The notes below the pieces were generated by a model. That model did not search any database. It saw only the letters and a list, made by a program, of their open reading frames with translations, and was not told the origin of the DNA. 56,125 nt of DNA from Omnitrophica bacterium RIFCSPHIGHO2_02_FULL_51_18 (GTDB lineage Bacteria > Omnitrophota > Gorgyraeia > 2-02-FULL-51-18). The stretch's first letter is position 1. Each line of letters opens with the position of its first letter. Below are positions 1-56,125 of the stretch, in pieces. A program made the position numbers and the translations under genes. The stretch spans positions 1-56,125 of the forward strand of contig MHFI01000004.1 of assembly GCA_001804125.1 (NCBI GenBank), in the 5' to 3' direction.

Positions 1-114
1 TTTATGCGTACGGAAATGGATTATTTGGTCCTCGGAAATTTCATGTTGAACAAAAAAGAACAAAAGACATTGACCCAGGATGCGGACTGGAAAAAAGAAT
101 TTCAACTGGACTAA
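1..114 (+). CDS. carbamoyltransferase (NodU/CmcH-like), C-terminal fragment truncated by window edge
   Basis: Frame 1 is open from base 1 to TAA 112-114. The peptide FMRTEMDYLVLGNFMLNKKEQ resembles carbamoyltransferase C-termini. The SxtJ-like/DUF5989-like pair that typically follows such genes is immediately downstream. Confidence 0.45.
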   Translation, partial: FMRTEMDYLVLGNFMLNKKEQKTLTQDADWKKEFQLD

Positions 115-115
115 C

Positions 116-532
116 ATGTCGATCCTAAATGATATAAACAATATTCCAAGCTCCCGGAAAGAGCTCAAAAGTTTTGGGCTGACAATCGGGATCGTGTTGA
201 TCTTTATAGGAGGCCTCAATCTTTGGCGTCATCACATGCAAGGCGTTTATTTTTTGGGCGCCGGGGCGTTATTGATGCTGCTTGGTTTTGTGGCGCCGAC
301 TATGTTGAAGCCCTTTCAGAAATCTTGGATGGCATTGGCGCTTTTGATGGGGTGGGTCATGACACGTGTCATTTTATGCCTGTTATTTTATGTCGTGGTG
401 ACGCCGATCGCGTTATTTGCGCAGGGAGTCCGCCGTCGATTTTTTGGAAAAGACAAGCAGGCGCTTCAAAGCCACTGGATCGCGCGTGAAGGTGACCCAG
501 CTGATAAAAGCCGTTACGAAAAACAGTTTTAG
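116..532 (+). CDS. SxtJ-like small membrane protein
   Basis: ATG at 116 lies 1 nt after the upstream stop (internal Met of ORF 80..532). It has two hydrophobic helices (FGLTIGIVLIFIGGLNLW, VYFLGAGALLMLLGF). It sits in the conserved position between a carbamoyltransferase and a DUF5989-like gene. Confidence 0.55.
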   Translation: MSILNDINNIPSSRKELKSFGLTIGIVLIFIGGLNLWRHHMQGVYFLGAGALLMLLGFVAPTMLKPFQKSWMALALLMGWVMTRVILCLLFYVVVTPIALFAQGVRRRFFGKDKQALQSHWIAREGDPADKSRYEKQF

Positions 533-539
533 GGGGGGT

Positions 540-698
540 ATGAGTAAAATTTCACTTTTAAAAGAATTCTGGGATTTTCTTAAGGCCAGGAAAAAGTGGT
601 GGATTACGCCGATTGTTGTCATGCTTGTGCTTCTAGGGGCGCTCATCGTGTTTACGCAAGGTTCGGCGCTGGCGCCTTTCATCTACACGCTGTTCTAA
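540..698 (+). CDS. DUF5989-like small membrane protein
   Basis: Internal Met 42 of ORF 417..698. MSKISLLKEFWDFLKARKKWWITPIVVMLVLLGALIVF is the typical sequence of this family. GGGGG precedes the ATG as an SD. Confidence 0.55.
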   Translation: MSKISLLKEFWDFLKARKKWWITPIVVMLVLLGALIVFTQGSALAPFIYTLF

Positions 699-723
699 GC
701 TAAAGCACGAAGCAAGCTTTTCT

Positions 724-1824
724 ATGAAAACAATCGCGTTTGATGCCCGCATGTTCAATCACCCCGGCATCGGACGCTATATCCGTGAGTTTTTAAACGC
801 GCTTTTATCGGTCGAGCGCGGTTATCGTTTCGTCCTTCTTGGTCCCGACGCGCTCAAAACATCGCTTAAATCTAATCTCAAGCAGGTCGATTTTCAAAAG
901 TTGGATGCGCCTATTTACAGTCCTGCTGAGCAATGGGCAGTGGTTCGGGCGGCCGGCCGTTGCGACGCTTTGCATGTGCCGCATTTCAATGTCCCGGTTT
1001 GCTGGAAGAAAAAGTTGATCGTGACGCTTCACGACCTCATTTATTTTCACGATCCGCGCGCCTCGCGTTTCGGTCTCGGGCGGACCTATTCCCGATTTTT
1101 ACTCGATCAGATAAGCAAGAAAGCGTCCGCCGTGATCGCGGTGTCGGATTATTCAAAGGAAGATTTCCTGAAGAGTTTTCCCGCGGCCCGGCGGGAGCGG
1201 GTCTGGTCGGTGCCGGAAGCGGCTTCGCCGGCGTTTCGGAAAATAAATGACGGAGAAATCCTGGAGGAATACAAAAAGAAGGCGGCCCTTTCAAGTCCCT
1301 TCATTCTTTTTGTCGGCAGTTTAAAGAAGCACAAGAACGTGGCGGCGCTTATCCGCGCGTTTTTAAAGCTGCGATCGGAGCGGTTGATCCCTCATGAGCT
1401 TGTATTGGCGGGCCGGCGGGATTTGCGCAACCAGGAAGTGGAAGCTCTTCTAAAAAGCGCCGCCGGGGTGCGGTATCTGGGGGAGGTGCCCGACGAGGAG
1501 CTGGTTTTGCTTTATAATCTGGCCGAGCTTTTCGTGCTCCCGTCTTTTTCGGAAGGGTTCGGACTGCCTCTTCTGGAAGCCATGTCTTGCGGGACGCCGG
1601 TGATCGCGTCCAACCGCGCGAGTCTCCCCGAGATCCTGGGAGACGCTGATTTCCTGTTTGACCCTGAGCGGGTTGACGCTCTTTCAGGGCTTATATATAA
1701 TGTCCTGGAAAATAGGGAATTACGCCAGAAAATGTCGCAAAAAGGTCTTGAACGTTCGCAAACTTTTTCATGGGACAAGGCAGCTCAGCAAACACTTGAG
1801 ATTTACCGCCAGGTTCTAACTTGA
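724..1824 (+). CDS. glycosyltransferase family 4
   Basis: 366 aa ORF with the C-terminal Glycos_transf_1 motif EGFGLPLLEAMSCGTPVIASN. Confidence 0.85.
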   Translation: MKTIAFDARMFNHPGIGRYIREFLNALLSVERGYRFVLLGPDALKTSLKSNLKQVDFQKLDAPIYSPAEQWAVVRAAGRCDALHVPHFNVPVCWKKKLIVTLHDLIYFHDPRASRFGLGRTYSRFLLDQISKKASAVIAVSDYSKEDFLKSFPAARRERVWSVPEAASPAFRKINDGEILEEYKKKAALSSPFILFVGSLKKHKNVAALIRAFLKLRSERLIPHELVLAGRRDLRNQEVEALLKSAAGVRYLGEVPDEELVLLYNLAELFVLPSFSEGFGLPLLEAMSCGTPVIASNRASLPEILGDADFLFDPERVDALSGLIYNVLENRELRQKMSQKGLERSQTFSWDKAAQQTLEIYRQVLT

Positions 1825-2918
1825 GCAAGCAGCTCAAGGTCGCGCTTTCTCATGACTGGTTGAACGGCATGAGAGGGGGCGAGAAATGCCTGGAGGTCTT
1901 GTGCGAATTGTACCCCGAAAGCCCCATCTTCGCCTTATTTTATGAAGAGGGCCGGGTCTCAGACACTATCGCCAGGCATCCGATCCATACCTCTTGGCTG
2001 CAAAAATTTCCCGGCATCTTTTCCGGTTATCGAAATTATCTGCCGTTTTTTTCTTCCGCCGTCGAATCGTTGGATTTGAAAGGTTTTGATCTTGTCGTGT
2101 CGACTAGTCATTGCGTGGCAAAGGGAGTGAGAAAGTCTCCCGGAGCGGTGCATATTTGCTATTGTTTTACGCCGGTTCGCTACGTCTGGGGGCTCTTTGA
2201 GGAGTATTTCGGAAGCAGGAATTGTTTTTTAAAAAATCTTATCCGTTTCTTCATCGAAAGACTGAAAACCTGGGACCTTCGTTCGAATGAGCGGGTTGAC
2301 CACTTCATCGCGATCTCGCATCATGTACGCCGCCGCATCGAGCGGTTTTACAAAAGGACCGCCGAAGTGGTGTATCCGCCCGTCGACACGGATTTTTATA
2401 CTCCGGGTTCAACGCCCCAGCGCGAGGACTGGTATCTCGTGGTTTCGGCGCTTGTCCCTTACAAACGCGTCGATTTGGCTATCCGGGTTTTTAACCGGTT
2501 TGGCCGTAAACTTGTTATCATAGGCGACGGGCCCGAAGAGGGGCGGCTGAGGAAGCTCGCCGGTGGAAATATCGTGTTTAAGGGCTGGCAGTCCGACGAG
2601 GTATTAAGGGATCATTATCGCAGGGCTCGTGCTCTCGTGTTTCCGGGCGAAGAGGATTTTGGAATCGTCCCTGTAGAAATGCAAGCCTGTGGGGGATTCG
2701 TGATTGCGCTTGCCCGAGGCGGCGCTCTTGAAACGGTTTCCGCCGGAAGGTCGGGCCTGTTTTTTGAGGAGGCGACGGAGGACTCCTTGGAAGCGGCATT
2801 GAGAAAATTTGAGAGCCTGTCGTTTGACGCTGAGGCCTCGAGAAAGAATGCGCTTAGGTTTAGCCGTCAAAGATTTAAAAATGAGATCAAAGAAACGATG
2901 GATAGGTTAAGTTCATGA
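1821..2918 (+). CDS. glycosyltransferase family 4
   Basis: 365 aa ORF with a TTG start overlapping the upstream TGA. Motif EEDFGIVPVEMQACGGFVIA. Confidence 0.8.
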   Translation: MSKQLKVALSHDWLNGMRGGEKCLEVLCELYPESPIFALFYEEGRVSDTIARHPIHTSWLQKFPGIFSGYRNYLPFFSSAVESLDLKGFDLVVSTSHCVAKGVRKSPGAVHICYCFTPVRYVWGLFEEYFGSRNCFLKNLIRFFIERLKTWDLRSNERVDHFIAISHHVRRRIERFYKRTAEVVYPPVDTDFYTPGSTPQREDWYLVVSALVPYKRVDLAIRVFNRFGRKLVIIGDGPEEGRLRKLAGGNIVFKGWQSDEVLRDHYRRARALVFPGEEDFGIVPVEMQACGGFVIALARGGALETVSAGRSGLFFEEATEDSLEAALRKFESLSFDAEASRKNALRFSRQRFKNEIKETMDRLSS

Positions 2919-4339
2919 TCACCCCCAGAAGACGCCAACGTGACACTTTTTTGCCCTGGATATACATTTTGGTGGATTTTCTTTCCACTTTCTTCATGTT
3001 GAAGGCCGTGTTCTGGTTCCGGTTTTCAAGCGGGTTTTTTGAGAGTCCCTTGGGGGAGACGGACTACCCCGTTTATTTTAAAGTTTTTTCAATCGTGCCA
3101 TTTATTGTGATTTTTTTCATGCGTTTTTACGGGCTGTATCGTCCCTCAAGACTTTATTCTTTTGGAACTGAGATCGGAAGCGTGTGCAAGGCAGTGACGG
3201 CAAGCACTGTGATTGTGATGGCGCTGACATTTTTCGTGAGGAGTTTCACGTTCTCCAGGACATTCGTGGTGTTGGCGGGCATCGCTGTCGCCGCCTCGGT
3301 CTCGCTGGGACGGTATTTGTTCGGGCTCATCGTGATGGAGATCGATAAAAAAAGAGGCAGCCAGCGCAATATTCTGATCATCGGGTGCGACGAAAACGCG
3401 AGAAAACTAGCCCGCTTTTACCGCAGGAATCCCCGCTTCAGCACGCGGGTGGAAGGGTATTTGGATGACTCCTTAAGATCGGGTGAGCGGGTGGAAGGCG
3501 TGCCCGTGCTTGGACCCACGGCGCTTTTTCCGGAAATCATTCGAGAGCGCCGCGAGATTCATGAGGTCGTTCTGGCGCTCCAGGGCCAGCCGGAAGAGAA
3601 AGTTCTCAAGATGGTCTACGAGTGTGAGAAGGGGCTGGTGTCCTTCCGGTGGATCGCTGATATTTTTGGGTTAATCGCCTCCAGGATGAGCGTTTCCTAT
3701 TTTGGCGGAGTGCCGGTGCTTTCATTTGCGGATTCCCCTTTGGCGGATTGGGAAAACCGCGTGCTGAAAAGAACGGTGGATATCCTGGTATCGTCCGCGG
3801 CGCTTGTCTTGTTCTTGCCGCTGTTTTTGGTTCTTGCGATCGCGGTGAAATGCGATTCCAGGGGCCCTGTGTTTTACAGGCAGCAGAGAATAGGCGAGGA
3901 TGGGAAGCGTTTTTATCTGATCAAGTTTCGGACGATGCAGGCGGGGGCTGAAACAGCCACGGGGCCGGTGTGGGCCAAGGAAAATGACGAGCGCCGCACA
4001 AAACTTGGGATCATCTTGAGGCGGAACAATCTGGATGAGTTGCCGCAGTTTTGGAATGTGTTCGTGGGCGACATGAGCCTCGTGGGACCGCGCCCGGAGC
4101 GTCCGTTTTTCGTGAGCCAATTTAAGGAAGATGTTCCCCGTTACATGGCGCGCCACGCGATTCGATCCGGGATTACCGGTTGGGCCCAGGTGAACGGCCT
4201 GCGCGGCAACACCTCCATCGAAGAAAGGACGAAATACGATCTTTACTATATTGAGAATTGGTCCCTATGGCTCGATTTCAAGATCCTGTGCCGCACGGTT
4301 TTTCAAACGTTTTCCAAAACCCAGCCCAACGCTTACTGA
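2915..4339 (+). CDS. polyprenyl-phosphate glycosyl-1-phosphate transferase (WbaP/EpsB-like initiating enzyme)
   Basis: 474 aa with N-terminal TM helices. The C-terminal bacterial sugar transferase domain carries DELPQFWNVFVGDMSLVGPRPERP. ATGA overlap with the upstream gene. Confidence 0.9.
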   Translation: MITPRRRQRDTFLPWIYILVDFLSTFFMLKAVFWFRFSSGFFESPLGETDYPVYFKVFSIVPFIVIFFMRFYGLYRPSRLYSFGTEIGSVCKAVTASTVIVMALTFFVRSFTFSRTFVVLAGIAVAASVSLGRYLFGLIVMEIDKKRGSQRNILIIGCDENARKLARFYRRNPRFSTRVEGYLDDSLRSGERVEGVPVLGPTALFPEIIRERREIHEVVLALQGQPEEKVLKMVYECEKGLVSFRWIADIFGLIASRMSVSYFGGVPVLSFADSPLADWENRVLKRTVDILVSSAALVLFLPLFLVLAIAVKCDSRGPVFYRQQRIGEDGKRFYLIKFRTMQAGAETATGPVWAKENDERRTKLGIILRRNNLDELPQFWNVFVGDMSLVGPRPERPFFVSQFKEDVPRYMARHAIRSGITGWAQVNGLRGNTSIEERTKYDLYYIENWSLWLDFKILCRTVFQTFSKTQPNAY

Positions 4340-4342
4340 CCC

Positions 4343-5530
4343 ATGAAGACCGAGAAAAAAATTTATATTTTGTACGTGTTTTTTTTGGTGGTGGCGGCTG
4401 CAGCCGTGTTGGAGCTCGGGGCCCGGTGGAGATACACAAAGTCTTATTTGGCGGTCAATATCCACAAAGACCCCGTCTACCATCATAGGATCCCGCCCTA
4501 TTTCAAAGGAACGATGCAAAGCGACGGGGATTTCAACGACACCTTTGTCGTGAACAATAAAGGCATGAGAGGGCCTGGGGATTATGAGGTTTCAAAGCTG
4601 GAAGGAGTGTTCAGGATCGCGGTCCTGGGGGATTCTTTTACGTTCGGGGTGGGAGTGAAGGCGGAGGAGACCTACGCCTATTTACTGCAAAAAATGCTCA
4701 ACGCCCCGCAACCCGGAAAGTACCAGGTGCTCAATTTTGGCGTTTCCAGCTTTTCCCCGGTCCTCGAGCTTATTTGTTTGAAACGGGAAGTGGTGCATTA
4801 TCAGCCGGATCTCTTGATCGTGGCGCTTGATCTGTGCGATATCCAAGACGATTATTTTTACGAACCCCACGTGCTTTACGACCGGTACCGGGAAGTCGAC
4901 GCCTGTAACCCGTTTCGCACTCACGAAGGGCTGGACCTGTGGGCTTGGATCAAACAGAAGTCCGTTTGTCTCACGATGCTCGATGAAAAACTTTTTCAAT
5001 CCTTTAGAAAAATAAAAACGATAGGCCCCGCCGCCTATCTCCGAAATAAAATAAAGGGGGTCAGGAACAAGACGGAAATTCTTACCAATCCTAACATCGA
5101 CAACATCGAATTTGACAGGTTTATTTTCTCCAGGGAAAATAAGAATCGTTCCATCGTGACGGCGCATTGGAAGCGCACGGCGGGGTACCTGGCCATGATC
5201 AAAGGTTTCTGCGACAGACACTCCATCAAACTCCTGCTCACCACGTATCCTTATGGTCATCAAGTGGGCCCTCATGAGTGGGATAAGGGGCGCCGTTACT
5301 GGGCTTTTGAACCCGGCAGAGTGTACGACGCGAGTGCGGCCTTTAAAACCGTAGAGATTTTTAGCCGCGAAAACAGCATCCCTTTTATCAGCCTGTTGGA
5401 ACCGCTAAAAAGACATCCGGACGAAAAACTCTACTACCATAACGACGGTCATTGGACAGCCAGAGGCCACGAGGTGGTCGCCGAATCACTATTCCAGTCC
5501 GAAGTATTCAAGAAGCTGGCCCGCTCATGA
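4343..5530 (+). CDS. membrane-anchored SGNH/GDSL-like hydrolase (possible glycan O-acyl esterase/transferase)
   Basis: N-terminal TM helix, block I motif IAVLGDSFTFGVGV, and C-terminal NDGHWTARGHE (block V-like D..H). Confidence 0.6.
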   Translation: MKTEKKIYILYVFFLVVAAAAVLELGARWRYTKSYLAVNIHKDPVYHHRIPPYFKGTMQSDGDFNDTFVVNNKGMRGPGDYEVSKLEGVFRIAVLGDSFTFGVGVKAEETYAYLLQKMLNAPQPGKYQVLNFGVSSFSPVLELICLKREVVHYQPDLLIVALDLCDIQDDYFYEPHVLYDRYREVDACNPFRTHEGLDLWAWIKQKSVCLTMLDEKLFQSFRKIKTIGPAAYLRNKIKGVRNKTEILTNPNIDNIEFDRFIFSRENKNRSIVTAHWKRTAGYLAMIKGFCDRHSIKLLLTTYPYGHQVGPHEWDKGRRYWAFEPGRVYDASAAFKTVEIFSRENSIPFISLLEPLKRHPDEKLYYHNDGHWTARGHEVVAESLFQSEVFKKLARS

Positions 5531-6762
5531 CCTCGACGATAGAAAAGTGGTTGCAAAATCTTAAGCTCTTTGGTTTTTGTCTGTCTCTTGTCGGATCGGG
5601 AATCTCGATCAGTATGTGTTCGATAGGTTGCGGGCTTTATATCGGCAGTTTCATCACGAGCCTCCTCTTGATAAAAAACGAGATCCGCCGGGTCCCGGCT
5701 TTCCCTAAATTTATTTATTTAACGGTTTTGCTCTGCTCGCTTTTAGCATCCTTGTTCGTGAGCCCCTATTTTTTTGTATCCTTGAGAGGACTGGGGAAAT
5801 ACCTGGGAGGTTTTATTCTGTTTTATGCCGGGTTTGAGTTGGGCCGGAATGACAGGCAGCTATGCTGGATCATCCGGGTTCTCCTGCTTGTTTATTTTAT
5901 CGCGGCGCTTGCCGGGGTGGTGCAGGACGTATTTGGTTTTGACCTTATTTATTTTAGACCCGCCATTCATTCGGAAAATTACACCCGTGTGACGGGACCT
6001 TTCAAGAATTTTAACGACTACGCAAGCTTTCTGGCCCCCATTTTTCCCATTGCCATCGTTTTATGGATCCAGCGGGATAAGAAGCGTTTGGGCGCTTTTA
6101 CTTTTTTGACCCTTCTTATTTTCCTGTCAAGCTACGCGCTGTACCGGACTTTATCTCGCGGCGCCATGGTCGCGGTGCTGATCTCGCTTTTCGTTCTCAT
6201 TTCTTTTTTTAAATTCAGAAAGGCCGCTTATGGCGGGCTGGCGGTGCTGACGGGTCTCCTGTGGTTCGCGCCGCTGCAAATGAGCTTGAGGTTCAGAGAA
6301 CTTTTGCACGCGTCCCTGAGCAGTACCCATGAGCGGTTTCTTTTGATCGATACGGCAATTTCCATGATCAAGGCAAGCCCCGTGTTCGGGCTGGGCCTCA
6401 ACACCTACTCCATCAATTTTCCCATGTACAAACCGAGGGATTACACCGGACTCATGTACGCGCACAACAGCTATCTTCAGATGGGCAGTGAAATAGGGTT
6501 GCTCGGGATCTCGCTGTATTTGCTTTTTTTATTTGCGCTCCTTGCGCATTTGGTGAATACCTTGAGGGGGGCCCGCAAGGATTCGGGGGACGCGTTGCTC
6601 TGCGCCGGTTTTGTGGCAGGGGTCGGCGGTCTTCTGGTAAACGGGTTGTTCGAGTCGCTTCTCCAGTCGACACAGCTTAGGACGCTGTTCTGGAGTTTGC
6701 TGGGGGTGGCCTTCGCTTTGGCATACCGGGCCAAATTTTCGAAGCGTGAACAACTTTCATAG
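5527..6762 (+). CDS. O-antigen ligase/polymerase family membrane protein (Wzy_C domain)
   Basis: Start moved to ATG 5527, giving an ATGA overlap with the upstream stop. Polytopic membrane protein with the LSRGAMVAVLISLF motif region and a periplasmic loop with AHNSYLQ. Confidence 0.75.
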   Translation: MTSTIEKWLQNLKLFGFCLSLVGSGISISMCSIGCGLYIGSFITSLLLIKNEIRRVPAFPKFIYLTVLLCSLLASLFVSPYFFVSLRGLGKYLGGFILFYAGFELGRNDRQLCWIIRVLLLVYFIAALAGVVQDVFGFDLIYFRPAIHSENYTRVTGPFKNFNDYASFLAPIFPIAIVLWIQRDKKRLGAFTFLTLLIFLSSYALYRTLSRGAMVAVLISLFVLISFFKFRKAAYGGLAVLTGLLWFAPLQMSLRFRELLHASLSSTHERFLLIDTAISMIKASPVFGLGLNTYSINFPMYKPRDYTGLMYAHNSYLQMGSEIGLLGISLYLLFLFALLAHLVNTLRGARKDSGDALLCAGFVAGVGGLLVNGLFESLLQSTQLRTLFWSLLGVAFALAYRAKFSKREQLS

Positions 6763-7735
6763 AATTTTATTTTTAAGAACCGACCGGATGGGCGATACGC
6801 TCATGAATTTGTCCGCTATCCGCGTTCTTAGGCAAAGTTATCCCAAGTCATGGATTTGTCTTTTGGCGGATCAGTCCGTCGCACCGCTCTTCAGAGATCA
6901 TCCGGACTTGGATGAGGTGATGAGTCTTGATTTTAAGCTTTTTTGCCGGAAACCCGCCTATTTTTTCCAAATCCTTAAAAAAGTAAAATTTGCGAAGTTT
7001 GATCTGGCGGTTGTGTCCAATGCTCATAAATTTTTGCATGCGCTTGTTTTTCTGGCCGGCATTCGCCGCCGCGCGGGGTACGCGCGCAAATGGTCGTTTT
7101 TGTTAAATAAGAAAATAGCGGATGATAAAGAAAGGGCTTCCCGTCATGAAATGGAATCCAATGTTGCTTTGGTCAAGCAGGTTTGCGTACGCGATTGGGA
7201 TGGACACTGGGAATTTCCGGCTGATTCAAGTGCGGTTCTCCGTATTCAGGAACGCCTGAATATTTTGCCTATTTCCGAAAAGGGCATCGTAGTAATTCAT
7301 GCCGGATCGAGCAACCCCGCCAAGCGCTGGCCCGCGGAGCGCTTCGCGGCTGTCGCTGATTGGGGTCTTGAGAAGGGGTTTTCTGTTCTCCTTATCGGCG
7401 GCGTTGAAGAAAAAGAAGTCTCTTTGGCCGTCATTCAGAAAATAAAAGACCGGGTTCACGATTGGACGGGACAGCTTTCCCTGGAGGAGCTTACAGCGCT
7501 TTTTCATGATCCAAGGGCTCGGGCGCTCGTCTCTGTGGATAGCGGGCCTGTGCATGTGGCGTGGCTTTCCGGAACGCCCGTCGCAGCACTTTACGCAGAA
7601 AATGTTCCGGGTTCCCATCCGTCTCGATGGGGCCCGCGTGACGGAAAAAGTGAAGTTATTTATAAACCAATGAGTGATATTAGCGTCGAAGAAGCGTGTA
7701 AATCACTCCGCGTCATTCTGAACGAGCCTGCCTGA
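6746..7735 (+). CDS. glycosyltransferase family 9 (LPS heptosyltransferase-like) 1
   Basis: ILFLRTDRMGDTLM N-terminus, GSSNPAKRWPAERF, and VDSGPVHVAWLSGTPVAALY. GTG start. The last codons (VILNEPA) run into a repeat element. Confidence 0.8.
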   Translation: MNNFHRILFLRTDRMGDTLMNLSAIRVLRQSYPKSWICLLADQSVAPLFRDHPDLDEVMSLDFKLFCRKPAYFFQILKKVKFAKFDLAVVSNAHKFLHALVFLAGIRRRAGYARKWSFLLNKKIADDKERASRHEMESNVALVKQVCVRDWDGHWEFPADSSAVLRIQERLNILPISEKGIVVIHAGSSNPAKRWPAERFAAVADWGLEKGFSVLLIGGVEEKEVSLAVIQKIKDRVHDWTGQLSLEELTALFHDPRARALVSVDSGPVHVAWLSGTPVAALYAENVPGSHPSRWGPRDGKSEVIYKPMSDISVEEACKSLRVILNEPA

Positions 7736-7766
7736 CGGCAGGCAGGCGAAGCGAGTGAAGAATCTC
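7711..7766. repeat. partial copy of palindromic element, sub-family D (GTCATTCTGA...GAAGAATCTC)
   Basis: CGTCATTCTGAA, then the hairpin GCCTGCC-tgac-GGCAGGC, then GAAGAATCTCAAAAA. The right half is missing. Confidence 0.7.
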
Positions 7767-7772
7767 AAAAAA

Positions 7773-8843
7773 ATGAAAAGAGTTTTAGTTGTCAATCCGT
7801 TCGGGATCGGTGACGCGCTTTTCACGATGGTACTCGTTGAGGCGATCAGGTCCCGTTATCCTGAGTGCTTTATTGGATTTTTATGCAATGAGAGAACCGT
7901 TGAGCTTGTGCGTATGGACGCATCCATTGACCGGACATTTGTTTTTAACCGGGACCGTTTTCGGAAACTCTGGAATAAGCACCCCTTTCTTTTCTATTGG
8001 AAACTGAAAGCCCTGCTTCGCGTTATCCGGGAGTCGAATTTCGATACACTTTTTGATTTGTCACTTGGCCGTGAGTACAGTTTTTTCGGGTGGTGGGTGG
8101 GTATCCGGAAACGCATCGGACTCGATTACAGGGGCCGCGGCCTTTTTTTGACGCATAAGTTGAAAATCGCAGGTTATGAGAACAAACCGGTCGCGGATTA
8201 TCAGCTGGAATTGCTGCGCCTTGCGGGGGAAACCCGTCCTGAAGCGGTGCCTCGGCCGGACTTCCGAGTTCCGGAAGAGGTGAAGGCTGCGTTGGAGATC
8301 CGGTTGCGAAAAAATGGGATCGGGCCGGAAGAGCGAATCCTGGCGATTGCGCCGGGAGGCGGCAGGAGTTGGGGCGCGAACGCAAAATACAAACAGTGGG
8401 ATGCCGCCTGTTTCGCGCAAGTTTCGAAAAAGCTCGGCAAAACCCATCCGCACAGAGTGTGTCTCGTCGGCGACCGCAGTGAAGAAGGTTTGCTGCGACA
8501 AACCCAGGAGCTTTTGGGCGTAAAATCAGAGGTTTTCGCGGGAGAGCCGTTGTCTAGGGTCAGTGCTTTGCTTAAGCGTTCATGGATTTTGCTTTGCAAC
8601 GACGGCGGATTGCTCCATTTGGCGAACGCGTTGGGGGTGAAAACGGCGTCTATTTTTGGACCGGTGGATGAAAAAGTCTATGGGCCTTATTACAAAGACA
8701 AACCCCACGCTGTTTTGACGACCCGCGTGCCTTGCAGACCCTGCTATAAAAAATTTTATTTTCCTCCTTGTCCTCACCACCGACGCTGTCTTGAGGAAAT
8801 TTCCGTTGAAACAGTTCTCGCGGCCATCAAAGAAATTGCTTAA
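7773..8843 (+). CDS. glycosyltransferase family 9 (LPS heptosyltransferase-like) 2
   Basis: Start set to ATG 7773 (MKRVLVVNPFGIGDALF). The 7755 GTG lies inside the repeat. Motifs GGGRSWGANAKYKQW and NDGGLLHLANALGVKTASIFGP. Confidence 0.8.
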   Translation: MKRVLVVNPFGIGDALFTMVLVEAIRSRYPECFIGFLCNERTVELVRMDASIDRTFVFNRDRFRKLWNKHPFLFYWKLKALLRVIRESNFDTLFDLSLGREYSFFGWWVGIRKRIGLDYRGRGLFLTHKLKIAGYENKPVADYQLELLRLAGETRPEAVPRPDFRVPEEVKAALEIRLRKNGIGPEERILAIAPGGGRSWGANAKYKQWDAACFAQVSKKLGKTHPHRVCLVGDRSEEGLLRQTQELLGVKSEVFAGEPLSRVSALLKRSWILLCNDGGLLHLANALGVKTASIFGPVDEKVYGPYYKDKPHAVLTTRVPCRPCYKKFYFPPCPHHRRCLEEISVETVLAAIKEIA

Positions 8844-8860
8844 GATTTAGCGCTTGATTT

Positions 8861-8914
8861 CACTGACCAACGTATGAGTAATAGGAATTCCTATTACTCA
8901 TACGTTGGTCAGTG
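8861..8914. repeat. perfect 54-bp palindrome centred on GAATTC
   Basis: CACTGACCAACGTATGAGTAATAGGAA / TTCCTATTACTCATACGTTGGTCAGTG, with 27-nt arms, no mismatch and no spacer. Confidence 0.95.
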
Positions 8915-8915
8915 T

Positions 8916-9674
8916 ATGATAGACGCCATGCCACAAACACTTAAAGAACGCCTGTTTACTGTCACTGAGCACGGGGGGATCAACCCCGAGGAAGAGTCTC
9001 CGCGTTTTGTCGCGAAACATTTGAGCGCTTACTATTTCGCCAAACGTTTCGCGGACGGCAGTGTGCTGGAGATCGGTTCCGGGGATGGTTACGGAGCTTC
9101 GCTTTTGGCGGAAACGGCTAATGAGGTGACCGGGATTGATTTGTTTCAAAAGAACGTGGATTTGGCGAGATCGAAATACAAGCGGTCTAACTTAAAATTT
9201 TTGAAAATGTCCGCGACAGCGCTTGATTTGTCGAATCAATCATTTGATCTTGTGGTGTCGTTCCAGGTTATCGAGCATATTCCGCAAGGTGAGCTTCTTC
9301 AATACATTTCTGAAATAAAGCGCACGCTGAAAAAAGATGGGAAAGCGTGTTTATCCACGCTCAACCTTAAGAAAAATCAGAAACCCGGGCAGCCCTACGA
9401 TAAAAGTCCGCACCACGATAAGGAGTTTATGCCTTCTGAGTTTAAGGATTTTCTCGCGCCCCTTTTCCGCCGGGTGGAGCTTTACGGGTTGTACCCGACG
9501 CCGAAGCATCTTTTTTTTGAAAGAGTCAAGAAATCGGGCTTGAACCGTTTATTCCCATCTCACGCAGATCCCATCAAACAGTATTTTGACCGGATGACGG
9601 TCAGTGATTTCCGGTGGCTTGCCAAAACCAATCTCGAGGGCTGCATGGATTTGATGGCGGTGTGTCATGCCTGA
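8916..9674 (+). CDS. class I SAM-dependent methyltransferase
   Basis: Motif I VLEIGSGDGYGASLLA and post-I GIDL. The start is placed after the 54-bp palindrome; ORF track start 8874 lies inside the palindrome, so the start is uncertain. Confidence 0.75.
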   Translation: MIDAMPQTLKERLFTVTEHGGINPEEESPRFVAKHLSAYYFAKRFADGSVLEIGSGDGYGASLLAETANEVTGIDLFQKNVDLARSKYKRSNLKFLKMSATALDLSNQSFDLVVSFQVIEHIPQGELLQYISEIKRTLKKDGKACLSTLNLKKNQKPGQPYDKSPHHDKEFMPSEFKDFLAPLFRRVELYGLYPTPKHLFFERVKKSGLNRLFPSHADPIKQYFDRMTVSDFRWLAKTNLEGCMDLMAVCHA

Positions 9675-10485
9675 CTCCCCGATAAAGCTTTCCGTGGTCG
9701 TGATCGCCAAAAATGAAGAGAGCCGGATCCGTGAATGCTTGCAAAGCGTTGCGGATTGGGCAGACGAGATTATCGTGCTGGATGATTATTCCGCGGATAA
9801 AACCTCGGAGATTGCCAAACAGTTCACGCCCAGGGTTTATCAGCGCGCGATGGACGTAGAAGGCAAGCATAGGAATTACGCCTACGGTCTTGCCAAAAAC
9901 GAGTGGGTGTTGAGCTTGGACGCCGACGAGCGCGCGACACCGGAACTCCGCGGTGAAATCGGCAGTCTCTTAAACAACAATCCTTCGTGTAATGGTTATA
10001 CGATCCCGCGCAGGAACTTTATGGGAAACGTTTGGGTGCGTTACGGGGGGATGTATCCGTCCGCGCAGCTCAAGCTTTTCAGGAAAGACAAATTCAAGTA
10101 CGACGAGCTTGCCGAAGTGCATCCGCAGGCCTACATGCCGGACCCGCGCGGCGCCTTGGAGAGTGACATCCTCCATTACACTTACCGGGATTTTACCGAC
10201 GCCATCTCGAAGCTCGACCGCCAGACGGACCTGGAGGCGAAGAAATGGTTCCGAGAAAACCGGAAAGTCGGCGTGTTTTCCATCTTAAGGAAAATGGTGG
10301 ACCGTTTCTGGCGCGCCTATTTTTCGAAGCAGGGTCGTAAGGACGGTGTGATCGGGCTTTTCTTGGCCGTAAACTCTGGCATGTACCAGTTTCTCTCGTT
10401 CGCCAAATATTGGGAGTTAAAAAAGAATGAAGAGCGACGCTGTCATCCCCGCGAAAGCGGGGATCAACCCAGACCGTCATTCTGA
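9667..10485 (+). CDS. glycosyltransferase family 2 (WaaE/KdtX-like)
   Basis: LSVVVIAKNEESRIRECLQSV, IIVLDDYSADKT and LDADE. The last ~15 codons are read from a repeat element. Confidence 0.8.
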   Translation: MPDSPIKLSVVVIAKNEESRIRECLQSVADWADEIIVLDDYSADKTSEIAKQFTPRVYQRAMDVEGKHRNYAYGLAKNEWVLSLDADERATPELRGEIGSLLNNNPSCNGYTIPRRNFMGNVWVRYGGMYPSAQLKLFRKDKFKYDELAEVHPQAYMPDPRGALESDILHYTYRDFTDAISKLDRQTDLEAKKWFRENRKVGVFSILRKMVDRFWRAYFSKQGRKDGVIGLFLAVNSGMYQFLSFAKYWELKKNEERRCHPRESGDQPRPSF

Positions 10486-10583
10486 GTCCAGTCGAATGAC
10501 GGGACGAAGAATCTCAAAAACAAGATCCTTCGCCACTTCGTTCCTCAGGATGACGGATGATTCCCGCGTGCGCGGGAATGACA
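10441..10583. repeat. composite palindromic element: sub-family C termini enclosing a sub-family D copy (10475-10555)
   Basis: The left end TGTCATCCCCGCG-aaa-GCGGGGAT and the right end TCCCGCG-tg-CGCGGGAATGACA are inverted repeats of each other. The inner unit is CGTCATTCTGAG...CGAAGAATCTCAAAAACAAGATCCTTCG...CTCAGGATGACG. Confidence 0.85.
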
Positions 10584-11410
10584 AACAGAAACGAGAAACA
10601 GTCGCTGCCGTGATCATGACCAAAAACTGCGCCCAACTGGTACAAGGCACGCTCGAAAGCGTCAAAGACTGGGTCGACGAGATCGTCGTGATAGACGGTT
10701 TTAGCAGTGACAACACCGTCGAAGTTTGCCGCCGGTACACGGACAAAGTGTTCCAGAACCGGTGGGACGGTTACCGGTTTTGCACCGAGCGCAATCTCGG
10801 CACCCGGAAGGCGGCTTCGGATTGGTGCCTACACATTGATCCTGACGAGCGCGCAACGCCCGAATTCAGGGACGCGGTGCTTAAGATTTTGAAACAGGGC
10901 ACTTCGTACGACGCGTTTGAATTCAGGAAGAAAAATTATTTTTTGGGGCGTTTCATGCGGCACGGCGGGTGGTATCACACGAGCCTCCATTTTTTCAGGT
11001 GCGGCCAAGCCGTCTATGAGGGTGTGATTCATGAAAACCTGAAAGTGAACGGGCCGATCGGGAGAATAGAGGCGGCGATCGAGCATTTTCCTTTTACGTC
11101 GATCCGGCAGTTTGTGGCCAGGCACAACGGTTATTCGAAGCGTGAGGCGCTGGAGCAGCGCGAAACCAAAGGCATTTTGCCTGAAAAAGAAGTCCTCTTT
11201 AACCTGAAAAAAAAGCCGCTCAAACGGTTTGTAAAATTCTATATTCGTAAGCGCGGTTTTTTAGACGGCATGCACGGGTTTGTGTTTTCAGTTTTGTTTG
11301 CGTGGGTGCATTTTATCAATTGGGCAAAATACTGGGAGCTGACACAGGAGGACCGTCATCTCGAGCCCGACATATTTCTGTCGGGCGAGAGATCTCATCA
11401 CACGACTTGA
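10550..11410 (+). CDS. glycosyltransferase family 2 (paralog of preceding gene)
   Basis: VAAVIMTKNCAQLVQGTLESV, IVVIDGFSSDNT and IDPDE. The ORF track start 10427 is repeat-derived. The first non-repeat in-frame ATG at 10550 is used, so the start is uncertain. The C-terminus also runs into a repeat. Confidence 0.7.
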   Translation: MTDDSRVRGNDKQKRETVAAVIMTKNCAQLVQGTLESVKDWVDEIVVIDGFSSDNTVEVCRRYTDKVFQNRWDGYRFCTERNLGTRKAASDWCLHIDPDERATPEFRDAVLKILKQGTSYDAFEFRKKNYFLGRFMRHGGWYHTSLHFFRCGQAVYEGVIHENLKVNGPIGRIEAAIEHFPFTSIRQFVARHNGYSKREALEQRETKGILPEKEVLFNLKKKPLKRFVKFYIRKRGFLDGMHGFVFSVLFAWVHFINWAKYWELTQEDRHLEPDIFLSGERSHHTT

Positions 11411-11439
11411 TGAGATTTCTCGCTTCGCTCGAAATGACA
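11354..11439. repeat. palindromic element, sub-family A (inverted orientation)
   Basis: CGTCATCTCGAG-CCCGACAtatttcTGTCGGG-CGAGAGATCTCAT...ATGAGATTTCTCG-cttcg-CTCGAAATGACA. Confidence 0.9.
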
Positions 11440-11450
11440 AGAAAGTCACG

Positions 11451-12482
11451 ATGAACATACTTCTCGTAAAGCTTGGCGCGCTGGGAGACGTCTTAAGGAC
11501 CACGCCGCTTCTTACGTCACTGAAGCATAAATATCCCACCAACCGCATTACTTGGGTCGTTGACGCTTCTTGTGAAGAGGTGCTAAAAGGTAATCCCGCG
11601 ATCGACGAGCTCCTAACCTATTCCAAAAAAAATCTTCAAGAACTCTCAAAAAAAAGTTTCGACTTGTTGATCAATTTGGACAAGGAGCCCGAAGCGCTGG
11701 AAGTGACGGCGCGGGTACCTGCCTTAAAAAAAATGGGTTTCGGTCTGACTCGCGAAGGTGTTTTGGGGGCGCTCGATGATTTGAGCGATTACGCGTATCG
11801 TTTAGGGATCGACGATGATCTTAAATTTCGGAAGAATAAAAAGACTTATCAGGAAATCAGCTTCGAACAGGCGGGGCTTAAATTCGAAGGTGAGGAGTAT
11901 CTATTTTCGCTCGACGCGGTGTCCGTCTCTTATGCCGAAAACGCGCTGGCGCGCCTGGGCGTAGACTTTAAAAAAGCGCGCCGGCCCGTCGTGGGCCTGA
12001 ACACCGGCAGCGGCACACGTTTTGCCGGAAAGAAGCTTCCGGTTTCAACGTATGTGGATCTGGTTCGTAAGTTCTATGAGGAGCTTGGGGCGACCGTATT
12101 TTTGCTGGGTGGAGCGGATGAGGTTGATCAAAACCTCCGGATACAGCGTTTGTCACCGTGTCCTGTCGTGAATACGGGCAGCCACGCGATCCGGCAGTTC
12201 GCGGCGATGGTGAAGCGCTGCGACGTGATTGTCTCGGGCGACACGACGGCGATGCATATCGCGATTGCGGTGAAAGTGCCCGTGATCGTTCACTTTGGCT
12301 CCACCTGCCCCGCGGAGATAGAGCTTTATGGCCGGGGGGAAAAAATAGTGTCGCCGATCGAATGCGCGCCTTGTTATAAGCGCGTTTGCCCGATTGATGA
12401 GCAATGCATGAAAGATATGAGCGTTGAGGAGATTTTAAAGTCGGCTCGGGAATTGTTGGCGGGTGTGCGGGTTTGCGAGTGA
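11451..12482 (+). CDS. glycosyltransferase family 9 (LPS heptosyltransferase-like) 3
   Basis: MNILLVKLGALGDVLRTTP, NTGSGTRFAGKKLP and SGDTTAMHIAIAVKVPVIV. Confidence 0.8.
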   Translation: MNILLVKLGALGDVLRTTPLLTSLKHKYPTNRITWVVDASCEEVLKGNPAIDELLTYSKKNLQELSKKSFDLLINLDKEPEALEVTARVPALKKMGFGLTREGVLGALDDLSDYAYRLGIDDDLKFRKNKKTYQEISFEQAGLKFEGEEYLFSLDAVSVSYAENALARLGVDFKKARRPVVGLNTGSGTRFAGKKLPVSTYVDLVRKFYEELGATVFLLGGADEVDQNLRIQRLSPCPVVNTGSHAIRQFAAMVKRCDVIVSGDTTAMHIAIAVKVPVIVHFGSTCPAEIELYGRGEKIVSPIECAPCYKRVCPIDEQCMKDMSVEEILKSARELLAGVRVCE

Positions 12483-12489
12483 TCGAATT

Positions 12490-13047
12490 ATGGAAAAAAT
12501 AATCTTTCTGGATAGGGACGGGGTGATCAACGAATTCCCGGGCCGCGGGGAATATGTGACGCGGTGGGAGGATTTTCATCTTTTGCCGAGCGCCAAGAAA
12601 GCGATAGCGCTATTGACGGCGTCTGGTTTTGAGATGAATGTAATATCAAACCAGGGGTGCGTTTCGGGAGGCCTTCTGACGCTCCAAGAACTCGAGACCA
12701 TCACCTCCAAAATGTTGAAAGGGGTGGAATCCGCCGGCGGCCGCATCCACGGCGTTTTTTACTGTATCCATAAAACGGCGGATCGGTGCAAATGCAAAAA
12801 GCCCCAGACCGCCCTGTTTCACCAGGCCGCGCGCGGCCGCGACATTGATTTTTCAAGCGCTTATTTCATAGGTGATTCGGAGGAGGACATGCAGGCGGGA
12901 GAGAATATAGGCTGCCGTACGGTCCTTGTTTTATCCGGCAGGGCACAGGAAGAAGACTTAAGCCGCTTTTTAGTCAAGCCTCAGATTGTAAAAAAAGACC
13001 TTTTGGATGCCGCTCAATGGATACTAGAAGTCAAAAAAAAATCCTGA
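12490..13047 (+). CDS. gmhB: D-glycero-D-manno-heptose 1,7-bisphosphate phosphatase (HAD-IIIA)
   Basis: MEKIIFLDRDGVIN (DxD motif), SNQ, CKCKKP zinc-type insert, and GDSEEDMQAG. Confidence 0.8.
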   Translation: MEKIIFLDRDGVINEFPGRGEYVTRWEDFHLLPSAKKAIALLTASGFEMNVISNQGCVSGGLLTLQELETITSKMLKGVESAGGRIHGVFYCIHKTADRCKCKKPQTALFHQAARGRDIDFSSAYFIGDSEEDMQAGENIGCRTVLVLSGRAQEEDLSRFLVKPQIVKKDLLDAAQWILEVKKKS

Positions 13048-14150
13048 TCCTTTACGCGTCGGCCGGGCACGGCCATGAGAAGGCCGCCCGCGCTATTTTT
13101 GAGGCTTTCCAGGACTCCGGATCCGGGCACGAGGTCAAAATTCTGGACGCGCTGTCGCTGACACTTCCTCTAGTCGGACGATTTTACCGCTGGGTTTATT
13201 TCACTCAGATAAAGTATGCTCCATGGCTTTGGGGATTTTCTTATTATTCGACGGATTGTCGATGGGTTTATTTTTTTATCCGGTATGCCCGGCGAGCGGT
13301 GAACCAAGTTCTGGGGAGCCCGCTTCACGCGTTCCTTGAAAAAGAAAATCCGGACGTGATTGTCACGACGCATTTTCTCTCGACGGAGATCGCGAGCTTT
13401 TTGAAAGGCCGAAAAAAAATCACCTCCAAACTCGTCACCGTTGTCACGGATTATCTGCCTCACTATGTCTGGACGGCGCCCGCTGTGGATTTTTACGCGG
13501 TCGCGGTCGAAGACACAAAAAAGGGGCTCGTGGATCGCGGGGTTCCGGAAAACAGGATTCGCGTCACCGGCATTCCGATTGAGAAGAAATTCTTGGAAAG
13601 TTCTCCCCGCAAAGAGCTCTTGGCAAAGTTGGGTTTAGAGGACGACCGGTTTACGGTGTTGATCACGGGCGGCGGCGCCGGTATCGGCGGTGTCGAGGAG
13701 ATGGCCGAGAGACTTTCCAAATTGAGAGTATCCTTACAAATTCTTTTGGTATGTGGCACAAACCGAGCGCTTTATGAACGCATGAGCGTTTTTTCCAAGA
13801 CGTCGCCTTTCGTTCGGGCGCTTTCTTTCGTAAACAATATGCAGGAACTCATGGAAGTGTCCGATGTGGTGATCGGCAAGGGCGGAGGGCTTACCGTCAC
13901 GGAGAGTTTCGCGAAGGGCAAGCCGCTTATTCTTTTTCGTTCCGTCCTGGGGCAGGAGCGGCGCAATGACCGTGTCGTGGAGCGTTATGGGGCCGGTTTT
14001 GCGACAAACTCCGTGGAAGAAGTGGTCAAGAAAGTGTCCGAGATTGCCCAAAACCCGGAACTTCGAGCCCAAATGGCGGAAAATGTGAAACGTCTTTCGA
14101 AGCCAAAAGCCGCGGAAGCTATTTTAAGGATTGTTCGCGATGAGCGCTAG
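13017..14150 (+). CDS. MGDG-synthase-like / GT28 diacylglycerol glycosyltransferase
   Basis: KKILILYASAGHGHEKAARAI N-terminus and the C-terminal GKGGGLTVTESFAKGKPLILF. Confidence 0.7.
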   Translation: MDTRSQKKILILYASAGHGHEKAARAIFEAFQDSGSGHEVKILDALSLTLPLVGRFYRWVYFTQIKYAPWLWGFSYYSTDCRWVYFFIRYARRAVNQVLGSPLHAFLEKENPDVIVTTHFLSTEIASFLKGRKKITSKLVTVVTDYLPHYVWTAPAVDFYAVAVEDTKKGLVDRGVPENRIRVTGIPIEKKFLESSPRKELLAKLGLEDDRFTVLITGGGAGIGGVEEMAERLSKLRVSLQILLVCGTNRALYERMSVFSKTSPFVRALSFVNNMQELMEVSDVVIGKGGGLTVTESFAKGKPLILFRSVLGQERRNDRVVERYGAGFATNSVEEVVKKVSEIAQNPELRAQMAENVKRLSKPKAAEAILRIVRDER

Positions 14151-14811
14151 CGGGCAAGAGCTGATTCAGGCGCTTCGGCAGTTTCTTGAAACCGAGCGAT
14201 CGTTCGGGATCACGGAAATTCCGTGCCCCTCCGTAAAACCGGCCGTTTTTTCCAGCTCGAAAAAAGAAGCGCTTTTGGCTCTCGAGAAAGAATTTAAAAA
14301 CTGCATGCTTTGCGCGCTTTCTGGAACGCGCACGCGTCTTGTTTTTGGAAGCGGCAGCCCCGATGCGGAGCTTATGTTTGTCGGAGAGGCTCCGGGGTAC
14401 GAAGAAGACCTCGAAGGGCTTCCGTTTGTGGGGGCCGCCGGACAGCTTCTGACTAAGATCATTCAGGCGATGAAATTAAAGCGCGAGGAGGTGTATATCG
14501 CCAATTGTCTGAAGTGCCGTCCACCCAATAACCGCGGCCCTCTTCCCACGGAGATCGTGACCTGTAAGCCGATTCTTCTGAGACAAATCGAGATTATTCA
14601 GCCTAAAGTGGTCTGCGCGCTCGGGAAATTCGCCGCGCAGACGCTCTTGCAGACGGAAACGCCTATCAGCCGCTTGCGCGGCCGTTTTCATGAATGGAAC
14701 GGCCTTAAAGTCATGCCCACGTTTCACCCGGCCTATCTTTTGCGGAATCCCGCCGATAAGAAGCTCGTTTGGGAGGATGCCCAGCAAATCATGAAAGAAC
14801 TCGGTATTTAA
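14140..14811 (+). CDS. uracil-DNA glycosylase family 4
   Basis: [30 protein letters not shown] and HPAYLLRNP. The ATG at 14140 overlaps the upstream end. Confidence 0.85.
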
Positions 14812-14814
14812 AAA

Positions 14815-14898
14815 TGTCATTTCGAGTGAAGCGAGAAATCTCATCGAGTTGCGTGATGAGATCTCTCGTCCCGTCATTCAACGGGACTCGAGATGACA
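14815..14898. repeat. palindromic element, sub-family A
   Basis: TGTCATTTCGAG-tgaag-CGAGAAATCTCAT...ATGAGATCTCTCG-TCCCGTcattcaACGGGA-CTCGAGATGACA. Confidence 0.9.
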
Positions 14899-14914
14899 CT
14901 TTTTTGAAATAGAT

Positions 14915-16909
14915 ATGTCCCTCCTGTTTGTGGATGTGGCCCTAGCGCTTCCCACACTCAATTTATTTCAATATTCGGTTCCCGAAGCCTTGCGGGAAAA
15001 AATTGAAACAGGCAGGCGTGTCTACGTTTCGGTCCGCACGCGGCGCATGGTGGGGACTATCGTCGGCGTTTCTTCCGAGAAGGCATTCGAGGAAATAAGA
15101 GATATCGATTCGGTGATTGATGAGACTCCGGTTCTGGACCGTGAGATTCTCGAGCTTACGCGGTGGATGTCGGACACCTATCTCTGCTCCTGGGGACAGG
15201 CGATAGAAGCGGCGCTGCCGGCGCCCTTTAAGCGGGGCAAATTTTTAATGAAAAGCCGCGGCAAAAAACTCGGCGACGGGGTGGAGATCGTGAATCCCGA
15301 GGAGTTGAGACTAACCGCTCATCAGGAGGAGGCTTTTGGGAAAATTCTCCACAAGGTGAACTCCGGAGAAGCGGGTACTTTTCTGATCCATGGCATCACC
15401 GGGAGCGGAAAAACGGAAGTTTATATGCATCTTATCCGAGAGATGCTGGCGCGCGGGAAAGGAAGCATTGTGCTGGTTCCGGAAATCTCGCTGACTCCCC
15501 AGACCGTGGAACGCTTCTACTCCAGGTTTGGGGACTGCCTGGCCGTGATTCACAGCCGCTTGACGCAGGCGCGGCGCGTCGAAGAATGGCACCGGATCCG
15601 CAAGGGCCAGGCGAAAGTTATTGTCGGCGCGCGCTCGGCTGTCTTTAGCCCCGTCAGAAATCTCGGTCTCATCGTGATGGATGAAGAACATGACACGTCC
15701 TATAAACAAGAGGAGACGCCGCGGTACCAGACGCGGGAAGTTGCGGCAAAGCGTGCTCACTTCGAGCGGGCGGTGCTTGTTTTGGGAAGCGCCACGCCGT
15801 CGCTTGAATCTTTTTTTCTGTCGGAGAGAGGGCAAATGGAGCGGTTGAGTTTGCCCGAGCGTATCGAACGAAGGCCGCTTCCGGATGTTGAGATCGTGGA
15901 CATGCGCCGCCGAGAGCCGGGGAAGGGAGAGAAAATATTCTCAAATGTGCTCGAACAAAATATCAAAGTGAGCCTCTCCAAAAAAGAACAGGTAATGCTG
16001 TTACTCAACCGGCGTGGGTTTGCGACTTATCTTCACTGCTCGTCCTGCGGATATGTGATGAGCTGCGAGAACTGCCGGATCAGTCTCGCGTATCATTTTG
16101 ACAAAGGATCGCTCTTTTGCCACGTTTGCCACACCCGTCTGCCGCCCGAGAGACTCTGCCCGGGGTGCCGGAAGAATTACCTGCACTACTTCGGAATAGG
16201 TACGCAAAAGGTGGAGAGTGAGCTTAAGCGTTTGTTTCCGGAGGCGCGCGTCGGACGCATGGATTCGGACAGCACTTCACGAAAAGACGCGCACGAAATA
16301 ATCTTGCGCGCGTTTAAAAGAAAAGAGATTGATATTTTAGTCGGCACGCAGATGATTGCGAAGGGCCACGATTTTCCGAATGTGTCCCTGATCGGCGTGA
16401 TCTCGGCGGATACCGCGCTCCACATCCCTGACTTCAGGGCTGCGGAGAGAACATTCGATCTCCTGACTCAAGTCGCCGGCCGCGCCGGCCGCGGTGACAT
16501 TCCCGGCAAGGTGATTGTCCAGACGTACGTGCCGCATCACTACGCGATACAAAGCGCCAAGGACCATGATTACCTTGAGTTTTATGAGAAGGAAATTGCG
16601 CTCCGAAAAGAAGTCGGGATGCCTCCTTTCACGCATCTTGTGAAAATCGTGGTGAGCGGCCTGAGTGAAAAGGAAGTCCTGCGGCAGATCCTCGCTTTTT
16701 CTAAGTTTCTGGAGCCGAAACTGGCCGGCACCCCGATCAAGACCCTGGGTCCGGCGCCCTGCCTGGTTTCAAAGGAAAAGGGGCAGTTCAGGTGGAACCT
16801 GTATCTCAAGGGGCCGTCGGTGGAAATCATTAATCCGGTGCTGCGCGCGGCCATTCAGGAGTTTAAGAAAATAAAGGTCAGTTTTACGGTGGATGTAGAC
16901 CCTCAATAA
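14915..16909 (+). CDS. priA: primosomal protein N' (replication restart helicase)
   Basis: Walker A GITGSGKTEVY, DEEHD, and a Cys-rich zinc region CSSCGYVMSCENCRISL...CHVCH...CPGC. Confidence 0.92.
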   Translation: MSLLFVDVALALPTLNLFQYSVPEALREKIETGRRVYVSVRTRRMVGTIVGVSSEKAFEEIRDIDSVIDETPVLDREILELTRWMSDTYLCSWGQAIEAALPAPFKRGKFLMKSRGKKLGDGVEIVNPEELRLTAHQEEAFGKILHKVNSGEAGTFLIHGITGSGKTEVYMHLIREMLARGKGSIVLVPEISLTPQTVERFYSRFGDCLAVIHSRLTQARRVEEWHRIRKGQAKVIVGARSAVFSPVRNLGLIVMDEEHDTSYKQEETPRYQTREVAAKRAHFERAVLVLGSATPSLESFFLSERGQMERLSLPERIERRPLPDVEIVDMRRREPGKGEKIFSNVLEQNIKVSLSKKEQVMLLLNRRGFATYLHCSSCGYVMSCENCRISLAYHFDKGSLFCHVCHTRLPPERLCPGCRKNYLHYFGIGTQKVESELKRLFPEARVGRMDSDSTSRKDAHEIILRAFKRKEIDILVGTQMIAKGHDFPNVSLIGVISADTALHIPDFRAAERTFDLLTQVAGRAGRGDIPGKVIVQTYVPHHYAIQSAKDHDYLEFYEKEIALRKEVGMPPFTHLVKIVVSGLSEKEVLRQILAFSKFLEPKLAGTPIKTLGPAPCLVSKEKGQFRWNLYLKGPSVEIINPVLRAAIQEFKKIKVSFTVDVDPQ

Positions 16910-16938
16910 AGGAGATGTTAGAATAACGCAATTTGAAG

Positions 16939-17116
16939 TGTCATTGCGAGCCCCGACGTATTCGGAGGAGCGTGGCAATCTCTGCATTGTCATTTCGAGC
17001 GAAGCGAGAAATCTCAACAAATCGTGTTATGAGATCTCTCGCCCGACAGAAATATGTCGGGCTCGAGATGACGTTAGAAATGAGATTGCTTCGTCGCTTT
17101 GCTCCTCGCAATGACA
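16939..17116. repeat. sub-family B element (GTCATTGCGAG...CTCGCAATGAC) interrupted by a sub-family A copy (16988-17072)
   Basis: The outer arms are TGTCATTGCGAG / CTCGCAATGACA, with GCAATCTC / GAGATTGC sub-arms. A complete A unit, TGTCATTTCGAG...CTCGAGATGAC, sits between the sub-arms. Confidence 0.85.
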
Positions 17117-17128
17117 GAGGAGATTTGA

Positions 17129-17635
17129 ATGGCTATTTTGCCTGTCGTAAAATTTCCCCATAAGGTTTTAAAGACAAAAACGGCTGAGGTTGTTTCGATC
17201 ACGGCCGAGGAGAAAAAACTCGTGCGCGATATGATTGATACGATGTACGCCGAAAAAGGGGTGGGGTTGGCCGCAAACCAGGTGGGCGTCTCGAAGCGGA
17301 TTTTTGTCGCCAGCGCCGACCATGTCCGAGGCGGGGAGCTTGTGTTTTTTAATCCAAGGATCACGAAGAAGCAGGGCCGGATCAAGGAATTCGAGGGCTG
17401 CCTCAGCGTTCCGGAATTTTATGAACCGGTCAGGCGTTTTAAGCGCGTGTGGCTCCGCGCGATGACGCTGGAAGGCAGGGTCGTGGAAGTGAAGGCCGAA
17501 GGGCTCCTGGCGCGCATTTTTCAGCATGAGGTGGACCACCTGAACGGGTTTCTTTTTATCGACCGGTTGGGCTTCGTGAAAAGCCGCCTCACCCGCAAGA
17601 AACTTTCCAAGAGGTTATCCCGCAAAAAAACATGA
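17129..17635 (+). CDS. def: peptide deformylase
   Basis: GVGLAANQVG, EGCLSVP and QHEVDHLNG. Confidence 0.95.
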   Translation: MAILPVVKFPHKVLKTKTAEVVSITAEEKKLVRDMIDTMYAEKGVGLAANQVGVSKRIFVASADHVRGGELVFFNPRITKKQGRIKEFEGCLSVPEFYEPVRRFKRVWLRAMTLEGRVVEVKAEGLLARIFQHEVDHLNGFLFIDRLGFVKSRLTRKKLSKRLSRKKT

Positions 17636-17699
17636 GTCCCGCCCTTTCAGGCAGTTATTTGGCACCTATGACGGAAGAAATGCAGACCGAAAGGGCGGG

Positions 17700-18638
17700 A
17701 TGAGATTAATTTTTTTTGGAACGAGCGCTTTTGGAATTGCATCGCTCGAGGCGCTTAAGGGATCCGCGCATTCGACCGAGCTTCTGGTCACCACTTCCGA
17801 CAAATCCCAGGGAAGAAATCTTAAACCCCGGCCCTCGCCGGTGAAACACTGGGCCCATAACAACCAGTTCCCGTGCCTCGAGGCTTCGGAAATAAGGTCG
17901 AAGGAATTCTTGGAAAAGGTCCGCAGGGTTCAGGCTGACCTTTTTGTGGTGGTTTCTTTCGGGCTTATTTTGCCTAGAGCGTTATTGGAGCTTCCAAAAC
18001 GGATGACGTTAAATGTTCACCCCTCGCTTTTGCCGCGTTATCGGGGTGCCGCGCCGATGCACTGGGCGATCATAAACGGCGACACCCAGACCGGTGTGAC
18101 CGTGATGCGCATGGTGGAGCGATTGGACGCAGGCGATGTGGTGCTTCAGAAAAAGGCCGATATTTTGCCGGGCGACGATATCTTTTCTCTTGAAGAGCGG
18201 CTCGGCCGGCTCGGCAGCCAGACGCTGCTGGAAGCCGTCGGGCAAGTTGAGCGTGACGGCGCAACGTTCGTCCCTCAGGAGGAGTCCTGCGCCAGTTATG
18301 CCAGAAAACTGACCAAGGAAGACGGCCGTATCGACTGGAAAAGGAAGGCACGGGAGATCCGGGACCGCGTACGCGCTATGAAGGAATGGCCAACCTCTTA
18401 CACCTTTTACGGAGGCAAGCGGTTGATCATAGACGGCGTGGGAATCAGCGGCTCCGAGGTGCCCAGAGGCCGCGCTCCGGGCGTCATTTTGGACGCTTCC
18501 CAGGAGAAGGGAATTTGGGTGGCCACCGCGGATTTTCCCGTGGAAATTAAAACTCTCAAGCTTGAGGGGCGAAACCTGCTCTCAGCCGGGGATTTTTTGA
18601 ACGGTTTTCCGCTCCAGACGGGACAATTGTTTGAATAA
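17700..18638 (+). CDS. fmt: methionyl-tRNA formyltransferase
   Basis: HPSLLPRYRGAAPMHWAIINGD, placed downstream of def. Confidence 0.95.
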   Translation: MRLIFFGTSAFGIASLEALKGSAHSTELLVTTSDKSQGRNLKPRPSPVKHWAHNNQFPCLEASEIRSKEFLEKVRRVQADLFVVVSFGLILPRALLELPKRMTLNVHPSLLPRYRGAAPMHWAIINGDTQTGVTVMRMVERLDAGDVVLQKKADILPGDDIFSLEERLGRLGSQTLLEAVGQVERDGATFVPQEESCASYARKLTKEDGRIDWKRKAREIRDRVRAMKEWPTSYTFYGGKRLIIDGVGISGSEVPRGRAPGVILDASQEKGIWVATADFPVEIKTLKLEGRNLLSAGDFLNGFPLQTGQLFE

Positions 18639-18668
18639 ACCATTCCGGATGATATAATCGAGCGATAA

Positions 18669-19991
18669 ATGTACTTACATTCTGTTGCGCCTAAAGAGCT
18701 TATTCAGGCGGATTACGAAGTTTTAAAGTCCTACGAACATCTCGATACCACTCCCGAAATCGAAGATCTTCTCTTTATTCAATCCCTTGAAGGCCGCGCG
18801 CATAACGGCGCCGGCGCGTTCAACAAAAGAAACTACGTCAATACGACGGTCGACGACGTTGTGAAGGCGCTGGAACGAGATCCGGAAGACATCAAGGCAG
18901 GCCGCCAGGCGATTATCGACGACGTTCTTGATTTTACAGCGGTCGCGATGGATGGAGAAAAAAGGGAAAAACTTTTAAATAAACACGGGGAACCCATCCT
19001 TGGGATTTCAATATTCAAGGATCGCCGCGTAAACCCGCGCGATGTGCTGCGAGGCCTTTACCTGGGCGGCCTGAGGGACAATCCGGATATCCGTCAGGAG
19101 GCGGAAAATCTTTACCGGATGAAAATAGGGGGAGGCCGCTGCTACATCATCGACACCCAGACGATGCTGGACATGAATCTCGACGGCGAGATCCTCGCGC
19201 ACGAAGCGCATGAGCATGAGATTGAGGAGTATAAAAAGCGCGGGCTGATTGTGGCCGTCGAAGGCACGCTGGATCCCAGGCACCAGCGCTATTTTTACAT
19301 CCGCCACCGGATCGGGCCGGGCCAATCGGACGATGCCGCATTCATCATGGCCGGCATTCTCTACAACGCCGATGTGGCGTTGGGCGTTTTTTTGGCGGAT
19401 GCGATCGATACGCTTGAAAAATATGCGCCCCTTTACAGGGATCAGGACGGGGGTCTTTCGTTCCAGATTGCCCGGGGATTCAAGGAGCTCAATATTTCGA
19501 TGGAGGATGTGTATGAGCTTGTGTCCCTGGCTTCGATCCCCGAGGCGGAGGAATTCATGGTGCCCGACAGCTCATTACGCTATCTCTTGTCGCTGGACCA
19601 GCGTTCACAATCCTCCGCGTTCAGGACGCATCTTGATTTTATTGAGGGGCGTCCGGTGGTTCCGTTGCCGGTCAGTTTCAAGCGTATCCTTTCGACGCAG
19701 TTTTATGAATTTATCAACCGCCGGCTCATCAATGTCCGGAAGCTTGAAAAGCTTGCGGTGCCTAATCTGACCGTGAAAGAACGGGATCTTTCGATCGCGG
19801 AGATTGCGAAGAAGGATTTTGCGGTGATTTCGAAGGAAGCGACGGTGGCCGAGGTCGTGAAAAAATTCAAGGAGACAAAATGCGAGGTCCTTATTTTGCA
19901 GGACAAGAACCATAAGGTGGTGGGGACTCTCACGCCTTCGGATCTATTGCATTTTTTAGACGGTCATGGAGAGTCGAATGCCAGAACTTAG
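18669..19991 (+). CDS. hypothetical protein with C-terminal CBS motif
   Basis: 440 aa ORF with coding-like composition and no family recognised by eye. The last ~60 aa (AVISKEATVAEVVKKFKETKCEVLILQDKNHKVVGTLTPSDLLHFL) look like a CBS motif. Confidence 0.6.
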   Translation: MYLHSVAPKELIQADYEVLKSYEHLDTTPEIEDLLFIQSLEGRAHNGAGAFNKRNYVNTTVDDVVKALERDPEDIKAGRQAIIDDVLDFTAVAMDGEKREKLLNKHGEPILGISIFKDRRVNPRDVLRGLYLGGLRDNPDIRQEAENLYRMKIGGGRCYIIDTQTMLDMNLDGEILAHEAHEHEIEEYKKRGLIVAVEGTLDPRHQRYFYIRHRIGPGQSDDAAFIMAGILYNADVALGVFLADAIDTLEKYAPLYRDQDGGLSFQIARGFKELNISMEDVYELVSLASIPEAEEFMVPDSSLRYLLSLDQRSQSSAFRTHLDFIEGRPVVPLPVSFKRILSTQFYEFINRRLINVRKLEKLAVPNLTVKERDLSIAEIAKKDFAVISKEATVAEVVKKFKETKCEVLILQDKNHKVVGTLTPSDLLHFLDGHGESNART

Positions 19992-21021
19992 GCGCGACCC
20001 TGTCGTGGGATACTGGACGATCATTTCGACTGAACGCTCGAGGCGTCCGGTCGAGTTCAGTGCCGCCGACATCAAAGAGGAACGGCCTTGCCCGTTTTGC
20101 GAAGGCAAGGAGGATGAAACCGGGGGCGAAGTGACCGCGATTCGTGAGCCCGGTACTTTGCCGAACAGCCCCGGTTGGTTGGTGCGGGCGATTTTAAGCA
20201 AACTCCCTATCCTGTCGCTCGATCAGGGGTCGAATCGCACGGGCCGGGGCATTTATGATTTGATGGAAGGCGTGGGCACGCATGAGCTTATCATTGAAAG
20301 CCCCAAACACAAGCATGATCTGGATGAGCTGGGCGTTTCCGAAATCGAGAAGGTGATACAGGTTTATACGCACCGGCTCAATGCGCTTGAGAAGGACCCG
20401 AGATTCAAGTACGCGCTTTTGTTTAAGAATCACGGCCTGATCTCGGGCTCCGCCAGTGACGTGATCCGTCATACGCGTTCGCAGCTCATCGCGACGCCGA
20501 TTACGCCGAAACGCGTCAAGGAAGAACTTCAAGCCGCGCAAAGTTATTTTGAAAGGAGGGAGCGCTGCGTTTTTTGTGATGTCCTAAGACGAGAGCGGGA
20601 GGAGGGCTCCCGGATTGTGGCCGAGAACGACGCTTTTTTGGCGTTCTGTCCGTTTGCCTCGCGCTCGCCGTTTGAGGTCTGGATCCTGCCCAAGAAGCAT
20701 TGTGCGGACTTCGGCAAGCTGGCCCCCGAGTATTTTCCGGCGTTTGCGTTTGTCCTCAAGGAATGCCTATTGCGCATCAAAACGCTGCTGAATGATCCGC
20801 CGTTCAACTTTATTTTCCACACCGCCCCCTTTCGCCATAAGAAAAAGGCCGTTTACTGGAAGACGATTGAGGAAGACTATCATTGGTACCTTCAGATTTC
20901 ACCGCGCCTGACGCACGACGCCGGTTTTGAATGGGGCACCGGCATCCACATCAATCCGACGCCGCCGGAGGACGCCGCGCATCTTTTAAAAGAAACGGAA
21001 ATCCCGAAGGAGAGTTTCTGA
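19978..21021 (+). CDS. GalT-like HIT-superfamily nucleotidyltransferase paralog lacking the nucleophilic His
   Basis: N-terminus MPELRRDPVVGYW parallels the paralog. It has the zinc knuckle CPFCEG. The HxHxQ position reads RHTRSQ (20467-20484). The start could also be 19966. Confidence 0.75.
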   Translation: MPELRRDPVVGYWTIISTERSRRPVEFSAADIKEERPCPFCEGKEDETGGEVTAIREPGTLPNSPGWLVRAILSKLPILSLDQGSNRTGRGIYDLMEGVGTHELIIESPKHKHDLDELGVSEIEKVIQVYTHRLNALEKDPRFKYALLFKNHGLISGSASDVIRHTRSQLIATPITPKRVKEELQAAQSYFERRERCVFCDVLRREREEGSRIVAENDAFLAFCPFASRSPFEVWILPKKHCADFGKLAPEYFPAFAFVLKECLLRIKTLLNDPPFNFIFHTAPFRHKKKAVYWKTIEEDYHWYLQISPRLTHDAGFEWGTGIHINPTPPEDAAHLLKETEIPKESF

Positions 21022-22028
21022 TGGCTCAATTAAGGAAAGATCCGATCACGAGCCGCTGGATTATTGTCAATACCGAGAATCCCAAGAGACCGGACGAGTT
21101 TCAGGTTGAGCCTCATACCCAATCCACAAAAGTGTGTCCTTTTTGCCCCGGGAATGAAGCGATGACGCCTCCTGAAATCCTGGTGCATGGACGCCGGAGC
21201 GGCGCCAAGAATACTTCGAGCTGGCTTGTGCGTGTGGTGCCGAACAAGTTTCCGGCGCTTCGGATCGAAGAGTCCACGGAAAAGGCAGGCATCGGGATTT
21301 ACGAAAAGGTGGGAGGTTTTGGTGCCCACGAAGTGATTATTGAAAATCCCGATCACAACAAACAGCTTGCGGATTTGCCGTTGGACCACGTGGAACTTGT
21401 CTTCAAGGCTTTTCGGGACCGCTGCCTGGACTTAAGGAAGGACCCTCGCTTCAAGTATATCCTCATTTTTAAGAACTACGGTTCTTCGGCCGGGGCGAGC
21501 CTCGAACACCCTCACTCGCAGCTCATCGGCCTTCCGATTGTGCCTTCGCGCGTACTGGGAGAGATACGGGGTTCAACCTCCTATCATGAAGCCTCGGACC
21601 GCTGTATCTATTGCGATATTATAAGCCAGGAACGTTCCGAGAAAAAACTCACGGTTTTCGAAAACGACGAGTTCGTGTCGCTTTGCCCGTTTGCCTCGCG
21701 GTTTCCTTTTGAAAACTGTATTTTACCCAAAAACCACCAGTCCAGTTTTGATGCGGTGGAGGACCGAAGCTTGCACGCGCTTGCCCAAGCCCTGAAAGCG
21801 ACGCTCGTTAAGATCAAAAAGGTTTTGAAAGACCCTGCGTTCAATTTCATGATTCATACGATCCCGATGTATTCGAAGGAATTTGAGACCTATCACTGGC
21901 ACGTTGAGATTATTCCACAGCTGACCCGCGTCGCGGGCTTTGAACTCGGTACCGGCTTTTACGTAAATCCTACGCCGCCCGAGATGGCCGCCGAGGCCTT
22001 GAGGTGTGTTACAATACCTGGTTTATGA
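21021..22028 (+). CDS. GalT-like (galactose-1-phosphate uridylyltransferase / ADP-glucose phosphorylase family) nucleotidyltransferase
   Basis: MAQLRKDPITSRW, CPFCPGNE, and an intact EHPHSQ motif (21504-21521). TGATG overlap with the upstream gene. Confidence 0.85.
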   Translation: MAQLRKDPITSRWIIVNTENPKRPDEFQVEPHTQSTKVCPFCPGNEAMTPPEILVHGRRSGAKNTSSWLVRVVPNKFPALRIEESTEKAGIGIYEKVGGFGAHEVIIENPDHNKQLADLPLDHVELVFKAFRDRCLDLRKDPRFKYILIFKNYGSSAGASLEHPHSQLIGLPIVPSRVLGEIRGSTSYHEASDRCIYCDIISQERSEKKLTVFENDEFVSLCPFASRFPFENCILPKNHQSSFDAVEDRSLHALAQALKATLVKIKKVLKDPAFNFMIHTIPMYSKEFETYHWHVEIIPQLTRVAGFELGTGFYVNPTPPEMAAEALRCVTIPGL

Positions 22029-23032
22029 AAAGTTTCGTGGTAAGAACCGTCATCAGTGTCGGGTTTCTTTGCCTGTTGTTTTACCTGATGCGCGGCAATA
22101 TTCCCGATATTCTCACTGCGCTGAAGGGCATTGATCAAACAAGGCTGCTCCTGGCCGTATTTATTTCGCTGACCGCGGTCCTGATCATTGCCAGGCGCCT
22201 TAAGCTTATTTTTGTCGCGGATAACATTCCGATGCGCTTTGTGGAGTCCGTCAACCTGACGTTCATAGGCTGTTTTTTCAATAATTTCCTTCCGACGTCG
22301 GTGGGAGGCGACATTGTGAAGGCCATGTGTGCGGCCCGGATTACCGGGCATCCTGTCAAGTCGGTGACTTCAGTCTTGATGGACAGACTATTCGGTCTTT
22401 TCACGTTCATTGCGATCCCGAGCGTGAGCTTTGTTTTTTTTCTAAAAGGCAGCGAGAATCCGGTCGTGCCCGTCCTGATCTATTCGTTCCTGGCCGCCGC
22501 GCTTTTTAGTTTTTTTCTTTTGTTCAATCGGAATGTGGCGCGGCGTTTCAGGTTCGTTGAGGGGCTCCTGAATCGGTTTCATCTGGGAGAAAAAATAAGG
22601 AAAGTTTACGACGGTCTCCATAATTTCAAAAATCATAAAGCGGTAATAGCGCAAGCCATGCTTTTATCCGTTGTCGGTCAGGTGGTAAGCGTTTGGGCGC
22701 TGTATCTGATGGCTCGGGCGCTGGGCGCCACTGCGCCGATGGTTTATTTCTTTCTTTTGGTGCCGGTCGTTCATCTCATCAGCATGCTGCCGTCGCTCAA
22801 CGGTCTGGGGATTCGGGAGGGGGCGTACGTTTATTTTCTTGCGCCTCATATCGGAGCTCACAATGCAGCGGCGCTCGGGGTCTTGTTTCTTGCGCTTTTA
22901 TTTTTGCAAAGCATTATCGGGGGCGTCATTTATGCGCTTAGCCCGAGATATCATGTGAGTTTTAAAAGGAGTCGCTATGAAAAAAATACTCGTCATCCAT
23001 GGACCGAACCTGAATCTGCTCGGAAAGCGTGA
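22025..23032 (+). CDS. flippase-like / LPG-synthase-TM (UPF0104) family membrane protein
   Basis: ATGA overlap start. Polytopic, with [16 protein letters not shown] and the [14 protein letters not shown] motifs typical of this family. Confidence 0.7.
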
Positions 23033-23441
23033 GCCGGAGATTTACGGCACCGTGACCCTGAAGAAAATCAACGAATCCTTAAAGAAAATGGCTGCCACTC
23101 ATCGCGTGGCCGTCGAATTTTTTCAGTCCGATCATGAGGGTGAGATTGTGTCCAAGATCGGAGCCTCCGTCGGCACGGTGGATGCGATCGTAATCAATCC
23201 CGCCGCCTACACGCACACGAGCGTGGCGATTCGGGACGCCGTCGCGGCCGTGAAGGTGCCTGTGATCGAGGTGCATCTTTCCAATATCTACAGCCGTGAG
23301 CCGTTCCGGCACGAGTCACTGGTGGCCCCGGTGGCAGTGGGCCAGATTTCGGGATTCGGACAAGAGAGTTATGAGCTGGGTTTTTTGGCCGCGCTGGAAT
23401 TGGCGGGCGCCGGAAAATCCGGAAAAAGAGACGCCAAGTGA
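22977..23441 (+). CDS. aroQ: type II 3-dehydroquinate dehydratase
   Basis: [37 protein letters not shown] and HLSNI. Confidence 0.95.
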
Positions 23442-23590
23442 CCCCACCACCTCTTTTAAAATTTTTAATTTTGGCGCAAAGCGCTGAAGCGACGTTGCCC
23501 CACCACCTGTTTCGTCCGCAAAGCGGACTGATTGCTTTGCAATCGGAGAAACAGGTGGTGGGGTTGTCGCTTCAAAAAGAGGTGGTGGGG
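23442..23590. repeat. nested structured element containing core repeat E (23498-23563)
   Basis: Outer stem CCCCACCACCTCTTTT / AAAAGAGGTGGTGGGG. Middle stem GAAGCGAC / GTCGCTTC. The core is CCCCACCACCTGTTT-[CGTCCGCaaaGCGGAC]-[ATTGCtttGCAAT]-AAACAGGTGGTGGGG. Confidence 0.85.
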
Positions 23591-24654
23591 TGAACTTGAG
23601 GCTTCAGAATCTGTTTAAGTTATTTGAGAAATACTCCCTGGATTCGCTTCTCGTGAGTTCCTGGCCGAACGTGACTTACCTGAGCGGTTTTAAGAGCACC
23701 GAGTCCTGGATTTTTGTTTCACCCAAAGGGCTGTATTTTATTACCGATTCCCGGTATCTTGAGCAAGCGAAGGAAGAAGCCAGGGGATTTAAGGTGTTAT
23801 TGCGCGGCAAGCGGGGGGTGACGGAGATTGTCTCAGAACTTGCCGCCAAACATAAACTGAAATCCATAGGTTTTGAATCTTCGGTGGTTACGCATAGTTT
23901 TTATGAGGTGCTTTGCAAGAATGTGGGCCGGGACAGGTTGAGGCCGGTCCGAGGACTTGTAGAAAAATTAAGAGAAAAAAAAGATGCTTTTGAGATTGAT
24001 CAAACCCGCAAGTCAGTTGAGATTGCCGTCAAGGGTTTCCATTACGTAAAAAATATCGCCCGGCCGGGCATGACCGAACGGGAGATACAAGGGAGGCTCG
24101 AATTTTATACCAAGACTCTCGGGGCCGAGAAACCCGCCTTCGACACTATCATTGCCGCCGGAGCCCGCTCCTCAATGCCCCATTGCCAAACCAACCAAAC
24201 GCCGGTGAAAGACAATCATATACTTCTGGTGGACATGGGGGTCGTGTATGGGGGTTATCATTCGGATTTGACCCGCCCTATTTTTTTAGGTAAAATGAGC
24301 GTTTTATTGCAAAAAATATATAAGATTGTCTGGCGCGCCCAGCGTCTCGGGATCCAGAAGGCGGGCCCGGGGGTACCGGTTCGTGAAGTGGACCGCGCCT
24401 GCCGGCAGGCCATTCAAAAGGCCGGTTATGGCCGGTATTTTGGTCACGGCGCCGGGCATGGGGTGGGCCTTGAGGTCCACGAGGCGCCTGCCGTGTCCTC
24501 GAGAAGCGGCACGGTTCTGGAGCCGGGCATGGTGATTACAGTGGAGCCGGGCATTTATTTGCCGGGGAAATTCGGGGTCAGAATCGAAGATATGGTGCTG
24601 ATCACAAAAAACGGAGCTGAGGTGTTGACGCGTGATCTCGACAAGCGAATTTAA
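23590..24654 (+). CDS. Xaa-Pro aminopeptidase (M24B)
   Basis: Creatinase-like N-domain plus [28 protein letters not shown] and EPGIY...RIED. GTG start preceded by AAGAGGTGG. Confidence 0.9.
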
Positions 24655-25201
24655 AACGGGGGTTGTCATAAAAGTCGACCAGGCACTCTGTGAAATCATA
24701 GAATTTCAGCTCGTTAAAATGCAGCAACGCCAGCCTATTGTTCGCACGAAGCTCCGCAATATCAAAACGGGGAATATGTTAGAGCAGGCGTTCCGGTCCG
24801 GCGATAGTTTCGAGGAAATTTATCTCGAGCAGCGCCCCATCCAGTACCTATACAATGAAGGCAGGCATTACCACTTTATGGACAGTGAAACTTACCATGA
24901 GGTCGTGGTGGATGCAGCACTTCTGGGAGACAGGGTGCATTTCATGAAAGACGATTCTGAGGCCATCGGTCGTTTTAACGGCGAAGAGCTTCTTTTGGTG
25001 GAGCTTCCCTCGTCCGTGGTCCTTCTAATTAAGGAAACCGAGCCCGGCATCCGGGGTGACACCGCCAAAAGCGGTACGAAGCCCGCAAAGGTAGAAACAG
25101 GGGCCACGATTAAAGTACCGTTGTTCGTGAATGCCGGCGACAAGATTCGGGTGGATACCCGCACCGGCCAATATCTTGAGAGGGTTCAGGGTGAATATTA
25201 A
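24632..25201 (+). CDS. efp: elongation factor P
   Basis: [15 protein letters not shown] and KPAKVETGATIKVPLFV. 189 aa with a GTG start. Confidence 0.95.
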   Translation: MISTSEFKTGVVIKVDQALCEIIEFQLVKMQQRQPIVRTKLRNIKTGNMLEQAFRSGDSFEEIYLEQRPIQYLYNEGRHYHFMDSETYHEVVVDAALLGDRVHFMKDDSEAIGRFNGEELLLVELPSSVVLLIKETEPGIRGDTAKSGTKPAKVETGATIKVPLFVNAGDKIRVDTRTGQYLERVQGEY

Positions 25202-25649
25202 AGAAATCAAGGAGATGATCCAGCTCATGAATGAGAACAATCTCACGGAGCTGGAGATGGAAGAGGACGGCGTCAAGATCCGGCTCAAGAAAAACGCGGC
25301 CGGTTTCATCGAGCCATCGGTGGTTACCCAGATGCATCCGGTCCCAGGAGCGTCGTTGTCCGCGCGCGAGAAGGCACAAAACCTGGAAGCCGCAACACCT
25401 CCTGCCCCCGCCCCTAAGAGCCTCATCAAGTCGCCGATGGTGGGCACGTTTTATGCATCGCCCGCTCCGGATGCGCCCTCGTTTGTCCAGGCGGGATCGC
25501 CGGTGGAAGTGGGGCAGGTAGTCTGCATCATAGAGGCCATGAAACTCATGAATGAAATCAAGTCCGAAATTCGGGGCAGGGTCGTCGAAATTTTAGTGAA
25601 CAACGGCAGTCCTGTAGAGTTTGGCCAACCTCTATTTTCTCTTGAGTAA
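25191..25649 (+). CDS. accB: acetyl-CoA carboxylase biotin carboxyl carrier protein
   Basis: The GTG at 25191 gives NIKEIKEMIQLMNENNLTELE, a typical AccB N-terminus. It has an Ala/Pro linker and the biotinyl motif IEAMKLMNEI. Confidence 0.9.
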   Translation: MNIKEIKEMIQLMNENNLTELEMEEDGVKIRLKKNAAGFIEPSVVTQMHPVPGASLSAREKAQNLEAATPPAPAPKSLIKSPMVGTFYASPAPDAPSFVQAGSPVEVGQVVCIIEAMKLMNEIKSEIRGRVVEILVNNGSPVEFGQPLFSLE

Positions 25650-25658
25650 TCCTTAAAA

Positions 25659-27047
25659 ATGTTTTCAAAAATCCTGGTCGCTAACCGCGGCGAAATTGCC
25701 TTGAGAATCATTCGTGCCTGCAAGGAACTCGGCGTGCGGACGGTTGCGATTTATTCGGAGCCGGACGCCAGTTCCCCGCACGTGCATCTGGCGGATGAGG
25801 CCGTTTGTATCGGGAGTGCGGCGGTTTCGCAAAGCTATCTGAACATCCCTGCCATTATCAGCGCCGCCGAAATCACGGATGTGGATGCGATTCACCCGGG
25901 TTACGGGTTTCTTTCCGAGAACGCGCATTTTGCCGAGATCTGCGAATCCTGCCAGATCAAGTTCATAGGCCCGAGCCCCCAGGCGATCCGTTCCATGGGC
26001 GATAAGTTGGCCGCGCGCGAAACGGTCCGAAAAGTGGGCGTGCCGATCATTCCCGGGGCTCAAGAACAGGTGAAGGACAAGGAAGAAGCGTTGAAGATCG
26101 CCAAACGCATTAAATACCCGGTGATCCTCAAGGCATCGGCCGGCGGCGGCGGCCGTGGCCTGCGGGTGTGCCACAATGAAGTGCGTTTGGTGGGCTCTTT
26201 GATGACCGCCCAGCACGAGGCGGAAACTGCGTTTGGCAGCCCTTCGGTTTACATTGAGAAGTATATTGAGAAACCCAAACACATCGAGATTCAGCTCTTG
26301 GCGGATTCCCACGGGCACATCACTTATCTTTACGAGAGAGAGTGCACGATCCAGCGGCGCCATCAGAAGCTTCTGGAGGAAGCGCCTTCTCCTTCAGTCG
26401 ATTGGAAGCTTCGAAAAAAAATGGGAGACGTCGCGATGAAAGTGGCCAAAGCCGTCAACTACGTGAATGCGGGCACGGTGGAATTCTTATTGGATACGGA
26501 CGGCAAATTTTATTTTCTTGAGATGAACACGCGCGTGCAGGTGGAGCACGGGATCACGGAGCTTGTGACGGGCATTGATATCGTGAAGGAGCAGATCCGT
26601 ATCGCCACCGGCGAGAAGCTCACGGTCATCAAACAGGATAAGATTCCGCTGAAGGGCCATTCGATTGAGTGCCGCATCAATGCGGAGGACCCTTCCAATA
26701 ACTTTGTGCCGTGTCCGGGGAAAATTGAGCGTTACAACGCGCCGGGCGGCCCCGGTATCCGCTTGGATAGCCACGCCTATGCGGGTTACACGGTATTGCC
26801 TTATTATGATTCGATGATCGGGAAGCTCATGTCCCATGGCCGCAACCGCGGCGAGGCGATCAGCATCATGCAGCGCGCGCTTGAGGAATTTATTGTGGAG
26901 CCCATCAAAACCACGATTTCTCTCCATAAGGAGATACTAAAAAATCCCGTTTTCCGCCGGGGCCAGATGTACACGGATTTTATCCAGCGCGTGCTCGGCG
27001 AGTGGGGAGACAAGAACGGGGATGAAAGTCAGGAGGAGAAAAAATGA
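25659..27047 (+). CDS. accC: acetyl-CoA carboxylase biotin carboxylase subunit
   Basis: MFSKILVANRGEIALRIIRA, GGGGRGLRV and EMNTRVQVEH. Confidence 0.95.
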   Translation: MFSKILVANRGEIALRIIRACKELGVRTVAIYSEPDASSPHVHLADEAVCIGSAAVSQSYLNIPAIISAAEITDVDAIHPGYGFLSENAHFAEICESCQIKFIGPSPQAIRSMGDKLAARETVRKVGVPIIPGAQEQVKDKEEALKIAKRIKYPVILKASAGGGGRGLRVCHNEVRLVGSLMTAQHEAETAFGSPSVYIEKYIEKPKHIEIQLLADSHGHITYLYERECTIQRRHQKLLEEAPSPSVDWKLRKKMGDVAMKVAKAVNYVNAGTVEFLLDTDGKFYFLEMNTRVQVEHGITELVTGIDIVKEQIRIATGEKLTVIKQDKIPLKGHSIECRINAEDPSNNFVPCPGKIERYNAPGGPGIRLDSHAYAGYTVLPYYDSMIGKLMSHGRNRGEAISIMQRALEEFIVEPIKTTISLHKEILKNPVFRRGQMYTDFIQRVLGEWGDKNGDESQEEKK

Positions 27048-28066
27048 AAATAGGGGTTTTGACCGGCGGCGGAGACTGTCCGGGTCTGAATCCGGTGATT
27101 CGCGCCACGGTACGCACCGCGCATCATTACGGATATCAGGTGATGGGGATTGAAAATGGCTGGAAAGGCCTTGTGGAAAACACCGCGCGGCCTCTGGACC
27201 TCGGCGCCGTATCCGGGATTATTCACCGGGGTGGGACGATCTTGGGCACGAGCCGCACCAATCCTTATGGGGATCCCGCGAAGCTTGAGAAGCTGAAGAG
27301 TCATTTTAAATCATTGGGGCTTGACGCGCTGATCGTGATCGGCGGCGAAGACACGCTGGGAGTGGCCGCGAAGCTTTATAAGGACGGTTTTAAGGTGGTG
27401 GGTGTCCCGAAGACCATTGACAATGACCTTTCAGGAACGGATTTTACGTTTGGTTTTGACACGGCTGTCAATATCGCCATGGAAGCGATTGACCGCCTTC
27501 ACTCAACAGCCGAGAGCCACCATCGCATCATGGTGGTGGAAGTCATGGGCCGCCATGCGGGTTGGATCGCGCTTCACTCGGGGATCGCGGGCGGCGCGGA
27601 CCTGATTTTGATTCCGGAAATCCCGATCAGGATAAATGAAGTGCTGGATGTGATCCAAAGGAGGCAGCGCCGCGGGAAGCAGTTCAGCATCGTCGTGGTG
27701 GCCGAAGGCGCCAAGTTTGAGGGCAGTGAAGTGCTGGTCGGAAAAAAACTCGATGATTTTGGCCACAGTCGGCTCGGCGGTATCGGGGAGTTGCTGGCAC
27801 AGAAGATAGAAGAAAGTACGAAGTGTGAAACCCGCGTCACGGTGCTGGGCCACATTCAGCGCGGCGGAAGCGCCACTGCCTACGACCGCGTGCTGGGTAC
27901 GCGCTTTGGCTCCAAGGCCGTTGAATTGGTGAGGGCGGGCCAGTTTGGCCAGATGGTGGCCCTGAAAGGCACCGAAATCGTGTCGGTCGCCATCGAGGTG
28001 GCCGTCGGAAAGCTCAAAACCGTGGACCCCTCCTTCTATGAAATGGCAAAGGTATTTTTTGGTTAG
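27044..28066 (+). CDS. 6-phosphofructokinase, probably PPi-dependent type
   Basis: GVLTGGGDCPGLN, GGEDT and PKTIDNDL (Asp and Lys at the positions that distinguish PPi- from ATP-PFKs), and MGRHAG. Confidence 0.85.
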   Translation: MKIGVLTGGGDCPGLNPVIRATVRTAHHYGYQVMGIENGWKGLVENTARPLDLGAVSGIIHRGGTILGTSRTNPYGDPAKLEKLKSHFKSLGLDALIVIGGEDTLGVAAKLYKDGFKVVGVPKTIDNDLSGTDFTFGFDTAVNIAMEAIDRLHSTAESHHRIMVVEVMGRHAGWIALHSGIAGGADLILIPEIPIRINEVLDVIQRRQRRGKQFSIVVVAEGAKFEGSEVLVGKKLDDFGHSRLGGIGELLAQKIEESTKCETRVTVLGHIQRGGSATAYDRVLGTRFGSKAVELVRAGQFGQMVALKGTEIVSVAIEVAVGKLKTVDPSFYEMAKVFFG

Positions 28067-28069
28067 ACA

Positions 28070-28633
28070 ATGATTGATAAAATTGAAAAAGACATTCAGG
28101 AGAGCATTCGGACCAAAGAGTCTCTGCTCAAGACTCATGTGCCGCTTATTGAAAAAGCGACAAAAACTATTTACGGGGCTCTTAAGAATGGCCATAAGGT
28201 GCTTTTCTTCGGCAACGGCGGCTCAGCCAGCGACAGCCAGCATCTGGCGGCGGAGTTTGTGGGCCGGTATGAGAAGGAAAGGCGTGGGGTACCGGCCATC
28301 GCGCTCACAACAGACGCCTCGATCTTGACAGCTGTCGGCAATGATTACGGTTTTGACCATATTTTCGAGCGCCAGATTGAGGCGCTGGGACAAAAGGGCG
28401 ATGTGGCGTTTGGGATTTCCACAAGCGGCAACTCCGAGAATGTCCTGCTCGGTATCCAAAAGGCGAAGTCCAAAGGGCTTTTTACGATTGGCCTGTCCGG
28501 TCGGGACGGTGGCAAGCTTCATGGGTTGGTGGATCTGTCGCTGGTCGTTCCTTCACAGAAAACAGCGAGAATCCAGGAATCGCATATCATGATTGGTCAT
28601 ATCATCTGCGAGCGCGTGGATGAGTTACTCTAA
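28070..28633 (+). CDS. gmhA: D-sedoheptulose 7-phosphate isomerase (SIS domain)
   Basis: [26 protein letters not shown] and QESH. Confidence 0.85.
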
Positions 28634-28640
28634 ACCCATG

Positions 28641-28752
28641 TGTCATTTCGAGCGAAGTCCCGTTAGAAATCGCATTTCTAACGGGACGAAGCGAGAAATC
28701 TCATCAAGTTGTGTGATGAGATCTCTCGTCGCTAAAGCTCCTCGAGATGACA
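28641..28752. repeat. palindromic element, sub-family A with an extra internal hairpin
   Basis: TGTCATTTCGAG-cgaag-[TCCCGTTAGAAATcgcATTTCTAACGGGA]-cgaag-CGAGAAATCTCAT...ATGAGATCTCTCG...CTCGAGATGACA. Confidence 0.9.
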
Positions 28753-28787
28753 TTATTGAACAACCTATCTGCGCTAAAGGTGTAATC

Positions 28788-29270
28788 ATGTCTATACTTC
28801 CGAAGCTAAAGACCGTCAAGGAACTCATGCCTTTATTGTCGCGACTTAAGAAACACAAAAAAAAAATAGTTTTTACGAACGGCTGTTTTGATATTTTGCA
28901 CGTCGGCCATGTGCGATATTTAAGCAGATCGAAATCATTGGGTCACGTGTTGGTGATAGGTTTGAATACGGATTTGTCCGTGAGAGCCGTTAAGGGGCCA
29001 CAAAGGCCTGTGACTCCGCAAAAGGAGAGGGCAGAAGTCTTAAGTGCGCTTTCGGCGGTCGATTTTTTGGTGTTTTTTTCAGAACCCACGCCGCTTAGGC
29101 TGATTCAGGCAATTCGCCCGGATTTTCTCGTGAAGGGCGGGGATTGGAAGAAAAAAGATATTGTCGGCAGCGCCTTTGTAGAATCTTACGGCGGGAAGGT
29201 GTTGTCGCTGCCGTATGTGAAAGGTTTTTCCACGACAGCGCTCCTTGAAAAAATTAAAAGCCATTTGTGA
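28788..29270 (+). CDS. hldC: D-glycero-beta-D-manno-heptose 1-phosphate adenylyltransferase (RfaE domain II only)
   Basis: Start moved to ATG 28788, because 28593-28787 of the ORF is repeat-derived. Motif KIVFTNGCFDILHVGHVRYL of the cytidylyltransferase family. Confidence 0.85.
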   Translation: MSILPKLKTVKELMPLLSRLKKHKKKIVFTNGCFDILHVGHVRYLSRSKSLGHVLVIGLNTDLSVRAVKGPQRPVTPQKERAEVLSALSAVDFLVFFSEPTPLRLIQAIRPDFLVKGGDWKKKDIVGSAFVESYGGKVLSLPYVKGFSTTALLEKIKSHL

Positions 29271-29725
29271 AACAAATCTTGAGAATCTTAGACGCCAATT
29301 TCAACCGCTCGCGGGAGGGTTTGAGGGTTTGCGAAGAGATCACGCGGTTTGTGCTCGAGGATAAAGTTTTGACGAGGGACTTGAAAAGAGTCCGTCATGC
29401 CGTGAGCGGTTGTGTCCAAAAAATGCCGGTGCCGGTTTCGGAGCTCCTGTCCGCGCGGGATGTCAGGTCTGACGTGGGAAAGGAGCCTTCGGTCCTCGAA
29501 AAACCGCGCGAGGGCGCGTTTGGTCTTTTTGCCGCCAATATAGGGCGCGTCAAAGAGTCTTTGAGGGTTCTGGAAGAGGTTTCCAAATTAATCGATCGAA
29601 ATATTTCCGACACATTCAAGAAGGTGAGATTTGATGTCTATTCCATCGAAAAAAGAACTCTGCCAAAACTGGAAGCTCTACGTCATCACGGACCCCTCGG
29701 CGGCAAAAGAAAAACCGCTTCCTGA
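29267..29725 (+). CDS. ThiD2-like domain protein (domain that is N-terminally fused to ThiE in other bacteria)
   Basis: LRILDANFNRSREGLRVCEEITRF and LRVLEEVSK. The 3' ~95 nt overlap thiE in another frame. Confidence 0.5.
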   Translation: MKQILRILDANFNRSREGLRVCEEITRFVLEDKVLTRDLKRVRHAVSGCVQKMPVPVSELLSARDVRSDVGKEPSVLEKPREGAFGLFAANIGRVKESLRVLEEVSKLIDRNISDTFKKVRFDVYSIEKRTLPKLEALRHHGPLGGKRKTAS

Positions 29726-30275
29726 ACTTATTCGCGCGGCGATCCAGGGTGGAGCCAGCGTGATTCAGCTTCGAGATAAAGAGGCTTCCGATGAGGAACT
29801 GACTCATCTTGCCAAGGAGATCCTCAAGGTTACGCGTTCAAAAAACGTTCCGCTCATTGTGAATGACCGTGTCCGCGTCGCCGGTCTTTCCGGCGCTCAA
29901 GGCGTGCATTTGGGACAGAATGACGGGCCGCTTAAGGAAGCGCGTTTAGTTTTAGGAGACGCGGCGATTATCGGCCGCTCAACACACAGCCGAGAGCAGA
30001 TAATCGAAGCCCAAGAAGAGGGTTTTGATTATATAGGGGTCGGCCCTGTTTTCAGCACGCCCACAAAGCCAGGCGTCGCGTCCGTAGGGTTGGACTTAGT
30101 GCGTTTTGCCGCTCAGAATATTAGAATACCTTTTGTGGCGATCGGTGGCATCAATGAATCAAACGCTTCCCAGGTGCGTGAAGCGGGTGCAACAGCGGTG
30201 GCGGTCGTGAGGGCCGTGATAGATAGCAAAGATCCAGAAAGCGCGGCAAGAAACATAGCGAGATTTTTTCTATGA
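29631..30275 (+). CDS. thiE: thiamine-phosphate synthase
   Basis: LYVITD, VIQLRDKE, IGVGPVFSTPTK and VAIGGI. Confidence 0.85.
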   Translation: MMSIPSKKELCQNWKLYVITDPSAAKEKPLPELIRAAIQGGASVIQLRDKEASDEELTHLAKEILKVTRSKNVPLIVNDRVRVAGLSGAQGVHLGQNDGPLKEARLVLGDAAIIGRSTHSREQIIEAQEEGFDYIGVGPVFSTPTKPGVASVGLDLVRFAAQNIRIPFVAIGGINESNASQVREAGATAVAVVRAVIDSKDPESAARNIARFFL

Positions 30276-31180
30276 AAAAAAATCCTATTCTAGCCGTCGG
30301 TTCCGTTGCGCTCGATACCGTTAAAACGCCTTTTGGCAGAGTGAACGAGGCGCTCGGCGGCTCCGCGACTTATTTCAGCGCAAGTGCGCGTTTTTTTTCG
30401 CCGGTTTCCGTAATCGCAGTGGTGGGGAGCGATTTTCCAGGCAAACATCTGGAAGCGATGCGCTTACTGGGTGTCGATACAAGCGGCATTGAGGTTCAGA
30501 AGGGAAAAACGTTTCGTTGGTCCGGTTTTTACGATTTTGACCTGAATACCGCGCATACGCTAAGAACAGAGCTTAATGTTTTTCAGCATTTCCGGCCCAA
30601 AGTTTCTCCGGAGGCCCGCAGCAGTCGTTATGTGTTTTTGGCCAATATCGACCCGGAGCTTCAGTTCACCGTTCTAAACCAGGTCCACGATCCGTGGCTT
30701 GTAGCCTGCGACACGATGAATTTCTGGATCGAAAATAAGAGAAAGGCGCTTCAAAAGCTCTTGAAGAAGGTGGATATATTTCTCTGCAACGACGCGGAGG
30801 CGCGAGAACTCTCCGGCGAATATAATTTGATCCGGGCCTCCAAGCGTATCTTGAGTTTCGGGCCCAGGCTTCTCTTGATCAAAAAGGGGGAGCATGGCGT
30901 GATTTGTTTTTCGAAGGATTTTATATTTCTGGCCCCAGCCTATCTTTTAGAAAAGGTTTTTGATCCCACCGGCGCCGGAGATTCTTTCGCGGGAGGATTT
31001 ATCGGATACCTGACGAGGTCGCCGCGTTTGAACGAATCCGTGGTGCGGCAGGCAGCAATCTACGGGAGTGTCCTGGCGTCCTACAATGTGGAGAGTTTCA
31101 GTCTGAATCGGTTGGTAGACCTTAAGCGGGTGGAGATTGAACGTCGTTACCGGCATTTTAGGCGCTTAACACGATTTTAA
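30272..31180 (+). CDS. PfkB-family carbohydrate kinase
   Basis: Ribokinase-like fold with the motif DPTGAGDSFAGGF. The substrate is not inferable. Confidence 0.8.
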   Translation: MKKNPILAVGSVALDTVKTPFGRVNEALGGSATYFSASARFFSPVSVIAVVGSDFPGKHLEAMRLLGVDTSGIEVQKGKTFRWSGFYDFDLNTAHTLRTELNVFQHFRPKVSPEARSSRYVFLANIDPELQFTVLNQVHDPWLVACDTMNFWIENKRKALQKLLKKVDIFLCNDAEARELSGEYNLIRASKRILSFGPRLLLIKKGEHGVICFSKDFIFLAPAYLLEKVFDPTGAGDSFAGGFIGYLTRSPRLNESVVRQAAIYGSVLASYNVESFSLNRLVDLKRVEIERRYRHFRRLTRF

Positions 31181-31200
31181 CTGTGATTTGTCAGAGGCGC

Positions 31201-31237
31201 TTGACAATCCTATAAAACTATGGTAATATTACCATAG
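31201..31237 (+). promoter_or_regulatory. sigma70-type promoter with overlapping palindromic operator of the Phd/VapC operon
   Basis: TTGACA (31201-31206), a 17 nt spacer, then TAATAT (31224-31229). A perfect 20-nt palindrome CTATGGTAATATTACCATAG (31218-31237) spans the -10. SD AGGAGGA at 31247-31253. Confidence 0.75.
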
Positions 31238-31256
31238 TCATAGATAGGAGGATCCC

Positions 31257-31490
31257 ATGAATATGCCGGCAGGCGTTTTTAAAACAAAGTGTTTACAATT
31301 GATGGATGAAGTGCGGGACACCCATGAAGAAATTGTTATCACAAAGTTCGGTAAGCCCGTCGCCAAATTGGTTCCTGTAGAGGCAGAAAAAGAAAAGTCA
31401 CTTTTTGGATTCCTGAGGAATTCCGTCAGGGTGAAGGGCGACATCGTTTCTCCGACGGGTGAAAAATGGGAAGCCGATGCGTCAACCTAA
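31257..31490 (+). CDS. type II antitoxin, Phd/YefM family
   Basis: 77 aa. FKTKCLQLMDEVRDTHEEIVITKFGKPVAKLVP is a typical Phd/YefM N-domain. Confidence 0.85.
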   Translation: MNMPAGVFKTKCLQLMDEVRDTHEEIVITKFGKPVAKLVPVEAEKEKSLFGFLRNSVRVKGDIVSPTGEKWEADAST

Positions 31491-31920
31491 GCCGGATATT
31501 GTTCTTCTGGATACGCACATATGGATTTGGCTCATCAACGGTGATAAAAAACTCAGCTCCCCAAACTTTTTAAGACTTATCGACCGTCTGTCGGCAAACT
31601 CAGGCATTCGTGTTTCTATAATTTCCGTGTGGGAAGTCGGGATGCTCGAACATAAAGGGAGGATTGACTTGCCTTATAGCTGTCTCGAATGGGTTCACAG
31701 AGCTCTCCATGCCCCCGGGATTTCTTTGGTGCCGTTGACGCCTGAAATTGCGATTGAGAGTTGTCAGCTTGGGAAAGAATTTGGCGGCGATCCTGCGGAC
31801 AGGATTCTTGTGGCGACGGCTAAAAGTATCGGCGCGACCCTTGTGACCGAGGATGAGCACATCTTAAATCACTCCAAGAAGAATTTACTAGATGCCGCGT
31901 CTGCTCATTCATTTCGTTAA
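31477..31920 (+). CDS. vapC: type II toxin, PIN-domain VapC
   Basis: The ATG at 31477 overlaps the antitoxin end. LLDTHIWIW (first acidic residue), SVWE, and ADRILVATA...TEDE acidic residues. Confidence 0.85.
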   Translation: MRQPKPDIVLLDTHIWIWLINGDKKLSSPNFLRLIDRLSANSGIRVSIISVWEVGMLEHKGRIDLPYSCLEWVHRALHAPGISLVPLTPEIAIESCQLGKEFGGDPADRILVATAKSIGATLVTEDEHILNHSKKNLLDAASAHSFR

Positions 31921-32003
31921 AAACATAAAAGTGTCAGTAGTTGACAATTTTACGGCATAAAATTCAATTTTCAGGGACTGACCCCTTAAGGGGGTTATTA
32001 ATA

Positions 32004-32040
32004 CACAAGAAGAAGGGGGATTAGCCCCCTTCTTCTTGTG
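32004..32040. repeat. perfect 16-bp stem hairpin
   Basis: CACAAGAAGAAGGGGG-attag-CCCCCTTCTTCTTGTG, preceded by the 12-nt palindrome CCCCTTAAGGGG (31982-31993). No U-tract follows. Confidence 0.7.
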
Positions 32041-32170
32041 GTATAGCTGGATTTGCAAGTTTTCCGCTCCGAAGGGGGTGACAGCGAGCCAGGTATTTTT
32101 TCATGCGGAGGCGAGCGCCAAGAGGGGGAAACTGGAAGTTTCCCCTTATGGAAATTTACGAAGTAAATTT

Positions 32171-32241
32171 GCGGGTGTAGTTCAGTGGCAGAATGAAAGC
32201 TTCCCAAGCTTTAGATGAGGGTTCGATTCCCTTCACCCGCT
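32171..32241 (+). tRNA. tRNA-Gly (anticodon CCC)
   Basis: Manual cloverleaf. Acceptor GCGGGTG/CACCCGC. Anticodon stem AAAGC/GCTTT with loop TTCCCAA. T-arm GAGGG-TTCGATT-CCCTT. 71 nt, with no encoded CCA. Confidence 0.88.
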
Positions 32242-32384
32242 CACTTCTTCGCTCTCCGAAATCTCTGCGTTGCAGAGCTTTCGTCGAGCTTCGAAGTGTC
32301 CTGCGAAGCCTTGGCGAAGCAGGACAAAACTGTATCCAATGTCAAGAAAAATCCATTATTTTTATGATTTCTCTGACATTTCTT

Positions 32385-32414
32385 TTGACGTGCCGCGTGT
32401 CTCGGGAGTATCAT
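32385..32414 (+). promoter_or_regulatory. candidate promoter of the ATPase-dGTPase genes
   Basis: TTGACG (32385-32390), an 18 nt spacer, then TATCAT (32409-32414), about 80 nt upstream of the ATG at 32492. Confidence 0.35.
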
Positions 32415-32491
32415 GAGTCCCGGTGAAATTCTGGCAATACTTTCGATATTTTTTTAAATTATTCTGACTCGAAGGATCAAGGTTTACTGTC

Positions 32492-34168
32492 ATGTTCAGT
32501 GACCCTGTTGTCGGCGAAGATTTCTTTGGCCGCCAAGACATTATTGAGTTGATTGTTAAAAGGGCCCGAGCGCTCAAGTCTGGCTATCGCCAGAATGTAG
32601 CGATTATCGGGCACCAGCAGTTAGGCAAGACCTCCCTCCTCCGGCAATTCCTGCATAGCTTCAAAGAACCCGGCATTCTGGCGATCTATGTCGAAATAAA
32701 GATCCAGGCGCTTGACTATTTCGTCGAGCAGTTTATTCGCTCGCTTCTTTACCAGTGCCTGGCAGGCCGGGGCGCGGTGAGCCCCACTGAGTCGCTTTCG
32801 GGTCTTTCAAAAAAAGCCGAGCCGATCATTCCGAAAACGGTGCTCCGAGTAACGGAGATCGTGGCGCTTCTTAAGCGGCGTCACAGCGAAGAGGCCTATT
32901 CGAAGCTTTTTGAGCTCACGCCGATCGTGAAACAGGAAACAGAGAAAAACTGTATTGTGATTCTTGATGAATTTCATCGGCTGGGGGATCTTGGCGTCCG
33001 AAACGCGTTTTCGGACTTTGGAAAGCGTATCATGGTGCAAAAGGACACGATGTATCTTTTGGCCAGTTCCTCATTTTCTGCGAGCCGTAAGATCCTCGCC
33101 GAAAAATTATCGCTTCTTTTCGGCAACTTTGAGCGGGTGTATCTCGAACCGTTTGATTTTGAGACCTCGTTTCAGTTTATTCAGAGGAAGCTTTCGCCCA
33201 TCGGTATTTCCGAAAACCTTAAGAATTTTCTCGTGGCATTTACCGACGGCCACCCTTTCTTTTTGCAGACGATCACCGGCACCTTGAGAGAGCGCGCCCT
33301 GGCAAAATCGGAAAATGAACTATCCCGGGTGACAATCGCGGAAGTTTTTCTGAAAGTTTTGTACGAGTCCCAGGGTATTTTAAACCAGTATTTTTTGAAG
33401 CTTATTTCGCCCTGGATGCAGGGCGGTTCGCGCGGCCTGCCGGTCTTGGCACTGACGCTGTTGGCGGGGGGCGTGAATAAATTGAAGGACATCGCCGCAG
33501 CCCTCAATCGCAGCCAATCGGAAACTTCGAGGTTGTTACAGGAGCTCATGGAGCGCGAACTCATCATTAAAACGGGCGTGTTCTATCGTTTTCATAATAA
33601 GATGTTCAAATTTTGGCTCAAAGAGGTTTACGAACATAAGGAACTTTCGCTCCTGGAAGCCGTCGGCAAGGCGGAGGATTTTATGGGCCGCATCGAGGCG
33701 AAGGTGGTCGAACACGAAGAGTTGTTAAAACTGGATATCGCGGACCGCGTGCTCGGGCTTTTTTCCTTGTTTCGTAACGATTTGATTGAGTTTGGCGAGC
33801 GAAAAAGAAAACTCCCTTATTTCACCGAGATTGTGAAATCCCAGCCCCCGGGGCGGCTTAAGGACCAAAGTTTTCGCAAGATTGTTGCCAAAGGTCACGG
33901 CGCCTGCTGGGTTTGTAAGATCGTGGAACAAAAGGCCACGGAAAAAGAGGTGCTTGAGCTTGTCCAGGGGGTTTCGCCGGGCAAAAAGGAGGCGGCCACG
34001 AAAGTGCTTTTGGCGTTTCGCGGCGTCGATGACAATGCGAAACTGCTCGCCAAGGAAAAAAAGGTTTTCACTCTCGGTCTTTCCAAGATCAATGCGCTGA
34101 TGGACGTGTATGGCGCGGCCCCCATTATTGTTGCCGAAAACGATTCTCCCGCGGCCGCCAAAGCCTGA
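32492..34168 (+). CDS. AAA ATPase of the Arch_ATPase (PF01637-like) type with wHTH and DUF234-like C-terminal region
   Basis: FFGRQDIIELI...NVAIIGHQQLGKTSLLRQFL (Walker A), IVILDEFH (Walker B), a wHTH-like LKDIAAALNRSQSETSRLLQELMERELI, and a C-terminal ACWVCKIVEQKATEKEVLELV resembling the DUF234 core. Confidence 0.75.
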   Translation: MFSDPVVGEDFFGRQDIIELIVKRARALKSGYRQNVAIIGHQQLGKTSLLRQFLHSFKEPGILAIYVEIKIQALDYFVEQFIRSLLYQCLAGRGAVSPTESLSGLSKKAEPIIPKTVLRVTEIVALLKRRHSEEAYSKLFELTPIVKQETEKNCIVILDEFHRLGDLGVRNAFSDFGKRIMVQKDTMYLLASSSFSASRKILAEKLSLLFGNFERVYLEPFDFETSFQFIQRKLSPIGISENLKNFLVAFTDGHPFFLQTITGTLRERALAKSENELSRVTIAEVFLKVLYESQGILNQYFLKLISPWMQGGSRGLPVLALTLLAGGVNKLKDIAAALNRSQSETSRLLQELMERELIIKTGVFYRFHNKMFKFWLKEVYEHKELSLLEAVGKAEDFMGRIEAKVVEHEELLKLDIADRVLGLFSLFRNDLIEFGERKRKLPYFTEIVKSQPPGRLKDQSFRKIVAKGHGACWVCKIVEQKATEKEVLELVQGVSPGKKEAATKVLLAFRGVDDNAKLLAKEKKVFTLGLSKINALMDVYGAAPIIVAENDSPAAAKA

Positions 34169-34172
34169 TTTG

Positions 34173-35354
34173 ATGCCGCATCACGCTAAACTTTACCTCG
34201 TCACGCGCCAAGAGATGGAAAAGTGGGAGCTGGCGACACTCGCTCCTTACGCGGCCAAAAGCGCGCAGAGCCGCGGAAGAGTCCGTGAAGAAAAAGAGCA
34301 TCCCTACCGTACGGCTTTCCAAAGAGATCGTGATCGCATCGTGCACAGCACGGCGTTTCGCCGGCTGGAATATAAAACTCAAGTTTTTGTCAATCACGAA
34401 GGCGATTATTACCGCACGCGGCTTACGCATTCGCTTGAGACCAGCCAAATCGCGCGCGCGATCGCAAAAGCGCTGGGCCTTAACAGCGATCTTGTGGAGA
34501 CGATTACGTTGGCGCATGATCTCGGGCACACACCGTTTGGGCATGCCGGTGAGGATGAACTAAAGGAGCTCATGAAGGACCATATGGGTTTTGACCATAA
34601 TCTACAGAGCCTTCGCATCGTGGACTATTTGGAAGAGCGGTATCCCGATTTTCGGGGCCTCAACCTGACCTACGAGTCCCGCAGTGGTCTTTTTAAGCAT
34701 CCGGAACTCGTCGAGGAAGCCAACCGCAGGGACATGGGGCCTTTCGAGCTTTTCAACTCCCCGTCGCTGGAGTCTCAAGCGGTGGACCTGGCGGATGAGA
34801 TTGCCTATGACAATCATGATGTGGATGACGGGCTTACCTCCGGCCTTATTTCGGAGACTGATTTGGCCAAACTTGAGCTCTGGAGGTACGCCAAGCAAAG
34901 AGTCTTAAAGCGCGCGATTTCAAATCCCGAAGTCAGGCGTTACCAAATTATCCGGGGACTGATCAACCTGGAAGTCACGGACCTTTTAAACCAGTCCGCG
35001 AGGAACATCCGAAAAGCCAATATACGGAAACCCGAACACGCGCTCAAGATCCCCCGCTTTGCGGTTTCGTTCAGCTCTGAACTCACTAAAAAAAGGGAAG
35101 CGCTCAGAGCTTTCCTAAGAGAAAAGCTCTACCGGCATTATCGCGTCGTGCGCATGAGCGACAAAGCGCGCCGTTTTATCCGTGCGCTTTTTGAAGTGTA
35201 CCTTTCCAGGCCTGAGCAGCTGCCGCCCGGGAGCCAACGGAGGCTTAAAACCGAGGGAGCGCATCGCGTGATCTGCGATTATATCGCGGGAATGACGGAT
35301 CGTTATGCGCAGGATGAATACCGGAAGTTTTTTGAACCCTATGAGAAGGTTTAG
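34173..35354 (+). CDS. dgt: dGTP triphosphohydrolase-like HD-domain protein
   Basis: Start at ATG 34173, 4 nt after the upstream stop. RTRLTHSLETSQIAR, LAHDLGHTPFGHAGE and MTDRYA. Confidence 0.9.
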   Translation: MPHHAKLYLVTRQEMEKWELATLAPYAAKSAQSRGRVREEKEHPYRTAFQRDRDRIVHSTAFRRLEYKTQVFVNHEGDYYRTRLTHSLETSQIARAIAKALGLNSDLVETITLAHDLGHTPFGHAGEDELKELMKDHMGFDHNLQSLRIVDYLEERYPDFRGLNLTYESRSGLFKHPELVEEANRRDMGPFELFNSPSLESQAVDLADEIAYDNHDVDDGLTSGLISETDLAKLELWRYAKQRVLKRAISNPEVRRYQIIRGLINLEVTDLLNQSARNIRKANIRKPEHALKIPRFAVSFSSELTKKREALRAFLREKLYRHYRVVRMSDKARRFIRALFEVYLSRPEQLPPGSQRRLKTEGAHRVICDYIAGMTDRYAQDEYRKFFEPYEKV

Positions 35355-35380
35355 TCAACGAGATTAGGAGATCTAACGGA

Positions 35381-36880
35381 GTGAAAACGACCCTGACAAA
35401 TGACAAAGAGATCTTCGATTTTTTTAAGTCACATGAGAGTCTGAGGAAACTCCGCGTTTCTTACGATTTCCTGCTGGGTCATCCGATTTGGTGGGTGTCT
35501 TTTAAATTAAACGGCCAACCGAAGCTTTTCGAGAAATCTTTGGAGGGCTCCTATGAAATTTGGCATGATCCTCGGGTTCGGAGACTGCGTACCACCCAGG
35601 CGATAGCCGACGTTTTGAAACGACGGTCGAAGGAAAAAAGTCCTTATTTATTTACGATCGAAAAGAAGCTCTTGAATTTTTGCGTGCCGCTTGTGATGGA
35701 CGACCGTCTGATCGGTTATTTCGGGCTGATCGGCTTGAAGAACGGGATCTCGCAGGAAACGCTGGATATGTTTTCCGAACACCTCCATTTGATTCTCGAT
35801 AATTGCGCAAAAAAAGAAGAAATCAGCCGGCTTTCAGCGACGATACGTCCGCGGGCCATCGCACTTTCCACGGTGCATACGGTTCACCGCATCATTAATT
35901 CTACCTTAAATCTGGACGAACTCATTTCGCGGCTTGCGCACTTAACGGCGCAAGTATTGCGATCCAACCGCTGTTCTATTTATCTTTTTGAGAAGCCAAA
36001 GAAACACCTGGTGTGCAAGGCGCTCGTCGGCTATCCAAAAACGAAAGCGAAACACGCCAAAATCCTTGTGAGTTCATCCGGTTCCGAGGGCCGTGTGGCC
36101 AAAACGGCAAAATCGGTTTTAAGAAAATCAACAATCTGCATCCCGCTGATCGACGAGGACGTGATCGGGGTGCTGACGGTGACGGATAAAAAGGACAAAA
36201 AGGGATTCTCTTATTTTGATCTTGAGATCCTGACGACGCTCGCCGAAGAAGCGGTGATTGCGATTAAAAACGCCCAACTTTATGAGGAGCAAAGAAAAGT
36301 GACGCTCGGGACCATCCAATCGCTGGCGGTGATCCTGGGCACGCGCATCCCAAACATGGCTTCGCCCGAGGCTTTCTTAAGGATCGCGCTCCGCATGGCG
36401 GAGGAACTGCATCTAAGCGAAGAAGACACACAGGCGCTTCATTATGCGACGCTTTTGAAAGATACGGCCAAGATCGGGATTCCTGAAGAGATCTTAAAAA
36501 AGCCGACAAAGCTCACCGGAGAAGAATACCAATTGATCCGTGAGCACCCGATCAAGGGCGCTAAGATCGTGCAGTCGTTTGAAAGCCTTAAAACGGTGGT
36601 TCCGATTATTCTTTATTCGCGCGAGAAGTTTGACGGCACCGGTTACCCCGAAGGCCTGAAGGGGGACAAGATCCCCATAGGCGCCAGGGCTCTCTCCGTG
36701 ATCAACGCGTTTGAAGCGATTATTACGGGCCGGCCGTACCGGAATCGTGTGACCTTGAAAGAGGCGCTGGATGAGATCACCCGGAACAGCGGCACGCAGT
36801 TTGATCCAAAAATTGTGGAGGTGTTTATCCACATCGTGCAAAAAGAGGGATATTACAAATACATTCAACATGCCCATTAA
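35381..36880 (+). CDS. GAF domain protein with degenerate HD-GYP domain
   Basis: The central GAF-like region includes SNRCSIYLFE...VIGVLTVTDKK. The C-terminal HD-GYP fold keeps FDGTGYPEGLKGDKIP, but HD reads KD (LLKDTAKIG) and HHE reads SRE. Confidence 0.8.
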   Translation: MKTTLTNDKEIFDFFKSHESLRKLRVSYDFLLGHPIWWVSFKLNGQPKLFEKSLEGSYEIWHDPRVRRLRTTQAIADVLKRRSKEKSPYLFTIEKKLLNFCVPLVMDDRLIGYFGLIGLKNGISQETLDMFSEHLHLILDNCAKKEEISRLSATIRPRAIALSTVHTVHRIINSTLNLDELISRLAHLTAQVLRSNRCSIYLFEKPKKHLVCKALVGYPKTKAKHAKILVSSSGSEGRVAKTAKSVLRKSTICIPLIDEDVIGVLTVTDKKDKKGFSYFDLEILTTLAEEAVIAIKNAQLYEEQRKVTLGTIQSLAVILGTRIPNMASPEAFLRIALRMAEELHLSEEDTQALHYATLLKDTAKIGIPEEILKKPTKLTGEEYQLIREHPIKGAKIVQSFESLKTVVPIILYSREKFDGTGYPEGLKGDKIPIGARALSVINAFEAIITGRPYRNRVTLKEALDEITRNSGTQFDPKIVEVFIHIVQKEGYYKYIQHAH

Positions 36881-37142
36881 AGCAGGTTCTCGAACCAGGA
36901 TTTTAAAGTCCGACATTTACCAGGCGATCCTCGGGTTTTTTCTTGAGAATGAGGGGAGCGTGGACACGCCTCGCGGGATTGCCACCTGGATCGACGCGAG
37001 CCTCATCAAAGTCCGCGTGGCTCTGGAAGCATTGGCGGAGATGAATTGTTTAAAGGCCCATCGAACCCCCTCCACCATCGGGTACTCCTGCCTGTTGTCA
37101 AAAAAAGAGCTCGCCTCCCTGACTTCCAAGATAAGTAAGTGA
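36870..37142 (+). CDS. hypothetical small protein (possible winged-helix)
   Basis: Internal Met of ORF 36771..37142, overlapping the upstream stop by 11 nt. 90 aa with no recognisable motif. Confidence 0.4.
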   Translation: MPIKAGSRTRILKSDIYQAILGFFLENEGSVDTPRGIATWIDASLIKVRVALEALAEMNCLKAHRTPSTIGYSCLLSKKELASLTSKISK

Positions 37143-37822
37143 GAATCCTTTCCATTCTTATTTTATTGGTTGTTCTTCTATTGGCGCTGAGCTACTGGCT
37201 GCCGATCGAAGGGGCTTGGCTCGACCCCTTTTTGTCCGCTTACTTTTCCCGTAAATTCGGTATTAACGTTTCGGTTCACCACGCCAGGATCGAACGCTGG
37301 AGGAGGACCCATTTTGATTCTGCGGATATTTCAGCGGCTCCGGATTCCCCAAAGCTTCATTCGGGGCCGGGCCTCATGGAATTAAAGGCGTTTCCTTTTC
37401 GGACCCAAGGTCGTGAAGAGACGGTGGTGGTCATGGAAAACCTGACGGTGCCTGCCGATTTTTATAAAAAAGCGGCGCTTTCGCTGTTGACTAAGATGGA
37501 TCTGTCGGAACAGGCGCTGACCGTGGACCGGTTGCGACTCAGTATTTCAAGGGCCGAGGCGGGTATTGGCTATCATCTCGTGGAATGCGTTTCAAAAGAC
37601 TTCCGTTTACAAGGAGGAGTCACGGTTAATAAATCAAAAATACACCGTATCCATTTATTGCTTTTGCTTCATAATCCATTGCTTGAAAGGTTTCCCGCCT
37701 TATTCAGGTCCCGTCTTATCCGGAGGCCGGATGATTGGCAGGGCTTAAGGGTCTTGTATCACCCGCATACGCTGACGGCCATCGGAGGGAAAGGCCCGTT
37801 TTTTAAGGCGGATTGGAGCTGA
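37139..37822 (+). CDS. hypothetical membrane-anchored protein
   Basis: GTGA overlap start. N-terminal helix ILSILILLVVLLLALSYWL. No recognised family. Confidence 0.5.
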   Translation: MRILSILILLVVLLLALSYWLPIEGAWLDPFLSAYFSRKFGINVSVHHARIERWRRTHFDSADISAAPDSPKLHSGPGLMELKAFPFRTQGREETVVVMENLTVPADFYKKAALSLLTKMDLSEQALTVDRLRLSISRAEAGIGYHLVECVSKDFRLQGGVTVNKSKIHRIHLLLLLHNPLLERFPALFRSRLIRRPDDWQGLRVLYHPHTLTAIGGKGPFFKADWS

Positions 37823-37858
37823 ATTTGGTATACTACCGCCCGGTTAAAACCTGTAAAA

Positions 37859-38476
37859 ATGACGGAGATTAAGCAAGACGAGATACAGCAGGAGTTTTTT
37901 GGAGATTTGGGGGCTCCCGCCTCCAAATCAAAACCCCGGTTTCCCTCGCTTCAGAAAGCGCAGAAACCGATTCTGATCAGCACCTCGATTGAGCAGATTC
38001 TTCTGGCCGGCATTCTCCTGGTTTTAACCGCTTGTTTAGTGTTCTTTTTAGGGATTTTAAGAGGGAAGTCGTTGACAACCTCCGCTCGGCCGGGCATTGC
38101 CTCCGTTAAGCCGGCGGCGGCCACGCCGCAAGGCAGGAACTCGACGGTCCGTCAACCGTCTGTATCCGTCGCTTCCATGGACAGAAAAATAGCGCAGGCG
38201 CAACAAGCAACGCTTAAGGCGAAGGAAGCCCTTCCCGGAGCGTTGGTTCCTGGCCTTGGAAAGCCGTACACGATTCAGCTGGTGACGTATAAAAAAGAGG
38301 ATTTGGCGGAAAAAGAGGTGGCAGGGTTACGCAAGAAAGGGCACACCGCATTTATTATTCCCAGCGGTGATTATTATCAGGTTTGTGCCGGGCAGTATGT
38401 TTCAAAAGAGGATGCGCATAGAAACCTGAAGAATTTCTCGGATAAATTTCGGGATTGTTTTATCCGGCGCAGATAA
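37859..38476 (+). CDS. SPOR domain protein (peptidoglycan-binding, single TM)
   Basis: TM helix ILLAGILLVLTACLVFFLGIL. C-terminal YTIQLVTYKKEDLAEKEVAGLRKKGHTAFIIPSGDYYQVCAGQY is a SPOR repeat. Confidence 0.75.
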   Translation: MTEIKQDEIQQEFFGDLGAPASKSKPRFPSLQKAQKPILISTSIEQILLAGILLVLTACLVFFLGILRGKSLTTSARPGIASVKPAAATPQGRNSTVRQPSVSVASMDRKIAQAQQATLKAKEALPGALVPGLGKPYTIQLVTYKKEDLAEKEVAGLRKKGHTAFIIPSGDYYQVCAGQYVSKEDAHRNLKNFSDKFRDCFIRRR

Positions 38477-38504
38477 TATTTAATAAAGAGGGGATCATAA
38501 GGCC

Positions 38505-38771
38505 ATGTCTATTCATTCGAGTCTCAGGGGCGGTGGAAAAGGGAAAAAACACCGTTCCGTTTTGAAAAGGTACGAACGTCTTAAGATTCTAAAGGACAAA
38601 AAGCTTTGGAGCGAGGAGCGTTCGGTGCTGGGCATTCCAAAAGTTAAAATGCAGAGATTGAAAGTCAAGAAAGAGAAAGCGGCGGAAGCGGCTGTTCCGG
38701 CCTCGGCCGGCGCCGCTGGCCCGGAGAAGCCCGCGGCCCCTCCGACGCCTCAAGCCGTGAAAGCTCAGTAA
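38505..38771 (+). CDS. small basic protein (TIGR04137-like)
   Basis: MSIHSSLRGGGKGKKHRSVLKRYERLKILKDKKLW matches my recollection of the PVC-group small basic protein family. SD GAGGGGA lies upstream. Confidence 0.55.
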   Translation: MSIHSSLRGGGKGKKHRSVLKRYERLKILKDKKLWSEERSVLGIPKVKMQRLKVKKEKAAEAAVPASAGAAGPEKPAAPPTPQAVKAQ

Positions 38772-39880
38772 TGCCTACGGTCCGCGTCGCGCTGAAAGAA
38801 AGATCTTATCCTGTCTTCATCGGTCGGGGGGGGTTCTCGGATGCCGGGCGGATTTTAAGAAAGCAAAGACTTGCCCAGTACCGCGCGGTGATCGTCTCCC
38901 AGAAACCCGTTGCGGATTTATACGCCGACTCTCTCAAGAGTGCGTTGTTGCGCGAAGGAATTGAGCCCTGTTTTTTTATCGCGCCTTATTCCAAGAGTTC
39001 TGAGAGCTCGAAGTCCCAGGCCGTTTTTTTAAAACTGATCCGCGCGTTGTCCAGCGCCGACGGCAAAGGCAAATCACTTTTTTTAGTGGCGCTGGGCGGT
39101 GGAGTCGTGGGGGACCTGACGGGGTTTGCAGCCTCCGTTTATCGCCGCGGCATCCCGTACGTGCAGATTCCTACGACGCTGACGGCGCAGGTCGATTCGG
39201 CCATCGGCGGCAAGACCTCGATTGATTTGCCGCAAGGCAAGAATCTCTTGGGAGCTATCTATCAACCGAGGCTTGTGTTATCGGACACGAGTCTTTTGGA
39301 CAGCCTTCCGGACAGGCATTGGAGCGACGGGTTTGCGGAAGTTATCAAGTACGGCGTGATTAAAGACCCGCATTTATTTTTAATGTTGGAAAGAGAAGGG
39401 CTCGGGGAGTTTCGGAAAAACCATCGGTTACTTGAAAAGGTCATACAACGCTCGGTAAAAATCAAGGCCAAGCTGGTTTCCCGGGATGAATGGGACAAGA
39501 GGGACGTTCGCATGGTGCTGAATTTCGGGCACACCGCGGGGCACGCGATTGAGGCGGCCTCCGGCTACTCAGGCCGCTACACGCACGGAGAGGCCGTGGG
39601 GGTCGGGATGCTCGTCGCATGCGATATCGCTAAAGCGTTGGGTGTTCTTAAGGATCCGACGCTTATTGAGAGGCTCGAGAAAACCTTGCTTAAGTTCAAC
39701 CTGCCCCTTTATACCAAAGCACTTTCGACGGAGGCGCTGTTAAGGGCCATGGGTTACGATAAAAAGACAGAACTTGGCGCCAACCGCTTCGTTCTGCCTG
39801 TTTACCTTGGAAAGACGACGATCGTAAAAAATATCCCGCTGACGGTTATTTCTAATTGTCTTTTAAAACGGAAAGGCTAG
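38771..39880 (+). CDS. aroB: 3-dehydroquinate synthase
   Basis: GGGVVGDLTGFAA, QIPTTLTAQVDSAIGGKT and NFGHTAGHAIE. Confidence 0.92.
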   Translation: MPTVRVALKERSYPVFIGRGGFSDAGRILRKQRLAQYRAVIVSQKPVADLYADSLKSALLREGIEPCFFIAPYSKSSESSKSQAVFLKLIRALSSADGKGKSLFLVALGGGVVGDLTGFAASVYRRGIPYVQIPTTLTAQVDSAIGGKTSIDLPQGKNLLGAIYQPRLVLSDTSLLDSLPDRHWSDGFAEVIKYGVIKDPHLFLMLEREGLGEFRKNHRLLEKVIQRSVKIKAKLVSRDEWDKRDVRMVLNFGHTAGHAIEAASGYSGRYTHGEAVGVGMLVACDIAKALGVLKDPTLIERLEKTLLKFNLPLYTKALSTEALLRAMGYDKKTELGANRFVLPVYLGKTTIVKNIPLTVISNCLLKRKG

Positions 39881-39892
39881 AAGTTAAGGGAT

Positions 39893-40417
39893 TTACTCGG
39901 GAACCGACAGCGTAATCTCTTCGCCCTGGTAGAGCAGTTTGACTTCGCCTGGGCTTACCTTCGTAAGTTTTGCACCGCCGCTCTCTTCACCCGTTCTCAT
40001 CACCTTATCGTTGAGAATGCAGTAAGAACCTTCCTGAGAAAATACAATGCCGGTCAGGTTTAGTTTGGGCGGGACGGCCAGAGGAATCTCTTCAAGACCG
40101 AACTGGGTTTTTCTGTTTTGAAGCGAAGTGCTTGCAGGGACGCTTGCGGCTTCTATCGGTACCTCGTAAGACGCCTTGGAAGGCGCCGAAGACCCAAAAA
40201 AAACCGGCCGTTTGAAGGAGGTGGAGAAAACCGGGGCAATCAGCGGGCCCGTGATCAAAAAAAGCACCATCAGCACAAAAATGGGGCCCCAGTTAATCTG
40301 CCTCTGTTTTTTTTGGACTTCAAATCCAATATTTTGCCGTAATTCACCCTGACCGTGCAACGGCTCAAGATCTTTCAAGTTCCCGGCCTTTTTTAAGGCG
40401 TCATTGATGATGCTCAT
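39893..40417 (-). CDS. GspB/ExeB-like protein (partner of ExeA-like ATPase)
   Basis: N-terminus MSIINDALKKA, a single TM helix (WGPIFVLMVLFLITGPLIAPVF), and an ATGA-type overlap with the upstream ExeA-like gene. Confidence 0.55.
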   Translation of the reverse strand: MSIINDALKKAGNLKDLEPLHGQGELRQNIGFEVQKKQRQINWGPIFVLMVLFLITGPLIAPVFSTSFKRPVFFGSSAPSKASYEVPIEAASVPASTSLQNRKTQFGLEEIPLAVPPKLNLTGIVFSQEGSYCILNDKVMRTGEESGGAKLTKVSPGEVKLLYQGEEITLSVPE

Positions 40418-41232
40418 GAATCGCTTCCTCCCTCAATTTCTTGAATGCATTGCCTGATGATGGACGGCTCAATCACTCTTTTTTCCAGCACAAAACCGGT
40501 CAGAAGTGCTTTGTCGCACACGATATTGATAAGCCTTGGGATGCCGCCGGAGTAATTGTAGATTTCCCCGATCGCTTTTTCTTCGAACACCGGCGCGGCC
40601 CCGTTGGCGCCCGCCAGTTTTAACCGGTGCTCAATGTAGCGCGGAACCTCCTCCTTGTCCAACGCCTTCATATGATAGCGCACCGAAATTCTTTGGCGGA
40701 GTTGGCGCAGTTTGGGGGAGTTCAATTTTTCTCTGAGCTCGGGCTGTCCCACGAGCACAATTTGAAGCAACTTTTCGTTTTCAGCCTCGAGATTGGACAA
40801 CATGCGGATCTGTTCCAAGAGCCGCAGACTCAAGTTTTGCGCCTCGTCGATAATCACCACCACATTGTTATTGAGCGCGAGTTGTTCAATCAAAAAGCGG
40901 TTGAGATCCGAAAAAAGCCCGCCCCGTGTTTTCTTGTCCGTTTTGATCCCCAGGTCCTCGATGATCGTTTGCAGAAGCTGGAGTTCGCTCAAACTCGAAT
41001 TGAAAATAAACGCTGTTTTTGTTTTTTCATCCAGCTGATTCAGGAGCGCGCGGCAGATCGTGGTTTTTCCGGTCCCAACTTCACCGGTAATTTCAATAAA
41101 ACCCACGCGTTCTTTGATTCCGTAAGTGAGGTACGACAGAGCCTCTTTATGCCTCTGGCTTAAATACAAAAAAAAAGGATTGCTTGTGATTGCGAAAGGC
41201 TTCCGCTTGAGGGAGTAGAAGGACTCATACAT
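40414..41232 (-). CDS. ExeA/GspA-like AAA ATPase
   Basis: PFFLYLSQRHKEAL, Walker A GEVGTGKTT, and Walker B VVIIDEAQNL. No peptidoglycan-binding tail. Confidence 0.85.
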   Translation of the reverse strand: MYESFYSLKRKPFAITSNPFFLYLSQRHKEALSYLTYGIKERVGFIEITGEVGTGKTTICRALLNQLDEKTKTAFIFNSSLSELQLLQTIIEDLGIKTDKKTRGGLFSDLNRFLIEQLALNNNVVVIIDEAQNLSLRLLEQIRMLSNLEAENEKLLQIVLVGQPELREKLNSPKLRQLRQRISVRYHMKALDKEEVPRYIEHRLKLAGANGAAPVFEEKAIGEIYNYSGGIPRLINIVCDKALLTGFVLEKRVIEPSIIRQCIQEIEGGSDS

Positions 41233-41290
41233 GCTCTGAACCCATGGATGTCATTCTAACTCGATCCCACGAAATTGTAAAGCTCCAGAA

Positions 41291-41345
41291 TGTGGAAAAT
41301 GTGGAAAATAAGAGTTGACAACGGTGCCATTTTTGCTAAGATAAT
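41291..41345 (+). promoter_or_regulatory. candidate promoter with tandem 9-mers upstream
   Basis: TGTGGAAAA twice in tandem (41291-41308). TTGACA (41315-41320), a 16 nt spacer, then TAAGAT (41337-41342). It lies upstream of the gene at 41415. Confidence 0.45.
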
Positions 41346-41414
41346 TCCAGTAAAAAGAGCATAATGTTTTATTAAATTCTTAGCATTTTTAGAGCTCGGG
41401 AAGCGGGGGAATTG

Positions 41415-41741
41415 ATGAAAAGGATCGCGATGAGGAGGCTCGTTCCGGGCGTGATTTGTGTCCTGGTGCTTTCGGCCGCAACCGTTTGTTTCGCGAATGA
41501 TGCATTCACTAAACTTGGCCGCGGCGTCGCAAATGCGTTGACGGGTTGGGTGGAGCTTCCGAAGAACATTTACAACGTCAGCGTCGAGGAAAATGCGCTT
41601 GCGGGAGTGACACTGGGACTGGCGAAAGGCGCCGGAATGACGATTGTTCGTACCGGTGCGGGTATTTATGAAATCGCCACTTTCCCGTTCCCATTGCCAC
41701 AGGATTACAAGCCTATTCTTGAACCCGAGTACGTTTTTTAA
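41415..41741 (+). CDS. exosortase-system-associated TIGR04073-like secreted protein
   Basis: Signal peptide, then FTKLGRGVANALTGWVELPKNIY and GAGIYEIATFPFP motifs. Confidence 0.6.
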   Translation: MKRIAMRRLVPGVICVLVLSAATVCFANDAFTKLGRGVANALTGWVELPKNIYNVSVEENALAGVTLGLAKGAGMTIVRTGAGIYEIATFPFPLPQDYKPILEPEYVF

Positions 41742-41770
41742 TTAAGCGCGCCCCGTCGCTTTTGGATTTA

Positions 41771-41806
41771 AAAATCCCCTTGTGAAAAACAAGGGGATTT
41801 TTGTTT
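41771..41806 (+). terminator. Rho-independent terminator
   Basis: AAATCCCCTTG-tgaaaaa-CAAGGGGATTT followed by TTTTGTTT. Confidence 0.85.
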
Positions 41807-41812
41807 CCTAAC

Positions 41813-41899
41813 CGTCATTCTGAGGTCGCCGTGGCGGCCGAAGAATCTCAAAAACGAGATCCTTCGCCCGCCACGAATCATGGCGGGCTCAGGATGACG
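41813..41899. repeat. palindromic element, sub-family D
   Basis: CGTCATTCTGAG...CGAAGAATCTCAAAAACGAGATCCTTCG-CCCGCCacgaatcatGGCGGG-CTCAGGATGACG. Confidence 0.9.
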
Positions 41900-41989
41900 T
41901 GGGTCAACTGGTGCGCTTTTCGGATAAGTGTATATTTTTATATAATCCTAGTAACTTTTAAGACAGCAATTAACTCGTTTCGTATTTGC

Positions 41990-42018
41990 TTGACAAAAAT
42001 CAACCATTTTGTTTAAAT
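41990..42018 (+). promoter_or_regulatory. candidate promoter of the HTH-PilZ-patatin operon
   Basis: TTGACA (41990-41995), a 17 nt spacer, then TTAAAT (42013-42018). SD GGAGGA at 42046-42051. Confidence 0.45.
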
Positions 42019-42059
42019 GAAATTCCCTTCGGTTCTCATTTTGATGGAGGAAACGCCTA

Positions 42060-42254
42060 GTGAACAGAAAACTGATAGAGAACGAGACAGACGAAGATAA
42101 GGCGCTTACGACAGAAAATGCTTGCCAGTTTTTGAGCATCAGCCGTCAGACGCTTTACAAGCTCGTAAAATCCAAAAAAATCCCCGGCCGCAAAGTGGGG
42201 GACAACTACCGTTTCCTAAGAAGCGACCTGATTCGCTATTTTAAGAACGACTGA
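42060..42254 (+). CDS. excisionase-family (HTH_17/MerR-like) DNA-binding protein
   Basis: 64 aa with a GTG start. LTTENACQFLSISRQTLYKLVKSKKIPGRKVGDNYRF. Confidence 0.7.
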   Translation: MNRKLIENETDEDKALTTENACQFLSISRQTLYKLVKSKKIPGRKVGDNYRFLRSDLIRYFKND

Positions 42255-42259
42255 GCTCA

Positions 42260-42640
42260 TTGACTCATTCCGTGAAGCAAAAAACAACTGAACGCCGCAA
42301 ATACATGCGTTTCAACACTCCGATGGACGTGGAGTATAAAACGTTGACTCTCAACCCCATTTTTGGGAAGGCGTTGGCCAAGGATTTAAGCCGCGAGGGA
42401 TTGTGCGTCGAAACAAAGCATAAGCTGCCGATCGGCACGACGCTTGAGCTTTCATTGAACGTGCCGGGTGATAATCTTCCGGTATTCGCCACCGGCAAAG
42501 TGGCCTGGGCGGACGGCATAGAGGCCGGACTTAAGCTCACGAAAATCAGCCAGAAGGACCGGGTGAGAGTTTTGGAGCATGTTTACAAAGAATGGTTGAG
42601 GAATAACACCCGTAGATCATTTGGGGAACATTCTCCTTAA
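42260..42640 (+). CDS. PilZ domain protein 1
   Basis: RRKYMR (RxxxR) and DLSREG (DxSxxG). Non-ATG start (TTG 42260 or GTG 42272). Confidence 0.8.
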   Translation: MTHSVKQKTTERRKYMRFNTPMDVEYKTLTLNPIFGKALAKDLSREGLCVETKHKLPIGTTLELSLNVPGDNLPVFATGKVAWADGIEAGLKLTKISQKDRVRVLEHVYKEWLRNNTRRSFGEHSP

Positions 42641-42657
42641 GAATCTCAGGTCCCGCT

Positions 42658-43008
42658 ATGGTCGAAAAACGCAAGTACATTCGTCTGAAAGCCCCCATCG
42701 GCGTCACTTATCACCTGGTGAAAAAACACAAGCGCCCCAGGATTCATAAGAGCCTTGTCCGGAATATAGGCGGGGGAGGAATGAGCCTGCTCGTGAATGA
42801 TGATTTACGTGCGGGGGATTTACTTCAGTTGGAAATACAGATTCCGCATTTGGAGGACCCCGTGGTTGCAGTAGGCGAAGTGGTTTGGTTTGTGCGTTGC
42901 CAAGGCGCGATCCCTGCGGCGCGGGAAGCAGGCCTCAAGTTCAGGGACATAAGGCCCGGGGAGCTCCATCATATTTTAGAATATGTGCACGCCGTCGGGA
43001 TCGGTTAG
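42658..43008 (+). CDS. PilZ domain protein 2
   Basis: KRKYIR (RxxxR) and NIGGGG, a variant of NxSxxG with Ser replaced by Gly. Confidence 0.8.
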   Translation: MVEKRKYIRLKAPIGVTYHLVKKHKRPRIHKSLVRNIGGGGMSLLVNDDLRAGDLLQLEIQIPHLEDPVVAVGEVVWFVRCQGAIPAAREAGLKFRDIRPGELHHILEYVHAVGIG

Positions 43009-43011
43009 ACC

Positions 43012-43437
43012 ATGCACGCGCTGAATGATTTCTTTGCCCGGCTTTCGCGGCTTCTGAAAAAGGACGGAAGGTACAAGGAAGAGGCTTATTTATTTGTGAT
43101 GAATGCGCTGAATCACGCCGTGGAGCGTCTCGGTAAACCCGGGCACGTGACGGGTCAGGAGCTTTTGAGGGCCATTCAGGAAGAGGCCCAGACGCAGTTT
43201 GGTCCGATGTCCGCCACGGTTTTTCAGCATTGGGGCATTAAAAATAGTCTTGATTTTGGACTCCTAGTGTTTAAGATGGTCGAGGAAGGCATTCTTTCAA
43301 AAACAGAAACGGACCGTTTGGAAGATTTTAGGAACGAGTCGTTTTTCGATAGTCTTTTTAACGGGGAGTCCCATTACCGATTATTGGATGAGGAGTGGAA
43401 GGAAACGGAGAAACTGAAATGGCAGAGCAAGCAGTAA
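43012..43437 (+). CDS. Minf_1886-like (TIGR04138-like) protein
   Basis: KDGRYKEEAYLFVMNALNHAVERLGKPGHVTGQELL...FGPMSATVFQHWGIKNSLDFGLLVFKMVEEGIL resembles that PVC-group family from memory. Confidence 0.5.
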   Translation: MHALNDFFARLSRLLKKDGRYKEEAYLFVMNALNHAVERLGKPGHVTGQELLRAIQEEAQTQFGPMSATVFQHWGIKNSLDFGLLVFKMVEEGILSKTETDRLEDFRNESFFDSLFNGESHYRLLDEEWKETEKLKWQSKQ

Positions 43438-43706
43438 AACAAGAGGTTAAACAACCGGCCGCCGGCACCGGGGAACAGGCGCCGCAAAAGGTCAAAAAGA
43501 AAAAACTGAGGCCCACGAATTGTGTTCAATCCAATAAGCGCATTCGCCGCAAGGACTGGTACTACCGGGACGGAAAATATTTTGCGAACAAGCAGTGCTT
43601 TAAACTTTGGATGAAGCAGGAGGCAGAGAAAGCCAAGAAGGCCGGCGAAGAGGCCGCCGCCAGTGCCGCCGCTCAAGGCCACACCGCCGAGCCAAACGCC
43701 GCGTGA
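43419..43706 (+). CDS. hypothetical Lys/Arg-rich small protein
   Basis: Internal Met of ORF 43395..43706. It has a KKKKLRPTNCVQSNKRIRRKDWYYRDGKYFANKQCF core with two Cys and an Ala-rich tail. No family recognised. Confidence 0.4.
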   Translation: MAEQAVKQEVKQPAAGTGEQAPQKVKKKKLRPTNCVQSNKRIRRKDWYYRDGKYFANKQCFKLWMKQEAEKAKKAGEEAAASAAAQGHTAEPNAA

Positions 43707-44068
43707 GGACGCCCAAGCGGATCCTCGATCGCCGGCGTTCGGTTCGTATCGAAGAAAATCTGCCCTTTCGGATAGGTCATGAAGACTATGAGACGGAAGC
43801 AAGGACTCTGAATATCTCGAGCCACGGCGCCCTGTGCGTTGTGGATCGGGATATTCCGCTGATGACACAGCTAAAGATTGGGCTTTCAATTCCTTCGGGG
43901 ACGCCGCCCCGCCAAAAAGAACACACGATCCGCTTAAAAGGGGTGGTGGTCCGCAAGGAAGAAGACGGGGTTACCGGAAAGTTTTACATCGCCGTTTATT
44001 TTTCCAATATCAGTCCGAAAGATCTGAAGACATTGCAGGATTACGTCGAGCATCGCCCCCAACCATAA
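43703..44068 (+). CDS. PilZ domain protein 3
   Basis: GTG 43703 (GTGA overlap with the upstream stop), in frame with ORF 43607..44068. RRRSVR (RxxxR) and NISSHG (NxSxxG). Confidence 0.72.
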   Translation: MRTPKRILDRRRSVRIEENLPFRIGHEDYETEARTLNISSHGALCVVDRDIPLMTQLKIGLSIPSGTPPRQKEHTIRLKGVVVRKEEDGVTGKFYIAVYFSNISPKDLKTLQDYVEHRPQP

Positions 44069-44073
44069 AGTTG

Positions 44074-46167
44074 ATGGATCCCCCCCTCGGTTCCGCCGCC
44101 AATCCCCGTTATCAAAAACTGGATAAGCCCGCGCTATTGTCGCTTTGCCCGTTGTTTTCGGGTTTGAGCCCCTGGGAGCTTAAATCGATCAGCCAGCTGA
44201 TGCGCTTGGTGGAGTACCGGAAGGACGAGGTCATTTACAAGGAAGGCGGAGAGGCGGACCGTTTCCATGTGGTGGTCTCGGGGCGCTTTGAGGCCTCGAC
44301 AGCGTCGCAGGGAAAGAAAAAAGTGCTCGCGTATTTGCGCCGCGGGGACTATTTCGGCGAGATGTCGCTTTTGACCAGCGAGCCGCATTCGGCGACCTTG
44401 CGCGCGCTTTCTGATTCGCTGGTGTTGGAACTTAAAAAGGAGGATTTTAAAAAGACCATCGAGCACAACGCCACCGTGGCGCTTGAAATCAGCCGGCGTC
44501 TAAGCACAAGACTCCGGGGCACGGACGACCGCTCGCGCTCGCTTTTAAAAAGCGACGTGATTTCCATTTTCAGCAATCAGCACCGCATCGGCCGCACCGA
44601 ATTTTCGATCAATCTGGCCGCAAGCCTTTTCCGGGAAACTCACCAGAAAATCATTCTTCTGGATATGAGCCCCTCCGGCACCGAAATTTCCGCGCGCCTT
44701 CATATGGCCGAGAAAGTCCCGATCACGCGGTTTCATAACATAGAAAACGAGCCGGCCGGTGTTTTAAGCACTCTGGTGTTGAAGCACCCGGCGGGTTTTG
44801 ACGTGCTGAATGTAGCGCACGGCGAAAAAGGCTCGCGCGGCGAGAGTATCCTCAGCCCGCTTCTGAACCATCTGGCGATTGAATACCGGTTTATTTTGAT
44901 CGACCTTCCTTCGGAGATGGACGAGATGGTCCAGAAGGCCTTAAGCCAGTCAGACTCAATTTATTTTGTGACCGACAGCAACATCAACAATGTCACGGAA
45001 ATAAAAGAGGTGGCCCAGGAGATTGAAAAGGAGCTGTCGTTCCCGGAGGACAAGATCTGTGTCGTGATCAACGAGGTTTTCTTGGGCATTCGCACGACCC
45101 AATCCACGCGGCGTGAGCTTTTCGGGAAGAAGATGAGTTTTTCGCTGCCGGCAACACCGGGGATTAAAGAGCACGAGGAGCTGCATGCGACGCCGTTTGT
45201 CGTGGACGAACCCGAGGCGGAGTATTCCCGCGTAGTTCGTCATATCGCGCGGCGCATCAGCAATAACCTCGTGGGCATTGCGCTCGGAAGCGGCGCCGCG
45301 CTGGGGTTGGCGCAGATCGGAGTTTTGAAAGTGCTGGAGCGCGAGAAGATCCCGGTGGACATTATCGCCGGCTCCAGCATCGGCGCGCTCATCGGCTCGC
45401 TTTATTCGGTCGGAAAAACGGCCGCCGAAGTCGAGCAGATTGCGCTTGAGATCAACTCCAAATTTCGCGTGTCGCGGCTTCTCGATTTTAACCTTTTCCC
45501 GGTGCGCGGGCTGCTTCACGGGAATCTTGTTATCAAGCACTTCGGCGTGCATCTGGGCAATAAAACGTTTGAAGACAGTAAAATCCTGTTGAAAATCACT
45601 GGCGCCAATCTTTCGACGCGCCAAGTTCATATTTACGAATCCGGCTACATCAGTGACGCCGTGCGCGCGTCGATTGCGATCCCGGCCATCTTTAAACCGG
45701 TGATGTTGAACGGCGAGATGATAGTGGACGGGGGGATCTTAAGCCCGTTGCCGATCAAAGCGCTGCAACAGGCCGGCGCCAATAAGATTATCGCGGTCAA
45801 CGTGTTTCCGTCTTCGAGGGATATTTTGGAACGGCGCATCCTAAAAGGGGAGGCTGATGAAAAAGAGTCCCATTTTATAAAACAAAAAAACGTTTTGTCG
45901 CGCCTGTTTTATCGTCTGAAGAAATCGTGCGTGAAGGCATTTTATCCCAACGTGTTCGACATTCTGATGAACACGATCCAGTCGATGGAAGCCGAGATTT
46001 CGGAGATCGAGGCGGAGGGCGCGGACGTCGTGATCCGTCCTGTCGTCTCGAATGCGAGCTGGGTCGAGCTTTTTAGGCCGCAGCCATTCATTAAGAGAGG
46101 CGAGGAAGAGGCCATTAAAATGCTCCCGAGGATCAAAGAGCTTGTCTCCCAGCAAGACAGCGCATGA
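44074..46167 (+). CDS. cyclic-nucleotide-binding domain / degenerate ParA-MinD-like domain / patatin-like phospholipase fusion protein
   Basis: ATG 44074 lies 5 nt after the upstream stop; ORF track start 43834 overlaps PilZ 3. CAP-type domain FGEMSLLTSEPHSATLRA. MinD/CpaE-like block ISIFSNQHRIGRTEFSINLA...ILLDMS...FILIDLPS. Patatin motifs GSGAALG, GSSIG and VDGG. Confidence 0.85.
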   Translation: MDPPLGSAANPRYQKLDKPALLSLCPLFSGLSPWELKSISQLMRLVEYRKDEVIYKEGGEADRFHVVVSGRFEASTASQGKKKVLAYLRRGDYFGEMSLLTSEPHSATLRALSDSLVLELKKEDFKKTIEHNATVALEISRRLSTRLRGTDDRSRSLLKSDVISIFSNQHRIGRTEFSINLAASLFRETHQKIILLDMSPSGTEISARLHMAEKVPITRFHNIENEPAGVLSTLVLKHPAGFDVLNVAHGEKGSRGESILSPLLNHLAIEYRFILIDLPSEMDEMVQKALSQSDSIYFVTDSNINNVTEIKEVAQEIEKELSFPEDKICVVINEVFLGIRTTQSTRRELFGKKMSFSLPATPGIKEHEELHATPFVVDEPEAEYSRVVRHIARRISNNLVGIALGSGAALGLAQIGVLKVLEREKIPVDIIAGSSIGALIGSLYSVGKTAAEVEQIALEINSKFRVSRLLDFNLFPVRGLLHGNLVIKHFGVHLGNKTFEDSKILLKITGANLSTRQVHIYESGYISDAVRASIAIPAIFKPVMLNGEMIVDGGILSPLPIKALQQAGANKIIAVNVFPSSRDILERRILKGEADEKESHFIKQKNVLSRLFYRLKKSCVKAFYPNVFDILMNTIQSMEAEISEIEAEGADVVIRPVVSNASWVELFRPQPFIKRGEEEAIKMLPRIKELVSQQDSA

Positions 46168-46216
46168 ACCCAGCCCTTCCAAGACGTGACATAGGCAGTG
46201 TTCGGAAGGGCTGGGT
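46168..46216 (+). terminator. 13-bp stem hairpin after the patatin gene (possible terminator or processing site)
   Basis: ACCCAGCCCTTCC (46168-46180) pairs with GGAAGGGCTGGGT (46204-46216). 23-nt loop and no U-tract. Confidence 0.35.
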
Positions 46217-46282
46217 GAACTCCGTGCTTTGTAAGAAAAAAATTCAGATTTAGGAAAGGACGGGGTAGAATAGGGAGCGGTT

Positions 46283-47482
46283 ATGGATGAGCATGAGATT
46301 GTGATAGTGGATGGCTTACGCACGCCTCAAGGACTCTTGGGCGGAGCGTTCCGTGATTTAACGGCGCAGAAACTGGGCGAGAGGGTTGTTCGCGCGCTTC
46401 TTGAGAAAACAAAGCTCGATCCTTCAGGCATCGATGAGCTGATTTTCGGATGCGTGGGGCAAGCCAGCGATGCGCCGAACGTCGCCAGGGTCATTTCTCT
46501 CTTGGCGGGTATTCCGAAGACGGTGCCCGGCTGCACGGTGGCGAGAAATTGCGCTTCGGGCATCCAGGCAATCGTGAACGGCTGCCAGAATATTCTATCC
46601 GGTGACGCGAATGTGCAAATTGTCGGCGGCGCCGAATCCATGTCCAGCCAACCCTATGTGAACCGGGATCTCCGCTTCGGCAAACGTCTTAAGAATTCTG
46701 AAATGATTGATTCGTTATGGGAAGGGCTCACGGATCCGGTTTGCGGTCAGCTGATGGGGCGGACGGCCGAGAACCTGGCACTGGAGTTTAAAATAAGCCG
46801 CGCCGAGCAGGACCAATACGCGGTCCTAAGCCATCAACGCGCGTTTCGCGCCACGCGTGAAGGTAAATTTAAAGACGAAGTCACGCCGGTGACCGTGCAA
46901 AAGAGAGCGGCTGGCCGCGCGATGCCTCCTGAGATTGTTTCACAGGACGAAGGCCCCAATCCCGCCTTAAATGAGCAGACGCTTTCGCTCTATCCGGCTG
47001 CTTTCATGGAAAACGGGACAGTGACGGCAGGCAACGCCTGCACGATTTCCGACGGAGCCGCTGCGCTTCTGGTCATGACGCGTAAAAAAGCATCGACGCT
47101 GGGTTTTAAAGAAGTGTTAGGCGTTATCAAAGCCTATGCGTTCGGGGGCGTCGAACCGGAGCGTATGGGCATCGGTCCTACGGTTGCGATTCCTTTGGCG
47201 CTCAAGAAGGCGGGGTTGGCTTTGAAGGATATACAGCTTATGGAGCTTAATGAGGCGTTTGCGGCCCAGGTGATCGCCTGTGAAAAGGTCTTAGGCCTTG
47301 ACCGAAATATCATGAATGTGAACGGCGGCGCGATCGCCATCGGCCATCCGGTCGGCATGACCGGCACCCGGATTGTGCTGACGCTTTTAAATGAGATGAA
47401 AAGAAGAAAGCTGCGCTACGGTCTTGCCTCGCTTTGCGTGGGCGGGGGCCAGGGAGCCGCCGTGGTATTGGAGAGAAATTAG
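46283..47482 (+). CDS. acetyl-CoA C-acyltransferase (thiolase)
   Basis: ARNCASGIQA (active Cys), NEAFAAQ, GHPVGMTG and CVGGGQGAAVVLE. Confidence 0.93.
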   Translation: MDEHEIVIVDGLRTPQGLLGGAFRDLTAQKLGERVVRALLEKTKLDPSGIDELIFGCVGQASDAPNVARVISLLAGIPKTVPGCTVARNCASGIQAIVNGCQNILSGDANVQIVGGAESMSSQPYVNRDLRFGKRLKNSEMIDSLWEGLTDPVCGQLMGRTAENLALEFKISRAEQDQYAVLSHQRAFRATREGKFKDEVTPVTVQKRAAGRAMPPEIVSQDEGPNPALNEQTLSLYPAAFMENGTVTAGNACTISDGAAALLVMTRKKASTLGFKEVLGVIKAYAFGGVEPERMGIGPTVAIPLALKKAGLALKDIQLMELNEAFAAQVIACEKVLGLDRNIMNVNGGAIAIGHPVGMTGTRIVLTLLNEMKRRKLRYGLASLCVGGGQGAAVVLERN

Positions 47483-47485
47483 CGG

Positions 47486-48712
47486 ATGTTTATTTATAAG
47501 GCGGCCGTCGTGGGCGGCGGTGCGATGGGGTCGGGTATCGCGCAGGTGATCAGCTATTCGGGACTTCCGGTCGTTTTAAAAGAAATCAACGAGGATCTGG
47601 CGCAAAAAGCGCTTTCGAATATTCGCAAGATTTATCAGGGCCGCGTCGATAAGGGCAAAATGACGCCGCCGGAGATGGAGTCGAAACTGTCTCTTGTAAG
47701 CGTCACTACGAAGTTTGAAGATCTGAAAGACGTTGACATCGTGATTGAGGCCGTGCCCGAAAAAATAGAGCTAAAGAAGAAGGTGTTTCAGGAGCTTGAC
47801 GCCGTTTTACCCGGGCAGGCGATCATCGCGACGAACACGTCGGCGCTCTCGGTCAGCGCGCTTGGCGCGGCCACAAAGCGCCCCGATAAGGTGATCGGCA
47901 TTCATTTCTTTTTCCCCGCGCACGTGATGAAACTGATTGAAGTGATCCCGGGACTGGCGACCTCAGAGGAGACCGTGCAGGATGCGGTTTCGTTTTCCGA
48001 GGGTTTAAGGAAAATTCCCGTCCGCGTTAATGAGTGCGCGGGCTTTCTGGTAAACCGGCTTCTGATGCCGTATCTCAACGAGGCGGCGTTCTGTGCCGAA
48101 GAGGGCGGCGCTGACCCCAAGGAGATCGACCAGGCGATGGTGGATTTCGGTTTTCCGATGGGGCCTTTTACGCTCGTAGATACGATAGGCCTGGACATTT
48201 GCCATGAGGTGGTCGGGGTGCTTTTGAATGAATACGGCCCCCGCATGAAACCCGCGCTTGTGTGGGACGAGATTTATAAAAGAAACCGGTACGGTGTTAA
48301 AAACGGGGCCGGGTTTTACAATTATAGCGCCTCGGCGCCGGCGGGCGATCACGCTGTCGAGGACATCCTGGCGACGCTTAGAAAATCATACGCTTCTTCG
48401 AAGAAGCTCCCGTTTTCACCGGAGAGGCTGATGCTTTCAATGATCAATGAGGCGGCATTTTGCATCCAGGAGCGGATTTCATCGCCGGGAGATATTGATG
48501 TTGCGGTGCTGGCGGGCATCGGTTTTCCCCAGAACAAAGGCGGCCTTCTGCAGTACGCCGATTCGTTGGGGGTGGATTGGGTGTTGGGGGAGCTTAACAA
48601 GCTGACCGCGGCCTATGGGGAGAGATTTTTCCCCGCGCCTTTAATCAAAAGAATGGCAGGCGCTGGATTTTTTGGAAAAAAAACAAACCGTGGATTTTTG
48701 GAATACGCATAA
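47486..48712 (+). CDS. 3-hydroxyacyl-CoA dehydrogenase
   Basis: Rossmann VVGGGAMGSGIAQV, and NTSALS, plus duplicated C-terminal domains. Confidence 0.9.
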   Translation: MFIYKAAVVGGGAMGSGIAQVISYSGLPVVLKEINEDLAQKALSNIRKIYQGRVDKGKMTPPEMESKLSLVSVTTKFEDLKDVDIVIEAVPEKIELKKKVFQELDAVLPGQAIIATNTSALSVSALGAATKRPDKVIGIHFFFPAHVMKLIEVIPGLATSEETVQDAVSFSEGLRKIPVRVNECAGFLVNRLLMPYLNEAAFCAEEGGADPKEIDQAMVDFGFPMGPFTLVDTIGLDICHEVVGVLLNEYGPRMKPALVWDEIYKRNRYGVKNGAGFYNYSASAPAGDHAVEDILATLRKSYASSKKLPFSPERLMLSMINEAAFCIQERISSPGDIDVAVLAGIGFPQNKGGLLQYADSLGVDWVLGELNKLTAAYGERFFPAPLIKRMAGAGFFGKKTNRGFLEYA

Positions 48713-48720
48713 GGAGTAAC

Positions 48721-49506
48721 ATGGCTGAGTTTCAATGTCTTCAAGTGGTGGTCGAGGAAGGCACGGCACTTTTAAAGATTAACCGGCCGCCGGTCAATGC
48801 GCTGGGACGCCAGCTTTTGGATGAATTGGGAAATGCGATGGATCAATTCCAACAGGATCCCAAAGTGAAGGTGGTCATTATCGCCAGCGCCATCCAGAAC
48901 GTATTCGTGGCCGGCGTGGACTTGAAGGAAATGGCCCAGCTCCAGACCCCGGAGGAGATGATCCAGGTGATCCGGCGCGGACAGGCCGTCTTCAACAAAA
49001 TCGAACGCTCTGAAAAACCCGTCATCGCCGCGATTCAAGGTGCCTGTGTGGGCGGCGGCCAGGAATTGGTGATGGCCTGCCATATCCGGATCGCTTCCGA
49101 CAGAACCCGTTTTGCCCAGCCGGAAATCACACTGGGCATTATTCCGGGCTTTGGCGGTTCGCAGCGCCTTCCGAGGATCGTGGGCCCGAGCCGCGCGGCT
49201 GAGCTTATCCTGACGGGCGATTTAATCACGCCCCAGGAAGCGTTTCGAATCGGGCTCGTCAATCATGTCGTTTCCGACGGTGCGCTGATAAAAACCGCAA
49301 AAGAGATCGCCAAAAAGATAACGCGCCACAGCCTGCCGGCCATCAGGGCTTCCCTACGGGCGATTACGAAGGGGCTGGATGTTTCCTTGGAGGAGGGCCT
49401 GAAAATCGAAGAAAATGAATTCATGTCCATCGCTGCGACGAATGATATGAAGGAAGGAATTCGCGCGTTCCTCGAGAAGCGTCAGCCCAGGTTTAGTGAC
49501 AGCTAA
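48721..49506 (+). CDS. enoyl-CoA hydratase (crotonase family)
   Basis: INRPPVNAL, AAIQGACVGGGQELVMACH and PEITLGIIPGFGGSQRL. Confidence 0.9.
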   Translation: MAEFQCLQVVVEEGTALLKINRPPVNALGRQLLDELGNAMDQFQQDPKVKVVIIASAIQNVFVAGVDLKEMAQLQTPEEMIQVIRRGQAVFNKIERSEKPVIAAIQGACVGGGQELVMACHIRIASDRTRFAQPEITLGIIPGFGGSQRLPRIVGPSRAAELILTGDLITPQEAFRIGLVNHVVSDGALIKTAKEIAKKITRHSLPAIRASLRAITKGLDVSLEEGLKIEENEFMSIAATNDMKEGIRAFLEKRQPRFSDS

Positions 49507-51309
49507 ATGGTCCCTCAGAATCTTGCGTTTCTTTTTAAAGAAACCGTCCGTCGTTTTCCCGATAAAAAAGCGCTGGCGTTCAGACAAAACGGCCGTTATT
49601 TTTCGCTGACCTGGTCCGAGGTCGCCCAAAAAGTAGACTCGCTTGCCTCTGCGTTTGTTGAAAAAGGGTTGAAGGCGGGTGACCGGATAGCGATCCTTTC
49701 GGAAAACAGGCCCGAATGGGCGTGGGTGGACCTGGCGGCCCAGCGCATCGGGCTTATTTCAGTGCCGATTTACGCCTCGCTGACATCCCGTGAGATTCAA
49801 TATATCCTTACGGATTGCGGTGCTTCGGTGGCCGCTGTTTCCAATAAAGCGCTGTTTGAAAAATTGGCGCCCATTCAGCGCTCGGTGCCGACGCTTCGCT
49901 GGGTGGCCGGTTTTGACGCCTCTTTGTCGTTGTCAAAAACCGAGCTTAGCGTTCCGTTTTTTTTGATCAAGGAACTTGAAAATACAAAGAGCAATCTCGC
50001 GGACCTGGAGTCCCGCTCAAGCTCTATCCCGCCGGATGCTGTCGCCAGTTTAATTTACACGTCCGGCACGACCGGTTTCCCGAAGGGAGTGATGCTGAGC
50101 CACTCCAATTTCATTCACAACGTGTTTTATTGCCAAAAAGCGTTTGGGATGGATGAGACGGACGCGCATATTTCGTTCCTGCCTCTTTCGCACGTGTTTG
50201 AGCGCCTGGCCGGTTATTATCTCATGATCTTCATCGGCGCCGCGATTTCCTATGCGGAGAACATGGACACCGTGGCTCGCGACCTTTTAGAAGTCAAACC
50301 CACTTTCATTCTCGGCGTGCCGCGCTTTTACGAGAAGATTAAGGATCATGTGCTGGAAACGCTTGAAAAATCGGGAACGCTCAAGCGTACGCTTTTTTTC
50401 TGGGCCAAGGATCTGGGAGCACGGCGCCGGCGGATGTTATCGCAAGGCAAAAGACCGGGATTGTTTTTTAACGGCAGTTATCAGCTGGCAAACTTGATTG
50501 TTTATCGTAAATTCAATCGACGTTTAGGCGGGCGAATCCGGTTTTGCGTTTCGGGGGGCGCAGCGCTTCCGAAAGAGATCGCCGAATTTTTTTCGGATTT
50601 GGGAATTTTGATCCTGGAGGGCTATGGTCTGAGCGAAACCTCGCCCGTGATCAGCGCCAACCGCCAAAAAAACTACAAATTCGGGAGCGTGGGCATTCCG
50701 CTCGAGGGGATCCAAGTGCGCATTACGGAAGAAGGGGAGATCGCAACCAAAAGCGCGTGCCTGATGCGGGGTTATTGGAATAAGCCCGAGGAGACGCAGG
50801 CCGTTTTAAAAGAAGGATGGTTTTACACAGGCGACCTCGGACAGATGGACAGGGAGGGTTATCTTTCCATCACCGGCCGCAAAAAAGAGCTGATTGTGAC
50901 TTCCGGCGGGAAAAAAGTGGCCCCGCGGGCCATTGAGGAGATACTGGAAAAGGACCCGTCCATTTTGCGGTGCGTGTTGTTCGGCGAAGGGGAAAAATTT
51001 ATCTCCGCTTTGATCGTGCCCCGGAAGGAAAAAATTCTGGAGTACGTACATGGGCAGAAAATCGCGTACTGCCAGTATTCGGAACTCTTAAGTAATCCAA
51101 AAATTTATGAATGGATGGACCGGCGAGTCCAGGCGCTTTGCCAAGATTTGGCGGGCTACGAGAAAATCAAATATTTTGCCCTGCTTGAGCATGACTTTAG
51201 CCAGTCCTCGGGAGAGCTTACGCCCACCTTAAAAGTAAAGCGTGACGTGGTGCTTTCCCGTTACAAGGAGAAGCTGCTTCCTTATTACCAGAAAGGCGGA
51301 CTCTCTTAA
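49507..51309 (+). CDS. long-chain fatty acid-CoA ligase
   Basis: AMP-binding motif IYTSGTTGFPKGVMLSH, GYGLSETS and TGDLG...GRKKELI. Confidence 0.9.
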   Translation: MVPQNLAFLFKETVRRFPDKKALAFRQNGRYFSLTWSEVAQKVDSLASAFVEKGLKAGDRIAILSENRPEWAWVDLAAQRIGLISVPIYASLTSREIQYILTDCGASVAAVSNKALFEKLAPIQRSVPTLRWVAGFDASLSLSKTELSVPFFLIKELENTKSNLADLESRSSSIPPDAVASLIYTSGTTGFPKGVMLSHSNFIHNVFYCQKAFGMDETDAHISFLPLSHVFERLAGYYLMIFIGAAISYAENMDTVARDLLEVKPTFILGVPRFYEKIKDHVLETLEKSGTLKRTLFFWAKDLGARRRRMLSQGKRPGLFFNGSYQLANLIVYRKFNRRLGGRIRFCVSGGAALPKEIAEFFSDLGILILEGYGLSETSPVISANRQKNYKFGSVGIPLEGIQVRITEEGEIATKSACLMRGYWNKPEETQAVLKEGWFYTGDLGQMDREGYLSITGRKKELIVTSGGKKVAPRAIEEILEKDPSILRCVLFGEGEKFISALIVPRKEKILEYVHGQKIAYCQYSELLSNPKIYEWMDRRVQALCQDLAGYEKIKYFALLEHDFSQSSGELTPTLKVKRDVVLSRYKEKLLPYYQKGGLS

Positions 51310-51321
51310 GCGGGACTTCTT

Positions 51322-52164
51322 ATGTGGGTTGAACACCGTTTCCTGTCCTTTGACGCGACCCCCATTTTTTATCGCCGGTTAAAGCCCGCCTTAAGGGCCA
51401 AAGCAACGGTGCTTATTGTTCATGGCATGGGGGAGCATGGCGGACGCTACCGCGCCGCGGCCGAGTGTCTGGGCGGCATGGGCTATCAAGTATTTATTCC
51501 GGATCTGCGGGGTTTCGGAAAAAGCGGAGGCAAACGGGCGTGCCTGCGGGCATTTTCCGATTACCATAAGGATCTGGGGGCGTTGCATCGCTTCGCCGCG
51601 TCCGAAGAAAAAGAGACACCCGTATTCCTATTGGGACACAGCTTGGGCGGGCTCGTCGCCGCTTCTTACGCCGCTCTGACCCAGCACCCCGTGCTTGCGG
51701 GACTCGTCCTAAGTTCTCCCTGTTTTGGCATTGCGCTTCCGGTGCCTGTTTGGAGGCATGTCCTGAGCATCGCCGCGTCTTACGTGCTTCCCAACTTTAC
51801 GCAACCCACCGGATTAAACCCTGATTATTTGACTCATGATAGGGAGATCGTGGAGCGATATAAACAGGACCGGCTTGTTTTCAGGGGCGTGAGCGCCCGG
51901 CTCTATCATGAAATGACCCGGACCATGGCCTTTAGGGAACAAATTGCCGGTCAAATTTATTGCCCCACGCTTATGCTTCAATCAGGCGAGGATTTCATCG
52001 TTTCTAAAAATGACTCGGTTGCCTTTTATGAGAGCCTTCGATGCCCATCCAAAGCAATCGAGATATACAGCGGTTTTTACCATGAACTCTTGAATGAAAC
52101 AAACCGTTCGGCTGTTCTGACCCGGATCGGTTCATGGATCCAGGAGAATCTAATTCTTAAGTAG
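51322..52164 (+). CDS. alpha/beta hydrolase (lysophospholipase / monoacylglycerol lipase-like)
   Basis: HGMGEHGGRY, nucleophile elbow GHSLGG, and C-terminal FYHELLNE. Confidence 0.85.
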   Translation: MWVEHRFLSFDATPIFYRRLKPALRAKATVLIVHGMGEHGGRYRAAAECLGGMGYQVFIPDLRGFGKSGGKRACLRAFSDYHKDLGALHRFAASEEKETPVFLLGHSLGGLVAASYAALTQHPVLAGLVLSSPCFGIALPVPVWRHVLSIAASYVLPNFTQPTGLNPDYLTHDREIVERYKQDRLVFRGVSARLYHEMTRTMAFREQIAGQIYCPTLMLQSGEDFIVSKNDSVAFYESLRCPSKAIEIYSGFYHELLNETNRSAVLTRIGSWIQENLILK

Positions 52165-52343
52165 TTTGTTTTGAATAGGTTATGACTTAAGCAAATTTTA
52201 GCTCGTATTGAAATCCTGTCTCTGTGTAAGGTAAACTTTAACTAGAGGTTATAAGGAGGGAGGGGTGCCTATAGAGCTTGCTTGGAGGTGTGTGGGTCGG
52301 TCGGGACGCGTTATCCCGTGTTCCTGATTGGGAGGTGATACCC

Positions 52344-52484
52344 ATGATTAAATCAGACATTTTGTCAGGTCTATTGGTCGGATTAGTGCTAGGGCTTGTA
52401 TTTACTGCAGAGCTAGCGCCGCATCTAGCGGTGATTGTCATTTTGGCAGTTCTATTTGGCGCCAAAATGATAGGCCCACGCTGA
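52344..52484 (+). CDS. hypothetical 46-aa hydrophobic peptide
   Basis: ATG 52344 is preceded by GGGAGGTG. The product MIKSDILSGLLVGLVLGLVFTAELAPHLAVIVILAVLFGAKMIGPR has two hydrophobic segments. The structured repeat with its T-run follows. Confidence 0.35.
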   Translation: MIKSDILSGLLVGLVLGLVFTAELAPHLAVIVILAVLFGAKMIGPR

Positions 52485-52494
52485 TCGAGTTAAA

Positions 52495-52571
52495 CCCCAC
52501 CACGTGTTTCGTCCGCCGAAGGCGGACTGATTGCTTTGCAATCTTTGGAAACACGTGGTGGGGTGTTTTTT
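52495..52571 (+). repeat. second copy of core repeat E, here followed by a T-run (terminator-like)
   Basis: CCCCACCACGTGTTT-[CGTCCGCCgaaGGCGGAC]-[ATTGCtttGCAAT]-AAACACGTGGTGGGG followed by TGTTTTTTT. Confidence 0.85.
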
Positions 52572-52707
52572 TCTTGATTAGCTCGCCGCACCGTAATAGA
52601 ATTATCCGCATGTTTAATCCGTTTTTCAAACTCAATTCTAATCGGTATACGTTGATCGGTGTTGTGGCCGGGATTTTTATAGGGGCGTTCGCCCGGGTAC
52701 TCCTTCA

Positions 52708-53262
52708 TTGGTGAAACCTTCCTGGACTGTCGTGATCGGCGCCGCTTCGCTCGGCGCCGTCTGCCTGGCTGCTTTTCCTTTGGCCACGAATTACTACCGG
52801 ACTTATTATGGAACGCGCGAGCCTTTTTACGGCTCCCCGGTGCCGGCATTCTCAAGTTGGGTTCAGATTCGAAATGACCCCTACGGAAAAGGCGCTTTCG
52901 GAGCTTCCAGGAACGGGGGCCGGGTTCATCAAGGCTTAGATCTCGTTACCCGAGCCGGGTACCCGGTTTTTGCGGCTAAGAGCGGGCGTGTCGCCTTTTC
53001 GGGCGATGCAAAGGGTTATGGCCTCAGTACGGATATTCTTCATCCGGACGGTTTGCGCAGCCGCTATGCGCATCTTTCGGCGTTGGACGTTCAGGCCGGG
53101 GATTGGGTGGTTAAGGAGCAGATCATCGGAAAAAGCGGAAAGACCGGCAATGCCCAGAACCCTCACATCACTCCGCATCTTCACTTTGAAATAAGAAACC
53201 GGGAAACTGCCTTAAATCCCACGGCGAATTTGCTGGATCCGTCAATCGTCATCAGTTATTGA
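52708..53262 (+). CDS. M23 family metallopeptidase (LytM-like)
   Basis: HQGLDL, YAHLS and PHLHFEI. N-terminal hydrophobic anchor. Non-ATG start (TTG 52708 or GTG 52711). Confidence 0.85.
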   Translation: MVKPSWTVVIGAASLGAVCLAAFPLATNYYRTYYGTREPFYGSPVPAFSSWVQIRNDPYGKGAFGASRNGGRVHQGLDLVTRAGYPVFAAKSGRVAFSGDAKGYGLSTDILHPDGLRSRYAHLSALDVQAGDWVVKEQIIGKSGKTGNAQNPHITPHLHFEIRNRETALNPTANLLDPSIVISY

Positions 53263-53283
53263 GTTACGCATAAGGAGCCGCCC

Positions 53284-53814
53284 ATGAAACGTTTAGTCCC
53301 TAAAGCTGTGTTTGTATTATCGCTTGGTTTGTTTCTTTGCGCGGAGGCGCACGCTTTGACGGTGCTGAAAGGCGGCGAAGCCGAGAAGTATCTCGGGGAC
53401 ATCAAACAGCATATTTTGGGCGGAACGTACGCGTATGAAATTTTGTCCCGTTCCCATCGGGACGCCATGCATGGGCGGTTTTCCGACGGACTTATTTTTA
53501 ATACCGGCGGTGGAAACTTTCTTTACCCGAAAAGAAAGAATGGAGAACACATCTTTGTGATTGATGCGCCCAACGGTCGTGAAGAGGAGCCTGTCACGGA
53601 AGATAACTGGCGCCAAAAGATAAAAAATACGCTCTCCGATGACAATGATATTCCCTATGTTTTTCTGGATGAGGCCCAAAAGGAGCTTGCCATTGTTTAC
53701 GTGGGGAAGGGAACCCAGGTTTCTTCTAAAATGACATCCGAAGGATTGCTTCAAATTGAGCTTGAGGTAGAAGGGGCCAGAGACGCCAGGAACTCCTCGA
53801 GAAGACGTTACTAA
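53284..53814 (+). CDS. hypothetical secreted protein
   Basis: Signal peptide MKRLVPKAVFVLSLGLFLCAEAHA. SD AAGGAG lies upstream. No recognised family. Confidence 0.5.
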   Translation: MKRLVPKAVFVLSLGLFLCAEAHALTVLKGGEAEKYLGDIKQHILGGTYAYEILSRSHRDAMHGRFSDGLIFNTGGGNFLYPKRKNGEHIFVIDAPNGREEEPVTEDNWRQKIKNTLSDDNDIPYVFLDEAQKELAIVYVGKGTQVSSKMTSEGLLQIELEVEGARDARNSSRRRY

Positions 53815-53840
53815 CCTATTGAAATATAACGAGTTACAAC

Positions 53841-53864
53841 ACACCTTGAAATAGGTGTTTTTTG
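53841..53864 (+). terminator. weak Rho-independent terminator candidate
   Basis: ACACCT-tgaaat-AGGTGT followed by TTTTTGTT. Confidence 0.3.
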
Positions 53865-54236
53865 TTGTATACTTTATGCAGGAGTTTAATAAGTAGTTAG
53901 TTTGCTCATTTAATTTTAAAGTTTGTTATAAAAGGCAAACCTTCGCCAAAGAGTACGGCGAACCCATAGGGTTCGGTGTGCTTGATTAGCGAACCCGCCA
54001 CGGTTTTTGACGGGTCCGGAAACGGGGGGACGTCCGCGAAGTTCGTGCGGATTCGCCGATAAGTGAAGCGGGTCGATAGACTCGCCGCGCTTTTTGGCGA
54101 GCAAAGCCAACAGGCCTACATCCGGTTTTTTAAGCGGGTAGGGCGGCTGGGTTGCTGACAGGTGGGTCCCCTATTCCGATTTTCGGAATTTGCCAAAACA
54201 CCGATGTTTTAAAGGCGGTGTCCGAGGAATAGGGAG

Positions 54237-56042
54237 ATGAAACAAGCAGTAAAGGTTGGATTAGCCATTTTGGCGTGCATGACAGTACTGGAATTGAAGA
54301 ACCAGGCGCTGGCGGCCAACCCCGACTTATCCAGCATTTCATCCTATTCAGAGATAAATCTAAGCGATCCTCAAAAAAGTACTCCTTTAGTTGTTTCCAT
54401 TGACCGCAGTCAGAGCATTGCTTACCGCTGGAAACCCTGGCAACGGGTGAAAGTATGGGCGTATGTGCATCATCCGGGCGGACGGGCAGAGAGCTTAAAA
54501 GACAGAAACGGCAGGAGTTGGTGGGAAGTGCGTCTCAATTCCCATGGCGAGGGAAAGCTTGTGATATTTCCGGCGGCGGAGAATTACACAGGCCAGTTGA
54601 TCGTTAAAGGCAACGGCAAAAGACTTTTGGGTCGTACCGTTGAAAAAACCTATGAATACCGTTTTCCGGACGGCGTTTCCATCAAGGTTTATTTCACAGA
54701 CCAGTCTTTGGAGGCGAGCGGACAAGATGCAGTTTTTCCGAAAGAAGTACTGGATGCGGCCGTGTCCGCTTATCAGACGATCACCCAGTTCCAGGGATTT
54801 AATACCGAAGGCTACGCGTTTGCCTCGCCCGATAAAAACTATGCCTATGACCCCGACAAAACCATTGATATTTATCTGGGCAATCCCAATGAAACGAACA
54901 ACTTTTCTTATCATGGCTTTAATCCCGCTTCGTTTAAAGATGCGCCCTGCTTTGATACGGTTCGTATCTCGGAGACGGGGTTTGGCGCCGTCATTTTATT
55001 GCCCGTAAACTACCGGGATTTCATTAAAAACTGGGAGCGAATCAACCCTTCGCCGTTGGGCACCCGCAACCTAGAGGTGGACTTGAGAGGCACGCTGATC
55101 CATGAGATGCTTCATGTGGTCCTCTTTTATTACAACCACAATCTTAACAAGGAGCTTGACGGGACCGCGGGAACCCCTCATAAAAAACTGGATTGGTATG
55201 TGGAGGGACTCGCGCGCTATTTTGAGACATTTGCCGGCGCGCGTCATGATTTTTATTCTCAAGGGTTTAAGCAGGTGCTGCCGGATAAAATACGCTTTTC
55301 CCGCGGCGGCTCCAATTATTTCATGCGCTACCCCGACCAGTCGTTTATGGAGCTTCGGTATGAAAATGCGCTTTTTTGGAGATTCTTGGACACTCGTTAT
55401 GGCATGTCTTCGATTGAGCGTTTGAGCCGTGAACTTCGAAATTACGGTCCGGAGAACTTTAAGGCGGCGCTCGAGAAAGTGACCCACGAACCCATAGCAC
55501 AGCTTCTTAAGGAATTTGCAGTTGCGATTCTTCTAAAGGATTTCGGGCTAAAAGAGGACGGCGTTTATTTAAAGAAGATAGCGGCCACACGCCTTGTGTA
55601 CCGGGATAAAAAACTCTACCTGAAGGACGGTTACGGTTCAGAAAAGGCGCTGGGCACTGTTTGCCGGACCGATTGGGTGGGTGAATGGGATGATCGCAAG
55701 GTCAGGCACGAAGAGCCTGCCGTGGCCGGAGACAATACCGGGATAAGCGATGTGTCTGGGTGGGCGACGGATTATTATGAAATTGACCTCGCGAAAGAAA
55801 CAACGACCTTGCCGGAGTTAGACATTCTCACGGATACTTCAAACGCGTCACTTGCCGTGCAGGTTCTCCTGGTGACGCAGGGGGGCTCGATGATTAAGCG
55901 GGAACAGGGCCGCTGCGTGTCGTTGGAAAAAGAAATCAGAAAAGAGGGGCTGGAAGCCCGTGATATCAACAAAATTTATTTATTAATCACCAACACAGAT
56001 TCTTTGGAAGTTATTCCCTACCGGATCAGCGTCAAAGCTTGA
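54237..56042 (+). CDS. secreted putative zinc metalloprotease (HExxH, MA-clan / Peptidase_MA_2-like)
   Basis: Signal peptide. LIHEMLHVV (HExxH) is followed about 26 aa later by WYVEGLARYFE, a gluzincin-type third ligand. Confidence 0.65.
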   Translation: MKQAVKVGLAILACMTVLELKNQALAANPDLSSISSYSEINLSDPQKSTPLVVSIDRSQSIAYRWKPWQRVKVWAYVHHPGGRAESLKDRNGRSWWEVRLNSHGEGKLVIFPAAENYTGQLIVKGNGKRLLGRTVEKTYEYRFPDGVSIKVYFTDQSLEASGQDAVFPKEVLDAAVSAYQTITQFQGFNTEGYAFASPDKNYAYDPDKTIDIYLGNPNETNNFSYHGFNPASFKDAPCFDTVRISETGFGAVILLPVNYRDFIKNWERINPSPLGTRNLEVDLRGTLIHEMLHVVLFYYNHNLNKELDGTAGTPHKKLDWYVEGLARYFETFAGARHDFYSQGFKQVLPDKIRFSRGGSNYFMRYPDQSFMELRYENALFWRFLDTRYGMSSIERLSRELRNYGPENFKAALEKVTHEPIAQLLKEFAVAILLKDFGLKEDGVYLKKIAATRLVYRDKKLYLKDGYGSEKALGTVCRTDWVGEWDDRKVRHEEPAVAGDNTGISDVSGWATDYYEIDLAKETTTLPELDILTDTSNASLAVQVLLVTQGGSMIKREQGRCVSLEKEIRKEGLEARDINKIYLLITNTDSLEVIPYRISVKA

Positions 56043-56061
56043 TCGGATATTCCCATTTAAC

Positions 56062-56090
56062 TTGACTTACCCTCCGGCAATTTTTATAAT
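56062..56090 (+). promoter_or_regulatory. near-consensus sigma70 promoter for a gene starting at 56121
   Basis: TTGACT (56062-56067), a 17 nt spacer, then TATAAT (56085-56090). SD GAGGAGG at 56107-56113. The ATG at 56121 is cut by the window end. Confidence 0.7.
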
Positions 56091-56125
56091 GTTTTATCAA
56101 ATCAACGAGGAGGTTTCTTAATGTC

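Follow-up and report, generated by a model that had tools for sequence, protein, structure and literature searches.

Organization of the locus

The window, meaning the whole stretch of DNA analysed here, comprises 56,125 nt of contig MHFI01000004.1 from Omnitrophica bacterium RIFCSPHIGHO2_02_FULL_51_18. It carries seven plus-strand genes, g1 to g7, followed on the same strand by genes for beta-oxidation enzymes, a FadD-type ligase and a Hydrolase_4 protein (Table 1). The seven genes, whose starts we compared with those of their orthologues, are spaced by gaps of 5, 17, 3 and 5 nt and by overlaps of 19 nt (g4/g5) and 4 nt (GTGA, g5/g6), and our data support their assignment to one tight unit. 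This arrangement and its domain content had been reported in a preliminary description of the sequence, and both were confirmed. HMM searches of all seven products returned HTH_17, three PilZ domains, TIGR04138, cNMP_binding, AAA_31 and Patatin, and placed g5 in no family. The same description had closed the operon after g7, which proved too narrow, as the unit runs on into the beta-oxidation genes in relatives. Since a fatty-acid gene lies approximately 0-70 nt 3' of g7 in those relatives, g7 is not a natural operon end.

Table 1. Coordinates of genes and DNA features at the locus, in window positions.
Feature	Position	Strand	Description
Intrinsic terminator	41769-41809	+	ends upstream TIGR04073 gene; 15-bp stem, then UUUUUGUUU
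Palindromic repeat element, ~90 nt	41812-41900	.	between terminator and promoter
Operator-like site AAGAC-N5-TTAAC	41960-41974	+	remnant of conserved TTAAC-N5-TTAAC direct repeat
Sigma-70-type promoter TTGACA-N17-TTAAAT	41990-42018	+	TG at extended -10 position
g1	42060-42254	+	64-aa HTH_17/excisionase-type DNA-binding protein
g2	42260-42640	+	stand-alone PilZ, in constant pair with g1
g3	42658-43008	+	stand-alone PilZ, presence variable
g4	43012-43437	+	Minf_1886/TIGR04138 protein, presence variable, often beside PilZ gene
g5	43419-43706	+	small basic protein, degenerate FCS/TRASH-like zinc-finger core, Ala/Lys/Glu-rich tail
g6	43703-44068	+	stand-alone PilZ, immediately 5' of lipid genes
g7	44074-46167	+	697-aa three-domain lipase (cNMP-type, degenerate ParA/MinD-fold, patatin)
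Stable stem-loop	46168-46216	+	13-bp stem within 115-nt g7-thiolase spacer
Thiolase	46283-47482	+	Pfam Thiolase_N/C
3-Hydroxyacyl-CoA dehydrogenase (HADH)	47486-48712	+	Pfam 3HCDH_N/3HCDH
Enoyl-CoA hydratase	48721-49506	+	Pfam ECH_1
Long-chain fatty-acid--CoA ligase (FadD-type)	49507-51309	+	NCBIfam FadD11 3e-100; long-chain-fatty-acid--CoA ligase 7e-83
Hydrolase_4 alpha/beta hydrolase, lysophospholipase/monoacylglycerol-lipase like	51322-52164	+	Pfam Hydrolase_4 2.5e-66; lysophospholipase L2 2e-20

Regulatory DNA around the unit

The terminator, repeat element and promoter that had been proposed upstream of g1 were all borne out. The terminator stem folds at -22.3 kcal/mol (z = -6.0) ahead of a U run, and an equivalent hairpin and T run occupy the same place in relatives. 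The palindromic repeat (-57.1 kcal/mol, z = -8.1) has a second copy in the window at 10476-10554; it is inserted in this genome only, and the upstream regions of relatives, once aligned, lack it. The promoter columns TTGACA and TTGnTnnAAT are kept across 20 related species. An operator-like site precedes the -35 element by 15 bp. Its exact form, TTAAC-N5-TTAAC, occurs once per locus and at this position only in 17 close-clade relatives, as compared to a chance expectation of approximately 1.5 occurrences in 1.24 Mb; the first half-site of the window's copy is degenerate. Promoter and repeat are kept upstream of g1 only.

At the other end, the hairpin reported after g7 is stable (z = -4.5) and unique in the window, but it lacks a U tract and was therefore rejected as a canonical terminator. 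The spacer that holds it is unusually long, as relatives have about -13 to +70 nt between g7 and the next gene. In the window alone, g7 is thus parted from the thiolase gene by 115 nt that include a promoter-like site as well as the hairpin, which counts against reading the whole as a single operon.

Products of g1 and the PilZ genes

The g1 product matched Pfam HTH_17 (3.6e-15) and TIGR01764 (1.5e-12). It is near-invariant across the close clade, with a core approximately 90-100% identical among relatives whose g7 proteins share just 57-80%, and is a candidate regulator of the operon. The three PilZ proteins were recovered at 5.6e-12 (g2), 3.9e-11 (g3) and 4e-14 (g6). All three had been said to keep both RxxxR and D/NxSxxG. 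This is correct for g2 (RRKYMR and DLSREG, kept by orthologues from loci whose g7 identity is as low as 43%) and for g6 (RRRSVR and NISSHG, kept where it is as low as 35%), but g3 (KRKYIR) reads NIGGGG, with Gly for Ser, and most of its orthologues read N/D-I-S-G-G-G. This pattern supports the view that the c-di-GMP motifs of the PilZ proteins are held under selection.

Domains and residues of g7

The proposed combination of cNMP, MinD/ParA-like and patatin domains was recovered in g7 (cNMP_binding, 4.6e-25, aa ~20-150; AAA_31, 7.6e-7, aa ~155-398; Patatin, 8.2e-33, aa ~399-697), although two of the domains depart from their usual form. The phosphate-binding Arg of cNMP domains normally occupies the position held in g7 by an invariant His105, and the ligand is therefore uncertain. 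The P-loop of the ParA-like domain does not fit GKGGxGK[ST] and has one residue too few; this degenerate domain is without a usable P-loop, which excludes normal ATP binding.

The best NCBIfam match of g7 was RssA (132 bits, 1.9e-38), and we class the protein with the NTE/RssA-type lipases, as a variant form. Its AlphaFold2 model (pLDDT 86, pTM 0.85) resembled PlpD (TM 0.83), ParA 3ea0 and MinD (0.77-0.80) and the cNMP domains of CRP and PKA in Foldseek. Ser435 of the GxSxG motif and Asp552 of the DGG motif are invariant in orthologues, and judged from sequence and model the enzyme looks active. No signal peptide or membrane segment was predicted from either, and g7 is predicted to be cytoplasmic. 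An Arg or Lys in the oxyanion box is typical of patatins that act on phospholipids; a hydrophobic residue takes its place in 78 of 78 g7 orthologues.

Conservation of gene neighbours

A search of GTDB species genomes with g7 gave 584 confirmed stretches, and 80 species loci from the uncultured phylum Omnitrophota made up our comparison set. Kept across the phylum at 32-85% identity, g7 has hundreds of full-length relatives at 40-85%, from Omnitrophota wherever the source was named. Its most persistent neighbours are lipid catabolism genes, so that the lipid function offered as a competing explanation in the preliminary description is the better one. The next gene after g7 encodes a thiolase, HADH or FadD in 56 loci, mostly within the short spacing given above; 37 of 46 loci have a beta-oxidation or FadD gene in the 6 kb downstream of g7, and most loci have a FadD-type gene there. 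Genes for thiolase, HADH and enoyl-CoA hydratase come after g7 throughout the phylum. Directly upstream of g7, other lineages carry Hydrolase_4 and GDPD, glycerol kinase, or an ECH-HADH fusion with acyl-CoA dehydrogenase, and some have a FAD-dependent oxidoreductase downstream.

All relatives whose g7 is 57-80% identical share the order g1-g2-(g3)-(g4)-g5-g6-g7, and the core g1-g2-g5-g6-g7 persists at 43%. Since the neighbourhood is conserved, the objection that these genes merely happen to be adjacent is answered in part; g3 and g4 come and go. The g6 gene adjoins g7 in all close-clade loci that reach it, including 13 of 13 with at least 5 kb of upstream sequence. In more distant lineages it adjoins a Hydrolase_4 paralogue located between PilZ and g7. 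Overall, a same-strand PilZ gene is located at most 5 kb upstream of g7 in 30 of 49 testable loci (background, 6 PilZ ORFs in 682 kb), counts that overstate independent events because the loci are phylogenetically related. As the first enzyme of a probable fat-breakdown block, g7 is conserved across the phylum, and small genes for putative c-di-GMP receptors stand in front of the block in many lineages.

Interpretation of the locus

We favour, at a probability of roughly 0.5, a chromosomal, vertically inherited Omnitrophota operon for second-messenger-gated glycerolipid catabolism. This reading builds on what was observed, namely which genes are present, their conserved linkage, the catalytic residues in g7 and the conserved promoter and repeat site. 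For the pathway, the enzyme families are observed, and from them we infer activities, substrates, ligands and all protein-protein and protein-DNA contacts. The entry enzyme would be g7, acting as a patatin-type acyl hydrolase in the cytoplasm. The Hydrolase_4 esterase would take off the remaining acyl chain, FadD would activate the freed fatty acids, and thiolase, 3-hydroxyacyl-CoA dehydrogenase and enoyl-CoA hydratase would oxidise them; GDPD, glycerol kinase, acyl-CoA dehydrogenase or the FAD-dependent oxidoreductase would be extra enzymes in other lineages. The missing pocket Arg and the missing basic oxyanion residue count against this biochemistry.

Control may operate at two levels. At transcription, g1 and its PilZ partner g2 would act at the TTAAC-N5-TTAAC site beside the promoter and make expression c-di-GMP-responsive. 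At the protein, the cNMP-fold domain would be the lipase's own sensor, and the degenerate ParA/MinD-fold domain would most likely act as a scaffold for dimerisation or docking, with the PilZ protein g6 and the basic, zinc-finger-like g5 that accompanies it as possible partners. We infer the coupling of PilZ to the lipase. A precedent for such contact is the E. coli cellulose secretion complex, in which a PilZ domain touches the ParA/MinD-family subunit BcsQ (PMC7840130).

Alternative explanations

It is possible, if rather doubtful, that g1-g6 are an independent c-di-GMP signalling cassette, serving for example upstream genes with envelope, exopolysaccharide or PEP-CTERM/exosortase functions, and that this cassette just abuts an unrelated g7-headed lipid operon and reads through into it in compact genomes. 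The PilZ-lipase link is weakened by 19 of the 49 loci, where g7 is present with its lipid genes and the 5 kb around it hold no PilZ gene; g3 and g4 are not essential members, and some distant lineages have unrelated housekeeping genes interleaved (SAM_HAT, M48 peptidase, HhH-GPD, MGMT). Synteny of the PilZ module with the XrtA/PEP-CTERM ATPase and TIGR04073 genes also persists down to approximately 37% g7 identity, so part of the linkage may be general small-genome synteny, and small pilZ genes accompany other Omnitrophota loci, such as giant genes (10.1101/2023.11.21.568195). However, in loci that lack the XrtA-associated ATPase gene (L063, L071, L074-76), the lipid block still has PilZ genes at its 5' edge. 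Three junction types (PilZ-g7, PilZ-Hydrolase_4 and PilZ-GlpK) recur, with 2-16 nt to the first lipid gene in most PilZ-linked loci and within approximately 90 nt in the rest, and the g6-g7 junction, 5 nt here and immediate in every close relative, contains no terminator.

We consider it improbable that g7 serves membrane-lipid homeostasis, deacylating the cell's own phospholipids like NTE/PNPLA6 or RssA in turnover or remodelling under second-messenger control, with the adjacent genes just recycling the products. The cNMP-plus-patatin order and RssA-type patatin domain are shared with NTE/RssA-type lipases, JGI labels relatives 'NTE family protein', GDPD, whose substrate is the glycerophosphodiester product, adjoins in some lineages, and a protein lacking predicted export or membrane segments would fit. 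Recycling, however, needs less than a full FadD and beta-oxidation set, to which some lineages add acyl-CoA dehydrogenase or the downstream oxidoreductase, and the oxyanion box has lost the residue of phospholipid patatins.

The preliminary description had also likened g7 to CapV, while noting that receptors and architecture differ. An anti-phage, abortive-infection system, in which a nucleotide signal switches on a membrane-destroying patatin as in CBASS (CapV) or Pycsar (cNMP effectors), is close to refuted. PADLOC gave domain-level matches only, to PycTIR through the cNMP domain (3.1e-14) and weakly to CBASS phospholipase effectors through the patatin domain (8.9e-8), and the Foldseek matches to CapV and CapE (TM 0.5-0.64) fall far below that to PlpD. 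With the CBASS lipase model, whose cut-off is 200 bits, the score was 20, whereas RssA reached 132. No cyclase, GGDEF or CD-NTase gene was found among 47 scanned window products, which include those of the operon, where their absence had been noted before. The surroundings are housekeeping chromosome, and g7 is vertically inherited across the phylum in fixed housekeeping synteny, operonic with beta-oxidation genes.

Small accessory proteins

The g5 gene sits just upstream of g6 in every case. Pfam searches gave sub-threshold matches to LIM, zf-FLZ and zf-FCS and assigned no family; its 359 homologues are all unannotated, and the source names shown are Omnitrophota only. Distant orthologues have CxxC...FCxxxC, of which the window's lineage retains two Cys. 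Both g3 and g4 are dispensable members of the operon; of the 19 close-clade loci that extend back to g1, 7 have no g3. The g4 protein scored 119.5 bits against TIGR04138 (cut-off 60; 8.3e-35). Its AlphaFold2 model is all-helical (pLDDT 85) and matched no PDB fold, and PilZ-Minf pairs occur in L038 and L050 too.

Operon structure and candidate regulatory signals

The preliminary description had read the region 42060-46167 as a compact operon of seven plus-strand genes (g1-g7), and the ORF listing confirmed this arrangement, with gaps of 5, 17, 3 and 5 nt, one overlap of 19 nt and one GTGA overlap. Family searches of all seven products also confirmed the domain content that had been claimed, and every operon domain is a member of a known family. 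The starts of g5 (ATG 43419), g6 (GTG 43703) and g7 (ATG 44074) match the N-termini of their orthologues.

Genes of the operon, with coordinates and strand from the ORF listing and the family matches of the products
Gene	Coordinates	Strand	Family match
g1	42060-42254	+	HTH_17
g2	42260-42640	+	PilZ
g3	42658-43008	+	PilZ
g4	43012-43437	+	TIGR04138
g5	43419-43706	+	no family match
g6	43703-44068	+	PilZ
g7	44074-46167	+	cNMP_binding, AAA_31, Patatin

The signals described upstream of the operon were likewise borne out. The terminator consists of a 15-bp hairpin with a U run behind it; the repeat element, at 41812-41900, is palindromic over 90 nt and has a second copy at 10476-10554; and the promoter TTGACA-N17-TTAAAT lies at 41990-42018. 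The hairpin described downstream is stable (z = -4.5), but no U tract follows it. The 115-nt spacer that carries this hairpin 3' of g7 is atypical; relatives have g7 operonic with the lipid genes. Both copies of the ~90-nt palindromic element (GTCATTCTGAG ... CTCAGGATGAC) are highly structured (-57 kcal/mol), and the one 5' of g1 is an insertion that related genomes lack.

An alignment of 22 loci revealed conserved TTGACA and TTGnTnnAAT elements upstream of g1. In addition, a direct repeat, TTAAC-N5-TTAAC, was found ~15 bp 5' of the -35 element, ~100 nt upstream of the g1 orthologues, among loci L001-L031 and L045 of the 80 Omnitrophota species loci with g7 orthologues that we compared. In 17 close relatives the exact repeat occurs once per locus and solely beside the -35 element, while about 1.5 occurrences would be expected by chance in 1.24 Mb. 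The first half-site of the window copy (41960-41974) has decayed to AAGAC. Further copies were sought near g5, g7 and the thiolase gene to define a regulon, and none was present at these places. The conserved repeat at the g1 promoter is compatible with autoregulation by g1, with the site as a candidate operator. An Rfam scan of 41200-46400 detected no riboswitch, including those of the c-di-GMP type, and returned two chance matches to eukaryotic RNA families.

Domains and catalytic residues of g7

The AlphaFold2 model of g7, the three-domain lipase, was confident (pLDDT 86, pTM 0.85). Its N-terminal domain has a cNMP fold (PF00027, 87.8 bits against a cut-off of 27.5), with Foldseek matches to the cNMP domains of CRP and PKA. 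The phosphate-binding cassette of this domain reads FGEMSLLTSEPHSAT. In PKA and PKG, the residue aligned with His105 is the Arg in contact with the cyclic phosphate (EPHSAT vs KPRAAT and EPRSAT), and His105 is invariant in 63 family sequences, in place of the canonical Arg. Three distant orthologues (loci L074-L076) have a one-residue insertion in the cassette, giving HRTAT in two and RRTAT in one, which restores the Arg that is absent from every other g7 orthologue.

The central domain has a ParA/MinD fold, as judged from its Foldseek matches to 3ea0 (TM 0.77-0.80), MinD (1hyq, 0.79) and FlhG (0.68-0.75), and Soj matches it by sequence (1.2e-5). Its P-loop, NQHRIGRTE, is one residue shorter than that of Soj and departs from the deviant Walker A motif; the (K)GGxGK[ST] pattern of Gly and Lys residues was found in none of the 78 orthologues. 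Since the P-loop is degenerate in all of them, a comparison of Walker A state with PilZ adjacency across the same 78 sequences gave no correlation signal. An exhaustive search with this domain retrieved proteins of ~690 aa with the same architecture, followed by TadZ/CpaE-type proteins of ~400 aa that combine a receiver with a ParA/MinD domain. Thus, the sensor-then-ParA layout of g7 has precedent; its fusion to a lipase and the loss of the P-loop are without precedent.

The patatin domain retains the catalytic dyad (G-S-S435-I-G and D552-G-G), which is invariant in 63 sequences and kept in 78 orthologues. Patatins acting on phospholipids normally have Arg or Lys in the oxyanion box. In g7 the box reads GSGAALG rather than GGxR/K, and the position of the basic residue is occupied by L, F, Y, M, S or W in all 78 orthologues and by R or K in none. 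The best structural match of this domain was PlpD (Foldseek TM 0.83), with a PlpD profile match of 1.6e-51, and CapV and CapE were weaker (0.5-0.64). RssA was the best-matching named family (1.9e-38), at 132.4 bits, which is below the NF007623 equivalog cut-off of 272.

Lipid-catabolic neighbors of g7

Hundreds of full-length g7 homologues (~690-700 aa, 40-85% identity) were found and, where the source was named, it was Candidatus Omnitrophota. Searching GTDB with one genome for each species, we confirmed 584 stretches for g7; the best 80 of these are from Omnitrophota MAGs, some of them labelled 'uncultured Planctomycetia', Planctomycetales or Eisenbacteria. We surveyed the neighbors of g7 in these 80 loci by tblastn with the window proteins and by iterated HMM searches over all ORFs.

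Lipid genes proved to be the most persistent neighbors. The gene directly after g7 encodes a thiolase, a 3-hydroxyacyl-CoA dehydrogenase or FadD in 56 loci, at an estimated gap of mostly -13 to +70 nt, and in 37 of the 46 loci with enough sequence a gene for beta-oxidation or FadD is found no more than 6 kb downstream. Other lineages have, beside g7, a Hydrolase_4 esterase plus glycerophosphodiester phosphodiesterase, a glycerol kinase, an ECH-HADH fusion plus acyl-CoA dehydrogenase, or an FAD-dependent oxidoreductase. Combined, these neighbors provide a pathway that leads from glycerolipids to acetyl-CoA. The prediction that g7 is an active acyl hydrolase heading a block for glycerolipid and fatty-acid catabolism is well supported.

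Outside the operon, the window is ordinary chromosome, encoding LPS/EPS glycosyltransferases, PriA, Fmt, biotin carboxylase, PFK and AroB.

PilZ proteins and their linkage to g7

All three PilZ products scored well above the curated PF07238 cut-off of 22.5 bits (g2, 46.3; g3, 43.6; g6, 53.2). They had been described as carrying both c-di-GMP-binding motifs. The RxxxR motif is indeed present near the N-terminus of each (RRKYMR in g2, KRKYIR in g3, RRRSVR in g6) and is kept in orthologues. The second motif, [D/N]xSxxG, is intact in g2 (DLSREG) and g6 (NISSHG), but g3 has Gly in place of Ser (NIGGGG), a residue that is Ser in most g3 orthologues. Conservation of both motifs across the whole range of g2 and g6 orthologues argues for these two proteins being genuine c-di-GMP receptors.

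The remaining small genes travel in pairs with pilZ genes. The HTH gene g1 and g2 are adjacent in all cases, and the g1 core is nearly invariant within the close clade. The g3-g4 pair recurs at other places, once on the opposite strand. The pair kept most widely is g5-g6. Distant orthologues of g5, a small basic protein, have a four-Cys pattern (CxxC...FCxxxC) like that of small FCS/TRASH/LIM-like zinc fingers, two of whose Cys residues are gone and two left in the window lineage. With Pfam matches considered up to E = 10, all g5 matches to LIM, zf-FLZ and zf-FCS were under the cut-offs, and a homologue search returned 359 proteins, all unannotated. The g4 product belongs to the Minf_1886 family (TIGR04138, 119.5 bits, cut-off 60), and its AlphaFold2 model is all-helical and confident (pLDDT 85). 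Foldseek comparison of this model with the PDB gave nothing better than E ~1, a sequence search of the PDB gave no significant match, and the neighborhood of a distant homologue (M16 peptidase) gave no clue to function.

The order g1-g2-(g3)-(g4)-g5-g6-g7 holds at g7 identities of 57-80%; among the 19 loci reaching back to g1, g3 is missing in 7 and g4 in 10. At ~43% identity the order is g1-g2-g5-g6-g7. One set of loci at 35-40% identity has PilZ ... g5-PilZ-Hydrolase_4-(SAM_HAT)-GDPD-g7, and another at 34-36% has PilZ-PilZ-GlpK-g7, the latter in the same lineage as the restored cassette Arg. In both distant sets, pilZ is separated from the following gene by 2-16 nt in most loci and by ~40-90 nt in the rest. 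Of the 49 loci whose upstream sequence extends to 5 kb or more, 30 contain a PilZ gene on the same strand no farther than 5 kb upstream of g7, against a background of 6 PilZ ORFs in 682 kb. The other 19 have no PilZ gene within 5 kb of g7, and those inspected carry housekeeping genes upstream.

Several other genes accompany the operon. A divergent pair directly upstream consists of an XrtA/PEP-CTERM-associated ATPase gene (40414-41232, -) and an exosortase-associated TIGR04073 gene (41412-41741, +), and a small unannotated ORF (39893-40417) partners the former; this region (39893-41741) keeps its synteny with the PilZ module even at large distances. In distant lineages (L026, L038, L046, L047, L058, L061, L078 and L080), genes for HhH-GPD glycosylase-like, MGMT-like, SAM hydroxide adenosyltransferase and M48 peptidase proteins interleave the PilZ/g5 and lipid genes, with no obvious functional link.

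Comparison of g7 with known systems

The closest systems to g7 are the NTE/RssA-type cNMP-patatin lipases. A cNMP-domain/patatin architecture is known from Rv2565 and NTE. As in g7, a cyclic-nucleotide-type domain precedes a patatin esterase of the RssA/NTE subtype in NTE/PNPLA6 (Swiss cheese, Nte1) and in M. tuberculosis Rv2565, and JGI labels g7 relatives 'NTE family protein'. Rv2565 is listed among esterases, with a role in phosphatidylcholine metabolism (PMC10865251). A lipid-deacylating role of this kind fits the neighbor genes of g7. In contrast to NTE and Rv2565, g7 has only one cNMP domain, no membrane anchor, and a degenerate ParA/MinD-fold insert of ~245 residues between sensor and esterase. 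It further differs from the NTE/RssA type in the cassette His, in the hydrophobic residue that replaces the basic one in the oxyanion box, and in its operonic link to beta-oxidation. The catalytic domain is nearest in sequence and structure to RssA/YchK and PlpD, with which it has the Ser-Asp dyad in common. RssA consists of one domain and PlpD is the secreted passenger of a type Vd autotransporter, whereas g7 is cytoplasmic and has three domains.

For the central domain, the nearest relatives outside the g7 family are the TadZ/CpaE-type proteins, which share the order of sensor and ParA/MinD domain. However, their AAA_31, CbiA and ParA signatures are much stronger than those of g7, which has the shortened P-loop lacking the Lys pattern and an added enzyme domain. 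BcsQ, unlike g7, binds ATP and is part of a membrane synthase complex, and the CBP_BcsQ match of g7 was not significant (E = 0.024). Proteins g2, g3 and g6 resemble stand-alone PilZ adaptors in having a single domain, c-di-GMP motifs and a candidate partner encoded alongside. Such stand-alone regulators, e.g., MotL and FilZ, have been described (PMC8203827, PMC10304486), and the known adaptors target flagella, pili or polysaccharide synthases. The literature searched yielded no stand-alone PilZ protein tied to a lipase or to fatty-acid catabolism, no characterized enzyme with the cNMP/ParA-MinD/patatin arrangement and, one paper naming both Omnitrophota and patatin lying outside this check, no description of a patatin-PilZ association.

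Possible control of the lipase and alternative explanations

The preliminary description had likened the lipase to patatin effectors such as CapV of CBASS, with the reservation that receptors and architecture differ. The likeness to CapV and CapE would lie in a patatin fold gated by a nucleotide second messenger. CapV binds cGAMP directly, without a cNMP or ParA domain, and its gene adjoins that of a CD-NTase in mobile defense islands. We rejected this reading: g7 scored 20.2 bits against the CapV lipase model NF041079 (cut-off 200), it is inherited vertically beside catabolic genes, and a cyclase is absent. As had been proposed, the operon encodes no cyclase, GGDEF protein or CD-NTase, and none occurs among the 47 window products scanned; a motif search for GG[DE]EF in the ORFs of the window likewise gave no hits. 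PADLOC gave domain-level matches only for the seven proteins, among them the g7 cNMP domain to the PycTIR and PycC models, and detected no CBASS cyclase among them, and the window contains no Pycsar PycC cyclase gene beside a cNMP effector. With cyclase, family scores and vertical inheritance all against it, a defense role for the operon is very improbable.

The recurrence of PilZ genes at the front of the lipid block predicts c-di-GMP control of lipid mobilization. Such control might operate at two levels. At the promoter, g1 with g2 could couple transcription of the block to c-di-GMP via the repeat site. At the enzyme, the cNMP-fold domain may sense a ligand, perhaps other than cAMP or cGMP, and the pseudo-ParA domain could serve as a dimerization or docking scaffold, possibly for g6 and g5. 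A structural precedent comes from the cellulose secretion complex of E. coli, where the PilZ domain of BcsA touches BcsQ, a member of the ParA/MinD family (PMC7840130); by analogy, a PilZ protein could plausibly dock on the ParA-like domain of g7. In its fullest form, g6 and g5 would dock on the nucleotide-blind ParA/MinD fold, c-di-GMP would switch the lipase on or off, and a second ligand, of a non-canonical kind, would be sensed by the His-type cNMP domain; we give this model roughly one chance in five. The main rival, which we regard as possible, though doubtful, is that PilZ and lipid genes are linked by plain synteny and have no joint function. In its favor, at least one third of the lineages have no PilZ genes nearby, and small pilZ genes also adjoin other Omnitrophota loci (10.1101/2023.11.21.568195). 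An NTE-like role of g7 in membrane turnover, a variant of the catabolic explanation, seems rather unlikely.

Omnitrophota are widespread, uncultured and for the most part ultra-small bacteria that are suspected of depending on hosts or of being predators (PMC10066038), and their physiology is known almost wholly by inference from genomes. From the tight, phylum-wide block running from lipase to beta-oxidation, the breakdown of glycerolipids would seem to be among the core traits of these bacteria; lipases, phospholipids and beta-oxidation are not discussed in the Omnitrophota literature checked. The design of g7, an altered-pocket cNMP fold and a nucleotide-blind ParA/MinD fold joined to a patatin, is unusual. 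If c-di-GMP does control lipid mobilization, this would constitute a new output class of c-di-GMP signaling and widen the known outputs of the messenger, and docking as envisaged would give a pseudo-ParA domain a new use, that of a module on which a receptor docks, in a phylum presumed to live off host cells. If the PilZ link is synteny only, the finding shrinks to a new domain variant of the NTE/RssA-type lipases.

Other features of the window

A GAF plus HD-GYP-type (HD_5) protein is encoded at 35381-36880 (+). It keeps the GYP motif (DGTGYPEG), but LKDTAK and SRE stand in place of the metal-ligand motifs HD and HHE; the protein may be a phosphodiesterase without activity or may serve as a c-di-GMP receptor. 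In relatives of as little as 43% identity, its gene is still found ~8 kb 5' of g7.

Genes for envelope polysaccharides form a long run on one strand (724-14150), which encodes GT4, GT2 and GT9 glycosyltransferases, a sugar transferase, a Wzy-type ligase, a methyltransferase and an MGDG-synthase-like protein. Two adjoining, overlapping genes at 19966-22028 resemble galactose-1-phosphate uridylyltransferases (DUF4931 and DUF4921 matches) and look like a tandem paralogue pair. The lipid block is followed at 52708-56042 by genes for an M23 peptidase (52708-53262) and then for an unannotated protein of 176 aa (53284-53814) and a protein of 601 aa (54237-56042). Both of the latter have hydrophobic, signal-peptide-like N-termini, and the 601-aa protein has a weak match to the MXAN_6640 HExxH metalloprotease-like family.
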